A stretch of DNA of 64,000 nt from Vairimorpha necatrix (taxonomy: Eukaryota), in contig CP142729.1 of assembly GCA_036630325.1 (NCBI GenBank), forward strand, positions 558,001-622,000, given 5' to 3'. Numbering within the stretch: position 1 is the first letter of the stretch; each line of letters begins with the position of its first letter. Below are positions 1 through 64,000 of this stretch, piece after piece. The translations under genes and the position numbers were made by a program. The notes below the pieces were generated by a model. It made no database searches, was not told where the DNA came from, and was given only the letters and a program-made list of their open reading frames with translations.

Positions 1-716
1 TTTAAACGCATTTTTTTGTGTATTATCTTGATGGTTTTGTTTATATACTGATTTGTTTTTATCATAGAGAAGACATATTAAATCATTATATGCAAAATTT
101 TTTTTTTGCAAAGAGGATGGTTAATACAATAACAAACAAAATCTTTCTAAAATATATCAAGAATTTACAGTGAATTGTTTTTTCTATATGACTCAAAATT
201 AAGCTATATAATTTTGTGTATGTTTAATTTTTAATGTAGGTTCTGGCAATTTATAATAAGAAAACTATTCTAAGTAATACTATTATTTACAATAATAATA
301 ATAGATGTGCTATTTATTTCATACATTCACTACTTTAGAATACAAAAAATAACAATATTTTTATACACTCAAATTATTGCACATTAAAATAAATAAGTTC
401 ATAGATCAAAAATGAAGAATCGTATGAATATTTTACAGATAATACTATGATTGATATTTAATCCTTAAACATAAGCTTTACATATGGGTTAGTCAAATTT
501 ATACAATTGTATAAATTACAAAGCAAATATAAATAATGCAGTAAGTACGTACATATTGCTTGCTGGTAAATAAGTAAATAAGTCAAAATTAAGATTATTA
601 AATAAAAAAATATAATAAGTATTTATAAAATTCAATCGTCAATAATAATTACCATAAAATATGCCCTGTTAAATGTGAAGCTTATTATATCGCCAATACA
701 AATAAAATAGTAGTTT

Positions 717-1886
717 TCATGTATTATATAGATGATTTAACTTTTCGTAAGTTTTTATAACATGGGATGATCTTGATGATAATTTGATTAAATTTCTTTT
801 TATCGATCTTAAAATTACATCTAGCTTCTTATGCACAGCAATATCTAAATCTACACAAAAATTCAATACATAATTCATTTTTTTATATGTTTCGATTATT
901 GGTATATGAATAAATAAAGAAAATATTTCCATATTATAATTATGAATCTGAATTCTATACTCATTTGGTATCATATATGTTGGTGGTATATTTTTTTTCA
1001 TATCATAAATTGTCAATAACAATTCAAAAATTTTTATAAACTCCAATAATGTGTTTTGAATTATAGGAGGTACGCACAATATATTAATTTCAGACTTAAT
1101 TTTAGGCAATAGTTGGATATTTAAGTAATACAAATAATTTCGTTTTATTCTACCAATTTCTCTATAATAACAACTTGCCTGTATATCGCTATATGTATTT
1201 ATTATATCTTTTGTATTTTTTATTTTTTCTGGACTTAATTTATTTTTTATTTTTTCTTTATAGTTATTTATTTAAATTTCACATTCGGACAAAACATTCA
1301 TTAAATATGTAAAATCCAATGGTTGATTAGAAGTCGACTTTGGGTAAAAATTTTTAAATTCGACTCCAGTTTTTATTGTTTTAGACGCTCTCGTGCATGT
1401 ATTTAACAACTTATTAAACTTCGGTTTTTTGGTATTTATCTTAATATTCTGGTCATCATTATTACTAGTACACGCCAGTATTTCACCAGTCGAAAAATTT
1501 GAATTAATAAAACGAGAATTTGATCTGTTATTAGTTTCGTCAGATTCAGTATTTTGCTTGACAATGTTATTAAAATTTTCGGACACAGTTTCATCAACTA
1601 AAGAACTAAAATTATTGACGTCATCATTCAGATCAGAAACATTTATGTTAGTAATATAATTGCTAGAGCCTCTTGCGTTGCTATTAAAATTGGATGCAGG
1701 ATTTATGTTCATAGAAGTATTGTAATAAATATGTTTTTCAAGTTCCTCATATGGCTTAAATCCAAATGGATCTAGAGAATTGATAATAGATATGTAATTA
1801 TAATTTCTGATTTTGCGTTTTTCCATTCCTTCGTTTTTACTATGATTTGATTGGCTAGAAAATATAAAATCCAAGTTAAAGATCAT
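717..1886 (-). pseudogene. Hypothetical ~389-codon gene split by one in-frame TAA (1272-1274)
   Basis: ORFs 1272..1886 and 717..1133 share a frame, and the 46 codons between them (INNYKEKIKNKLSPEK...) are open. CCC motif upstream of ATG 1886. Confidence 0.55.
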
Positions 1887-3108
1887 ATTATGGGTTACTA
1901 ATCATATTATTAAAAACTTGCTTTTTAGTAAATTTCAGAAAAAAAATGTTTTTTACAAATCAGTAAGTTCAAAATTAGTTCTACAGCATATTATAACTAT
2001 TTAAGAATTGTATAATGTATTTATTTGCTTTAGTACTCTCAATTAATTGTAACAAATATCAGGTAGCGAAGAAACTTTCTTATTAGTTTTTTGATAATAC
2101 TTATTGAATTTATATTAATGGCATTCTTGCATTTTAATGATTATTATATATTCTGTTTTTATAAAAAATAGATTAAGACAAAAGTAATAAAATATTATAT
2201 TTAAACATAATTTATTAGTAATGTAGTCGAACTAGAAAATTTGAAGTCTAAGATAATTGTTATTGAGTTTAATCCTTTGTGAAATGTGTTTATTGCCTAG
2301 TCTACATGTACGAAAGCATTCTTTCGTAAAAATCGTCTATGAGTTCTTTTGGCATGAGTTTAAACTGTTATCAGTAAAATTATATATTAAATGTTAATTA
2401 AAGATTTAAATGTTCAAAAATTAAATTACTGTCATGTACTAGAAACTAATTTTTTGGTTAAAGTTATGATTTGAAAAAAAGAAATTTTGATTATATAAAT
2501 TGTTAAAAATCCTGAATAAATAAATTAAAAGATATGCTCATTGAAAAGCAACTAATTAGTATTTAATCTATAATCCAAAATAGATACTGGAAAATTATTA
2601 TTTTTCATAAAATAAATCTTCCAAAGGTCACACAAAACATACTATTTTTAAAATGCGCAAATATAATAGAACTTGAGTCCTAGATATTGTAGGTTTATTA
2701 ATAATCTTACTATAAAAAATAGGTTTTGTGAGCAAATACATGAAAAATCACACAAATAATGTCAGAAAAAAAAAGTACCGTGATTCATTTTTTCTTGAAA
2801 TTAATATAAAAAAGTATTATTGGAGAAATTCATCTGAAAACATCTGCTCACTCTAAATATACTATTAGAAAAAATTCTAAGTTGATACATATAGATTAGA
2901 ATGATAAAAAATTGCAAATAAATTAATTTCTTAAATGTCGCAAAAAGCAAACGAGAACAATATATGTTATAAAATTAACTTTGTTACAATATAATTGTGA
3001 GACTAATCATCTCAACTCACATTATAAGCAGACTGAGAACAATATAGATCAAACTTTTAAAACTGCCCAGATTTAAAGTCAATCTGTACATCTCTATGTA
3101 AATATGTC

Positions 3109-3181
3109 GGTGCCCTTAGCCAAGTGGTAGAAGGCAATGCTTACATTGAGCAATGGCTGGGTTCGATTCCCAGTGGCACCA
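3109..3181 (+). ncRNA. tRNA-like head (pseudo-tRNA) of the SINE-like element
   Basis: Acceptor GGTGCC/GGCACC, T-arm CTGGG-TTCGATT-CCCAG and D-arm GCC/GGC are present. The anticodon loop TACATTG lacks U33 and purine 37, so it is not a canonical tRNA. Confidence 0.7.
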
Positions 3182-3232
3182 AAATTGTTTCTACTTTCAA
3201 TGATGCAGTTGGAACAACTCAGATGATGAAAA

Positions 3233-3311
3233 TATCCACGATAATCATTAAGTTGATTCAATGAAACTTGTGTGTGCCCAGCCACAGGGGGATTATCGTC
3301 TAGTGTAGAAA
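3233..3311. repeat. 79-bp direct repeat, copy 1 (abuts left MULE TIR)
   Basis: Identical to 4973-5051 except G3287/A5027. Confidence 0.95.
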
Positions 3312-3385
3312 GGCAAGCCGATTTTTCGGCCTTAGGCCGAAAAATTGGTCTTTCGGCCTAAAAAAAATTATTTTAAAATACCCCA

Positions 3386-4786
3386 ATGGAAAATTTATCC
3401 CACGAAGAACTGTGTGAAGTTCGTTCCAAAAGAGGAGGAAGAAAGATATTATATGCAGGACATGCGTATAATTTCAGATATAACGGAAAAGAAAAAATAA
3501 TATGGTGATGTAGATCAGAAAACTGCACTTCAAAACTTCATACAAATTTAGATTGTAGTTTTTTAAGCGTTACCCCCCCCCCACAACCACGAGCCAGACT
3601 TCGACAAAAATAAATTCGAATATTCCTACGGTCAAATATTAAAACGGGCAGAGAAAAATGCCGAGGCGTCAAGAATTATAATTTTTGACGCGTTGAAAGA
3701 ATATTCTAATGAAGCTTTAAAAAAAACACCTGATATCTTTAGTATTAGGGATAGAATTAAGAGAATGCGAAACGGGAGGCATAGTTACTCAACTCCCGAT
3801 AAAACTTATATCCCAAATTCAATTAAATATTTGCCTACAGGCGAATTATTTGTGCAATTTGATTCTGGGATAGAAGATAAGGAAAGAGTAGTGAATCTTT
3901 GCACGCTAGAAAATTTAATTCACCTTGAGAATACTAAAACTATTTTAATGGATGGTACTTTCAAGTTTGCTCCATCTAATTTCAAGCAACTCTATACTCT
4001 AGTCGCGTATATCAATACTAAGTACATTCCTTTGGTATTTATACTAATGTTAAAAAAAAATGAGGCATCATATAAGAAAATATGTGATTTTATAGTGGAA
4101 AAAGCACCAAATTTTAACCCTAAATGTTTTAATTTAGATTTCGAATTAGCACCAAGAAAAGCTTTCAAAACAGCTTTTCCTGCCGCAGTTTTCTATGGGT
4201 GCAATTTTCATTTTTCCCAGATTATTTATAGGAAAGTGCAAGAGTTGAAAATGAGCACGTTGTATCAAAATGATATCGAATTTAAAATGAATATAAAAAG
4301 GATTTTAGCGTTAAGTTTTGTTAAACCTATTGAGGTTCTAAATTTTTTTTGTCTGATTAAGAAAAGCTTATGTCAAGGAGTGATAGAAAGAGATATGAAA
4401 CAATTTTAAAATTTGTATTTAAAAATTATATTGACATTGACGCAGAAGAGATTTTATTTTGGAATGTTTATAAACGAGTATTAAATAAGTTACCAAGAAC
4501 TACGAATAGTTTAGAAGGATTTCATATATCGCTTGATAATCTTTTTACTGTAGCAAATCCAGATTTGGGTGTTTTTGGAGAAAGGTTACATGAGGAGCAT
4601 TTGAAAAGCAGGCAAAAAATTCTACGCGCTTATTACAAGTCCTTTAAAGTAAATGAAAAGTGTAAAAAATATATACAAGAAAAATATATATATGATATTG
4701 TATCCAATTTTGAAACCATAGACGCGCTTGATTATTTATTTCAAATTTCATCTACTCTTGAATACCCTTTTACATTATTAAATTAA
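3386..4786 (+). pseudogene. FLYWCH + MULE DDE transposase, disrupted
   Basis: ATG 3386 follows CCCC. N-terminal FLYWCH-like segment (SKRGGRKILYAGHAY...W*C...C...HNH) has a stop and a frameshift at a poly-C run. Motifs MDGTF, LDFE, GCNFH and TTNSLEGFH. Second frameshift near 4370. Confidence 0.85.
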
Positions 4787-4810
4787 TATTAGTTATTTGG
4801 TTTAGTTTTA

Positions 4811-4924
4811 TTGTTTTTTTATATTATTTATTTTTTTTTTATTATTTTTTATTTATTTTTTATTTATTTTTTTTATTTATTTTTTTTATTTATTTTTTAT
4901 TTATTTTTTTTATTTATTTTTTTT
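4811..4924. repeat. T-rich microsatellite (TTTATTTATTTTTT)n inside the MULE 3' region
   Basis: Visible ~12-bp periodic T/A repeat. Confidence 0.85.
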
Positions 4925-4972
4925 AGGCCGAAAGATCGATTTTTCGGCCTAAGGCCGAAAAATCGGTCAGCC

Positions 4973-5051
4973 TATCCACGATAATCATTAAGTTGATTCA
5001 ATGAAACTTGTGTGTGCCCAGCCACAAGGGGATTATCGTCTAGTGTAGAAA
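4973..5051. repeat. 79-bp direct repeat, copy 2 (abuts right MULE TIR)
   Basis: Identical to 3233-3311 except one base. Confidence 0.95.
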
Positions 5052-8000
5052 TGCAACTCAAAGCCAAAAACAGTATCGACCTTTGGTGACTTAATGATAC
5101 ATGAAAGTATTTAATGGGTACGACCTAGTTGGAGCTTATGTCTGGTGCACTCTAGGGTTAAGATCCTAGAGCTAACTAAGAGACTAGACGAAGTAGGGCA
5201 ATAGAAGGTCCAGTGGGCCCTATCCTACAAGATTCTTACCTGCTGGCCGAAACCAGTGGGAGACTGGTTGTCAATGCAGTCCAATAAAAATGCCAGGCTT
5301 GTGATGTGGTCGTGTAAGGAGCCGTGTGTGCAACACAGATGATTGTAGGGACCTTTGAGTCAGTAAGATGATGTATCTCATCGGATTATAGATAACCATG
5401 CCCGTTAAGTATATCCGCTGTGAGGTCACTCTGGACGCGATTTGAAGTATAAATGGAAAGTGTTCTCCTTGAGCCAAAGTCCAATGGATACGGCGGAGCT
5501 TGCTGCACCGGCAAGTTGTATGGATAGAGTTTTAGTGAGTAAGAATCTCACAGTACCAGTTGGATGAGGATCACACCCCAATCCCTCTGGTCTATGTAAG
5601 GTTTCTCCCTACCTCTTACTTGCAAAAAAAAAAAGTAAAAATGTCGTTTTTGTGCTGTTGTTTTCAAATCGTCTCTTAAAATTTAGATTATACTTCAATT
5701 TCATTTGGAGTCCGTATCACACTTCCTGTACATTTTTGCGCATTATATTTGTTGCCTATGCATTTTGGATAATGACAATACCAAATTAGTTGTTTTTAAT
5801 TATTTATATGGCGAATATACAAAATTCGTGACTCATCTACTATATCAATAGAATTACATGAAATGAAGGTGTTCATTTAGGTATTATTTAATTTATATGC
5901 TAGTTGAGCAGCTTAAAATAGTGCGGAAGATAACTTTTTGTTTTAAACCAATTTTTATCAAATTTCACTGAGTATGCTTTTCATAGCCAAAAAATACAAT
6001 TATAAAATGCGTGCGAAGTAAACAATGCAATTGAAACTTTAGAATAAAAATCAATAGTTCAATGTATACAATATGTCTTGTATTATGATAGTCTAATATT
6101 AATGTTTATATTTTGTAAGGCGTTATAAAAATTCGATATAGGTTTGCACATACTACAAAAAGATTAAGAACCAGTGGAAATAATTATACAAAAAATGCAT
6201 GTAATATGTGATCACAAATAAAATCATCAACACAAGGTCTTTATCTTTTAACACCAATAATTTTTTATATAAAGTCGTATATGATGATTTAAGTTGTCGC
6301 CTAAACAGAGCTATTCGTAGATCTTTTACTTGGCATATACCGAATCTAAAAAAGCGTTCTGTTTTTTTTTTTCAGATGCATTTTTGTCGGACTACTTCAT
6401 TTTACCTCAATAAATTTTATTTTTGCAAAATTTTCATATAAATACATATATCTAAGCATTATTAGGTTCTAGCATAATATATAAGTTGTATGTGTTTATA
6501 CCTAATTCCAAAAATGAGAAAAAATTACGCACGTGATAATTTTTAGTTTTGCTTTATATTCATAATTGCCCAATACTTAAGACACATATCATATGAGCTC
6601 CTAATGACGATTGGGGGGTTTTATCATGCTAAATATTGCGAAGTTTCTCCAAATTGCTATACTTATCCTTAGCGGATTTACATATGTAGAATAAGTTATG
6701 AATTGTAAAATGAACTTTTCTTTATGTTTTTTTAAATATATAATGTTTACAATAAAATATCTTGTTTTTTATAAGCAAACTGAGAGATGAATAATCATAA
6801 ATCTATACAAAAAATATAAATATTTTCCGTTTTAACTTACCTTAAAAAAACAATACATAGATCAGAACGATTTATCTCCATTAAATCACATCAAGTAATC
6901 GTTAGATATACTTTACTCCACAATGATTAATTTTCCGGCGAAATATCAATGTATATCATGATAAAATTGGATTATAAATGAATCATAAAAGATTTTATAG
7001 GGCGCGCAAACAAAATATTTGTGTAGAACCTTAGACATATTGAAAAAATATTATTTAAAAAGTTTATGAATAGGCGTTTCATAGCTTCAACATCGAATTA
7101 GTAAAAACAACAATTAAGCTCGAATATACAAATCAAAATCGCTAAAAAAAAATTGTGAATATTACAATTTATGAATTTTAAGGAGCATATTTTTTAAAAA
7201 TTGTTCTTTTAGTTAATTTTATAATTTTTGCATGATGATTTTTTGTTAAATAACACTCCTCCGCCAAAAATATCACGGACAAACTATAGATTAACCGGGT
7301 TGTTATTCCTAGAACTAGTAAGCCTTTAAACCCGTCTGGTTCATTGGACAAATGTTGCAAGATGGTATGAATATTGTGAATTCCAACGAAGTTCTGAATT
7401 TCCCCACATATAAAACTCGGAAATTCGTTGTTCCAATGTTATAATATATGAGATTAATGGGATTATATATTAGTTTAAAAAATTTTATCCATATAAATAC
7501 AGACTTAATCTTTTCATAATAAAAGAACATTTATTACAACAGAATTCATTCTGTTAAGATTGTAAAATTACGAATCAGACAACACAAAAAAAGTAAAACG
7601 CGTAAAAAACAATTGTTGACATATTAATTTTTTCATTATGACTATATCTATAATTATTAGCTTTTTTTATTATGTAATAGAAGACACTATCATTAGATAT
7701 AAAGACATTGGGCCATACCGTTCCGACTAATATTCTTTTTTATGTGGTAGTTAGTCTTACCATTATTCCTAGTCGCCCAACTTATTAAAAGTATATCTTT
7801 CAGGTCGTTTAAAGATGTTTTTGATAAAAATAATTTTTTGTCATTAAACATTGTTTACTGATTATAATTTGAAGTATTATTCAAGATACTTACGCTAAAA
7901 TAAATCTCTTAAGTCTTGTGATTTTGAATTTAAGTAGTGCTATTTTTTTCTTATATTAACATATTCAGTTAATATAATTAGTAATAAATTGATATATTAC

Positions 8001-8264
8001 TTATCTTTAAATATTTGAGATTATCTTCGATCACAGAGTCAAGCTGGACCAAGGTGGTTTTTTTCTGCATACAGGTCAGATTTATATAGAAAGTTTTTTC
8101 GACCCAGTTTGCAGAGTATAATATCAAATTTATCTCCTATTACAACACAATGATGTTGTATTAAGTCTATAAGATCAGAGAATATGACGAATTCTCGTAT
8201 AACTTTGATATGGTATATGACATATATTTTTTACAAATAATTAAAAATAAATTTTTTAGAATTT

Positions 8265-8651
8265 TTAATTTTTTATTAGTTTCTTCCCTATACATATTAT
8301 AATTATTATTAATATTATTATCATCATTTTCCCTTTTTTTATTTTCTTCTTTACATTTATATCTTCATTTCTCACTATTTCTATATCTTTCCTTATTTGG
8401 TTTAATAAGTTTATACACTTAGTACACTCTTCCAGTCCCATTTTCTCGTTTTCTTTTTTCATGCTGTTTATTTTCATGCTAATATTTTTTAATATTTCTG
8501 ATATATTTTTGTTCTCTTTTTTTATTTCTTCTTTTATAAGTGACTGTGATAGATTTATTTCTGACAAGATCGAGTCTTCGTCTGTTGAATATTCTGTGTA
8601 TTTGTACAAGACTTCCTTAAGTTCCTCTAAGGTGACGTCTTGGAATTCCAT
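8265..8651 (-). CDS. Small coiled-coil, tail-anchored membrane protein (possibly SNARE-like)
   Basis: 128-aa ORF with a charged helical body and C-terminal hydrophobic MMIIILIIIIICIG. CCC upstream of the ATG. Confidence 0.6.
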   Translation of the reverse strand: MEFQDVTLEELKEVLYKYTEYSTDEDSILSEINLSQSLIKEEIKKENKNISEILKNISMKINSMKKENEKMGLEECTKCINLLNQIRKDIEIVRNEDINVKKKIKKGKMMIIILIIIIICIGKKLIKN

Positions 8652-8961
8652 AAGAAAAAGGGTTTGAAAAAATAATAAAGCATAATTATGTACACCCGAA
8701 CTATACTATTATGCAAATATAAAAAATTTTATATAGTACTAAAAAGACTAATTATAATAAGATAATTAAATAATTATGCAAAACGCATTAAAATAAAATA
8801 TTATTAAAAAAACATATAAGTAATTCCACGCAGAATAACTAAAAATCTTATGCAAAAAAAACAAAAATATAATACATAAATCTTACACAAATATAACTAA
8901 AAATCTTATGCCAAAATATTATAATGCAAATATTACATTTTTTTTTTAAACCATTATTCAT

Positions 8962-10272
8962 TTATTTTGACTCTCCTGATATTTTATCATAATCATCTTC
9001 TAACATTGCCAAATCTTCTCTCGCTTCACTAAATTCGCCTTCTTCCATTCCTTCTCCCACATACCAGTGTACAAAGGCCCTTTTCGCATACATAAGATCA
9101 AATTTCTGATTGAGTCTCTTCCATGCCTCAGAGATGGCTGTCGTGTTACTCAAAGCGCAGACTGCCCTTGACACTGCCGCCATGGCTTGGCCCTCCAAGA
9201 TTGTGGGAGTTCTACTATTTATTCCCATTTTAAATCCAGTAGGACACCACTCGACGAATTTTATAGAATTCTTCGCTTTTATATTAGTAATAGCTTTATT
9301 TGCCTCTTGTGAGCTCACATCTCCTCTAAATAATAAGCAACATGCCATATATTTCCCTTGTTTCGTGTCGCATTTTACCATCTGGTTTTTTGGCTCAAAA
9401 CACGCATTCGTAATTTCCTGTACACTCAATTTTTCATGAGATGCCTTGATTTTAGAGACCATTGGTGAATAAGCGACTAAAGGGAAATGAATCCTAGGGT
9501 AAGGGACGAGATTAGTCTGAAATTCAGTCAAATCGACATTTAAAGATCCTTTAAATCTTAAAGAAGCAGTAATAGAAGAGACTACTTGTGCTATGACCCT
9601 ATTTATATCAGAATAATGAGGTCTATCAATACCAAGATTTTTACACATGTCGTAAATGGCTTCATTGTCCACTAAAAATGAACAATCAGAATGTTCAAGT
9701 GTCGTGTGTGTAGTCAAGACACTATTGTAAGGTTCTACTACTGCTGTAGAAATAGCAGGAGCAGGATAAATCGAAAATTCCAATTTACTCTTTTTACCAA
9801 ATTCAGCATCAAGTCTGTCCATAAGAAGAGAACCAAAACCAGACCCAGTTCCTCCTCCAAAACTATGGAAAATGAAAAATCCTTGTAATCCATCACAATT
9901 ATCTACCATTCTCCTTATTTGTTCCATTACTGGCTCAATTATCTCTTTTCCTACTGTGTAATGTCCTCTGGCGTAATTATTTGCTGCGTCTTCTTTCCCG
10001 TGGATGAGCTGAGCGGGATGGAATAAATTTCGATAATTAGAAGATTTTATAGAGTCAATAACTCCGGGCTCCAAGTCGACCATGAGAGTCCTGGGGACGA
10101 AAGTACCTGCAGAAGTCTGAGAGAAGAAAGATTGAGATCCTTCATCTTCTATACCTGAATCATCCAGACTACCATCTGGTAATATTCCATGTTCTTTACA
10201 ATAAAGTTCCCAACAAGCATTTCCTATTTGGACACCAGCCTGGCCAATGTGTAAAGAAATAATTTCCCTCAT
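8962..10272 (-). CDS. TUB1: Alpha-tubulin
   Basis: [48 protein letters not shown]. Confidence 0.99.
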
Positions 10273-10440
10273 ATTTTAAGGGTATAAAAAAAAACAAAAA
10301 TAAAATAAAATAAAAACTTAAATTATATAATTATATTATAAATTATAATTTGAATTATAATTTAAATTATATATAATTGTATTATGAATTATTTTGTAAA
10401 TTATATATATTTATATATATGTATTTTATAATTTTTATAC

Positions 10441-10512
10441 GGGGAATTAGCTCAGTGGTAGAGCGTTTGCTTAGCAAGTAAGAGGTCATGGGTTCGATCC
10501 CCATATTCTCCA
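10441..10512 (+). tRNA. tRNA-Ala(AGC)
   Basis: Full cloverleaf GGGGAAT...ATTCTCC-A, anticodon loop TTAGCAA, GGTTCGATCC. Confidence 0.95.
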
Positions 10513-10606
10513 GATATTTTATTCAAAATTGACATAGATGTTTATATAACTAATATTATTATATGGTAAATAAAGGTAAAACGGGACAAGAAAACATTTT
10601 ATTACT

Positions 10607-10999
10607 TTATAAATGTTTATTATCTTCATATCTCTTATTTAATATCTTATATGTCGTCTCTATACACCCACAGAAATCTACTTTATTATCCATCTCTTTA
10701 TACATTTTTACATCTTCTTTTAATCTTTCTATATCATTTCTAAGCTGAGTCTCTACATATCCAAAATCTACTTTACTGGGAATATTAGTCAAGATATTGA
10801 AATTATTATTCAACTTGTTCAAATTTCTCTCTAAAGAAGAAGTCTGGAGATTGACAATCTGAGTGTAAAGATCAGTGAATGAAGGAATAGGAAGTTTGTC
10901 TGAAGAAATGTAGACTTGATTGGATAATCTGTGGATATTGATAAGTTTCTGTTTGATATTTTGTGGGAGATCAACGAATCTTGTGTCTTTCTTGAGCAT
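10607..10999 (-). CDS. Hypothetical coiled-coil protein, possibly a reduced Nup49/Nup58-like nucleoporin
   Basis: CCC directly before the ATG. N-terminal TRFVDLPQNIKQKLINI resembles the start of the Nup49/Nup58 coiled coil (recalled, not searched). Confidence 0.45.
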   Translation of the reverse strand: MLKKDTRFVDLPQNIKQKLINIHRLSNQVYISSDKLPIPSFTDLYTQIVNLQTSSLERNLNKLNNNFNILTNIPSKVDFGYVETQLRNDIERLKEDVKMYKEMDNKVDFCGCIETTYKILNKRYEDNKHL

Positions 11000-11339
11000 G
11001 GGCTTAAAAAAACATCTGAGATTTAATGTCTAAAAATGTATTTTAAAACGCAAAAAAATATTGCGCTTTGACTTACATTTACTTTACATGCGAGTTAAAT
11101 CACTTTTATACTTAAACTATACGGTTAATATTTATTATTTACATGCGCTTAACTTTACTGTAAGAATAAAATTGTGCACAAAATAAAATTAGAAACAATA
11201 TAAACATATTTTTCACCTCTTTATAGAATATTACTAGGCACTTTATACAATGATTTATATCCATTTGGACTGTGTTTCATTTTTTTGAAACTTCGTTTTA
11301 AAATTTTTTATTTATTAACCTCTTTGTACATTTTTATAA

Positions 11340-12206
11340 ATGAAACTTATCATCTCACCACAACCACATTATTTCGCTATGCTTTTATCTCTCACTAACA
11401 TTTTATTCTTCACAAAAAAGATTTCTAAAAATATAACTACAAATTCCTATATAAACCAAGACAAATCAACTAGGCACAAAAAGACACTTTTAATGTTTAC
11501 TCTATATCTTACTCTTTTATTCTTCATCTTATACTCATTCTCATCTTCATTTATAGGCTACAGAAAAAACCAAATTATTTACAGATCTATCCAGTCTAAT
11601 GATTATTACGATATACTCAAATACATAGAAATAATCTATGAGACACTACTGAAATCTTCATTATTTCTTACACTAGTCATTTTTATACCTCTAGTATTTA
11701 CAAAAAATAATATTGATTTAATAATTAATTTTATATTGATTTATAGTGGTATAAGAATAATATCTTATCCACTACTAATACACATATTAAGAGAATATTC
11801 ATATTTCTCTACGTTTATACTCGAGATATTTCAAATATCTGAGACATTATTGCTTATATTCGTATTTGTAAAAATTTTAAACAATAAAAAAATTGTAGAA
11901 GATTGTAATTTGATAGAAACTTACGAACACGAATACATTTATCTGAAGATTATAAAGAAATGTAAATTTATAATAGGAGAACTGGGACTAGAACTAGTCT
12001 ATAGAATAGTATTAGTATATTTTATGATTAATAATATAGAAAATATAAATAAGTGGATGAATATCATTTATATAATGAAGATTGGATACATACAAATGAT
12101 GATTATGAGTGTAGAGACAGTGATATTTTGTAAAGAACAGGAGACATTTGATAATTTGATGAATTTTACAGAAGTACATAATGAATTAAAAAAGAGTAAA
12201 GTTTGA
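11340..12206 (+). CDS. Multi-pass membrane protein, unknown function
   Basis: 288-aa ORF with ~6-7 hydrophobic segments. Confidence 0.7.
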   Translation: MKLIISPQPHYFAMLLSLTNILFFTKKISKNITTNSYINQDKSTRHKKTLLMFTLYLTLLFFILYSFSSSFIGYRKNQIIYRSIQSNDYYDILKYIEIIYETLLKSSLFLTLVIFIPLVFTKNNIDLIINFILIYSGIRIISYPLLIHILREYSYFSTFILEIFQISETLLLIFVFVKILNNKKIVEDCNLIETYEHEYIYLKIIKKCKFIIGELGLELVYRIVLVYFMINNIENINKWMNIIYIMKIGYIQMMIMSVETVIFCKEQETFDNLMNFTEVHNELKKSKV

Positions 12207-12214
12207 AAAAAGCA

Positions 12215-12288
12215 TGCTCCGACTGGGATTCGAACCCAGGGCCTTCGCGTTATTAGCACGACGCTCTAACCGACTGAGCTACCAGAGC
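12215..12288 (-). tRNA. tRNA-Ile(AAT)
   Basis: Reverse complement GCTCTGGTAGCTCAGTCGGTTAGAGCG-TCGTG-CTAATAA-CGCGA...GGTTCGAATCCCAGTCGGAGCA. Confidence 0.95.
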
Positions 12289-12494
12289 TTATAGATGTGA
12301 TTTATTATATTAATTTAAATGTAATATAATTTGTAAGATATATTAAATGTGTACGGATAAAACTTAAATTTAAATAATTAAATGTGTAACAATTTGATCT
12401 TTATTGATTTAGACAGTATAGAATTTTGATGAAAACTTTATTGTAAAAAAATTAAATTAACAAATCTGATTTATAAAATTTCAAAACCTGTAGT

Positions 12495-12672
12495 AAAAAT
12501 TTGCATCTATATTTTATAATTTAAAATTTGCATCTATATTTTTATAATTTAAAATTTGCATCTATTTTTTATAATTTAAAATTTGCATCTATATTTTATA
12601 ATTTGAAATTTGCATCTATTTTTTATAATTAGAATTTGCATCTATATTTTTATATTTTTAAAATTTGCATCT
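12495..12672. repeat. ~27-bp minisatellite x7 (AAAATTTGCATCTATATTTTATAATTT)
   Basis: Seven ATTTGCATCT cores at ~27-bp spacing. A second degenerate array (ATAAAAATCTAGAGTAAAAATTTTT) follows to ~12840. Confidence 0.9.
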
Positions 12673-12855
12673 TTATATCTATCATTAATAAATCTAGAGT
12701 AAAAATTTTTATAATAAAAATCTATAGTAAATTTTTATAATAAAAATCTAGAGTAAAAATTTTTATAATTGAAAAACCTAAAGTAAAAATTTTATTTAAT
12801 ATGTAAAACCTATAGTAAATATTTTATTTAATATGTAAATATTTCTATTTATGTT

Positions 12856-13836
12856 CTATAATATCTTTGTCGTCTCTATTTCTTTTATAAATTCATCTAT
12901 ACTCATTTTATCTTTGTGCACTGCTTCATTCAAAAACCTCTTCCACATTTTACTCCCATTTTTCCCATGTAAAACATTCTGTAAAGGACTTAACATCCTA
13001 AATGTTATTTTTTCTCCACCATCAAATGTCTCCAAATATCTTTTTATAATCTCATACACATTCATATTATTATTTCCATATATAATATCTTCTATATTTT
13101 TAAATACTAAAATATTCTTTATAGCTTCTCTACCTATCATTATTCCATCTACCATATTTTCATATGGTAGATTTTTTATCCCACCATTTAGTATAAACTT
13201 AATATGTAATAACTCTTGTTTAATTCTATAAACGTATTCGTAATTCAAAGATGGTATATTTCTATTCTGTTTTGGGCTTAACCCACCAAGCCAACATTTC
13301 CTAGCATGTACATAAAATTTTTTAACAGGGCTATTTTGTACTAAAAATTTTACAAAATTGCTAAAAAATTCGTATGTGTCTAAATCGTCCACACCTACAC
13401 GGATTTTAAGGGATAAGACGATATTATGATCAGAATAGACAGTGTTTACTATTTTAGTGACTAGTTCTTTATCTTTCATTAGTACTGCCCCAAAGCAGCC
13501 TTTTTGTACTCTTGAGCTTGGGCAGCCCAAGTTCAAGTTAAAATGTTTACAACCATGTTGTTTTAGAATAGAAATTGCACTAGATATTTCTGTAGGATCA
13601 GATCCCCCTATTTGTACTACAGTGAGATCGTCTATGTCTCCGAGTCTTTGTAATAATTTAGTAGTAGATATATTAATAACGGTATTAGAGACGATCATCT
13701 CAGTGAAGAGGAGAGTGTGTTTTGAAGATATTCTGACGAATTTTCTGAAATTTGCTGTGGTGACTTCTAACATTGGAGCGAGAGATATTTCTAAATTTCT
13801 GTAGTCTTGAGATTTGAAGTTTTTTTCATTAACCAT
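12856..13836 (-). CDS. dusA: tRNA-dihydrouridine synthase, DusA-type
   Basis: LAPM, TEM, QIGGSDP, NLNLGCPSSRVQKGCFGAVLM, KIRVGVDD, HARKCWLGGLSPKQNRNIP, NGGI, GIMIGR. Confidence 0.9.
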   Translation of the reverse strand: MVNEKNFKSQDYRNLEISLAPMLEVTTANFRKFVRISSKHTLLFTEMIVSNTVINISTTKLLQRLGDIDDLTVVQIGGSDPTEISSAISILKQHGCKHFNLNLGCPSSRVQKGCFGAVLMKDKELVTKIVNTVYSDHNIVLSLKIRVGVDDLDTYEFFSNFVKFLVQNSPVKKFYVHARKCWLGGLSPKQNRNIPSLNYEYVYRIKQELLHIKFILNGGIKNLPYENMVDGIMIGREAIKNILVFKNIEDIIYGNNNMNVYEIIKRYLETFDGGEKITFRMLSPLQNVLHGKNGSKMWKRFLNEAVHKDKMSIDEFIKEIETTKIL

Positions 13837-14165
13837 AAGAAAAGGGGCGGGAATGTATGGGATCTATGTATATGTAATAGTATATACGTTATGGAATTTG
13901 ACTCTTCATTCGGTTATTATTTAAGATGCTCTAAATGTTCTTGAACTCTTGCATTCAACTTGGAGTTACATGATATAGTTATCATTGATACAATGTTTTT
14001 AAGTTCTAGATTTAAATCCAAAGAGATAAGTCTTTTTGGCTTAATAGAAGGACAATGATGTCAAGATAGAGGAAGAGTGTACGGCTCTTTATGTTTTCGA
14101 ATTATATAAACTTTTTTTAATACATTGTAAAATACAGTATTGTATACTTTTACAAATAAAAAATT

Positions 14166-14237
14166 TGACCTCGCCAGGATTCGAACCCAGAACCTTCGGG
14201 TCTGGAATCCGACGCGCTACCATTGCGCCACAAGGTC
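14166..14237 (-). tRNA. tRNA-Trp(CCA)
   Basis: Reverse complement GACCTTGTGGCGCAATGGTAGCGCG-TCGGA-TTCCAGA-CCCGA...GGTTCGAATCC...GAGGTCA. Confidence 0.95.
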
Positions 14238-14314
14238 TTGTAAATCGAGACACTGTTTAAATTTGTTCCCATTTTACCCGCCTTTTTAATAAAAAGATAT
14301 TTTCTTAAACAAGG

Positions 14315-14578
14315 ATGTACAAAAGTAAGAAGTCTTGGTGTACAAAGAAATATTTAAAAAAGGTAAAGTCTACTGAAATATTAATAAAGAGGAAATCTTT
14401 AGACACTAAGAAAATCAAGTCTATTAAGGAATGTATTCCTAAAGTAGTGTCTCCTAAGAGGATAGGCACACCTAAAAGGATAGTCCAGTTGATGTCTCCT
14501 AATGGGTATGTAGAGATAAAAGGGAGTAAAGAGAAGAATAATTATGGATGTAGTAGAAGAATAGACTTTTTAAATTAG
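14315..14578 (+). CDS. Small basic hypothetical protein
   Basis: 87-aa Lys-rich ORF with SPKR/TPKR/SP motifs; AATAAA follows the stop. Confidence 0.55.
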   Translation: MYKSKKSWCTKKYLKKVKSTEILIKRKSLDTKKIKSIKECIPKVVSPKRIGTPKRIVQLMSPNGYVEIKGSKEKNNYGCSRRIDFLN

Positions 14579-14738
14579 TAAATAAAATGAATTATTGTTT
14601 TATAAATATGTTTTATTATATATATAAATATTATTGCATAAATATGTTTTATTATATTTATATATATGTTTTATTATATTTATATATATAAATATTATTG
14701 TTTATATTTAAAAATATTCTTGTTGTTTTAATTTACCC

Positions 14739-16067
14739 ATGAAATCTAATATTAATTTCTCGGATACTCCAAGTCTAAATCATTTTGATAACTCAAAAAT
14801 CATCCATCTTTTAAGAAAAAAATACCACAAAAAAAGATCAAATTTCCAATGTTCTTTATGTCCATCAAAAGACTCTTTACTAGTCTGTTTACACTGTAAA
14901 ATGATCTTCTGTCCTCAAGACAAGTGTAAACATCTCAATTTTTTCTTAAATTTAGACTCCATTTTCACTTCTTATAAATCTAATACAACAAAACATGTTA
15001 TAATTCATAAGATGTTTACAAATATCCCTTTTAAATTACGAGGTCTTCCTAATCATGGAAATACTTGTTACATCAACTCACTTCTTCAAGTATTCGTCAA
15101 TTTACAAGATTTTACTCGTCTACTTTTGTCTACAAATAAGTGTCATAATGAAATATGCCTGTTTTGTCGTACTAGAGACATGTTTACAGGGTATTTGACT
15201 AATAATAAAAACACACTTTTGGAATTAATAAAAACTATAATGAAGAGTAATGTGGAGTTTAGTAATAAAGATCAACAAGATGTGCACTCGTTTTACTTGT
15301 TTATGGTTGATATGAGTTGTGTAAAAAAAAAAATATTTAATAGTACCTTAATTAAAAACCATAAAACTAGTAATGAAAAAACGCCAGAATTTAATATTGA
15401 AGTAGCGCAAAAGACAACAACAAATGAATTTATTAATATTGAAGATACAAATGTAATTGAATATAATATTAAAGCAGCGCAAAAGACATTAAAAGTAAAA
15501 ACAAATGAAATTGAAGCAGCACAAAAGACATCAAATGTAAAAGACTTTCATAAATTATCAAATCTCTTCAAAATTAAAGGCAATTACATCCTTAAATGTC
15601 TAGAATGTAAAAACAAAAAATCAATCTCAAAAGAAATCTTTCTTTCTTTATCTCTAGACTTCTCTCAAACACTAAAAACAAGTTTACTAAACTTTTTTAC
15701 TAAAGAAATCCTCACTGATTCCTTAAATTGTCCAATTTGTCATAAAAACACGAAATTTGTAAAATTTTTTAAATTAAAAAAAACTAGTAAAATTTTAGTT
15801 TTACATTTAAAAAGATTTAAAATGATAAAACAAGTTTATTCGAAGATTGATAGTGAAATGAAAATTGATCATGAGTTGGATTTTAAGACTGGGAAGTATA
15901 AACTTAAAGGGTTTATAATTCATAAAGGGAGTTTGCATTTTGGACATTATATGACTTGTATAGTGAAAGATGGAGAGTGTTATTGCCTTGATGATGACCG
16001 AGTTACAGTAGTGAAAGGGAATGAATATTTACAGAAGGCGTATTTATTATTTTATGAGAGAATATAA
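14739..16067 (+). CDS. Ubiquitin C-terminal hydrolase (USP family) with N-terminal zinc finger, Ubp8/USP22-like
   Basis: Cys box GLPNHGNTCYINSLLQ, QQDVHSF, His box HKGSLHFGHY, LDDD, AYLLFY; N-terminal CxxC...CxxC. Confidence 0.9.
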   Translation: MKSNINFSDTPSLNHFDNSKIIHLLRKKYHKKRSNFQCSLCPSKDSLLVCLHCKMIFCPQDKCKHLNFFLNLDSIFTSYKSNTTKHVIIHKMFTNIPFKLRGLPNHGNTCYINSLLQVFVNLQDFTRLLLSTNKCHNEICLFCRTRDMFTGYLTNNKNTLLELIKTIMKSNVEFSNKDQQDVHSFYLFMVDMSCVKKKIFNSTLIKNHKTSNEKTPEFNIEVAQKTTTNEFINIEDTNVIEYNIKAAQKTLKVKTNEIEAAQKTSNVKDFHKLSNLFKIKGNYILKCLECKNKKSISKEIFLSLSLDFSQTLKTSLLNFFTKEILTDSLNCPICHKNTKFVKFFKLKKTSKILVLHLKRFKMIKQVYSKIDSEMKIDHELDFKTGKYKLKGFIIHKGSLHFGHYMTCIVKDGECYCLDDDRVTVVKGNEYLQKAYLLFYERI

Positions 16068-16376
16068 AAATTTAAATATTTATTGTATATTGGCTATAAA
16101 TAGCAATATTATTATTAAATACCCTTTATGTCTACTATTCTCAACATTTATTGTATATTAAAATTTTAAATATTTATCGTATATTAAAATTTATTAATAT
16201 TTTATAATTATAGTATATGAAGCATATTTTAAAATATATATGTAAAAACTAACCCTTAAGATTAGCTATGATTTTTGTATGTAAAAACTAGCCTTTAAGT
16301 TCAGCTATGATTTTTTATCATGTAACCGTAGCCTAGCAAAATCAAAAATAACAACTAAAATATTTAGAAAAAAGAT

Positions 16377-16448
16377 GGGCCCAACCGGGATTCGAACCCG
16401 GGACCTTCTGCACCCAAAGCAGATATCATACCACTAGACTATCGGGCC
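16377..16448 (-). tRNA. tRNA-Pro(TGG)
   Basis: Reverse complement GGCCCGATAGTCTAGTGGTATGATA-TCTGC-TTTGGGT-GCAGA...GGTTCGAATCCCGGTTGGGCCC. Confidence 0.95.
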
Positions 16449-16526
16449 ATGTAAAAATAAAATATTATATTATTGTATCTTATAAAATATAATCAACTAT
16501 TTTTCTTTTACAACCCCTTTTGATTT

Positions 16527-17333
16527 ATGAATTACGAGGAAGATTTAGAAGATAATCTTAAAAATCTCAATTCTATAAAACATTCCTCTTCTTCTATAAA
16601 TGACTTCATCACACAACTTGACTCTTACAAATCAGAGCTTGACGCTCTAAACCTTTCTCTTATAAATCTCAATGAAGATTTAAAACACTATGACTTCTTA
16701 GACTATTTATATTTCAAGAAGTCTCAGAATATCATAAATTTAGGAATAGTCAACAATTTAATCCAACAATTAAAAATATGTAAAAATGAGATAGACAATC
16801 CCGAATATTTAAATAAAACAGATATTTGTTACAAATATCTGCTCAATGAAGGATATTCTTTTATAAACAAGATACTTAAAAAGAGTGTAGACATTTTATA
16901 CATGAATGATGATTTCTGTGTTTTTACTAATCTGATAGAAGATGATAGACAAATCAAGCAGATGATTTTGTGGCACAGGACACAGGAATGTGTAAAAAAG
17001 AGAATGTTTTATAAAGGAGATTTAAATGTGTTTTATAGAATGATGATCAAACAAGAGTGCTTTGTGTGGTACACATTGTTTTATAAAGATTTTATTAAAA
17101 GTTTAAATAATTTGATGAATGGGGAGTGGACTCTGTTTGAGAGATTTCTGTATTCTGTTTTGATTTATTATTTTGAGAATGAGGAATTTATAGATTTAAA
17201 TAAAGAAAAGAAAGAGTGTAAATTTGAGGAATTTAGTAAGTCAGTGGAAGTACAAGATTATGTTTATGATTTGATACTTGAGAAATGTTATAAAGAATAT
17301 ACAGGAGATACCAAGAAAGTCATGGAAATATAA
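16527..17333 (+). CDS. Hypothetical protein (N-terminal coiled coil)
   Basis: 268-aa ORF with CCCC ~10 nt upstream of the ATG. Confidence 0.7.
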   Translation: MNYEEDLEDNLKNLNSIKHSSSSINDFITQLDSYKSELDALNLSLINLNEDLKHYDFLDYLYFKKSQNIINLGIVNNLIQQLKICKNEIDNPEYLNKTDICYKYLLNEGYSFINKILKKSVDILYMNDDFCVFTNLIEDDRQIKQMILWHRTQECVKKRMFYKGDLNVFYRMMIKQECFVWYTLFYKDFIKSLNNLMNGEWTLFERFLYSVLIYYFENEEFIDLNKEKKECKFEEFSKSVEVQDYVYDLILEKCYKEYTGDTKKVMEI

Positions 17334-17427
17334 AACAAATTAATATTATTTGAATAATTAATATTATTAGAATAATTAATGTTGTAATAAATTAATATTA
17401 TTTATAACATACATAATTATAGTATTA

Positions 17428-17661
17428 TTATTTATATTCTTGTATCATTTTTACATTATTACATCTTATAAATACTCGCCCTAATTCACTGACATTATCA
17501 AAATCAACCTCCTTACAATCAGCAAGGACAAAGTTGAAATATTTATCATATTCCATAAGTAGGCCTTCGTAATATTGGCCCCACTTAAAAAACACTCTGA
17601 CTTTCTTATTAGTAAGTCTAGTAAGAAACTGCTTAGGATTCTCTAAATCTTGATCAGGCAT
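17428..17661 (-). CDS. SMX3: Small nuclear ribonucleoprotein SmF
   Basis: NPKQFLTRLTNKKVRVFFKWG..YEG.L...DKYFN and IRCNNV match SmF. Start reassigned to MPDQ at 17661 (CCC motif upstream). Confidence 0.85.
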   Translation of the reverse strand: MPDQDLENPKQFLTRLTNKKVRVFFKWGQYYEGLLMEYDKYFNFVLADCKEVDFDNVSELGRVFIRCNNVKMIQEYK

Positions 17662-17745
17662 AAAATGAGGGATAAAAACACACCACAAGTATAAAACAAA
17701 AATCTATATACATAATATATATTATGTATATTTAAAATAAATATT

Positions 17746-19320
17746 TTAATGATCTTCATCCCAATCTGCATTCATTCTGGGCTTAATATTCAACTTCTCT
17801 TGACTTCCTATCAAATAATCCTCTGTCTCATACATGACAGCTATAAAATCTAATGCATATTTCATAGCCCGGATCTTACTACTGTAAATATCAAAAGTAA
17901 ACTTGTCAATCTTCTTGAAATTAGAAAACACTGTACTCAGAGACATAAAGGCATATTTCATATGAAGATCATCTGAAAAGGAATCAGCCTTCTCTTTAAA
18001 AAGAAGAGTCAAGGCATGCTCAAATATCCCTGAGCCTGGAACTACTTCCACTGTATTATTCTTGACATTCTGACTGAGGGCCCTCAGTGTCTTAATAATA
18101 ACTCTCTCGTGTTCATCAAGGACAACATCAAGAGAACTCCTTAGGACTATGGTGTAAATCTCCTTACCTATAAATTTAGTATACAATTTACTACTCTTCT
18201 CAAACACTTCCATGTTCTTTACAAATCCCAAATTCGAGATAGGCTCTAATACGGGGGAAATGGATCCACCAAGGCAGTCTCTAATTCTTCTTAGATCGTG
18301 TTTACTCATAATCTTAAATACCACTTTATTGGCTTTATTACAAAAATCAAGGAAAATATTATCGACCTTACCACTGCAAATAATCAAGTCAGACTTCAAT
18401 GAGTCGACTTTCTCTTTGATAAAATTTATCTCTTCATTGGTGAAATTATATAATTCCTCAGACGTGTTCATTAAAATTGTACTTTTTAATTCTGCCCTAC
18501 TAATGTCTAAAGGACAATTATAAATGGCAGAGGATCCATCCTTGAGTGACTTCCTTATGGAATCTGGTACTCTATCGAAGACCATCCCTTCTTCAATGTA
18601 ACTGTCTTCAATAGTACCAGTGAGCATCTTATGGATTCTGATCTTCTCTGTACTGAAGGACTTAGTCTTCAGAATACTCTCCTGCACTAAGGATTTGATT
18701 TTCTTATTATTTATAAGCGAATCAAGAAGTAAAGAAAATGTGGGCTGTACTTCCTCATCTTGTTTGGGTTGTGTTTGTTTGTCTTGTGTGGATGTTAGTT
18801 CCTTGTCCTTATAGACTTTTTCATTGTCTTGTTTAAGCTGTAGTTGTCTGTCTTGTATAGTCATTTTATTAAGATCTTCTTCTAGATTATTTTCTCCAAA
18901 TATATCAACTTTCTTACTAAACCCACCACACATTTCATTTAACTCTGTCCCTATATTTCTATAAATCTCTCCCAATACTGTAGGCTTAACTCCTTTCTCT
19001 ACTATCTGGAAACTTTCATTTATCAAATACTTAACCACAAGTAAAAAATATTTACTAGAGTCTCCTACAGTATCCAACTTCTTAACATATTCTATCAATA
19101 ACTTAACAAGTGGATGATTAATCTTAACATTGTCTAATATTACTGATGGACAATTAGTATTTTTAATACAATTATAATCTGTCTGTATAAGTTTCGTATG
19201 GTAAGATTTGCCATATAATTTATCAAACATGGATATTAGAGAGGTGAGCTTTTTTGTTACTACAGTGTATTTTGCCTTTTCTTCGGTTTGTGATTGAGAA
19301 ATAAAACCCGATGTGTTCAT
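17746..19320 (-). CDS. CCT8: T-complex protein 1 subunit theta
   Basis: Chaperonin features (HPLVKLL, VGDSS, YNCPLDISRAELKSTIL, SKHDLRR, VVPGSG) and C-terminal DWDEDH typical of CCT8. Start MNTSG at 19320 after CCC. Confidence 0.85.
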   Translation of the reverse strand: MNTSGFISQSQTEEKAKYTVVTKKLTSLISMFDKLYGKSYHTKLIQTDYNCIKNTNCPSVILDNVKINHPLVKLLIEYVKKLDTVGDSSKYFLLVVKYLINESFQIVEKGVKPTVLGEIYRNIGTELNEMCGGFSKKVDIFGENNLEEDLNKMTIQDRQLQLKQDNEKVYKDKELTSTQDKQTQPKQDEEVQPTFSLLLDSLINNKKIKSLVQESILKTKSFSTEKIRIHKMLTGTIEDSYIEEGMVFDRVPDSIRKSLKDGSSAIYNCPLDISRAELKSTILMNTSEELYNFTNEEINFIKEKVDSLKSDLIICSGKVDNIFLDFCNKANKVVFKIMSKHDLRRIRDCLGGSISPVLEPISNLGFVKNMEVFEKSSKLYTKFIGKEIYTIVLRSSLDVVLDEHERVIIKTLRALSQNVKNNTVEVVPGSGIFEHALTLLFKEKADSFSDDLHMKYAFMSLSTVFSNFKKIDKFTFDIYSSKIRAMKYALDFIAVMYETEDYLIGSQEKLNIKPRMNADWDEDH

Positions 19321-19409
19321 TTTTGAGGGTTGGAAAAATCTCAAGTAGAATTTTTTTTTTTATTTTTTTATGCTGAAATTTTTTTATTTATGCTTTTTTG
19401 CATAAAGAG

Positions 19410-19429
19410 TTTGTTTGTTAACAAACAAA
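19410..19429. promoter_or_regulatory. Perfect 20-bp palindrome TTTGTTTGTTAACAAACAAA in the divergent CCT8/RPS27 promoter
   Basis: Exact self-reverse-complement at the centre of the 190-bp head-to-head spacer. Regulatory role is inferred. Confidence 0.5.
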
Positions 19430-19510
19430 GTGACTGCATAAAAAATGTATTAAATTATTTATGTTTAGACACATTGATCTTATTTTTTTTTTTTTTTTTT
19501 ATCCCATAAA

Positions 19511-19795
19511 ATGGTAAGTAAAAATTTACATAATTTTCAGAATTTTGATTTAGCTTTCCCTACAGAAGAACAAATAAAAAAGACTCACAAGACCAAGAAT
19601 TTATATGCAGTCCCTACTGGTTATTTTATGCAAGTCTTATGTGATGGATGTAAAGGAGTTACTTTATGTTATTCTCATTCTCAGAGAGACATGAACTGCA
19701 AGGGATGTGGAGAGACCATTTTGAAGAGTACAGGAGGAAAAGCGGGATTAATTGGAGAATGTGCTTTTAAGAAAGTTGATTATTCCTTTGAATAA
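19511..19795 (+). CDS. RPS27: 40S ribosomal protein S27 (eS27); exons 19511-19513 and 19541-19795
   Basis: [34 protein letters not shown]. Intron GTAAGT...TAAT...CAG directly after the ATG. Confidence 0.93.
19514..19540 (+). other. 27-nt spliceosomal intron
   Basis: GTAAGTAAAAATTTACATAATTTTCAG: 5' site GTAAGT, branch-like TAAT, 3' CAG. The post-ATG position is typical of microsporidian ribosomal-protein introns. Confidence 0.85.
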
Positions 19796-19808
19796 AGAAT
19801 TTTAATAT

Positions 19809-19968
19809 TTAATGTTTTTATATATTTTGAAATACAACATAATGTTTTGTATCTTAAAATACAACATAATGTTTTTATATCTTAAAATACATAATGTTTT
19901 TATATTTGAAATACATAATGTTTTTATATCTTATAATTATAATATAATGTTTTATATCTTAAAATACA
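19809..19968. repeat. ~25-28-bp AT-rich minisatellite (ATAATGTTTTTATATCTTAAAATAC)
   Basis: About 6 degenerate copies; generates the spurious ORF 19812..20000. Confidence 0.8.
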
Positions 19969-20029
19969 TTAGTGCTTTTACATCTATCATTAAGACTTAA
20001 GCATATTTTATAATTTTTTTTTGTCTTGC

Positions 20030-20596
20030 ATGAATTACACTTGGCGAATTTTTAAATATTCAAAATTAATTGACAATCCGTCTGACACTTTCTCTTACTG
20101 CAAACAAAACATAGACTCAGTCAGTCAGACAGTCATGCACTCCCAGTTCGATTCTCAAGGTATTAAAAAGACCCAGTGGCTACATATTTTCATGGAAAGT
20201 AACAGGTTTATAGAAATCAAGATTTACAATAATTCTTTAGAAATTACTCTGAATATTCATAATCCGCCTAATATTCAGATTACAATATTAGAGAAATTAG
20301 ATAATTTCAAGATATTTAAAATGTGCCTTAAAGGCCGAGTATTGGCCTTTAAGTTTGTAAATATTTGTAAAAGGTTTCAGATTGTTTTTTTCAATGATGA
20401 AGAAGCAAGTGTCTTTTTTAAGAAGTTTAATAATTTGATAGACTTTGAGAATGAAGATGAAAAACACACGCAGACTTTGAGAGTGAAATTTCTCAATTTA
20501 TTTGTAGATGAAAAATTAGACGAAGATTTTTTAGAATCAATGAAGACCAATGAGACCAAAGAAGAATTAATTAAGAAATTTCTCCAATTAATATAA
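20030..20596 (+). CDS. REC114-like meiotic recombination protein (PH-like domain), putative
   Basis: W-x-I-x-KYSK at the N-terminus, then QWLHI, ITILEKL and LAFKF...KRFQIVF...F, in the order of Rec114 signature motifs. First ATG at 20030. Confidence 0.6.
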   Translation: MNYTWRIFKYSKLIDNPSDTFSYCKQNIDSVSQTVMHSQFDSQGIKKTQWLHIFMESNRFIEIKIYNNSLEITLNIHNPPNIQITILEKLDNFKIFKMCLKGRVLAFKFVNICKRFQIVFFNDEEASVFFKKFNNLIDFENEDEKHTQTLRVKFLNLFVDEKLDEDFLESMKTNETKEELIKKFLQLI

Positions 20597-20780
20597 CCGA
20601 ATAAAATTGATATAATATAAATTTCAAATATATAAATGGTATTATATACGATAGAATATAACTAAAATTTATCAATTAAATTTTAATTATCAAAAATTAA
20701 TTATCAATAAAATATAGTGTAAAAAGATTTAATAAAAAATTTTTAAATAAAATATTAAAAAAATTTTAATAAAATTTTTT

Positions 20781-23597
20781 TTATAAATATAAAGAATTAG
20801 AAAATACAATATCTCTCTTAATCTTCACTATCCCATTACTAAACATATTCTCCAACTCAGTATTCCCTATAACTCTCCCCGCATTACTAAGCTGCTTTAA
20901 TAATTCCTCAAGTCTCTTAAATGTTCTAATAATACTTCCTTCAAATATCTCCGTACTACTACAAATCTCTAAAAATGTGTGTCCTTTACACCACATTCTT
21001 ACTATTTCCATCATCTCATAAGAAAACTTCCTTAAATATTTCTTAGGATTTCCTTCTATCCCGTGCTTTTTTAAGACATGGCACACTTTCCGGACTGAAT
21101 CTTCAATAAACGAGTAAAGCTTTTTATTCTCGTCAGATAAGACGAAATCTTCTTCGTTCCACTCTTCGAAGACCATGCAAGACAAAAGCGGGACGAATTC
21201 GTCTACTTCTAATTTCAAGAAATCCCCATTAAAAATCATCTCTGTGAGGACTAATTCGTCGCCTGTGGATATTTCGCAAGCCAGTCTGCCTTTGATCTCC
21301 ACATTTGTGTCATCGCAATATTCGAGATCTTTTAGTACAAAAATCATCTTTTTACATTCTTCCATATGATAAATCTCTTTTAATTTGGACATTTCTTTAA
21401 ATTTCTCATGGTAGAGACTTTTATAAATTTCATTTTTTATAAAATTAATTGTATCTTTAATATTATTAGTATTATCTACCTTAGTCTCGATATAATTCTT
21501 AAATTTAGTATCAAAAATTGTAAGACAATCAACATCAACTTTATACTCTTCACTTTTTATTATCTCATTACTACAATCTAATAAACATTCCATATACGAT
21601 TTATTACACAGAATACACAAATCTAATTTGATATTCCTTACTAATTCTTCTATACATGAATATTCTTGTATTATCTTCTCTTTAATTTCATTAATCTTTT
21701 CTAAATCATCTTGAAAATTAATTTTTTCAAAATTTTTATAAAAAACTTTGGGATTAAATTTCGCCCGGAAATCATAAACCATATAAACATGATTTATATT
21801 CGTAGTAATTTTCTTTATAAAATTTTTAGTAAAAACTAAACAAACAATTTCTTCATCATCATAAGCTTCTACAAAAGCATTTTTTATAAAAATACCCGCT
21901 CCTTGACGAGGTATAAATAAATCAACAACTCTACCTGTTTTTATATACGGGTAAAAAAATGATGAAAATTTTTTACATCTTAAAATTTTTTCATTTTCTA
22001 ATTCTAATAATAAATCTACTAAATTATTCTTAGGATAATCTTTTATAAGACTGTACATTTCAAATAACTCGTCTTCTTTGTCTTTACCTTTTTTAAAGGC
22101 TTGGAAATGGTGGAAAGATCGACTTATCAAATACAAAGGATCAAGACCTTCTACACGCATTAGATTAAGAATCATATTGTAAGTCAAACGGAAAGCACTA
22201 ATTAAATTGTCTTTTGAACACGAGAAAAGATCTTTTAGTTCATTAAAAGTCATAGTGTCATTTAATAAACTTACGACTATACCCATTTTGTCTATACCTC
22301 GTCTACCAGCTCTACCACTCATTTGGATGTATTCGGCACTTGTAATTTGTCGAGTCTTGACACCATCAAATTTTTTTAGAGACGTAAAGACGACAGATTT
22401 AGCAGGCATGTTTAGACCAATGGAAAAAGTTTCAGTAGCAAATAAAACTTTCAGATAACCTTCTTGGAATAAAATTTCTACTATTTCTTTTATAATTGGT
22501 AGTAGACCAGAATGATGTATTCCTATTCCTTTTAATAATAAAGGCAGAATATTCTGAATAATAGGCAGTTCTCTGTCTTCTTGTCTCAAAGACCCTATCG
22601 CGTTATAAAAGACTGTCTTGACTACTTCTTTCCCTTTTTCGTCGAGATAATCGTCGACTAACCTCGTCGCAAAATATTCGCAATCTTTTCTTCTAAATGA
22701 AAATATGACGGCAGGAAGCGATAACTCTTTAAGAACACTAATAATACTTCGATCTGTTATTCTGCCTTTCTTAACTGTTTTCATAGCCTGGTAAAATTCA
22801 TTTTTATGAAAATCTTGATCTTTAATTAAATGCAATTTGTCAGTTTTAAAATAATGAACAAGTGGCGTAATTCGCTTTTCTGTGTAAACCACGTGCACAA
22901 TTTGTTTCTGAATGTATGAAATCCATTCAGCAAATTCTAAAGCATTTGGTATAGTGGCACTTAAAAAAACCATACGGACATGAGATGGTAATAAAATGAT
23001 AGTCTCTTCCCAGACTACACCTCGTTCTCTGTCTCTCATGTAATGTATTTCATCAAAAATTATCCAATGTATTTCTCTAGTAACTTCACTGCCTCTGTAA
23101 AGCATATTCCGTAAGATCTCAGTAGTCATAACTAGACAAGAAGCATCAGGATTAATTGTAACATCTCCAGTCATAAGACCCACATCAGTAAATTCTTCAA
23201 GTAATTCTCTATATTTCTGATTACTAAGCGCTTTAATGGGCGAAGTGTACACAACTCTCTGATTGTCACGTAAAGACATTGCTATGGCATATTCGGCGAC
23301 TACTGTCTTGCCCGAACTAGTGTGCGCACTTACCAGGACACTCTCGTCTCGCTCAAGAGCGCACAAAGAAATTTTTTGAAATGTGTCAAGTTCAAAATCA
23401 TAAGATTTGGCAGTGAATTTCTGGAATTCTTCTGGGATTGGTGTGTAATCTAAATCAATTGGCACTGCGGCCTCGTGTTTAGTACCATTTCTTTCAAAAG
23501 CGTCATGAGTGTTAGTTCGAAGTTCTTGTTTTATTGGTTCTGTAATATCGTGAAGTACAGTTTTATCTGTAAATGCGTCTAATAGATTAGCTTTCAT
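20781..23597 (-). CDS. MTR4: Ski2-family RNA helicase MTR4/DOB1
   Basis: AHTSSGKT, TSPIKALSNQK, DEIH, LSAT, ATETFSIGLNMPA, QMSGRAGRRG, C-terminal KRDIVFSNSLYL. Start MKANLL after CCCC. Confidence 0.95.
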   Translation of the reverse strand: MKANLLDAFTDKTVLHDITEPIKQELRTNTHDAFERNGTKHEAAVPIDLDYTPIPEEFQKFTAKSYDFELDTFQKISLCALERDESVLVSAHTSSGKTVVAEYAIAMSLRDNQRVVYTSPIKALSNQKYRELLEEFTDVGLMTGDVTINPDASCLVMTTEILRNMLYRGSEVTREIHWIIFDEIHYMRDRERGVVWEETIILLPSHVRMVFLSATIPNALEFAEWISYIQKQIVHVVYTEKRITPLVHYFKTDKLHLIKDQDFHKNEFYQAMKTVKKGRITDRSIISVLKELSLPAVIFSFRRKDCEYFATRLVDDYLDEKGKEVVKTVFYNAIGSLRQEDRELPIIQNILPLLLKGIGIHHSGLLPIIKEIVEILFQEGYLKVLFATETFSIGLNMPAKSVVFTSLKKFDGVKTRQITSAEYIQMSGRAGRRGIDKMGIVVSLLNDTMTFNELKDLFSCSKDNLISAFRLTYNMILNLMRVEGLDPLYLISRSFHHFQAFKKGKDKEDELFEMYSLIKDYPKNNLVDLLLELENEKILRCKKFSSFFYPYIKTGRVVDLFIPRQGAGIFIKNAFVEAYDDEEIVCLVFTKNFIKKITTNINHVYMVYDFRAKFNPKVFYKNFEKINFQDDLEKINEIKEKIIQEYSCIEELVRNIKLDLCILCNKSYMECLLDCSNEIIKSEEYKVDVDCLTIFDTKFKNYIETKVDNTNNIKDTINFIKNEIYKSLYHEKFKEMSKLKEIYHMEECKKMIFVLKDLEYCDDTNVEIKGRLACEISTGDELVLTEMIFNGDFLKLEVDEFVPLLSCMVFEEWNEEDFVLSDENKKLYSFIEDSVRKVCHVLKKHGIEGNPKKYLRKFSYEMMEIVRMWCKGHTFLEICSSTEIFEGSIIRTFKRLEELLKQLSNAGRVIGNTELENMFSNGIVKIKRDIVFSNSLYL

Positions 23598-25905
23598 TGG
23601 GGCTAATAACAAAAAAAAATTAAAAAAACCGTTAATAATTTATTAAGAAATTTTATAAAAAAAATTAATGTTATATTAGTGTTATTCAAGTCAATGTCTT
23701 TGTTGCGTAGAATAATGGATTTTAAAAAACTTAACAGATTAGCTAAGAATAATATTTATAGATTTTTGACAATTCAAAAAACAGAAGTTATAATTAGAAA
23801 AGTTTTCTTTTAGTTTCTCGTGAGAATAATATATGCGTCTTTGCTCAATAGTTATTGAGATTGAGTATTATACGATATTACTGTTTAATATAGTCTAATA
23901 AAATATAATTTAATTTTTATAATTATTAATCATTCATTTTTTAGACTACTCAAGTCATCTTTACTTGTATATAAATGTATGTTAGAGCTTTTCTTTAAAG
24001 AAAATCTAAATATGAGATGAATAAACGATCAAATTGGATTTGTATTTAAAAAATTATTCAAGTATTTATTCATTATCTTCATTTAATTATTTATTCATAA
24101 TCTTTATTTCTGTCACAGTTATTGCATGTCTGTCTCTCGTGTCGCAATTTTCCTTTTTAGAATAGTATTGTCTGCTATAATAATAAAATATACTAAAAGC
24201 TTTTAAAGTTTATAGATTTAATATAGGCTTTAAAATGATCAAACTACCCCACCTAGTAATTCTGTAATAAATTGTTGACAAATAATCACACCCAACTCAT
24301 AAACATATTATAAACCTAAGCAATATAGATAATTCATTTGCCAATGTAAAAATCTTGTAGTAGAAAACAATCAAAATATTTTTTAAATGTTAAAGAAAAT
24401 TTTAGATAAGTACGCGTTTGGTATGACTGTAGTACAATTTTGAATAGAGGTTTATCAATCGCTTTCGCTTTATTTTTTTATATAGTATAAGATACATATT
24501 TTTTAATAACAAATAATTTAGAATTTCGAATATTTATTTATTTAATTATAAAATTTGACATTAGAGACAATTCAAATGCACGTTTTTTGAAAAGAAGTTA
24601 CTATTTGCTGTATAAACCGATCTACAAATCGTTTCATCAACATAAATTACGCACTCTTCTTAAATACTACTAGTCAAGTTAATTAAACATGGACCTCAAT
24701 CTTGTCAGAAAGTGCCTATGAAACAATTTTAAATCTTGTATCTTAGATATCTTAGATTTAATTTGTATAAATTATCAATTGCCTCGTATACATATTGTTC
24801 TTTTGTAATTTAAGATTAAGTGTCTTATATTTTAACTATTAGAATATATATGACTATAATCTATAACAACCATATCTGGGTTGTGTTTTACTTTATGATG
24901 TTTATTTTAATTGTAGTGTACATCAAAATCAAACCTATTTTTTAAATCTTACTTTTAAAACTAAAGAACTCGTCTTTTAGAAAATTTTTTATAAAAATTC
25001 TAAATGCGTCTTGATTTAACCACGTAGCATCTGGTGTAAAAATGCGAACCGTTTTACAGTAATTCGTTCATCATTGACCCATTATTTTTCTATTAATGGA
25101 ACGAGAAGTGCCGTTTCGATTTAAAATTAATTTATGTAGTGTTAAAAAATTTTGTTTGTGTTTAAACAGATATTTTACTAAATATTGTATAAATATTTGG
25201 TCATTCGTTGTGCACCGAGTTTATTGCGCATAGTATCTATTGTTAATGTAAACAACTCTTTAGTGATCATCTTAAATGTATTTTAGATTATTTAAATGTT
25301 TAATTTTCCTAGATATATAATAAAATGATATGTAATGGTATCATTGGAAAAATTGTTGAGTTTATACATGTGCATATTTTGATTCAGGTTTACAAACATG
25401 TTATTTATACCGAGAAGAATTTTAATAGATTAAAATAATTAATTAAATTTATTTGAAATTCCGCGAAGTCCGGTCAAAAATGTATTATCTTATGGTTTAA
25501 AACACAATTATATATCAATAACGAATTTGAATGTTTAAAACAAAAATCTTTTGTCTAGAATTCTTGTGTTGTGTCTTTTAGACCCTCTTAACGAACTAGA
25601 CGTTTTATTTTTTAGGTTTTATGTGCTAATCTTACACATTTTTTTAAAATCTATCTATAACGTGTAAGATTTTGATCAGTGCAATATATAAAACGCTGTA
25701 GAAATATTCAACAAAAAGTTAAGTTGTGAGATGGAAATGTTTAATTTATTCCTAGTATCATACAAATGATGTTTTCCTATAGTTATGTGGCCCGCGCCTT
25801 TAATATATCGATTGTAACTCTATTTTTGGCGACATAAATATTGATTTTACCTATTCCCTGGAAGTCAAGTTGAATAAACATGGCGGCATTCGGGCCTAAT
25901 TTAGT

Positions 25906-25932
25906 TATATATATATATATATATATATATAT
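25906..25932. repeat. (TA)n microsatellite
   Basis: About 13 TA units. Confidence 0.9.
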
Positions 25933-27179
25933 TTAAATGAGTAAAAGTCGTCTGTCACATTTTCTTTAGATGCATATGTGAGGTTGTAAACCTCTGTTGC
26001 AAAAACCATATCGCTCTATGTTCATAGTGTTTTTTCTGGACACTATACAATTTGGTATTACATAAATAAAAATTTTATTTTTTTTAGTAAATAAATATAA
26101 ACGATTAAGAAAATGTTATCAAATGCTTAAAAAAGTAAATTTTTATTCCTAACATGAGTAGAAATTGATTTTTGCACGAGAAAACCAAATTTAAAACATA
26201 GAAAATATTATTCTTTTGTAATTAAACAAGGAATATAATGAATTTCATGGCTATTTGATATGAGAAAATGTAGATCCTTTAGTTTGTGAGAGAATACAAG
26301 TATATTCAGACGAATTACATGTTATTGTATAGCAAATTGTGCATAGACAAGGAATGAGAAGTTCCACCAGAACGTAGACATAACAAGTAATACAAAATTT
26401 ATTAATGTTTTTTAATTTTAAAAAAGAGCATAAGTTATTGTATTCTTGAACTTATGACAAATAATTTTACTTTAAAAGATTATAAAATAAGAAACCATTA
26501 TAAGGTATAGATGTTTTTTGTGTAACAATTACATACACGTGATAAAATATTACGACATAAGATATAATATCATAGAGTTTATAGAAAGGATGCCTGGAAT
26601 ACAAGATCATTCGAAACTCATCCAATTATATACCTTAGTAAACTATTAAACTATGTTATGGCGTTGAATAAAAAAGACGCTAGCGGAACAAGCGTAAAAG
26701 TCCGTTTGAATAAAACATTGATAATAGGGTTTATTGCTAAATATAAAATTACTCAAATAATTCTCGATAAATACTTCTACATCATTTTTAAAAAGTGTAT
26801 AATTTGTATAAATAATCAAACTCCTTACGTTTTGCAGTAAAGTTGGCTTAATATACTGGTGTAGAATTTTTTTAAATTTCATTTCAATTTAATTATAGTC
26901 TAAGCAAATAATCATTGTTAGATCATAATAAATTACCACAAAAGCAAACTACTATCAAATTTATATAGTTAATTAGAAGTTAAATGCAGAGGGTTTAGTT
27001 CGGACTTACCGATTTTTAAGTACTGAATCCGTGTTCAGACTATAAAAGTTATAAAATGTTTTTTTTTTATAAAATATGCGCAAAGTCTAAAAATTACAGA
27101 TTTATTTGAAATAATATTTTCTGCTATAAATTTTTTTTTGCTTTTTAAAAATTTTTAGAAAATAGATTACCCGAATAGT

Positions 27180-27990
27180 ATGTCTAAAGCCTTCCAACAG
27201 AAGGTCAAGAATATTCCAAGACTCCTATAAGCCAATATTTTCACAAATAGAAAAAAATCCATTAAAAACAACAATAAAACGTGCAATTGGCTCGCAGATT
27301 ATATTTAACCTAGAAAATCTGTACATTTACAGCTTCAGGTATAAATTTAAGGCGAGGGGGCAGAAGAAAGAATTCATTTATGGCGTTGATACATATATTT
27401 TTACTCACCAAATATCGCCTTTACAAAATTATTTATTTGATGAAAAACAGTCTACAGTAAACCTTAAAAAAGTCACATGTATTAAAACAAGATACTAATT
27501 ATTGAAAAAGGAAAAAAGCGATCACTAAAAAGATAAAGGTGTTATAGAAATGGCTCAGATATTTGAAACATAATTGTTTAAAAATTTGTCAAATCCACAT
27601 CGAAAAAATATACCTAGTTAAAGTCTGCATACAGTTATGAAAATAGACGAGCGAAAATTAGAATTGAGAATCATAATATCATTTAACTGTAATAATGTTA
27701 CAGTGACTGAATTCTTAAGCAGTACATAAAAAATGAAACATCTTGTTAACTTAAGGGCATATTTCTTACCTCAAAGCAGTTGGATTGATCAACGTCAAAT
27801 ATATCAAGGTATAATTAAAATGAGTTCTGTAGAAACGAAGCATGTGAGACTACAAATATAATCAAGAAGCTTTTACACTTCTTAGATGTAATATTATATC
27901 TAGAAAGGGATTAAACAAGATACTATCTCAGATTTTTTAGAAGAATTTTAATGGCGAAGAAAATGTGCAATCTATAAAAATTTCATGGAT
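27180..27990 (+). pseudogene. Degenerate Merlin/ISXO2 (IS1595-like) transposase remnant
   Basis: Fragments HTVMKIDERKL (~27630; cf. VEIDESKF) and DFLEEF*WRRK (~27930; cf. YLDEFMWR). Many stops; ends not defined. Confidence 0.5.
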
Positions 27991-28471
27991 ATTAGAGAGT
28001 TTTGCATTGATTTTAAAAGTTTTTTTTTTTATAAACTGTTTTATCGATATTTTTGATTTTTTTATTAATTCTAAGTGTCTCCCCTCATGTGGGTACTAAT
28101 ATTATGCAGACATTTGCGCCCTAAGCAAGATAAATTAGGCTCTACCTAAATTGACTTGTTCTATTCAAATTATTTCTTAATAAAAAAGGAATTTAATAAA
28201 TAATGCCAGAATTATATTATAAAATACTATAAAGTTATTATGAATTTAGAACATTGTTTTAAACAAAATCTTATTTTAATCTTAAAAATCATGTATTAGA
28301 TCTTATTACAATACAAATATTCTAAATTTCATATTATATACTAAGTTATTCAAAATAAACTTAACCATAATTAAAATAGTATATACCATAGCTCTACATA
28401 CTTCAGTTTCTATAATTAAGCATTTCATTTTATTTTTTTATTTATTTTTTTTTCTCCCATAATCCGCATAA

Positions 28472-31054
28472 ATGTACAAACTCAAATCTCTTGAAATCAC
28501 AAATTTCAAATCTTACAAATCATTCCACAAAATCCCATTCGACGACCACTTCACTTGCATTATCGGCCCAAACGGGTCAGGAAAATCAAACATCTTAGAC
28601 GCCATAGTCTTCGTAATGACAAACACCCCTTACAATATAAAAAATGCTACTGTCAAATTAATCTTAAAACAAGACAATGAAGAAATATCTTTCACCAGAT
28701 TTATAAATATGAATTCTAAGAATTCATATTTCATTAATAACAAAAAGACTGTATTTAAAGAATACATAACTAATTTTATAATTTACCAGTCACATACAGA
28801 TTATCCTTTACATTTGATTATAGAACAAGCGTCAGGAAGTATAAAATATAAAGATGAGTATAATAAATTAAAAAATAAGTATAACGAGTTATTAATAAAA
28901 CTTAAGATAGAAACTGAAAGTAGAAGACAATATTTAAATATATTGAGAGAGAATAAGAAATATGAAGAGGAATATAACAAATATTTAGGGCAGACCAAAA
29001 GAAAGAAAGAAATAGAAGATGCATTGTTTAATAATAAAATACGGAAATTAGTACACAGGTATACCAGTTTGAGGGACAAGTTTGTTGTACAGACAAACAA
29101 AATGTTAATAAACAAAAAGAAACTGCTAAATGAAAATATAAAAAATCAGAATTTTCTAATTGATCAAAAACAAGATTTGATTTCCAAAATTGAAAGGGAT
29201 TTGGCTTACAAGCCAAATCCCCTTATTCCGAATTTCGATTCTTTAGAGACAGAATATTTCAGACTATTAAATAATGAAGAATGTTGTAAAATTGAAGTAG
29301 AAGACGAAGTATCAAAAATAATGATCTTAGAAAAAGATTCCTTAATTTCTAAATATAAAGATAATATTCTAAATTATAATAATTTAGAAGAAGAATATAA
29401 GAAATATAATGAAGAATTAAATATTTGTAATAATGAGATATTAATTGATAAAAATATAAAGAGTAAGAATATTAAGTTGTATAATATTAAGAATAAGATT
29501 AAAGATTTAGAAGGAGTAATAGGATTTATTCCTGATTTAATAAGATGTCATAATGAGAAATATGACATGGCCATTAGATCTATATTAATGAGTTATGAGT
29601 TTACATGTGTAGTAAAAGATAAAGAGACGGCTTTTAGATGTATAAAATTATGTAAAGATCTTAAATTAGGTCGAATTTCTTGTATAGTAAAAGACAATGT
29701 GAAAAAGACTACTATTACTAGTGGTTATAAAGACTTAGTATCTCCACTTTTAGTTGTAAATTATCCTGGAGATATTTCTCATATTGTTGAATATATTTTT
29801 GGGAATATTTTAATTTCTAATAAGGAATATTCAATGAATATAAAAGAAAATATGTTTAATATTTGCACTATTGATGGGGTCATAATAAAAAACAAAGGAA
29901 GATTAATAAATTTCCACAAATGTCTCCCTTCATCTTCTTCCCTAGACAAAAGACTTGATCTTCTGAATACTCTAAAATCTCTAAAGCAGAAACTCGACTC
30001 ATTTTCCAAGATAGAATTAATAAAACTCAAAATTAATAAATTACAAGAAGAAATTGACACAAGAAAAATCAAGAAAATCACAGTACTAGTCCCAGAGACT
30101 AAAGTATTTGGAGATTTATTTAAGAAATATGGATATAAGAATTACAGTGACTATGTAAGTAGAAATAGTAAATATTATGAAGAAGAAAACCAAATAAAGA
30201 ATAAGGTATTAGAAGAGAAGAAGAATAAGATAAGTAAGAAATTAGAAGAAGAAGTAAAAAGACTTAGAGAGTTAGAAGAGGAATATAATAAAATTAAAGT
30301 AGAAGAAGATATTAATGAGGAGACAGGAAATGAGAAAGAAGAAATAGAAGAAGAAATAAGAGATTTATATTTTATAGAAAGAAATGAAGTAATAGAAATC
30401 CAAGAGATATTAGAGAAATATAAATCAATGACCAATAATGAAAATAATGATAATATTAATAATTTATGGTCTGAATTAGAAGATATAAATAAAGCCCTTA
30501 AGAATACTACCCTAATTAAAAATACTACTACACTGGATTATAACTCGGAAATATACGACAAGTTAAAGAAAGAGACACTAGAGACGAAATCCACTCTGAA
30601 TTCCGTAAAGAACAAGAGGACTGAGTTGTTTACAAGTTACCTTACTAAGATGAATGAGATCATCCTGGGCTTGTACTCTGAGATATCGGGCGGGTCTTGT
30701 AATTTAGTAGCTGATAATCCCGAGGAGCCCTTTGAGAGTGTCAAGTACTACGTCATGGTCCCCAATAAGAAATATCAAGATTATAATTTACTGAGTGGAG
30801 GGGAGCAGATGATCAGTCGAGTCGTCTTGATGTACGCCCTTACTAAGATGAGTAATAAGGAGTTTATTTTACTGGATGAAGTGGACTCTAATCTTGACAA
30901 TTATAATGTGCAGAGACTAGTGGAGTTTATAAAGAGGGAGAAGATCCAAGTAGTGATGGTGAGTCTTAAAGTGGGAGTGTATAAGGAGAGTAATAAGATG
31001 ATAGGAGTATATAAAAAGAGTGGAGTAAGTAAAACATTGCACTATGCAATGTAA
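28472..31054 (+). CDS. SMC1: SMC family ATPase, SMC1-like, short
   Basis: NFKSY, Walker A GPNGSGKSN, hinge GVIG, signature LSGGEQ, FILLDEVD and VSLK switch typical of SMC1. Confidence 0.85.
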   Translation: MYKLKSLEITNFKSYKSFHKIPFDDHFTCIIGPNGSGKSNILDAIVFVMTNTPYNIKNATVKLILKQDNEEISFTRFINMNSKNSYFINNKKTVFKEYITNFIIYQSHTDYPLHLIIEQASGSIKYKDEYNKLKNKYNELLIKLKIETESRRQYLNILRENKKYEEEYNKYLGQTKRKKEIEDALFNNKIRKLVHRYTSLRDKFVVQTNKMLINKKKLLNENIKNQNFLIDQKQDLISKIERDLAYKPNPLIPNFDSLETEYFRLLNNEECCKIEVEDEVSKIMILEKDSLISKYKDNILNYNNLEEEYKKYNEELNICNNEILIDKNIKSKNIKLYNIKNKIKDLEGVIGFIPDLIRCHNEKYDMAIRSILMSYEFTCVVKDKETAFRCIKLCKDLKLGRISCIVKDNVKKTTITSGYKDLVSPLLVVNYPGDISHIVEYIFGNILISNKEYSMNIKENMFNICTIDGVIIKNKGRLINFHKCLPSSSSLDKRLDLLNTLKSLKQKLDSFSKIELIKLKINKLQEEIDTRKIKKITVLVPETKVFGDLFKKYGYKNYSDYVSRNSKYYEEENQIKNKVLEEKKNKISKKLEEEVKRLRELEEEYNKIKVEEDINEETGNEKEEIEEEIRDLYFIERNEVIEIQEILEKYKSMTNNENNDNINNLWSELEDINKALKNTTLIKNTTTLDYNSEIYDKLKKETLETKSTLNSVKNKRTELFTSYLTKMNEIILGLYSEISGGSCNLVADNPEEPFESVKYYVMVPNKKYQDYNLLSGGEQMISRVVLMYALTKMSNKEFILLDEVDSNLDNYNVQRLVEFIKREKIQVVMVSLKVGVYKESNKMIGVYKKSGVSKTLHYAM

Positions 31055-31229
31055 AGAGGATGACACATTACACTAAGTAATGGTAAGAAAATAAAATATT
31101 TAATATAAAGCAAACAAAACCCAAACAAACTTCATATCAAATAATAAATAAGTCTTAAGATCTAATATTATGTCTCATAGATAAACATATCTATATTGAA
31201 AATATTATAGTTTTTTTCTGTACCCCTAA

Positions 31230-31700
31230 ATGATCCTTCTCTTGACTATAATTCTGAGTATCACTTTGATCTCCTTCTCCATACTGAGGAGATCTACAGT
31301 AAAAGGATCTTCCTCCTCCTCAGTGCACATGGTCACATACTATGACTCACTCTTCCTCAATAATAAACAGAAGAGCTTTGACTTACTTCTCTTGTGGTAC
31401 AGAGATCTCAAGTCTAGACTCTTGACCATAGAGAAAGAGAAGGAAGTAGTCGACCCCCTGTACAGTAAGAGACTGGTGAGTGAAGAGATGTATAACAGAA
31501 TAAATGAAGACATAAAGAACATGAACACGGAGAGGATGATCATCGAGCAGGAAGCCCAGGCATATAACAGGAATATCTTCAAGGAATGTAAAGTGAGACC
31601 AGTAGAGAATAAAAACTACAAGATAATTGAAGATATTCACTTTAACAAGAAAAGGGAAGCACTTGAATCAAATCTAAGGGAGAGACTTCTAATAAAATGA
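31230..31700 (+). CDS. Sec66/Sec71-like translocon subunit (putative)
   Basis: N-terminal TM segment, then LLL..RD...RLL.IEKEK....LY.KRLVSEEMY.R...E...IEQEAQ, resembling the Sec66 helical core. Confidence 0.55.
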   Translation: MILLLTIILSITLISFSILRRSTVKGSSSSSVHMVTYYDSLFLNNKQKSFDLLLLWYRDLKSRLLTIEKEKEVVDPLYSKRLVSEEMYNRINEDIKNMNTERMIIEQEAQAYNRNIFKECKVRPVENKNYKIIEDIHFNKKREALESNLRERLLIK

Positions 31701-31897
31701 CATGTTTAACTAATCATACAATATCTTACATATATAATATCATCTAATTATTCTTATATATTGATATATCATAAATATATATAATATATCATACATTATC
31801 TTACATAAATAATATATCTTACATATATATATCATATCTTACATATATGTATCATCTAAGTCATTCTTTATATTTATATCTTATTATTTTCCTCTTT

Positions 31898-32125
31898 TTA
31901 TAACCTCTCTCTTGATCTTTTATTCTGAAACCATATCTTTATATTCTTAATGGGAATCTTAGTCATAATATTTAACTCAAATTTCTCATGTTTATTTGGA
32001 TATGGATTATTATAGTATGCTCTATTTAACATATCTATCTGATACTTATTCATACGGAGTCTACCTCTCTTAGTATCACTGATGTAATATTTCATGATTG
32101 TCTTCTCTTGATCTATAAACTTCAT
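31898..32125 (-). CDS. Minimal homeodomain protein
   Basis: 75 aa; RLRM..YQ..L...Y..NPYP and IKIWFQNKRSR. GGGG motif just upstream of the ATG. Confidence 0.9.
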   Translation of the reverse strand: MKFIDQEKTIMKYYISDTKRGRLRMNKYQIDMLNRAYYNNPYPNKHEKFELNIMTKIPIKNIKIWFQNKRSRERL

Positions 32126-32316
32126 AACCCCTGTGATGAAAGAAATTTACAAAATACTCAGATCTCCTTTAAAATAAGCCAATAAGGAAAGTCCCCTTTT
32201 TCTTATCTAATAAAGGAGTAAATAGTACTACAATAAAATTATACTATTTCAAATATATACTTGAGAGATATTTAGAAGAATATATTCTATACACATTTTT
32301 TTTTGTTACCCCTAAA

Positions 32317-33717
32317 ATGATCACGGATTTAGGGAAATCTATCACTGCTTCATTGAGCAGATTATTCACTACAAATATAACAGAAGACTCTATAAAAAAC
32401 ATCATAGACGACATTTGTACATCACTAATACACTCTAATGTAAACCAGAAATATGTCCAGAAAATCAAGGAGAACTTATATAAGAAGATACTAGAGAAGA
32501 ACATACAAGGATTTAACAAGCAGAAAGTAGTAGAGACTGCTGTATTCGAGGAACTAGTATCTTTGATAGACCCGAAAATAAAGCCCTTTGAGATCATAAA
32601 AGGGAAAAGTAATGTGGTGGTATTTGTAGGGCTCCAAGGAGCAGGAAAGACGACATCTATTTGTAAATATGCGAACTACTACAAGAAAAAAGGACTGAAA
32701 GTGGGACTTGTCTGTGCGGATACCTTCAGGGCTGGTGCATTTGAACAAATAAAACAAAATGCACTAAAAATCAAAGTGCCCTTCTATGGGAATGACGAGG
32801 CTGATCCAGTAGTAGTCGCCCTAGAAGGAGTGAGTAGATTTAAAAAAGAAGACTTTGATCTCATCTGTGTAGATACAAGTGGAAGGCACACCCAAGAAAA
32901 AGATCTCTTTGTGGAGATGACTGATATAATAAATGCCGTAGTACCAGACAATATTGTATTCGTCATGGACGCGGGTATTGGTCAATCTTCAGAAGATCAG
33001 GCACTGGGCTTTAAGAATTCAGTGAATGTAGGGTCAATCATAATTACTAAGATCGATGGTACAACTAAGGCAGGAGGAGCCATCTCTTCCGTGGCGGTTA
33101 CTCAATGTCCTATCCTTTTTGTGGGTACGGGGGAAAATATGGAGGACTTTGAGATCTTCGAGCCTAAAGGCTTTGTAGGGAGAATGTTGGGAATGGGAGA
33201 TCTACATGGTCTTTCTAAAAAGATATCTGATCTGAAAATAGATGAGAAGGAATTAATGAATAAATTCCAAAAGGGAACATTTACACTTAATGATTTCTCT
33301 GTACAGTTTAAACAATTACTCAGTCTTGGGCCTATGAGTAAATTATTAGAAATGCTTCCTGGTGGAGGTGGATTTCAAATGCCTGATGAGAAGAGGTTTA
33401 AAAAACTCATTTGTATTCTTGACTCATTTAGTAAATCAGAATTAGATTCTGATGGAACAGTAATAGAGAAAGAAAGATCAAGAATCTTAAGGATAGCCAA
33501 GGGATCTGCTTCTGCGCCCCAAGAAGTCATGGAGTTACTAGTACAATTTAAGAATATGTCTAATATGATGAAGAAATTCGCCAATGTACCAGGATATGGG
33601 GATCTAATAGGGAAAGATCCCAATACACTGAGTGAATCTCAGAAGGCCAAGTTTAAGCAACAAGCCAAAGGGTTGTTGCCCAAAGATATGCTTGATACTA
33701 TGAGTAGATTTCTTTAA
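32317..33717 (+). CDS. SRP54: Signal recognition particle 54 kDa GTPase
   Basis: GLQGAGKTT, ADTFRAGA, DTSGRH, TKIDG, M-domain FTL..F..Q....LGP. Confidence 0.97.
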   Translation: MITDLGKSITASLSRLFTTNITEDSIKNIIDDICTSLIHSNVNQKYVQKIKENLYKKILEKNIQGFNKQKVVETAVFEELVSLIDPKIKPFEIIKGKSNVVVFVGLQGAGKTTSICKYANYYKKKGLKVGLVCADTFRAGAFEQIKQNALKIKVPFYGNDEADPVVVALEGVSRFKKEDFDLICVDTSGRHTQEKDLFVEMTDIINAVVPDNIVFVMDAGIGQSSEDQALGFKNSVNVGSIIITKIDGTTKAGGAISSVAVTQCPILFVGTGENMEDFEIFEPKGFVGRMLGMGDLHGLSKKISDLKIDEKELMNKFQKGTFTLNDFSVQFKQLLSLGPMSKLLEMLPGGGGFQMPDEKRFKKLICILDSFSKSELDSDGTVIEKERSRILRIAKGSASAPQEVMELLVQFKNMSNMMKKFANVPGYGDLIGKDPNTLSESQKAKFKQQAKGLLPKDMLDTMSRFL

Positions 33718-33957
33718 ATAATAAATTCCTAGCTTTCATTAATATAATATCTTTCATTTATACATTATCTTTCATTAATACAATATCTATCTAGTGCATG
33801 CTCTTGTTCTATATTAATATACTATCTGAATATCATTATTCGATTTCTAATTTTAGTCTATACAATATTATTATAAAACTATCTTATACATTATATAGAA
33901 GTACTATCTTTAATATTATATAGAAGTACTTTCTTTGATTAGAACATTGCAATGCGT

Positions 33958-34102
33958 GTATTAGATATATACTTTATATTGCACATTATGCTTAATATTG
34001 CATAATATGCTTAATATCGCATAACATTAGATATATAATAATATTGCATAACATAGATATATAGTAATATTGCATAATATTAAATATATAATAATATTGT
34101 AT
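33958..34102. repeat. Degenerate AT-rich tandem repeat (ATAATATTGCATAA)
   Basis: Repeated ATTGCATAA/ATATCGCATAA units. Confidence 0.65.
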
Positions 34103-34222
34103 AATTTTTTCTCTCCTTTAAAATTCCTTATTAATGCATATTTTTTTTTATTTATACTTTTAAAAATGAGTTTGTTTGTTTTTACAAAACTTTAAATTTA
34201 TTTTAGCATAAATTTTATTTTT

Positions 34223-34792
34223 TTACATATCCTGACTATTACTAGTCGACACAGCAGCCAATTCCAAACTTTTTCTAAACACGGTACTCCAAACCTCTTC
34301 CAAAAATATATAACTTTCTTCTCCTTTCATTATTATCTCCGCTATTTTATTCCTCAAATTATAATACAAGACATCAAGTTTGATTTTCTGTTTTATTATA
34401 TTTTTTATTATAAGTTTACTGTCTTCATCAGAACAAGTTCTATATTTTTCAATATATTCTTGTATCTTCAGTAAGTTTATTTTACTAAGGTCTAAATATT
34501 CGAAATTTATTTCTCTTAATTTTCTACATTCTAGACAGTCTTTTATGTATAAATCTTCTTTTAGATTATTTATTTCGTTTATTTTATTTATTCCTACAGA
34601 ACTGTAGAAGGCGTCTTCTATGTCTAGATTTTCGTTGACTAGTTTTAGTTCGAAATTTTTCAAGATTTTTTCTGCTGACAAATTGTCGATTTTGTAGTAG
34701 TAATCACGTTTATTCCATAGTTTTCTTGGATCATTTATTATATTTACTTCAGATTTGTTTATTGATTCACTACTTTCTTCATTTTCAAACAT
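34223..34792 (-). CDS. Hypothetical protein
   Basis: 189-aa ORF with CCCC directly before the ATG. Confidence 0.7.
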   Translation of the reverse strand: MFENEESSESINKSEVNIINDPRKLWNKRDYYYKIDNLSAEKILKNFELKLVNENLDIEDAFYSSVGINKINEINNLKEDLYIKDCLECRKLREINFEYLDLSKINLLKIQEYIEKYRTCSDEDSKLIIKNIIKQKIKLDVLYYNLRNKIAEIIMKGEESYIFLEEVWSTVFRKSLELAAVSTSNSQDM

Positions 34793-34828
34793 GGGGCTTT
34801 TTTTAATTTTTCTTTTTTTTATCCCCCA
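34793..34828. promoter_or_regulatory. 36-bp bidirectional promoter
   Basis: CAT-GGGG...T-tract...CCCCC-A-ATG: a CCC motif on each strand next to each start codon. Confidence 0.65.
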
Positions 34829-35620
34829 ATGACCGTCAAGGAATCAAAAGTAAGAAAACAAAATACTTACGAAAAAGCCAAGGAATGTTTTAAAACATTT
34901 AACAAGTTTGCTTTAGTTTCCATGGACAATATTGTTTCCAATCAACTTAAAGAAATGAAGAGAGCATGGGGTTCTTCTTCCGTATTCCTTACTGGTAAGA
35001 ATACGGCTATAAGACGAGCTCTTAAAGAACTTAATAAAGAAGAAATGCTTGACAAAGTCAAAGGAAATATTTCCTTAGTATTTTTCAAGGATGATGTCAA
35101 GAAGATTAAAGAAGTTATAGACGAGTTTGAGAGAGGAAGTGTGGCCAAAGTAGGAGACGTTTCTCAGAGTGATGTTTGGATTAAAGCTCATGTCACAGGA
35201 ATGACTTCTGATAAGACGGGGTATTTCCAGACACTAGGAATTCCTACTAAAATTACTAAGGGTAAAATCGAGATTATGCAAGATTTCTTAGTTTTGAATG
35301 CTGGGGACAAAGTTGGACCAAGTCAGGCCAATTTACTGGCTCTGATTAATATTAAGCCTTTTAGATATAAAATGAAGATATTTAGTATTTATGAAGATGG
35401 AGAATTCTACTGTCCATCTCTTATTGATGTATCTGAAGAAGATATTAAAGGAATTTATAGTCAAGCTATTAGAGACGTGGCTATGTTCAGTCTTGGTAGT
35501 GAGATCATCACTCAAGCAAGTGTTCCTTATGAAATTAGTAAGGCATTTAGAAGTGTACTGAATTTTGGATTTGGAGCAGAAATTAAGATTAATGATTCGC
35601 CATTACCAATGGTCTATTAA
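34829..35620 (+). CDS. RPLP0: 60S acidic ribosomal protein P0 (uL10)
   Basis: DNIVSNQL, GKNTAIRRAL, GNISLVF, AKVG, FQTLGIPTKITKGKIEI, GDKVGPSQA.LL. Confidence 0.95.
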   Translation: MTVKESKVRKQNTYEKAKECFKTFNKFALVSMDNIVSNQLKEMKRAWGSSSVFLTGKNTAIRRALKELNKEEMLDKVKGNISLVFFKDDVKKIKEVIDEFERGSVAKVGDVSQSDVWIKAHVTGMTSDKTGYFQTLGIPTKITKGKIEIMQDFLVLNAGDKVGPSQANLLALINIKPFRYKMKIFSIYEDGEFYCPSLIDVSEEDIKGIYSQAIRDVAMFSLGSEIITQASVPYEISKAFRSVLNFGFGAEIKINDSPLPMVY

Positions 35621-35899
35621 ATTATTCTTTACTTAATATTTAAAACAGCGTAGAATGGCTTTTATTATTTGTAATCAACTTTGTGTCTAATTAATTTAAT
35701 ATGTTAAAAATTTGTAAGCCTTAGATTATAATATTATTCTGAGATATCGCATATGAAGATATATTATAAAACTAGCTACTTTTATGTTATATTTTTACAT
35801 ATCATCATATATATAAAAGAATTTTAGTTTAAAATATTTACTCATAATCTTCCTTGATTTTGTGTGTAAGTCTGCTCGCATTAAGCAACGAAAAAAAAT

Positions 35900-37800
35900 A
35901 TAAAAAATTATTATGATATTAAAACAATGTCGACACGAAAGTCTGCTTCTTTAATTTTATATGAATTTTGAGTAAAATGATCGTTTAAAAACTTATGAGA
36001 TCTACAATTTTATTAAAATTACGTAAGAGGTTTCAATGCCTAAATTAAATAGAAGCAACAAGTCGTTTACATTTTTAAAGTTGTCGCGCTCAACTGGATC
36101 CATGATCGAAATTTTGTAGTCGATGTGACAAATTTCAAAATATATTAAGATTTTCGATGAAAAAAAATCTTTGGATTTTAAAAAACATTACAGTGTCAAC
36201 TTATTCTAATAAAAATGTACCTGCCTGATCAAACTCTGATTGATTGTACAATGTCCTAGTTTTTAATACATGGATCTTTGTTCTTAAATTTTCATCGTAT
36301 TATGAAGTTTAATCTATAAGTTTAAAGGGACCTCTTCATTGTTATTTGCCTTCTCATCTAGTGTGCTTAATCTTCACGCACTTCCTTCTTTTTTAGATAT
36401 GACACATAATTATTCGGAATTAAATATGTAAAATACTATTAATATGTATATGTTTTACTCAATAATACACATATTTAACTAATTTATCGTGTAATGGTCA
36501 GAGGTATTAGAAAAAATTTAAAAAAAAAAAAATTCTTTTCTCAAATCTAAAAAAAGAGACTTTTTTACTTAAATAATAAGTTTATACGTTTTTAGTGTTC
36601 ATTGCAAATGCTTAACTACACAGTACAGCCACTAATTTCCATAGAAGAAACTTTTATTTTATAAAGCTCTTCAAATATGTATCAGGCTCATCATTGCTTT
36701 ACATAGTAAAAATTCCAAGGCCATTTTATTAACTCTTTACGCTTATCGACTTTTGTTAAGAATTTGATGTATAATAGCGTTGCTGGTGTCAATTAATTAC
36801 AATTCCGACATCTAAAGTTGCCGAGTTAGATAATTTTGGCTTGTATGTCTAGGATAAAAAGACATTTGCATGTTTCTTTTCGTCTCCACCATGAATAGTT
36901 CTTTTAAGCATGTGAATTATTTATTTTTTTAGTATGTTCGGCTTATTTTATTGTAGTTTAATTTCTCAGTGTAACATAATGTCGACTCATATTTCAACTG
37001 ATCATTATAAATGCAATTCTAGACTGAGTTATCTTAGATCTTTCAGTGTGGCATATTTCAGATCTGACATTGTCTGTAGATGCAAGATGCTTACGTCTCA
37101 TCTGATCGTGTGCATGTATAAATTCCCTTACATGCCAGAATGATCTTCTGTCGTTGTAATTTATGGGTGTGTGTGCATTCTGTCTGTTTTAAAGCTCACA
37201 AAGATTGACTTTGTAATTGGTTATACATTTTTTTTATAGCCATGTAGCCGCCCGGTTTATACAACATTAAGATCTTCTCATTTTAAATGGCTTACATTTG
37301 TTTTATTCGCTGTAACTGCTGTAAGATAAGCTTTCATTTATCTTTCAAGCGTGATGTTGCAAATTATTTATACATTTTTCACACTGTGTAGATTTGCATA
37401 GGTGTTTATCAAAGTCCTTAATTGCATTGCATTGGTTCTTAAAAATTCTCTTTTCCATTTTTACAAATCTAGGTAGGATTATTTCATTTATATACAGTCT
37501 AATTTTATAAAAATTATTGTATTCGTTATACATATCTGTTCATCTTAAAAATTTTCCTTTTCGACTTCCTACTAAAAAGTCTCATAATGAGATTTTTACC
37601 ATTTTTTCTCTACATGTGTTTCTTCATATATTATTTTATGCGTTTTTATTAATATGTTTGTTATACTCAACTACTATTATACAATACCCGCTTTTTTGCC
37701 TCTCTAGTGTGATTTTATCTTGCTATACAAATGATTGCTGAAAAGATAATTCATTTTTGGACTAAGTTTTCAAATCATTGTCTTTTAAACCCTTGTATAT
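35900..37800 (-). mobile_element. Highly degenerate LTR-retrotransposon (gypsy-like) pol remnant
   Basis: Scattered minus-strand fragments resembling protease LIDT (~36790) and RT segments (~35930-36170). No ORF; boundaries approximate. Confidence 0.3.
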
Positions 37801-38327
37801 TTATTCTATTATATGTTTAAATTATTAAATTTCTATGTTTATGACATCATTGGATCCGTTGAATGATTAAAATTACTATTATCTTTTACATTATACAATC
37901 GAGCTTAAGGTCGAATGACTGTTTTGTTACTTAAAAAATCAATATAATTTATTATAAGATTTATTTTAAGATAGGTTAGTACAAGACATCTTTTAAGCTA
38001 ATTCAACATAATTGTATGGGAATACGTCAATTGTGAAATAATTGAGACAAGGATCAGTGTGAGTCAGTTGCGATTTTGATGAACTTATTGACTTATAAAA
38101 AATCTGGCTGGTGCACTAGGCAATTTCCACGTCAATTTCAACATTAGACGAAGTAAAACAAGAAGTAATAAATAAATTAGGCCGGAATAAAAAGTGGGTT
38201 ATGTGTCCAAAAAATCTAGGACAGCTTATTCTCGAGCTAAAGAGACGTTTATGTGTCGCAAGTGATAGAAGAGGCCCTTGTGTTAAAACGATGATTTTAT
38301 TCACAGCTAGTTCAACCATGTTCGATA

Positions 38328-39486
38328 CAATTTGCTAAATTTAGGTCGTTATAGTATCATGTCCGAATTTCTATAGTGCCATAAAAAATTTAAATTTTCT
38401 ATGCCCTTAATGGTGAGAAAAGAAAGAGCCCCAATAACTACTATATTGGAAAAAAACGTTTCGAATTAGCGAAAAACGATTCATAGCAGAAATATCGAAT
38501 ATAGTTGATTTACATCGTAAAACCGTTGCATCTTATTAAGAAAATAGCACAATCAACTTGTTGGGCTACTCCGCGTTTGGTATAAGCGAAATACAAGGGA
38601 ACACAGACAATGTTATTAAAAACATAGTTTATTGTGCAAACGATAAGGATCTACAAAAAAATTATATTGAGTTAAATACACGAACAGGTGCAAATTTGAA
38701 CATATCTTAAATAACAAAAAAAAAATCTGTATAACAAGAAAACCACTCTCTGTAATTCCCGTATACAAAAATAAAAAGTGTATCTTTGCCTCTGAAATTA
38801 GTAGGTACTTATTCGAACTTCTAGTTTTTCTTATGAAACTGTGTCTAACGCTGTACTACACGAAGTCACGTACATCCAGAGAAAAAAATTATCTAAAGCC
38901 TATAATAATGTGCCATCAAATCGTTAACAAAACATCAGCTGCATGTGCGTAATTACAATAAATGAATTATTGGCATTTGAGTTCAAACGTGGAGCGTATA
39001 ACTCTGAGAGTTTTATGAACTTTGTGGAGAATAACTTTTCTATGTTCTTTTGGAATAATCCTGGTACAGTTCTTACAATAAAGTTGCTAGTTTTCATCAT
39101 TTGAGAGAAGTTAATACTTGTATAATCTAGGCATTAATCATAAATTTCTGCCTCTTTATTCTCCACAATTAAATCCCATCGAAAAATTCTTTTAAATGCT
39201 CAGGCAAAATTTTCCACTTTTCATTATTCAGAAAGTTAATCGAACCAAGTATTTATAATTTTTTAGGTTTAAATATAGCAGTGAGTGTCCCGGGGTTTAT
39301 AAGAATATGATAGGCTGGCAAGAGCGAGAGAAGACTTTAGTTTATAAACTTCAAATCTATTTTGAAATTTCAAATTAATTTATTAACATACATTTAAACA
39401 TGGCACTAAGAAATTAAACATCGCACTAGAAATTCAGACATGGCACTAGAAATTCAAACATAAAAATATAACGATTTAGACCCCTG
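38328..39486 (+). mobile_element. Degenerate Tc1/mariner-IS630 transposon
   Basis: PLYSPQLNPIE at 39151-39183. Right end ...GACCCCTG-TA with 20-bp subterminal repeats (ACATGGCACTAGAAATTCAG x3, 39398-39461) whose reverse complement is at 38358-38382. TA at both ends. Confidence 0.75.
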
Positions 39487-40074
39487 TATTTACATTTGAG
39501 TTTCAACGTGTATCGTACAATTCTAAAAGATGGCTTCGCTTTTTTTTATTTATGTTCTTTTGAATTAGCCCAGAAATTTTCCTTTTCATAAACAATGCTA
39601 GTCCGTACACGACTCATATAGTTCCGAAATCTCATTTTTAAAATTAAATCCTCTTAAAAATTTTCGTTCTACAAATTGCGTAATTAATCTAGTCCTGTAA
39701 TGTTTTGAGTTTAGATTATAATTAAAAGTGTTCTGAATTTTTACACAAATATTAAGGTCATCAAACATAAAAAGTGCTTGTTAAATGCATCTAAATGCTT
39801 TAACAAGCTTCTTTTTTTATTGTTAATCATTTTAAGTGCTACATAAAAACATGGACCACGACACATTATCTCGAAATAATGTCCAATCTATACTATACAA
39901 GAGATTAGATATATAAATACTAAAGTAGATATATAAGGACTTAGTTCCCAATATCTAATCATCCCTCCCATTACTTATAAGTATAAATCAATGTTCCGTG
40001 TTTTTATGCTATATTTTTTTTAAGGTTAACTTTATTTTATTACTTTATTAATATTTTGTTTGTTTTTTGTTAAT

Positions 40075-41097
40075 TTATTTATATTCCTCTATTTTTAGTA
40101 TATCCATTCCTTTAAGTCCTCCCACATAGAATGTTTCTCTATCATAAGTCATATCGAATATTGTCTCCACTCTGCTCTCATACATTTGTACTGTTCCATC
40201 TTGCCTTATGTCGCACATTCCTACATATCCACAAGTAGTACTAAAATATATTGTGTATTTGTCGCTTATAAGTTTATTAATTCCTTCTGATATTATTTTA
40301 TATTTATAAGTTATCATATTCATTTTAGTGTTGATTATTAGTAAGTAGTCGCAGTATCCTCCTACTATGAAATATCCTTCTGTGTAGATTACTGTCTCTG
40401 GTTGGCCTTCTATAAGAAATCTGTTTATTAAAGTATTAGATTTGTAGATTAAGATATTTGTAGTAGTACAAATACAGAATATTTCTGTGTTTGGGATCAT
40501 TGAGAAGACGATGCCTTCTTTTATGTTTATTTTGTAGTCTAAGAAGCCTGTGTCAATATTGTGGATTAATAGAGACTGGTCGCTTAAAGAGTAAATCTTA
40601 TTATTGTAAGAATATATTTCCAGTATCTCCGAGGAATGGCCCATGTAGACTTGAATATCAAAAGAGATAAAGACTTTATCAGTAATTATATTATTATTTT
40701 CATCTCTATATACATTAGTATTTCTATTAGTATTATTATAATTAATATTAGTATTATAATTTATACTTATCTTATATATTGATCCAGTACATGTTCCAAG
40801 TACTAATAAGTCATTAATCATCTTAACACATGATATCTCTTCATTAATCTCTGTGCTCTCACTAATAGACCCTTCAATATTAGTGACTAATACTGTCCCA
40901 TCTATCAGACATATGACCAATAAATCATCTCTGATAAATTTAGAGAAGATCACTGAGTCACTGAGGCCTTCTACTACTAAAAGAATGGACTTGGAGACAG
41001 TGTCATAGACTGTGCACTTCTGGTCATTGCCACCGTATAGAAACAAAGAAGATGAGAAATCTACGGAGTAAATTTCTTCTACTAAGTCATTATTCAT
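40075..41097 (-). CDS. WD40-repeat protein (possibly Sqt1/AAMP-like)
   Basis: Beta-propeller-like repeats (YGGNDQKCTVYD, GLSDSV, YMGHSSEI, VGMCDIR). CCC directly before the ATG. Confidence 0.7.
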   Translation of the reverse strand: MNNDLVEEIYSVDFSSSLFLYGGNDQKCTVYDTVSKSILLVVEGLSDSVIFSKFIRDDLLVICLIDGTVLVTNIEGSISESTEINEEISCVKMINDLLVLGTCTGSIYKISINYNTNINYNNTNRNTNVYRDENNNIITDKVFISFDIQVYMGHSSEILEIYSYNNKIYSLSDQSLLIHNIDTGFLDYKINIKEGIVFSMIPNTEIFCICTTTNILIYKSNTLINRFLIEGQPETVIYTEGYFIVGGYCDYLLIINTKMNMITYKYKIISEGINKLISDKYTIYFSTTCGYVGMCDIRQDGTVQMYESRVETIFDMTYDRETFYVGGLKGMDILKIEEYK

Positions 41098-41390
41098 GGG
41101 TCAAAAAAATCAAAAAAAAATTTGAACAAACAAAATCGGAATAAATTAATATAAAAAAAGCAAAATACAAAAAGATCAGCATTGTATTTAATCATGATAG
41201 AAAATTTAGCATTGTATTTAATCTGCTTGCATTATATTTATATATGCATAATAAAAAGTTTTGCATCATATTTAATCTGCTTAAATTATATTTATGAAAT
41301 AGTAGATTTGCATAAATAAAATGCAAACATGATTAAATAAAATTCTTTTATATATATGATAATATTAGAGTAAACTATATTGCTTTTTTA

Positions 41391-44300
41391 TTATTTCTTC
41401 TTTTTTATACTCAAACTTATATTCTTTAAGAAATCTATCATTTCTTTACTATCAGAAATATCTCGCTCCATCTGCTGACTCTTAATACTCAACATATTAT
41501 TATCTTTTAATAAATTGAAATTCTCATTTCTCATATCCTCAATATTCTTCTTTAATTCTTTATTTTCATTTTTAAATTTATCAAAGTGCATCTGGAACAT
41601 CTTCTCTTTATTTTTTATATTTTTAATTTCTTTCTCTAAAATAATCTTCTTTCTTTCTAAATCTTGTATTTTAATCAGATGATTCGGATTATAATCAATA
41701 TTTATAGGCTCAATCTTCATATTATTCTTCTTTAATTCTTCATATTCTGAACATAATAATTCATATTTATTATATTCTAATGATAATTTAGTCTCTAAAT
41801 CTCCCAATTTAGATTTTAAATTTGAAATTTCTTTATCTTTAGAATCTGAATATTCTCTAAGTCTCTGCTCGTAGGCCTGAGTGGCCTTTTTAAGATTAGT
41901 CAAATATTTCTCTGATTCCTGAGATATTTCTACTTGAGATTTCTTTATCTTCTCATATTTATTATTATAAATCTCAATAATATTATCTTTCTCTGCTACT
42001 TCTGACTCTAATCTACTTATATTTACTGCATAATTCTCATTGATACTTGAGATATCCGCCATTTTATTATTTATATCTTGATATTTCTCCTGTAAATTAT
42101 TGTATTCTTTATCAATTCTCTGTAAATTCATATTTAATTTCTGATTTTCTTTCTCTTTCTCTAGTAGATTATTCTTTAATATTATCATCTCTTGAGAAAG
42201 CGCATTAATCCTGGATTTCTGATCATATAAAATCTTAAAATACGATGTATTAAATCCTTCTATTAATAAATTTACATTCTTAATAATTTTCTCTATTTCT
42301 TCAGTATCAGGTACATAAATATTCTTAAAAGATCGACAAGATGAATCACAGGAAGCGCATTTACAAATACAAGATTCGTCAGTAGAACAAATACACTTAG
42401 ATAAGTCATTTATAATACTCTGAAGATTATGATTCTGACTTTCATATTCTAAAATCTTCTGTTCTAAATCTCGTCTTAATTTCTTTTCTTTATCTAAAAT
42501 CAAGTAAAGCTTCTCTAGTGTGGAATCTTCAGAAGATTCTGAAGAAGCCTTTAAATCATCAAGCTCTTTTTTCATTATAAAATTCTCATTTGTAAGTCTC
42601 TGGACTTGTTTCTTAAGATTCTTCTTTTCTAATTCAAATTTCCTTTGTCCTTCAAAGAATTCATCCATTCTAGCTTGTGTCAAAGAATCATTTTTCTCTC
42701 TAATATCATCAATCTCTCTCCTTAACAAATTATTAGAATTAATATAAAATTCTAATTTCTCTTTAAGCTTGTTTATAATTTTCTCTGAATGGAAATTCGA
42801 CTTCTCTACTCTTTCAAATTTCTCATGTGAATTTTCTAATTCTAAAATTTGATCTTCTAGATTTTTAATCTTTTTTAAATTTATATTATTGTCTGACTTT
42901 AGTAAATTAAAGTCAGACTTTAAACTTTTATTTTCTTCAAAAATCTTTCTAAATTCTGAAATTTGATCTTCTAAATCTTTTTCTAATTTTAAATTATTTT
43001 TCTCTAAATTTTCATTCTCAAAAATCAGATCATTTTTCTCTTCTTTAAGTTTTTTAAGATTATTATTACTGGTTTCTAAATTAGACTGGGAAATCTTAAG
43101 GTTGTCATTTAAATCTTCATTTTTTACAGTAATTTCTTTGAGCTCCTGCATTTTATTTTGTAGATCCTTCGTGTTCATGTTGTTTTCTTTTAATAGGACT
43201 TTATTTTCTTCTTTTAGATTATTTAATAATTTCTGGAGATTTCTTAATTCTTCATTCGCATTTTGTAGCCTGTTATTTTCTAGGTCTTCTATTTTCCCTT
43301 CAAGATTTATTCTTGTATTTCTTTCTTTTTCTAAATTCTGTATCAATTCAGATTTTTCATTATTGTGATCTTTTAATAAAACCTTGATTTTATTTTTCAA
43401 ATCTTCTTTTTCTTTTTCAATTTCTTTGGCTTCATTACGAATTCCTTGTATTAATTCACTATTTTCTAAAATATGAATTTTCTCAATTTCTAATTCTTTG
43501 TTGATTTTCTCATTTTCTTGATTTATCTGGATATTTTTACTATTTAAAGCTTCGTATTTCTTTTTTATTTCTTCTAAATTTTCATTGAGTTTGTTGATAA
43601 TTTTGTCTTTTTCTTTCAATTCGTTGTCTCTCATTTTAACATCTAAAAGTGGTTTAATTTTCAGGTATACTTTCCACCAGTTCCATTTTTGTAAGTCTAT
43701 GCATATTTTCGCATTTTTCTTTACAATTTTTATGGCTTTATTTCTGTGTTCATTTAATGTTTCTTTTAGATTTTCTAGTTTGATTCTTGCCAGTTCTTGT
43801 ATTTTCTTCATGATTTCACTTATTTTTATGTCTCTTAAATTTTCTATATCTGCCAGTATTCCTTGTCTAAAGAATATTTTAGTGATACCAAATTTGTAAG
43901 ATCCTTCTGACAAATTTATATTTTTTAATATTTCCTGAGAATATTCCTTATTATTGTAAGATAGTGGAGATATATTTATATTCTCCACATTATTATTTTC
44001 AGATACTGAAATATCATTTCTTAATATTTTATATCTTTCATTAAATTCATTATATGACATCCTACTAGGATACCCCTGTCTACTTATTCTTATTCCTTCT
44101 AATACTCCATTACATTTGAGTTGTTCCAAGATCAATTTATTTTCTAATAAATTTGGAAGTTTCTTAAGATTGGGAATTATACATCTTACGAAATGTGGAT
44201 TAGTTTTCGATAAAGTGTTCATTAATGAATTTAACTGTTCTTTATGTTTTTGACCCACTGTCCTAAAAAATCCTCTTTTTATATTTTTATCTACAAAACT

Positions 44301-46145
44301 CAAGTTACTGACATTAATATTTGCCGATTTATTTATCAGTTCATTAATATTTTCGAAATTTGGGTCTTTGTTTTTTGTAATCCAATTATTTACTAAATAT
44401 TCTACATTTCCAGCGTAATGTTCTAAAATGAATCCATCCTTGAAATACACACTCTTAAATTTACTATTTTTTATGGTGCTGTTCAACTTATTAAGGAATG
44501 TTTCGTCTGATGCCTTAGGCATGACACATTCTTCATCTAAATAACTTAATATTCCTATAGGATTACTTTTCTCTATTAAATCGATAGTAGGTTGTAAATC
44601 TAAGCCGAAATCTATAAAATTCCATTCTATGTTTTCTTTCTTATAAATGTCTTGTTCTAAAATGAACATGTGATGATTAAAAAATTGTTGTAATTTCTCA
44701 TTAGTGTAATTTATACACAATTGTTCAAAACCATTTTCTTGAAATATTTCGAATCCTGCAATGTCTAAAACTCCAATGAAGTTTGTACTTTGAGAAGTGC
44801 CTAATTTGTTATTTAATTCATTAATTATTTGATCAAACATTTTATCATATAAAATCTTGGCCAATGCGTCAATTATACTGTAAACTTGTTCTGTTGATCT
44901 ACTCTGAACAATAAACTCTTTTCCTGCTTTAATTACAGGATAAAGTAGACTGTTTATAAATTGAGAAGAGGGTATTTCTAATAATTTACAAATTTTATCT
45001 ACAACTTCTAAATTTTCTATTTCTGTTTTCCCATTCCTCTCAATTATTTTAATATTTCCCAAGTGTAACACGGCCGCGACAATTTTATAATAAAAAATTT
45101 CCACCTCTTCAGAAATATTTAAATTTCTAAAGGCTTCTCTTAATTTTGAAAATTCAATTGTATCATCAATACCTTCTATATTTCTAGTCCCCTTTAGAAA
45201 TCTAAAATTCTCAGTGACCTCGTCAATAAACAACGTCTTCCTAAGATCTTTGTCATTACATTTTAATATTTGATAAAAAATGTGATAATTTCTTTCGTCT
45301 TGATTTTGGTAAGTTATTCTACTTTTCTCTAGTAAATATTTTTCTATAAAAGCCCCACAAATATTTCCACCGTTAAATTTTATCTGTATAAATTTTCCAA
45401 ATCTACTTGAATTGTCATTTTTAATAGTTTTAGCATTACCAAATGCTTCTAAGATTGGATTTGACATGATAATTTTCTTATCAATTGTCGCTTCTATTGA
45501 AATATTATTTTTGTATTCATTGCTTCTCAATCCAATATTGTTCCTTGACTCATTTTTTAAAATGTGACTATATCCTGCTATTGATGATAAAAATTCTATG
45601 ACTTTTTTAGTGTTTTCTGTTTTTCCTGCTCCACTTTCTCCCGTAATCAAAATAGACTGATTTTCTTTATTATTCAGCATATTATTATATGCTTCATTTG
45701 CTACTCCATAAATATGCGGCTCAACTTCATTTTTCTTATTCATTGAATATTTCTTAATAAACTTTTCATTATAAATTTTCAGATCTCTGTACGGATTTAC
45801 TGATAATAAAAACAATCCTGAATAAGTATAAATCAAATTATTTTGATACCTTGAAATTAGATTATGTAAAACACTCGGTTCATTCAAATAACTCAGTGAT
45901 CCTAAATCATCAACTAGATCAAATTTAGGTGGATTCATTTTTGACACTTCGCTTTCTTTACAAGTGATGATTTCATTATTTACTTCTACAAAAATTTTAT
46001 CATTTTCTTCTTTTATGATGTGCCCGACTACATAACATTTCTCTTTGTCTGTTACCCAGATCCATTTCTTGTCTATATTTTTGTAATCAGTGCTTTTGTT
46101 TTTTTCAGATAAATTTAGAACTTCTTCTTTTTTTTCTGTTTTCAT
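41391..46145 (-). CDS. MYO1: Myosin II heavy chain
   Basis: NPPKFD, GESGAGKT, NDNSSRFGK, DIAGFE, FVRCIIPN, QLKCNGVLEGIRI, KIKPLL, long coiled-coil tail. Confidence 0.95.
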   Translation of the reverse strand: MKTEKKEEVLNLSEKNKSTDYKNIDKKWIWVTDKEKCYVVGHIIKEENDKIFVEVNNEIITCKESEVSKMNPPKFDLVDDLGSLSYLNEPSVLHNLISRYQNNLIYTYSGLFLLSVNPYRDLKIYNEKFIKKYSMNKKNEVEPHIYGVANEAYNNMLNNKENQSILITGESGAGKTENTKKVIEFLSSIAGYSHILKNESRNNIGLRSNEYKNNISIEATIDKKIIMSNPILEAFGNAKTIKNDNSSRFGKFIQIKFNGGNICGAFIEKYLLEKSRITYQNQDERNYHIFYQILKCNDKDLRKTLFIDEVTENFRFLKGTRNIEGIDDTIEFSKLREAFRNLNISEEVEIFYYKIVAAVLHLGNIKIIERNGKTEIENLEVVDKICKLLEIPSSQFINSLLYPVIKAGKEFIVQSRSTEQVYSIIDALAKILYDKMFDQIINELNNKLGTSQSTNFIGVLDIAGFEIFQENGFEQLCINYTNEKLQQFFNHHMFILEQDIYKKENIEWNFIDFGLDLQPTIDLIEKSNPIGILSYLDEECVMPKASDETFLNKLNSTIKNSKFKSVYFKDGFILEHYAGNVEYLVNNWITKNKDPNFENINELINKSANINVSNLSFVDKNIKRGFFRTVGQKHKEQLNSLMNTLSKTNPHFVRCIIPNLKKLPNLLENKLILEQLKCNGVLEGIRISRQGYPSRMSYNEFNERYKILRNDISVSENNNVENINISPLSYNNKEYSQEILKNINLSEGSYKFGITKIFFRQGILADIENLRDIKISEIMKKIQELARIKLENLKETLNEHRNKAIKIVKKNAKICIDLQKWNWWKVYLKIKPLLDVKMRDNELKEKDKIINKLNENLEEIKKKYEALNSKNIQINQENEKINKELEIEKIHILENSELIQGIRNEAKEIEKEKEDLKNKIKVLLKDHNNEKSELIQNLEKERNTRINLEGKIEDLENNRLQNANEELRNLQKLLNNLKEENKVLLKENNMNTKDLQNKMQELKEITVKNEDLNDNLKISQSNLETSNNNLKKLKEEKNDLIFENENLEKNNLKLEKDLEDQISEFRKIFEENKSLKSDFNLLKSDNNINLKKIKNLEDQILELENSHEKFERVEKSNFHSEKIINKLKEKLEFYINSNNLLRREIDDIREKNDSLTQARMDEFFEGQRKFELEKKNLKKQVQRLTNENFIMKKELDDLKASSESSEDSTLEKLYLILDKEKKLRRDLEQKILEYESQNHNLQSIINDLSKCICSTDESCICKCASCDSSCRSFKNIYVPDTEEIEKIIKNVNLLIEGFNTSYFKILYDQKSRINALSQEMIILKNNLLEKEKENQKLNMNLQRIDKEYNNLQEKYQDINNKMADISSINENYAVNISRLESEVAEKDNIIEIYNNKYEKIKKSQVEISQESEKYLTNLKKATQAYEQRLREYSDSKDKEISNLKSKLGDLETKLSLEYNKYELLCSEYEELKKNNMKIEPINIDYNPNHLIKIQDLERKKIILEKEIKNIKNKEKMFQMHFDKFKNENKELKKNIEDMRNENFNLLKDNNMLSIKSQQMERDISDSKEMIDFLKNISLSIKKKK

Positions 46146-46402
46146 GCCCTAGAAAAAAAAATTTATTTAAATAGTTTGCATAAAATAAAAAACAACAAAC
46201 TGATAAATTTGACTTTTTATAGAATTAAATAACATTTTATTTTGAGTCATAAATTTACATTATTATTTTTTTAAGTCATTTGTTCATTACAAATTTACAA
46301 TTTTATTTATGTCATTTGTTTAAATTACTAATTTGTTGTGTCATTTGTTTATAGACTTTGTTTATTTATTTTGTGTGTTTATTAATTTTTTTACCCCATT
46401 TT

Positions 46403-46708
46403 ATGAACATTGAAAATCATTTTATTGATGCCAAAAAACTTTTAAAACTTACTAATAAAAGAATGGAGAAAGATGTCATTAAAAATGTTCAACTTCTCAG
46501 TGAGAAGTTTATTCTTGATATTATAAATAGAGCTTCTATGTTGTGTAGACATAAAGGGAAGTCTGTGCTTGATACGAGTGAAGTATCATTTGTAGTTGAA
46601 AAAGACTTTGACTATAGTTTTGGGACTAGGGAAATTATGAACATGAACCCGCAGCCCAGTAATGAGCATATTGAAAAAATGGCAGAATTAAGTAGACAAA
46701 ATAAATAA
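46403..46708 (+). CDS. TAF12: TFIID/SAGA subunit TAF12 (histone fold)
   Basis: KKL...DV...L.E.FI.DII..AS.LCRHK....LD..EV...EK and C-terminal H.EKMA. Start MNIE after CCCC. Confidence 0.8.
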   Translation: MNIENHFIDAKKLLKLTNKRMEKDVIKNVQLLSEKFILDIINRASMLCRHKGKSVLDTSEVSFVVEKDFDYSFGTREIMNMNPQPSNEHIEKMAELSRQNK

Positions 46709-47803
46709 TTTTTATAGTAGTCGAACATGTCAAATATTCACTAAATTATATATTGAGATTTGACACTCGAGTGCTTAAGCTTTAATTGTCTTTTAATATC
46801 TAGATTTGAGCTAATAAAATTGCACGAAATTTTATTATTTACTAATGCAGCAATATGGGGTTTGATCTATTTATTAATTTATTTTTTAGAAATTTGATCA
46901 TCAATAAATAAAGCATTAATTTATAATTCGCATATAATAAATATTTCTAGTATATTTTTTATTTATGCATTATCAAGTTTGTTTGTTTGCTTTACACGTC
47001 ATAAAAAAGCTTAAATATCCTAAAAAATGCATGAATATTAAAGAAATTGAAAATTTGTTTTCTTTCATATTTAATAAGATGAAGGTACAAAGTATATTAG
47101 GCCTTTGTAGTGCCTTATTGAGACTTAAGTATCTCATCTTTGAGATTTGTCTATATAATTCGAATTTTATGATTACGTATATTAGTCTTGTATTCTTTAG
47201 GTCCTCCATTAAAATTTATCAATAAAAAGTACATGACTTCTATTAATGAATATATAATGATCGATGCATAAACTTAAAAAAGGATATGTGAACTGTGATT
47301 CCCCATCTGCCAGAGAAGATGGTTTAAACTTAGAACATTTATTATTTCTTTTGATCTTAATGGGTATGATTTTCTTTTATGTTTAAGTGCGAAGATATTG
47401 CACATAAGAAGCCTACAAACATATTACAGGAGAATATTTATAGAATAGTATAGTCCGGCCAATCTTAAGACCACTGGAGATCTGTCCCTTGACATAATAT
47501 TAGAGGAGTATGTGTAGTGAGCATATCCCGTAAAAAAGAATATTTTAAATTTGATTATTTCATTGTAGTTTATTATATTACACTACTTTAAATTTACACT
47601 GTCCAGTAACTCGTTGGTATTTGTCTTGTTATGTGACAGTAGACTTGAACATGTGTTATGATTTTGTTTACTTACAAGATTATTATTTAGGTTGTGTAAT
47701 ATTTTAAATAAGATATATTTTTAAAGATATAAAGATGATCTTTCTACAGTCGTTTTTATGCCTCTATACACATTATATTTTATAGTGTTTTATTTTCGTG
47801 CTA

Positions 47804-48199
47804 TCATATTTCCTCATCTTCTTCCTCATTTGGGAATATTACTACTTCATCATTCTGTGCCTCTAAATGTGGTAAGAAGTCGTTTTTGTTTATTTTGTTC
47901 TCTATCTTTATATCATTCTTTATCTCTTTAAAGATGATTTCTCCCCTTTCTCTTATTATATTATAATATTTTACTATCTTCCTCTTCTTATTTATATACA
48001 CCAGATTGTTTCTTATTTCTACTATCTCATTGAAATACCATTTGATTTTTCTCAGATCTGGTGATTCCTCATGTATACAATACACTACATGTGGATCCAG
48101 ATCATGTACATTACTAATATCTTGTACTTCTTTAGTTCTGAATATTTGTTCACTTATAATATTCCCTGGTATCTCGTATTTGTCGATTACTAATTTCAT
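47804..48199 (-). CDS. Hypothetical protein, possibly a reduced Elongator Elp5-like protein
   Basis: Start reassigned to MKLVID (48199) because the upstream part overlaps RPL29. C-terminal LPHLEAQ...IFP.EEEDEE resembles the Elp5 tail. Confidence 0.5.
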   Translation of the reverse strand: MKLVIDKYEIPGNIISEQIFRTKEVQDISNVHDLDPHVVYCIHEESPDLRKIKWYFNEIVEIRNNLVYINKKRKIVKYYNIIRERGEIIFKEIKNDIKIENKINKNDFLPHLEAQNDEVVIFPNEEEDEEI

Positions 48200-48232
48200 G
48201 GTCTTAAAAATTTTTAATTCTTTTACCCTCAA
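48200..48232. promoter_or_regulatory. 33-bp bidirectional promoter with palindrome TTAAAAATTTTTAA
   Basis: Spacer between divergent ATGs at 48199 and 48233. 14-bp palindrome at 48204-48217; CCC before the RPL29 ATG. Confidence 0.6.
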
Positions 48233-48400
48233 ATGGCCAAGAAGAAGAACGGGACTCTCGCTAATAAAAATTATAAAGATCATAGGAATGGAATTAAGAG
48301 ACAGAAGATTGGGAAATTATTAGAATTACCAGGAGTAAATCAGAAATTTCTAAGAAATATGAAATATGCTAGGGAAGGCTTAAAAAGCTCTAATGAATAA
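48233..48400 (+). CDS. RPL29: 60S ribosomal protein L29 (eL29), 55 aa
   Basis: Translated by hand: [55 protein letters not shown]. Matches eL29 MAKSKN...HRNGIK...GV..KF.RN. Confidence 0.92.
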
Positions 48401-48527
48401 ACATTTACTTATATTTACATTTTATCATTTTGTTTTATATTGTATAGATTTATAATGTATTTATATTATATTTGTTTTTAATATGTTGTAGATTTATAAT
48501 GGATATATATTATATTAGTTTTTTTAC

Positions 48528-48651
48528 TGTCGTAGGAGCTCTTGGGATCCCACATGTTTGACATTTCTTAATATTAAAAACTTTTATATTTTACCCCCAA
48601 GCAACATGGAGAGAAAGAAGATAACAATAAATAAACAATTAAATATCGACG
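48528..48651 (+). repeat. 5' LTR of the decayed gypsy element
   Basis: TGTCG...CGAC(G); about 11 differences from the 3' LTR by manual count. Confidence 0.9.
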
Positions 48652-48783
48652 TGGCGACGATAGCAAAAGCTATTAGTGATTTCAGTGGAGATAGAGGAGA
48701 GGACATTGAGATGTGGCTAAAGGAAGGGAACATTTTGTCACGGGCTGCAGAATTATCAGAGAACGCTATTTTGGGGTTGATCA

Positions 48784-49132
48784 TGTCAGGCTGCAGACCT
48801 GCACTGACGATACGGCTTCCAGTTAAACAATAATAATTGGACCTGTCAAACATCTCGAAGTAGTGTAAACAAACATTGAACATTTGACATGCACAAACTA
48901 AAAGTAGGAAAAGTGCATGTCACATGAAGTACTACTACTTTAGTAGAACTTTGGTTTCTTGTTTGTTTGTTTACATCTCAAAGAGTTTGACAGTTAATCT
49001 AATTAACTATTTAAACGGAATTTACCCCTAACCCACAATTCCGATGAGCAACAAAAAGATAACAACTCAAATAAATATGTTAACTTAGACTCACCCTCTT
49101 CTACTTCGGATCAGGCTACATGCCGGATCACA
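48784..49132 (+). mobile_element. Solo LTR (349 bp) of a second family, nested in gag
   Basis: TG...CA termini; 5-bp TSD GATCA (48779-48783 / 49133-49137). Removing it restores gag ...ILGLI-IFKLTGIAQT. Confidence 0.85.
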
Positions 49133-52100
49133 GATCATATTTAAACTGACTGGAATTGCCCAAACGTACTTAATATCTCTGACAAATGGGAACATTGCCA
49201 ATATCACCTTGACAAGTTTAATAATGAATTTAAAAAACGGTTTGGTAATCAAACTAACACAGACGAGATTCTTGGTCGTTTTCTAGCCATCAAAACGGTT
49301 TATTTATACGAAGAATATGTAGTACTGCTTAAAGAAGCTACCACATTGTTTGAAAGAGAATGCATATCACAAAAATCACTAATAAGGAAGACTATTTTAA
49401 AGTCACCGCAGATACTTAAAACCTTGTTATATCAATACTCATGTTGCGCTTTAGATTGGAATCATTTTGTCCAACAAGCGGAGGAGGCGGCTTGGATGAC
49501 TTTTCCCGAGAGAATCAATAATAGAATAGCATCTACTGGAGCAAAGACGGTTTATCAGAAAAGATCAAAGACTCGGAAGACTCAAGGAAAAGGGCTTTTC
49601 TGCATTATTTACAAGCAGGGAAGTCACACAACAGAGATTTGATACGTTGTTAAGCAATTAGAAGAAAAAGGATGGAAGAAAGGAAAATCGGCTAATGTGT
49701 TGGAAGAAATAAACAACGAAGAAAGAGGCATTGACGAAGACAATAAAGACTTTAACATCTACTCATCGAATTCACTTAGTTTCAAAAAAAATCCTTTCTT
49801 TATATATTCTACTCTTTTAAAGGCCGCTCCTCATCTGACACTCATTGATACAGGAGCCGATATTCTACTGATAAACATTAACCAGATATCAGATAAAAAT
49901 AAGATAACATCTACAAGTGCGAAAATTAGATCAGCCTCGGGCTCTTTCATCAATATAATAGGTGAAATTAAGGACCTTAGATTAAGAGTGTTCGATCTAG
50001 AAATTATTTACTCACCATTGGTTTGTAAAGGACTAAATGACTATTCTATCCTCGGAACTGATGTTATAATAAAATATCTACGCTTAGTTCAAAAAATTGT
50101 AAGAAATTTCTTACCTTCAACAAGAATAAATAGTATTCCGTCGGAGCCGGAGACTAGTGCAGAAACTAAAACATATTTTACAGAAGGAAATATTAGATCT
50201 AACACTAGTCATATAAGTGAGAATATGGGCCAACCAATCACTTCAGAAATTCGTCCCAAAGAGAACGAAATAATTACTAAATTTTCAGGATGCTTTGGAG
50301 AAACCATAGCACCAGAACCCATCAAAGGGGCAACATTACACTTTATAGACACAGGAGATCATCCTCCTTAAACCAAAAGAACCATAGAATCCCTATACAT
50401 TATGAACAAGAAATTGGCGAAGACATTCAAAAGAATTTACAATTATGAGTTTTAAGAAAATCTAATGGCCCATGGTGTTCAGAACTCGTTCCGGTTCAAA
50501 AGCCCGATAAATCGTTAAGACTATGCATTGACTTCCGAGCTCTAAACAAAATAACGATAAGAGACAAATATCCACTTCCTCGAATTGATGAAATATAAGA
50601 CAGATTAGCTGAAGTAAGGACATTTTCTACCCTAGATGCAACATCTGGGTACTACCAGATAGGCATGAACGAATCAGATAAACAGAAAACGGCATTTGCA
50701 TGGAAGGGCGGACTATATGAATACAACAAAATGCCTTTCGGGTTATGTAATGCCCCCGCTACATTCTAAAGAGCTATGGATAGACTAATCGGAAATCCGT
50801 GCAACGACTTTGTTATTCCCTATCTAGACGATATAATCATTTTCTCAAAGAATGAAAAGGAACACGGAAAACATCTTTTATTTGTGTTAGATAAATTAAA
50901 GGAAACAGGTATAGTTTTAAAGAAACCAAAATGCATATTTTTCGAGACGAGATTAAAATACTAGGGAGTATTATTTCAAGGGGTTACTTAAAACCCGACC
51001 CTAAAAAGATTGAGACAATCCAAAAATACCCCTTTCCAGAGAACCTTAAAAGCTTACGGTCATTCTTGGGGTTAGTGAATTACTGCCGCGAATATGTAGC
51101 ATCTTATGCCGAGTTAACAGGGCCATTTTTTAACCTTCACAAGGGAGAAACAAAAAATAGTGTAAAAAGAGTACACTGGTCAGAAGATTTACAGATAAAG
51201 TTTTCCAAGCTAAAGCAAGCCCTTGCAGGCGAAATAAAATTGAAACAACCAGACTTTAAGAAAAAATTTATCTTAATCACTGATGCTTCTGAAATTGGAA
51301 TTGGTGCTGTCCTTGCACAAACTGACGATAATGGTGTAGAGGAAGCGATCTCATTATATAGTAAAAGATTCGATAATTGCCAAATGAACTATTCAGTTAC
51401 AGACAAAGAACTTCTGGCTGTAGTTAAAGGCATTAATAACTATAGACATTACCTCTTAGGTAAAGAATTTACATTAAGAACGGACCATAAAGCACTTACA
51501 TATTTATGGGAGTCAAAAAATCCTACAAGCAGGATCCTAAGATGGTCAATGATGTTACAAGAATATAAATTTGACATTGAATATATAAAGGGCGAGGACA
51601 ATATTGCGGACGGCTGTAGTAGAATATTTAGCAATGAAATAAGAATTTCTAGTATCACTAAAGACTTTTCGAGAGAAGAAAAGGAAAAGATACTTAAAGC
51701 CTATCACATTGAAACGGGACATGGATCCATCAATAACATGGAATTTACAATCAAGGGAAAATACTATTATGAAGAAATTTATAAAGATATCGAAAAGATG
51801 GTCTCAGAGTGTGTTATTTGCTTGAAATCTGCAAAGAAAATAAGAAACATAAAACATAGGGTGATCGAAACTAGCAATCACAACGAGCTTTGGGAAGTTG
51901 ACTTGATAGACCGAATTCCATACAATAACGCCAATCATTTTATCTTAGTAGCGTTCGACCATTACAGCAAATGGATAGAGACAAAACATTTAAAAAACAA
52001 GGAAGCTGAAACCATTAGAGACACTATTGAAGAAATAATAATTAAGAAACATGGTACACCGAAAACAATTTTCTCGGATTGCGGACTAGAGTTTAAGAAC

Positions 52101-52669
52101 AAGCAAATAAATGATCATAAAGTTAAATATGTGTTTGAATGGAAATACTCATCACCCGAACACCATAATACATTAGGATGTGTTGAGAGAGTAAACCAGA
52201 CACTTTGGATCAATATAAAAAACTTACCAACTACGGAGAACCCTCTTGGAGAAGTGCATTAGAAAAAGCAACGCTCGCCGCGAATATATCCTTTAATAGG
52301 GCTATAGGAACTTCCCCATTCATTTTTAAATATGCAAGATCTCCTGAATTTGAGATTGATAAGATTTTTGAAAGGAATCCTATAAAATTCTTAAGAACAT
52401 CTCTGACTAAGAAAAGGAATGAAAATTTTACGAAGTATAGAAAAAGTATAGAAAAGGGGACTATAACAGCTCCATCAAATTTTTCCATTGGAGATAAAGT
52501 TTTAATATACAGAGAAAGCAAAAATAATAAAATGGAAGCTAATTGGTTGCCGGGTTATGAAATAACGGATAGAATTTTACCAGACAAGTTTATGGCTAAA
52601 ATTAAAAAAAGTCTAATTAGAGTAAATAAGGCTCATATTAAACACGATCTTTCTTTTGGGGGGAGGAGA

Positions 52670-52792
52670 AGGCGTAGGAGCTCTTGGGATCCTACATGTT
52701 TGACATTTTTTAATATTTAAAATTTTTATATTTTCCTCCAAGCAACATGGAAAGAAAGGAGATAACAATAAATAAACAATTAAATATCGACA
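52670..52792 (+). repeat. 3' LTR of the decayed gypsy element
   Basis: Follows the PPT, ends ...TCGACA, then TSD TTTAC. Confidence 0.9.
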
Positions 52793-52979
52793 TTTACCAT
52801 ATAGGTTTATATTATATTTGTTTTTTTACATTTTAAATTTAAATTACATAATGTTTAAAATTATATATATTTATATATATATATTTTGTTAGAATGATAC
52901 ATATATTCTTTGATTTGTTGTGCCCCTTTTTAAAAGGGGTACTTTTTTATTTAAATTAATTTTTTTTTAATTAAAAATC

Positions 52980-53264
52980 ATGTCAGTCGAGTTTAAAGAT
53001 GCCAGTGCTACTAAAATGGGGAATCTTATGAGTGACAGTACAGAAGTAGTGGATGTGAATGATGTAATTAAGTATGTAGAGAAATTTGATTATTCTAAAA
53101 GGACGAATCTTGTCCCATTTGTCATTTATATGGACGCTGATTTTAATAAGGTCATCCAGACGGAGAAGAAGAAGACGGCTGTGGTTCTTTTACTTAAAAT
53201 AACTTTAGTATTTATATTGATTATGATAGTATTATATTTTATAACAAAACTTATTGGTAAATAA
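52980..53264 (+). CDS. Small tail-anchored membrane protein
   Basis: 94-aa ORF with a C-terminal TM segment. Confidence 0.65.
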   Translation: MSVEFKDASATKMGNLMSDSTEVVDVNDVIKYVEKFDYSKRTNLVPFVIYMDADFNKVIQTEKKKTAVVLLLKITLVFILIMIVLYFITKLIGK

Positions 53265-53336
53265 ATGAAAAATAAAATAAAATATTAGTATTATATACTA
53301 TAAGATAAATAATTATATAATAGATAATGTTTATTT

Positions 53337-54212
53337 TTATATGAATCTTGTGGTTACTTCTATTGGTCTATTCACTAATTTAATCTCATCTGTCATCTTA
53401 TTATATACACACCCAAGTATCTTGAAATAATCTAATACTGTCTCAATCTTCTGATTGAAACTTGGAACACTCGCCAATTTCACTTTCCCATTTTCAATTT
53501 GTAAAATGAGAATATAAATCTTAATTATAATTTTATCTCTAAATAATTTCGGGAGTCTTCTGTTCTCAATTTCATTGAGAAACAAAGGAGTCAGAGAAAT
53601 GTAAGGAGAAAATTCAAAGACATCCTCCGTGACAAATTTGAAATTTAGTAGTCTAAGCAGAGCATCAAGTAATAAAATCTTGATTTTATTACTTGGGCTC
53701 CCATCATAGAATCTCTTAGTAATTTCTAATAACTCCAAGTCTTCTATTTTTAAATTCTTAAAAGATTCTAAAATGTCTTCACTGAACATGTCCAGTAAAT
53801 TAAAAGCTTCTAGTAAATTTGTACTGCTCTGAGTCTTAGGCAAGATCAGAGATTTATTGTCAAATCTCTTGACAGGGTTTTTTAAATATCCATCAGTCTG
53901 AGATACTTTAAGTTTATCTTGATCTTTTTTACTACCAAATGTCTTGATTAAATCTATCCTGTCATAATCTTCTTGTTTTATTCCTGACTCGTAGACGACT
54001 TCGCATTCTATGATTTTGGCCTCTTGGATATTTTCAAGATTTAAAATGTCTGAATCTTGAGATTCAATAATAAAGAAATTACAGTCCATTGGTTTTTCTG
54101 TTCCATTTATTTGGATATTGTCTATTTGTTCAATGAAGTAAATTGAGTCGTCTTTTTCTTTGAAATTTATATTTATTTTATCTTTAAGATTGAAATTTGT
54201 AAGGATGTACAT
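53337..54212 (-). CDS. RPA49: RNA polymerase I subunit RPA49-like
   Basis: LIKTFGSKK (cf. LGEAFGTKK), RDKIIIKIYILILQIENG and YFKILGC resemble Rpa49 motifs. Confidence 0.75.
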   Translation of the reverse strand: MYILTNFNLKDKININFKEKDDSIYFIEQIDNIQINGTEKPMDCNFFIIESQDSDILNLENIQEAKIIECEVVYESGIKQEDYDRIDLIKTFGSKKDQDKLKVSQTDGYLKNPVKRFDNKSLILPKTQSSTNLLEAFNLLDMFSEDILESFKNLKIEDLELLEITKRFYDGSPSNKIKILLLDALLRLLNFKFVTEDVFEFSPYISLTPLFLNEIENRRLPKLFRDKIIIKIYILILQIENGKVKLASVPSFNQKIETVLDYFKILGCVYNKMTDEIKLVNRPIEVTTRFI

Positions 54213-54355
54213 TTGGGGTAAATAAAAATTCTTTTATATATATGATGATATTGTAATTAATAATTTATAAGTGGTATTTGTTTTATTTACAATTTATAAA
54301 ATTAATAAATTTTATTTTTTTTTAAAATGTTTTTGTTGCCCTTCACTTGGAAATT

Positions 54356-55054
54356 ATGGATTTTGAAAATTTCGAGAGTAAAATTCTGAAAGATTTTACT
54401 AATAAAATGTTAAATAAACAAGAAATCGAACAAATTTGTAAAAAAGCCATAGATCTGAAAATTATAGATTCTTCTGATATTCAAATAGAAGAAATTCCTG
54501 AAAATACAACAGAAAACATATTAAAAATTATAAGAAGATGTAGAAATTTATATTTAAATACTTCTATAAATGATAAATCATTTATAAGTACGAAATATCA
54601 TTCACCGATATCTAGGGATCATACAATAAATAAAGATCCCACAATATATAAAGATTCAAATTTAATTAGAGATCCCACAATATATAAAGATCCAAATTTA
54701 ATTAAAGATTCAAATTTTATTAGTGATAATATTGTAAATAGCCCATTTTATAATCAAAAAAGAGATTTTTTAAATTCTAAATTTGAGTCGCCTTTGGTGA
54801 CTAAAAATCAGAATATAGAAAATCCATTTACAAATGACAACGATTTAATGTCATTTTGTGAAGATCTGAGGACTAAAACTAAATCAATAAAAAAAAATCA
54901 AAAAGGAAAAACTATAAAACTAATAAATGAAGTTATTGATAATTTTGTACAATATAAAATACGGAAGAAAAAGAGTAATAAATATGTGTATAGTATGATA
55001 ATATGTGGAGTGTGTATAATTACATATATAATTTATAAACCAGTCCCTATATAA
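54356..55054 (+). CDS. Tail-anchored protein with internal repeats, possibly KASH-like
   Basis: C-terminal TM followed by KPVPI-stop; repeated (K/R)DPTIYKD(S/P)NLI. Confidence 0.6.
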   Translation: MDFENFESKILKDFTNKMLNKQEIEQICKKAIDLKIIDSSDIQIEEIPENTTENILKIIRRCRNLYLNTSINDKSFISTKYHSPISRDHTINKDPTIYKDSNLIRDPTIYKDPNLIKDSNFISDNIVNSPFYNQKRDFLNSKFESPLVTKNQNIENPFTNDNDLMSFCEDLRTKTKSIKKNQKGKTIKLINEVIDNFVQYKIRKKKSNKYVYSMIICGVCIITYIIYKPVPI

Positions 55055-55075
55055 AAAAGAAATAAAAAAAATTTA

Positions 55076-55222
55076 AATGAATTTAATATGAAATAAAAAA
55101 TTTACATTTTTTTATTGTAAAATTTTTTGAATGAATTTAATATGAAATAAAAATTTTATATAATGATTTAATATGAAATAAAAATTTTATATAATGATTT
55201 AATATGAAATAAAAATTTTACA
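55076..55222. repeat. ~32-bp AT-rich tandem repeat between convergent genes
   Basis: Repeated ATTTAATATGAAATAAAAATTT. Confidence 0.75.
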
Positions 55223-55231
55223 TTTTTTTTC

Positions 55232-57454
55232 TCATTCCGTTTTTGATTCAGCCCATTTGAAAAAATTACACGGTTTATAAGATTTTTTACATTTAAAAAA
55301 TTTTCTATTTTTGTTATTTTCTGTAAAAGACATCAAAATCTTAGGCGCGAAATTACATTTACACTTGATTTCTTCAGTAAAATAAAAATTACATTTTACT
55401 GGGATACTGCCGCATTTGTATTTTATTACATTTTCCATTGGGGAATATTGACAAGGCTGTCTACAGAGGCAGAATTTAATGTCATCTTTATTTGAGAATT
55501 TTGAAGATTCAGGATTTTTATTTGGGGCTTTATTTTCTTTGTCATACGCTTTTTTATTGTCATTATCTTTTTTTAAATCTTTTTTTTTTAAATCTTTTTT
55601 ATTAGCGTTGCCTTTTTTATTATCATTATCTTTTTTATTATCAGTAAATCCTTCATTGTTATTATCAGATCTTTTGTCTAAAATGATATTCTCTTTGTTC
55701 AAATTATCTTCTACTATCTGTTTTAATTTATCAATTTGGCCACTTAAAGTAGAATATAAATTGGAATAAAGTAATACTTCTTTTTTTAATACAGAATTCT
55801 TACTAGTTTGTCCATTACAAATATTCTCAAGACTCATTTCTAAATCTTTCCTTAGAAATGGCTTACTAAATGATAAATTTAATTCATTATACCCTTTAAT
55901 CAGACCTATTCCAAGTTTCTCTGGTATTATAAAATTATTCACTTTGGTCGCATACAATCTTTCTTGTATTTTTTGTATGTGTTCGTGGATTGTGGCGTCT
56001 GTTCCTATTCCATTATTATCCATAAGTGTAATCAAATCTGACTCTGTTAAAAATGACGGAGGTGTAGTCTTCCCCGTTATAATATTAAAATCATAGTTAA
56101 AAATTTCTTTGTTGATTTCATATTCGCCAATCTCTTTGTTATTCCATTTATCAAACGTGTAAATATCCAGAAAATTTCTTTCTGTTACTTTTAAACCTTT
56201 AATATAAAAAATTTCTTTGTCTATAATTAATTCGTAATAAGTCTCAAGACCCTTTGCGTCATCACATAAACCTCCGAGAAATCGTCTTACTATGAAATTA
56301 TAAATCGATTTGTCGAGTCCCGACAAATCATTACCTCCTTTTAGTGGGTAAATGGGCGAATGAGCCATGTCATTATTTTTACCCGACCTAGGTAATTTCA
56401 TATTTTCTTTAATAAAATCCACAACCTCAGAATATTCATTGTCAGTCGCGATTTTATGAAGAATTTCTCTAAAATTAAACTTTTTATCAAAAGAATCTGT
56501 CTCTGTTCTCGGATACGAAATATATCCTTTGTTATACAAAGACTCAGCAATGGACATTAATTTATGAGAAGAAATTTTAAAAATCGAAGAACATAATTTC
56601 TGGAACTCGACAGTCCTCAAAGGAAAAGGTTTGAGTTTTGTAACATTTTTTACTTCTTTTTTTACTACAACAGGAACTTTGTCTGATAACATTCTGTGGA
56701 ACAAAGTGACACAATTTTTATCAAAAATTTCACCTCTTTTCCAAGACCAAATGTCATTTTTAGTTTTCAATTCTAAAGAATAAAACGTTTCTTCTTTAAA
56801 CTTTTCAATTTGTAAATATCTTTCAACAACAAATCCCAAAGTTGGTATTTGACAAGGTCCAAAACTAATAACCCGTTTACTACTAAATAAATTTTTCAAA
56901 GCCAATGTTTGTAAAATTGTAAATGATGACCCTATTCTAAGATCCATTTCCATACGACAATCTACAGCATCAGCTTCTTTAATATTAATATCTACCAAGT
57001 TATTTAAAGCATTTATTATATCATTTCTTATAATTCCACTAAACCTAGCTCTTTTAATTTCTATATTCTTTTTAGCTTTTATAATATTTGATATTTGTAA
57101 AGCGATATGTTCACCTTCTCTGTCACAGTCAGTCCAAATAATCACTTTATCGGATTTTAGAGCTTGTTCTTCGATATTTTTTTTTAAGTCTAAAAATTCT
57201 TCCTGGACATTTTTTATTATTGGTTCGTAAAAAAGAGTTTTTGGGTCTATTGATTCCCAAATGTATTTTTGGTGGAAATTTATACTGTAAATGTGGCCTA
57301 AAACACTTGTAAAAATGAAGTTGTCGTCGTTATATTTGAAAAAATTATTTGGGCAATATTTGTGCCTACCGCGTTGTGTGCTAATATTTTGAGATAAAAT
57401 TTTGGAAATTGATTTGGCTACTGAAGGCTTTTCTGCAATGTTTAAGATTAACAT
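55232..57454 (-). CDS. TOP3: DNA topoisomerase III (alpha-type, C-terminal zinc fingers)
   Basis: AEKPSVAK, TDCDREGE, SFGPCQIPTL, ISYPRTE, GIGTDAT; C-terminal Cys/GRF-like motif (NRKFFKC...CNFFKW). Confidence 0.95.
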   Translation of the reverse strand: MLILNIAEKPSVAKSISKILSQNISTQRGRHKYCPNNFFKYNDDNFIFTSVLGHIYSINFHQKYIWESIDPKTLFYEPIIKNVQEEFLDLKKNIEEQALKSDKVIIWTDCDREGEHIALQISNIIKAKKNIEIKRARFSGIIRNDIINALNNLVDINIKEADAVDCRMEMDLRIGSSFTILQTLALKNLFSSKRVISFGPCQIPTLGFVVERYLQIEKFKEETFYSLELKTKNDIWSWKRGEIFDKNCVTLFHRMLSDKVPVVVKKEVKNVTKLKPFPLRTVEFQKLCSSIFKISSHKLMSIAESLYNKGYISYPRTETDSFDKKFNFREILHKIATDNEYSEVVDFIKENMKLPRSGKNNDMAHSPIYPLKGGNDLSGLDKSIYNFIVRRFLGGLCDDAKGLETYYELIIDKEIFYIKGLKVTERNFLDIYTFDKWNNKEIGEYEINKEIFNYDFNIITGKTTPPSFLTESDLITLMDNNGIGTDATIHEHIQKIQERLYATKVNNFIIPEKLGIGLIKGYNELNLSFSKPFLRKDLEMSLENICNGQTSKNSVLKKEVLLYSNLYSTLSGQIDKLKQIVEDNLNKENIILDKRSDNNNEGFTDNKKDNDNKKGNANKKDLKKKDLKKDNDNKKAYDKENKAPNKNPESSKFSNKDDIKFCLCRQPCQYSPMENVIKYKCGSIPVKCNFYFTEEIKCKCNFAPKILMSFTENNKNRKFFKCKKSYKPCNFFKWAESKTE

Positions 57455-57899
57455 CTAATAGGGTGAAAAAAATAGTCCCAAAGAAATATTTTTAGAATTA
57501 TTATGTGGGAGAAGAAATTTAAAAAAAAACAAGGGTATGCATAAAAAAGCAAAAATGTATCGAATGAAATTATACAACTAAGGACAAAATGCATATCGCA
57601 AATTAACAAAGCAAATGTTTGGCATGAAATTATTGTTAGAGGATTTTGACTAATGCATAAAAATTAACATTGATTTAAGTGAACAACCCAAAGCAACTTT
57701 AAATGCAGACTAACTTAAAACATTATTAGACAACATTGTGATACCAAAAAACGACAGTGAAACATAAAAAGAGCTTCAAGCATCAAGTTTAAAAATAAAG
57801 AAAATATAATAAATTTTGAACATGATAACAATGAATATGTACACCCAAGCTGTGCCGATGTTCATTTAAAAAACGAGGCTTGAAATTCAAACATTTAAA

Positions 57900-59400
57900 T
57901 TCTGCGTATTATTGTGTACCACATATTTATCTGATAAGCTCTTTAGAAAAGGCTTTCAAGGAACGAAGAACTAGTACAAGCACTAAAGCCAGACAAACGA
58001 AAAATTATCATAACATTTAATATTTGCTTATATTAGTATATAAACGGGAATTGGCGGCAAAGGACCATACTTCTTACTTTGTTTTAAATTATACAACTAT
58101 GTATAACATCTTAATAATATTAATATCTTATGAAAGCATTCTAAACTATGATTTTAAGGCTACTGATACTACAAAATGTAATGCTGTAAATAATGAATTT
58201 ATTTTCGGTCTTATGTTTAATTTAGATGAGACTATAAGAGCTAAATCTTTAAGTACTGCTTTAAAGAATTCGAAAAACTAAGTAGAGACGCCGAAATACA
58301 AAGATGATAAATTAAGAACACAATCAAGTTCAAATGAATTTTAATAGAGATCAAAGAAGACCCAACAACCAATAAATTGGAGGATCCTCTTGGATTCTAA
58401 TAAGGACTATCTGTTAAGACGCAAGAGCCATACTAAGAACAAGGAGCTTGACGGTAAAGATCTTATCAAGCCCCAAATTGATCTAATATCAAAAGTTATT
58501 TAGATCTTATGGGCAAGCTGCCTGTTAGTCTAATTTAGTTTTGATCATTCTAATAGATTCGAGAGATAACATCTTGCAATAAAATAGCTTAGACAGATAC
58601 TAACACTTATATTTTAACATCAATTTGCTATTAAGGACGCCTTTTGGAAATGAGCAACTGACTCGTATTTACAAGCAGAAGCAAATAATTTAAAATGCAA
58701 AAAAAAGATCAAAAGGAAATATATAATGGAATAATTTAAGCGAATGATAATTTTTGTATCATAGATCCTCTAGAACAATTGCCTCAATAATATTACCATC
58801 CCCATTTTAAGGCTTACAAATAAATAAAAGGCGATCATGATGCAACAGTAATTATAAATTAATGTGGTGAACCAAACTTATTTTTAACAATGAGTGGTTT
58901 TTTTTGTTCTGAGATAAAGAAGATCTGTTTGATGGACCAGATTTAAAAGCAAGAGCATTTAATCTCAAGCCAAGCCTTGGTTGACAATATCTTAGAAGAA
59001 AAATATTTGGAGAATTAAATCTCATATATATAGCACGGGGCTACAGAAGAGGTTTCCCAACGCACACATGCTTTGTATTCCAATAGAAAATTCAGAAAAA
59101 AATTGATGTTTATCTGTTCGCACAAATCCAGGATATAGGTCAAAATTGGGATTGTCGTAGCCGATCAAATACTGGCCAATCATATTTTACAAATAACAGA
59201 TTTGATTGGCTACAAAAAGTATTTAATAACATTTCCAAAAGAGGGGATGGAAACTTCTAATAAAACGTTTGACAGGGATCTTTACAAGAAAAATAGAGGT
59301 TGTGAAATAATTAATTCACAGAGGCTATGTATAGAGGAAGTATTTGTATTAGGGAGGTTCTAAAATAATCTGATTAGTTTACTACAATTAGTAGGAAGAT
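57900..59400 (+). mobile_element. Highly degenerate non-LTR retrotransposon (LINE RT) remnant
   Basis: Decayed matches to GxRQG-P-SP-LF (~58045-58095) and GLMF-D (~58208; cf. LLFADD). No intact ORF; boundaries approximate. Confidence 0.3.
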
Positions 59401-59914
59401 TATCAGGTTACAAAAGAAGAAACAAACATGTGTAGAACACAGGAATACGTATAATGCCTTCTTTGTCCTATATAATAAGCATCTCTTGATCAAATTTAAT
59501 TGTCATATTAATTTATAAGTATGCTATTGTAGAAAGAAGCCTTTATTATTATTAAAATCAAAACACGGGTTTATTTATTATAGAAGACTTAAAGAACTAT
59601 CTGTCAAGTGTCTCAAGACGGGCACTTTCGGATTTGACATGTGTTTCGCTTCCTACACAACCCCACATTTCAAAGCTTAACGTGATTTTGACTTGTCATA
59701 ACCGCTTTCCACTACCTTGTTTCACTTTTGATGAATTAAATCGCAGTTCTACGACTGTTCCTTTATCTTCCTATTTTGGTCAGAGGTTTCGCTTAATGGT
59801 AGAATTAAATTGAACCAAACAACCCTCCCACCTTATGATATCTTTATTATCAGAATTCCCCTTTAAACTCGTGTCGCGTTCTCGTCTGTGAACTTCCAAG
59901 TTCATAATCGCTTG

Positions 59915-62900
59915 TGTGGTATTATAAATACCACAAAATATTTATTTTTATTTTATCAATTTTCCCTTTTTGGAAAATAGACCATTCGACCGGTCTATTC
60001 CAAAAATCGAATATTTATTTCTTTTTTGCCCTGACCCCCACCGGATCATGAAACAAACTAACGATCATTACCCTTGGGAACATAGACCAAGGAAGGGCTA
60101 CCAAGCCAGGGATCAGTATCCCGTAACAGATGCCCAACGAGGCTTATTTAATAACAATAAAATCATTAATTACATCGAACTATATTTATCCAGAGGTAGC
60201 TCCTCTGGACTACGTCATTTTGAATTCAAAGACGGACTAAAGAAAAATAATGATGATAAATTCGCAAACGGCGAATATAGAGAATTTGACATGAAAATTA
60301 AAGGAACCGAAGTCATATGTAAAGAAAAGATTAATATCATAAAGAAGAATTCCGAGATCACAATGAAGCAACTGGAAAAGTTTGAGAGGCTAGCAGTGGC
60401 CAATGGATGGAACGACGAACAGATGGGTTTAATTTATGGAAGTTTGTGTGTTGGTGATCACTTCCAAACTGCGAAAGAAAACACGTCATATTTAAAATTG
60501 AGAATGGCCTTACTTGAAATGGCATATCCCCGAAACATGAAATTTAGGATTACACAAGAGCTTGAAGATGTAAAACAATGCAACTATCGATATCTAGAAG
60601 ACTATATAAAGGATATTTCCCTAAAGTTGGATGCTTATAGCTTTACCAACAGATTAAGTAAGCAGGAGTCAGAGAGAAAGTTCTCAGAAGTATTTTTTAG
60701 AGGACTGGGTGAACAAACAGAAATGGAGCTGTATAAGAATGAAGTAAACACTAGAAGCACCTTAGAAGTGATAGAATATCTAAAAAATCTCGAATCAGGC
60801 ATTCTATCTCAGTTAGGGAAGCGGAATGAAAGTGCAGGTAATTACAACGAACAACGAAACCAGACCAAGTCAAGAACGACCTACTGTAGCACGCACAAAA
60901 GTTTTTCCCATGATACCAGAAACTGCAGGCTACGTAACAACCTACAGGTTACTAAAAATATATCGAAACAAGATGAAGGACGAAATAAAGGAAATAACAT
61001 GGTGATTCAACTAGGAAACAGGAGAGGAAAAAGAGAAGTAAAAATAATTGGAAAAATTCAGACAATACATCATTTATTCTTGATCGATACAGGTTCACAT
61101 TTCAATTTTATAAGTGAAAGAGTGGTTAATCAACATGACCATAAAACTCAGTCTTGCCAACCTTTCACCACGATATTTGGAAATGGAGACGAAAAAACAA
61201 TTACCTCCAAAGTTACAATAAAGATAACTTTCACCCCAAGCATAACTGCCAATGCCGACTTTTATGTTATACAAGATTGTCCCGTAGATTTACTACTAGG
61301 ATCAGATTGGTTAAGCGAGAACAAAGCAACAATTAACTTTACAAGTCAGTCATTGAGGATACATGAAGAGGAAATTCCTTTTATGGACGCAATTCCAAAC
61401 ACAGACGAAGTGTTAAACGAAAGATTAAATAATTTACTTTACGCGTCTACTCCTAATGAACTTCATATATCCCACCTTAAAAAATATCAAAAGCTTAATG
61501 ATAATTTCTCTTATATGAAAATGGATGAAGCCAAGTTCACCATAATAAAGAAACTGAATATGACGCGTCACAAATTCTACAACATTGCGTTTAAATATCA
61601 CGAAGCTGCGAGGAAGGAAGTAAGAAGATTACTGGATGAAAACATTATCGAAAAATCGAGAGCATCGTTTGCAAGTCCTGGATATTTTGTAGAAAAGAAA
61701 ACCGGAGAGTTGAGATTAGTGATAAATTTTAAAGATATAAACGATCACATCGCTGATGACATTTTCTCAATCCCTAGAATAGACGATTGTATACTCAGAA
61801 TGGGAAAGAACAAATACTTTTCTCAAATAGATCTAAAGAACGGATTTAACCAAATTAAGATTGCAAAGGAAAGTAGAGATTTGACCTCCTTTATGATAAT
61901 GGGAGCCCAATACAGGTACAAACGTGTACCCTTTGGTATTAAACCTGGGCCGAAAAATTTTCAAAGATACATTACTGAAATATTACACGAAGTGGACAAT
62001 TGCTTCGTGTATATAGATGACATTGTCTTATTCTCAAAGACAAAGGAAGAACATAACGATCTAATTATTAAAGTTCTAAATAAACTTAAAGAAAAAAATG
62101 TAAAAATAAATTTTGAAAAAAGCAACTTTATGAAAAATGAAATAACGGTACTAGGAAATGTTATTAATGCTGAAGGAGTATTTCCAGCTAATAAAATTAT
62201 TCCCAAAGAAATCTTAGAAAGAAGAATTAAAACAAAAAGAGATGTACAAAAACTCTTAGGTACGATTGGATGGTATAGAAAATTTTTGCCAAAATTATCA
62301 ACAAAATTACTACCTATCACGGATATGCTAAAACAAGGAGCAAAGATAGAATCAACTCAACATATTCAAAATATCATCAAAGAAATAAGTGAATTTATTG
62401 AGAAACGTGCAAAGTTAATTTGCCCAGATTACACTAAATCATTCGTCTTAGAATGCGACGCTTCGGACACAGGAATAGGTAGTGTCTTATACCAAGAAGA
62501 TGGACCAATTGGATATTTCAGCAAAAAATTTGGAAAAGTCGAATTAAATTACAGCATTGTAGAAAAGGAATATCTTGGAATCCTTCTATCACTAATCCAT
62601 TTCAAAAGCATCTTACAAGGAAATTTTGTAGAAGTAAGAACAGATAGCAAAAACTGCTTACACAGCCCAAAGCTCGAGACTTCAAGAATGAGTCGATGGA
62701 AACTTATTATAAATGAATTTAACCATAAATTAATACACATTGAAGGTAAAGAAAACATCATTGCAGATAACTTATCAAGATGTTTCACAATGGTTCAACC
62801 TAATGAGGATGAATACATAAAAATTGTCAAAGACGCAGTAATAAGAGACAAAGGCCAAAGGATAAAAACAAACAAACAAGGTAAGATATACATCAGATCA

Positions 62901-64000
62901 ACCAAGGTAAAGTACTGGTTACAGAAAATCCACCATAATCAAGGACATAGAGGGATCACGACAATGTATAACAACTTAAGGAAATTTTTTTACGTCCCTT
63001 ACTTATTGAAGAAAATCAAACAAGTAGTACAAGATTGCAAAAAATGCAAAGGATACAAATTAACATTTACTAAAAGAGAGGTAGGAGCCCCTATGTGGTC
63101 AGAAAACAAGTTAGAAAGAATTAGTTCGGACATATATGGTCCATTTAGCCTAGATAACTTTAAACATAAAGGCAAACACGAAAAGGCATTTTTAATCACA
63201 ATTACTGATATAAAAACTAGATACACAAAGGTCTACTTATCGTATAAAATAAGAGGGGAAGAAATTATTCAAGCAGTAAACAATTGGATGGAAGTCACGG
63301 AATCTAAACCGTCCGTACTAATAACTGATAATGGAAAACAATATATAAGCAAAGAGTTGGAACAATATCTAAAGGAATCAGACATAAGACATTTACGCAT
63401 TCCAACTTATACACCAAGTTCAAATGGTATCTCAGAGTCAATAAACCGTACCATATCGTTTATACTATCTATTATGAAAGGTGAAAACATACACACAGCA
63501 GTTGGGAAGTGCGAATGGGTAATCAACAATAACTACAACAGGACTATTGGATGTTCACCCAATGCTGCTTTGACGGGAAAGGAATATTACGATCCATTGA
63601 AAAGACCAATACGAATGCGGGAGACAAAACATATACCAATTGCAGTTAAATACAGAATAGGAGACATGGTATATGTAAGAAATTTAACAGCCAAAAAGCT
63701 AGAGCGAAAATATCGGAGGAAGCGAAGAATCACGCAAGTAGGGTCTAAAGGAAAGTGGATAAAGGTCAATGGAATCCACGAATGGATACATGTTAAGAAC
63801 ATAAAGTTTTAGAGGGGGTAGAATGTGGTATTATAAATACCACAAAATATTTATTTTTATTTTATCAATTTTCCCTTTTTGGAAAATAGACCATTCGACC
63901 GGTCTATTCCAAAAATCGAATATTTATTTCTTTTTTGCCCTGACCCCCACCGGATCATGAAACAAACTAACGATCATTACCCTTGGGAACATAGACCAAG
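59915..64000 (+). mobile_element. Intact young Ty3/gypsy LTR retrotransposon (3' LTR runs off the window)
   Basis: LTRs start TGTGGTATT at 59915 and 63824; the 177 bp visible are identical. PPT AGAGGGGGTAGAA 63811-63823; uninterrupted gag-pol ORF. Confidence 0.95.
60048..63812 (+). CDS. Single-ORF Gag-Pol polyprotein (1254 aa)
   Basis: First ATG 60048 after CCCCC. Knuckle CSTHKSFSHDTRNC, PR LIDTGS, RT YIDD, RH CDASD, IN H-x4-H...CKKC, SD, TDNG, SE. Confidence 0.93.
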   Translation: MKQTNDHYPWEHRPRKGYQARDQYPVTDAQRGLFNNNKIINYIELYLSRGSSSGLRHFEFKDGLKKNNDDKFANGEYREFDMKIKGTEVICKEKINIIKKNSEITMKQLEKFERLAVANGWNDEQMGLIYGSLCVGDHFQTAKENTSYLKLRMALLEMAYPRNMKFRITQELEDVKQCNYRYLEDYIKDISLKLDAYSFTNRLSKQESERKFSEVFFRGLGEQTEMELYKNEVNTRSTLEVIEYLKNLESGILSQLGKRNESAGNYNEQRNQTKSRTTYCSTHKSFSHDTRNCRLRNNLQVTKNISKQDEGRNKGNNMVIQLGNRRGKREVKIIGKIQTIHHLFLIDTGSHFNFISERVVNQHDHKTQSCQPFTTIFGNGDEKTITSKVTIKITFTPSITANADFYVIQDCPVDLLLGSDWLSENKATINFTSQSLRIHEEEIPFMDAIPNTDEVLNERLNNLLYASTPNELHISHLKKYQKLNDNFSYMKMDEAKFTIIKKLNMTRHKFYNIAFKYHEAARKEVRRLLDENIIEKSRASFASPGYFVEKKTGELRLVINFKDINDHIADDIFSIPRIDDCILRMGKNKYFSQIDLKNGFNQIKIAKESRDLTSFMIMGAQYRYKRVPFGIKPGPKNFQRYITEILHEVDNCFVYIDDIVLFSKTKEEHNDLIIKVLNKLKEKNVKINFEKSNFMKNEITVLGNVINAEGVFPANKIIPKEILERRIKTKRDVQKLLGTIGWYRKFLPKLSTKLLPITDMLKQGAKIESTQHIQNIIKEISEFIEKRAKLICPDYTKSFVLECDASDTGIGSVLYQEDGPIGYFSKKFGKVELNYSIVEKEYLGILLSLIHFKSILQGNFVEVRTDSKNCLHSPKLETSRMSRWKLIINEFNHKLIHIEGKENIIADNLSRCFTMVQPNEDEYIKIVKDAVIRDKGQRIKTNKQGKIYIRSTKVKYWLQKIHHNQGHRGITTMYNNLRKFFYVPYLLKKIKQVVQDCKKCKGYKLTFTKREVGAPMWSENKLERISSDIYGPFSLDNFKHKGKHEKAFLITITDIKTRYTKVYLSYKIRGEEIIQAVNNWMEVTESKPSVLITDNGKQYISKELEQYLKESDIRHLRIPTYTPSSNGISESINRTISFILSIMKGENIHTAVGKCEWVINNNYNRTIGCSPNAALTGKEYYDPLKRPIRMRETKHIPIAVKYRIGDMVYVRNLTAKKLERKYRRKRRITQVGSKGKWIKVNGIHEWIHVKNIKF

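Follow-up and report, generated by a model that had tools for sequence, protein, structure and literature searches.

A probable copy of a tRNA-derived SINE family, split by a later FLYWCH/MULE DNA transposon, in a microsporidian setting

What kind of element occupies positions 3109-5634 of the window (the whole stretch of DNA that was analysed, 64 kb in length) is the question raised by this locus, since the initial annotation had left the choice between an unusual microsporidian SINE and the retrocopy of a functional, possibly ribozyme-bearing RNA. With a probability of roughly 85 %, the region is an old copy, belonging to a tRNA-derived SINE family, into which a FLYWCH/MULE DNA transposon was inserted afterwards. 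The element is a decayed mobile element of an ordinary kind, i.e., a long tRNA-headed retroposon, and a cellular function of the copy at 3109-5634 is most likely absent. The microsporidian setting is supported by compact, intron-less housekeeping genes and by an eS27 protein near-identical to PDB chain 6rm3_SBB, and the source is probably Vairimorpha necatrix or a close relative. The tubulin and Dus proteins are the sole members of their 90 % clusters. The locus is composed of the following features (positions in the window; strand given where assigned):

3098..3109, + strand: left target-site duplication GTAAATATGTCG, 11/12 identical to 5635-5646
3109..3181, + strand: pseudo-tRNA head, tRNA-Met(CAT)-like (ARAGORN), with the A and B boxes inside
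3182..3311, + strand: SINE body, 5' part, preceding the inserted transposon
3233..3311: 79-bp duplication, copy 1, 98.7 % identical to 4973-5051 (78/79)
3312..4972, + strand: FLYWCH/MULE DNA transposon, 1,661 bp, with PF10551 MULE domain (E 5e-10)
3312-3368 and 4916-4972: terminal inverted repeats of ~57 nt, 96 % identical over 51 nt and 85 % over 74 nt
4973..5051: 79-bp duplication, copy 2, flanking the MULE on the right
5052..5623, + strand: SINE body, 3' part, 45.5 % G+C, with no Rfam and no Pfam match
5624..5634, + strand: A11 tail
5635..5646, + strand: right target-site duplication GTAAAAATGTCG, 11/12 identical to 3098-3109
5647..5651, + strand: T5 run in the flank, which could act as Pol III stop here but is indistinguishable from chance

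In-silico excision of 3312-5051 leaves an element of 786 nt, in agreement with the ~790 nt originally claimed. SINEs usually measure ~100-700 bp, and the excised element lies slightly above this range. The insert itself combines a MULE transposase domain with terminal inverted repeats. PF10551 and long inverted ends are likewise features of MULEs with an N-terminal FLYWCH zinc finger, and the 464-aa relatives of the insert transposase bear both PF04500 and PF10551. In a tblastn search with protein P0001 (464 aa; PF10551 and PF04500), residues 1-464 were covered in three frame pieces (3386-3568, 3582-4364 and 4355-4765), the first and third of which contain one in-frame stop each; the transposase is a pseudogene and the MULE copy dead. 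MULE target-site duplications usually comprise ~8-11 bp, in contrast to the flanking duplication of 79 bp (78/79 identical) observed here, in which the insert differs from usual MULEs. The nested order (SINE first, MULE second) provides the relative timing of the two invasions. Naming a donor via near protein relatives of the MULE was abandoned, the closest of them being only 51 % identical.

As judged from the sequence, the 5' head of the element is related to tRNA and encloses the A and B boxes of a Pol III promoter. ARAGORN predicts a tRNA-Met(CAT) at 3109-3181, and the A box TAGCCAAGTGG (3117-3127) as well as the B box GGTTCGATTCC (3160-3170) match their consensus patterns exactly, so that the pseudo-tRNA with intact boxes of the initial annotation stands. 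The Rfam tRNA model yields 26.8 bits on the head (gathering score, 29), and the cloverleaf displays a D stem of 3 bp together with mismatched acceptor and anticodon stems. Working tRNAs possess U33 and a purine at position 37; the head has A33 and T37 instead and, by this rule, is not a working tRNA. The final G of the left duplication (3109) may instead be base 1 of the head.

The 3' end is formed by an A-rich tail, present as the A11 run claimed for 5624-5634, and head and tail are flanked by a target-site duplication. The latter, originally described as 11 bp with one mismatch, was found as a 12-nt repeat (11/12; P ~0.001): when 20,000 pairs of positions were drawn at random from the window, an abutting repeat of this quality (at least 12 nt, at most one mismatch, ±3 nt slack) was obtained for 0.13 % of them (P ~0.0013). 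Arguments drawn from T runs fared less well. A T5 run does directly follow the duplication, but is unremarkable at 13.8 T4+ runs per kb of the window. The counts of one T4 and no T5 inside the element are likewise correct; the supposed depletion, however, is due to the element's own composition (one T4 run observed versus 2.8 expected; P = 0.20, 2,000 shuffles) and was therefore rejected as a Pol III signature, and with it falls the argument for a functional RNA that had been built on it. The lone internal T4 (5530-5533) could halt Pol III early.

The element has a G+C content of 44 %, as opposed to 22-27 % in its flanks and twice that of the neighbouring non-coding DNA, which bears out its description as GC-richer. 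It is also non-autonomous, as had been proposed: no ORF exceeds 86 codons, the Pfam search of the element returned no match at E <0.07, the longest frame (86 codons, minus strand) has no relative among 5.8 billion predicted proteins, and LINE coding relics were detected in none of nine frames of the body. A decay of the 3109-5634 copy towards A+T, relative to the family, was considered and dropped, there being no clear bias per available site or over the whole stretch: the best-supported SINE differences comprise 10 sites with A/T here and G/C elsewhere and five sites with the reverse, and the whole compared stretch (~65 % A+T) differs from run X1 in 42 positions towards A/T here and in 25 in the opposite direction.

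Formation of the locus may be envisaged as follows. A non-LTR (LINE) element would have provided the reverse transcriptase and the endonuclease for copying an A-tailed SINE RNA into the genome, with target-primed reverse transcription giving rise to the 11-12-bp target-site duplication. The FLYWCH/MULE DNA transposon entered at 3311/3312 after this retroposition, leaving the 79-bp duplication.

No second copy of the element is present in the 64-kb window, so that its multiplicity is known solely from other runs, which do not contain the unique flanks of the window. In four public sequencing runs (X1-X4), contigs on 2900-5800 at 85-100 % identity, a count that takes in the MULE part, amount to 472 (X1), 228 (X2), 17 (X3) and 1 (X4). 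Contig cover begins in bin 3094-3190 and ends in bin 5616-5712; in bins 2900-3093 it does not exceed 1.97 in X2 and is 0 in the other three runs, and in bin 5713-5800 it is 0 in all four. Behind 5634, the sequence differs among contigs (five contigs in X2, with an agreement of 0.51, and one in X3), and the flank of an X3 contig diverges before 3123. Record 18 of X3 consists of 3155-3315 followed by 5066-5202, i.e., it contains a single copy of the 79-bp segment and lacks the transposon. The shared ends, the differing flanks and the single copy free of the transposon argue for a SINE-type retroposon, and in X1-X3 the copies make up a dispersed multi-copy family whose ends are constant and whose flanks vary. 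Thus, the SINE alternative of the initial annotation is upheld by the pseudo-tRNA head with its Pol III boxes, the A tail, the target-site duplication and zero coding capacity, and in its multi-copy part by this same-ended family with unrelated flanks in other public runs.

Summed depth in X1 climbs from bin 5131-5227 to its maximum in bin 5422-5518, a profile which fits either 5'-truncated copies or a LINE with a common tail. In the 64-kb window, no LINE was found, all reverse transcriptases there being of the Ty3 type, nor a LINE 3' end matching the tail of the element. Exact patterns from conserved stretches gave 0 matches in scans of contig collections (two metagenome, four viral and two prokaryote-genome scans). 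Counted against the SINE reading were the single copy in the window, the 786-nt length, the internal T4 and the missing LINE in the window, and also the fact that no further copy turned up in the contig collections scanned with exact patterns.

As an alternative to a SINE family of its own genome, the element could be a one-off chimera, formed either from a decayed real tRNA gene beside which a 5'-truncated LINE 3' fragment was retroposed or by a template switch from LINE RNA to tRNA during reverse transcription. Such an origin would agree with the single window copy, with the rise of X1 depth towards the 3' end (the tail could belong to a commoner LINE) and with four X2 contigs that have a common, different sequence before 5394. 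However, it is very unlikely, considering that head and tail are enclosed together by the duplication, that the head-body joint is spanned at 3143 by 19 contigs in X1, nine in X2 and records 17 and 18 in X3, and that the 5' end of another copy lies at the same head base next to an unrelated flank (X3, before 3123). Host (insect) DNA mis-joined during assembly, in the place of a true insertion into the parasite genome, would conform to the deviating G+C content and to the very high abundance of the family in runs of other organisms without the window flanks. A mis-join would, however, not create the duplicated AT-rich local sequence which bounds the element base-for-base and which thereby disfavours this explanation; moreover, the element resides within a 1.36-Mb contig, between an unassigned 204-codon ORF (1272-1886) and an alpha-tubulin gene belonging to a gene-dense, intron-less eukaryotic stretch, and a mis-join has almost certainly not occurred.

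The proposal of a retrocopied functional multi-domain structured RNA (e.g., ribozyme-bearing) with a tRNA-like 5' module derives its appeal from the abundance of short inverted repeats and from a G+C content far above that of the surroundings. The stems listed in the initial annotation do exist, and 13 maximal perfect stems of 7-10 bp (threshold, at least 7 bp within 200 nt) were counted; inverted 7-mers are in excess (22 versus 8.2 ± 3.9, a value equalled in 0 of 300 dinucleotide shuffles), with a z of 3.7 exceeding those of all 25 coding control chunks (maximum, 3.49). Folding, on the other hand, resembles that of shuffled sequences: for 5052-5624, the folding energy of the + strand (z -1.37; 9 of 100 shuffles as good) is no better than that of the complementary - strand (z -1.59; 7 of 100), and the whole element reaches a z of just -1.74 (4 of 80 shuffles as good). 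The suggested folding check therefore revealed no clear gain over shuffles (z -1.37 to -1.74), and support for the label "densely structured" is weak. Among the long stems, several mutually cross and are unable to coexist. Other copies carry A at 5038 (twin position, 3298); with this base, C3239-G3298 pairing in a 9-bp stem would be lost, and no change at 3239 is found among the differences listed. Possible shorter deletion variants of the body in X1, some with short sides at their joints, also count against this reading.

The Rfam search at E values up to 10 assigned no family to the body, apart from chance-level microRNA and CRISPR entries, and among curated covariance models the tRNA model alone responds, on the head and below threshold. 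With neither an Rfam family for the body nor folding outside the range of shuffles on either strand, a functional or ribozyme-bearing RNA as the source is most unlikely. There is no good evidence for a special structured RNA, and the locus carries little weight for RNA biology, since nothing indicates a new one.

Among described elements, the SINE HaSE1 of Helicoverpa armigera resembles the present SINE copy in its head, which is related to tRNA and contains both Pol III boxes (A and B), in its non-coding body and in its target-site duplications. According to the parts of its description considered here, HaSE1 generates target-site duplications of 5-18 bp, forms 5'-truncated copies and relies on a LINE with a common 3' tail; the head in its 386-bp consensus resembles tRNA-Glu, and its (TGA)n tail matches an RTE LINE (PMC3272025). 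The present element differs from it by its length of 786 nt, its Met(CAT)-like head and its A11 tail. More generally, the element does not correspond to the described lepidopteran SINEs (HaSE1-3, PxSE1-5), as judged from the head type, length and tail of HaSE1 and from exact motifs for PxSE. Four 12-14-mers of the element were absent from the 12 supplementary files of a lepidopteran SINE survey (PMC8010984), a weak test restricted to exact matches.

For microsporidia, no characterised SINE was found in the literature searched, and in the repeat surveys consulted SINEs appear as a bare tally or as a RepeatMasker category only, or are stated to be absent or go unmentioned. The repeat table of Nosema bombycis, a related microsporidian of Lepidoptera for which host-derived transposons were reported, classifies 0.18 % of the genome as SINE, next to Dong-R4 LINEs and MuDR (PMC3614468); in the excerpts available, this entry was counted automatically and describes no family, and its likeness to the present element is one of category. 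The genome of the probable source organism consists of repeats to roughly one half, SINEs being unmentioned in the sections of that report covered here (PMC10759460). Three motif strings of the element, searched as exact strings, occur in none of the papers searched.

Rather tentatively, and with clearly less than even chances, this may be the first SINE family to be characterised in a microsporidian, maybe horizontally acquired, perhaps from a moth host or by exchange among insect parasites. This reading is left open by the G+C content of 44 %, double the value of the non-coding DNA around it, by the abundance of both the family and the same MULE (97-99 % identity) in runs of other organisms lacking the locus flanks, and by copies in a bat-gut metagenome. 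If it is true, a non-autonomous retroposon has spread in an intracellular parasite, which would imply that matching LINE machinery is active there too. A defined SINE family would improve the repeat annotation of microsporidian genomes and indicate a LINE that is active or was so until recently; if common to the insect host, the family would constitute a clean marker of mobile-DNA transfer between host and parasite. Small shares in bovine and freshwater metagenomes (X5-X8) were not counted as evidence.

The anatomy described in the initial annotation for a tRNA-headed, retroposed element at 3109-5634 was confirmed, with the body split by an insert at 3312-4972.

Features of the element, its insert and its flanks (window coordinates, forward strand)
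3098-3109, left direct repeat GTAAATATGTCG (sequence reading)
3109-3181, tRNA-like head (sequence reading, ARAGORN)
3182-3311, 5' part of the body
3312-4972, insert
4973-5051, second copy of the final 79 nt of the body, directly after the insert
5052-5623, 3' part of the body
5624-5634, A11 tail
5635-5646, right direct repeat GTAAAAATGTCG
5647-5651, T5 run

The direct repeat abuts both ends and matches at 11 of 12 positions, in agreement with the claimed flanking duplication with one mismatch; only 0.13 % of 20,000 random pairs of window positions were equally good (±3 nt slack allowed). The A11 tail and the T5 run directly behind the repeat were likewise read as described. ARAGORN classifies the head as tRNA-Met(CAT), and both Pol III box consensus patterns are matched exactly. 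Working tRNAs carry U at position 33 and a purine at position 37. The head is a pseudo-tRNA, as proposed together with its intact A and B boxes, since its score with the Rfam tRNA model (26.8 bits) is below the threshold of 29, its D stem has 3 bp, two stems contain mismatches, and A and T occupy positions 33 and 37, respectively. The four good tRNA genes of the window reach 62-68 bits each; these (Ala, Ile, Trp, Pro) lie inside 6 kb at 10441-16448, with protein genes between them.

Assignment of the element to the SINEs is well supported. No second copy is present in the 64-kb window. Among contigs from four public sequencing runs (X1-X4, X3 being a bat-gut metagenome), 472 (X1), 228 (X2), 17 (X3) and 1 (X4) aligned to 2900-5800 with at least 85 % identity. 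Their cover starts in the bin of the head and stops in that of the A tail, with zero or near-zero cover of the unique flanks of the locus. Behind position 5634, five X2 contigs and one X3 contig diverge into mutually different AT-rich sequence, and in one X3 contig an unrelated flank leads into the start of the head. Record 18 of X3 passes from 3155-3315 directly to 5066-5202 and represents a copy that lacks the transposon and has the 79-bp segment only once. Because the ends are constant, the flanks differ and a transposon-free copy occurs among the run contigs, the element belongs to a SINE family in the operational sense; the same evidence excludes a tRNA gene merely located beside a retroposed fragment. 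Summed depth in X1 increases from the 5131-5227 bin onwards to a maximum in the 5422-5518 bin, as would result from 5' truncation of many copies or from a LINE having the tail in common; a non-LTR reverse transcriptase is not encoded in the 64-kb window. The sources of the X1 and X2 contigs, which leave the flanks of this locus uncovered, could be related microsporidia or hosts.

The other reading initially considered, a retrocopy of a structured or ribozyme-bearing RNA, is not supported. The body has no Rfam match, neither at gathering thresholds nor at E values up to 10, and folding energies yield z values of -1.37 (+ strand) and -1.59 (- strand) for 5052-5624 and of -1.74 for the 786-nt element reconstructed by removal of 3312-5051 (4 of 80 shuffles fold as well). 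The description of the body as packed with stems finds some statistical backing in perfect inverted 7-mers within 200 nt (22 versus 8.2 ± 3.9; none of 300 shuffles had as many), and also 8-mers (9 versus 2.1) and 9-mers (4 versus 0.5) exceed the shuffles; the 7-mer z of 3.7 is higher than in any of the 25 coding chunks of equal length taken from the window (maximum 3.49). However, the 13 maximal stems include several that cross one another, perfect Watson-Crick repeats are strand-neutral, and the A found in other copies at position 5038 (twin 3298) would break one pair of a 9-bp stem. The excess is read as a modest hairpin enrichment as in SINE and LINE tails, and does not constitute evidence of a multi-domain fold. 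The supposed scarcity of T runs (1 versus 2.8 expected, P = 0.20) is no signal, since it is predicted by the G+C content of 44 %.

The insert is a DNA transposon. Its terminal inverted repeats share 96 % identity over 51 nt in one comparison and 85 % over 74 nt in another, and its largest ORF contains a MULE domain (PF10551, E 5e-10). The best full-length relative, a protein of 464 aa with PF10551 and FLYWCH (PF04500) domains (P0001, 51 % identity), is matched along its residues 1-464, broken into three frame pieces; with this splitting and in-frame stops in pieces 1 and 3, the copy is dead. A C run (3574-3584) coincides with a transposase frame shift; it is 1 or 4 bases shorter in X1 and X2 copies and therefore length-variable. 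A T-rich array (TTTATTTATTTTTT-like, period 8-14 nt) occupies 4771-4937, a 3' subterminal position immediately internal to the right inverted repeat. The transposon, too, is found in X1 and X2; its depth there is much lower, its identity is 97-99 % and its left flank differs (record 2). While Mutator-like elements usually leave duplications of about 9 bp, the present one is bordered by direct copies of a 79-bp segment (3233-3311 and 4973-5051, 78/79 identical). This duplication contains a 9-bp hairpin (ACGATAATC/GATTATCGT) and may have arisen from widely staggered cuts or a repair accident.

As claimed, the element is GC-richer (44 %, 3' body 45.5 %) than its flanks (22-27 %); the transposon has 29 % and coding genes 26-39 %. 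This fits an element that arrived recently or is continually renewed from master copies under constraint, the source not being indicated by composition. Relative to the family, this copy seems biased towards A/T, but the bias vanishes once counted per available site.

A characterised microsporidian SINE was not found by literature searches, including one for V. necatrix genome papers. In the available excerpts, SINEs appear as 0.18 % without description in the Nosema bombycis repeat table, alongside Dong-R4 LINEs and MuDR elements (PMC3614468), are reported absent from Microsporidia sp. MB (PMC11585130) and are just a RepeatMasker category in a Glugea comparison (PMC13702014); the V. necatrix genome paper (PMC10759460) and two surveys do not contain the word. 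The published Helicoverpa SINEs have a different type of head, a different length and a different tail. Four element motifs had no exact match in the supplement of a lepidopteran SINE survey, and three had none in the papers searched. As far as this search shows, the element represents a new SINE in a phylum without described SINEs; the family's source and the reason for the 79-bp duplication are worth following.

The eS27 ORF (19511-19792) is near-identical to PDB chain 6rm3_SBB (94/94 residues aligned, 212 bits; runner-up chain 86 bits), which belongs to the ribosome of V. necatrix, a microsporidian parasite of moths. The G+C content of the window (28.5 %) agrees with 28.3 % in the published genome (12 contigs, N50 1.28 Mb, about 50 % repeats, according to the excerpts available; PMC10759460, PMC12449221). 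The window is thus probably from V. necatrix or a close relative. Its eukaryotic housekeeping genes are intron-less and rather short (alpha-tubulin, myosin II, an 860-aa SMC, Dus, UCH, a CCT subunit, SRP54, P0, eS27 and topoisomerase III). Ty3/gypsy-type pol ORFs are present as a full-length form at 60048-63812 (protease, RT, RNase H, integrase and MLV-integrase-like C-terminus) and at 50931-52262 (RNase H and integrase only). Two long stretches of the otherwise gene-dense window (23600-28400 and 35650-40050) contain no ATG-initiated ORF of at least 90 codons and may represent further decayed repeats.
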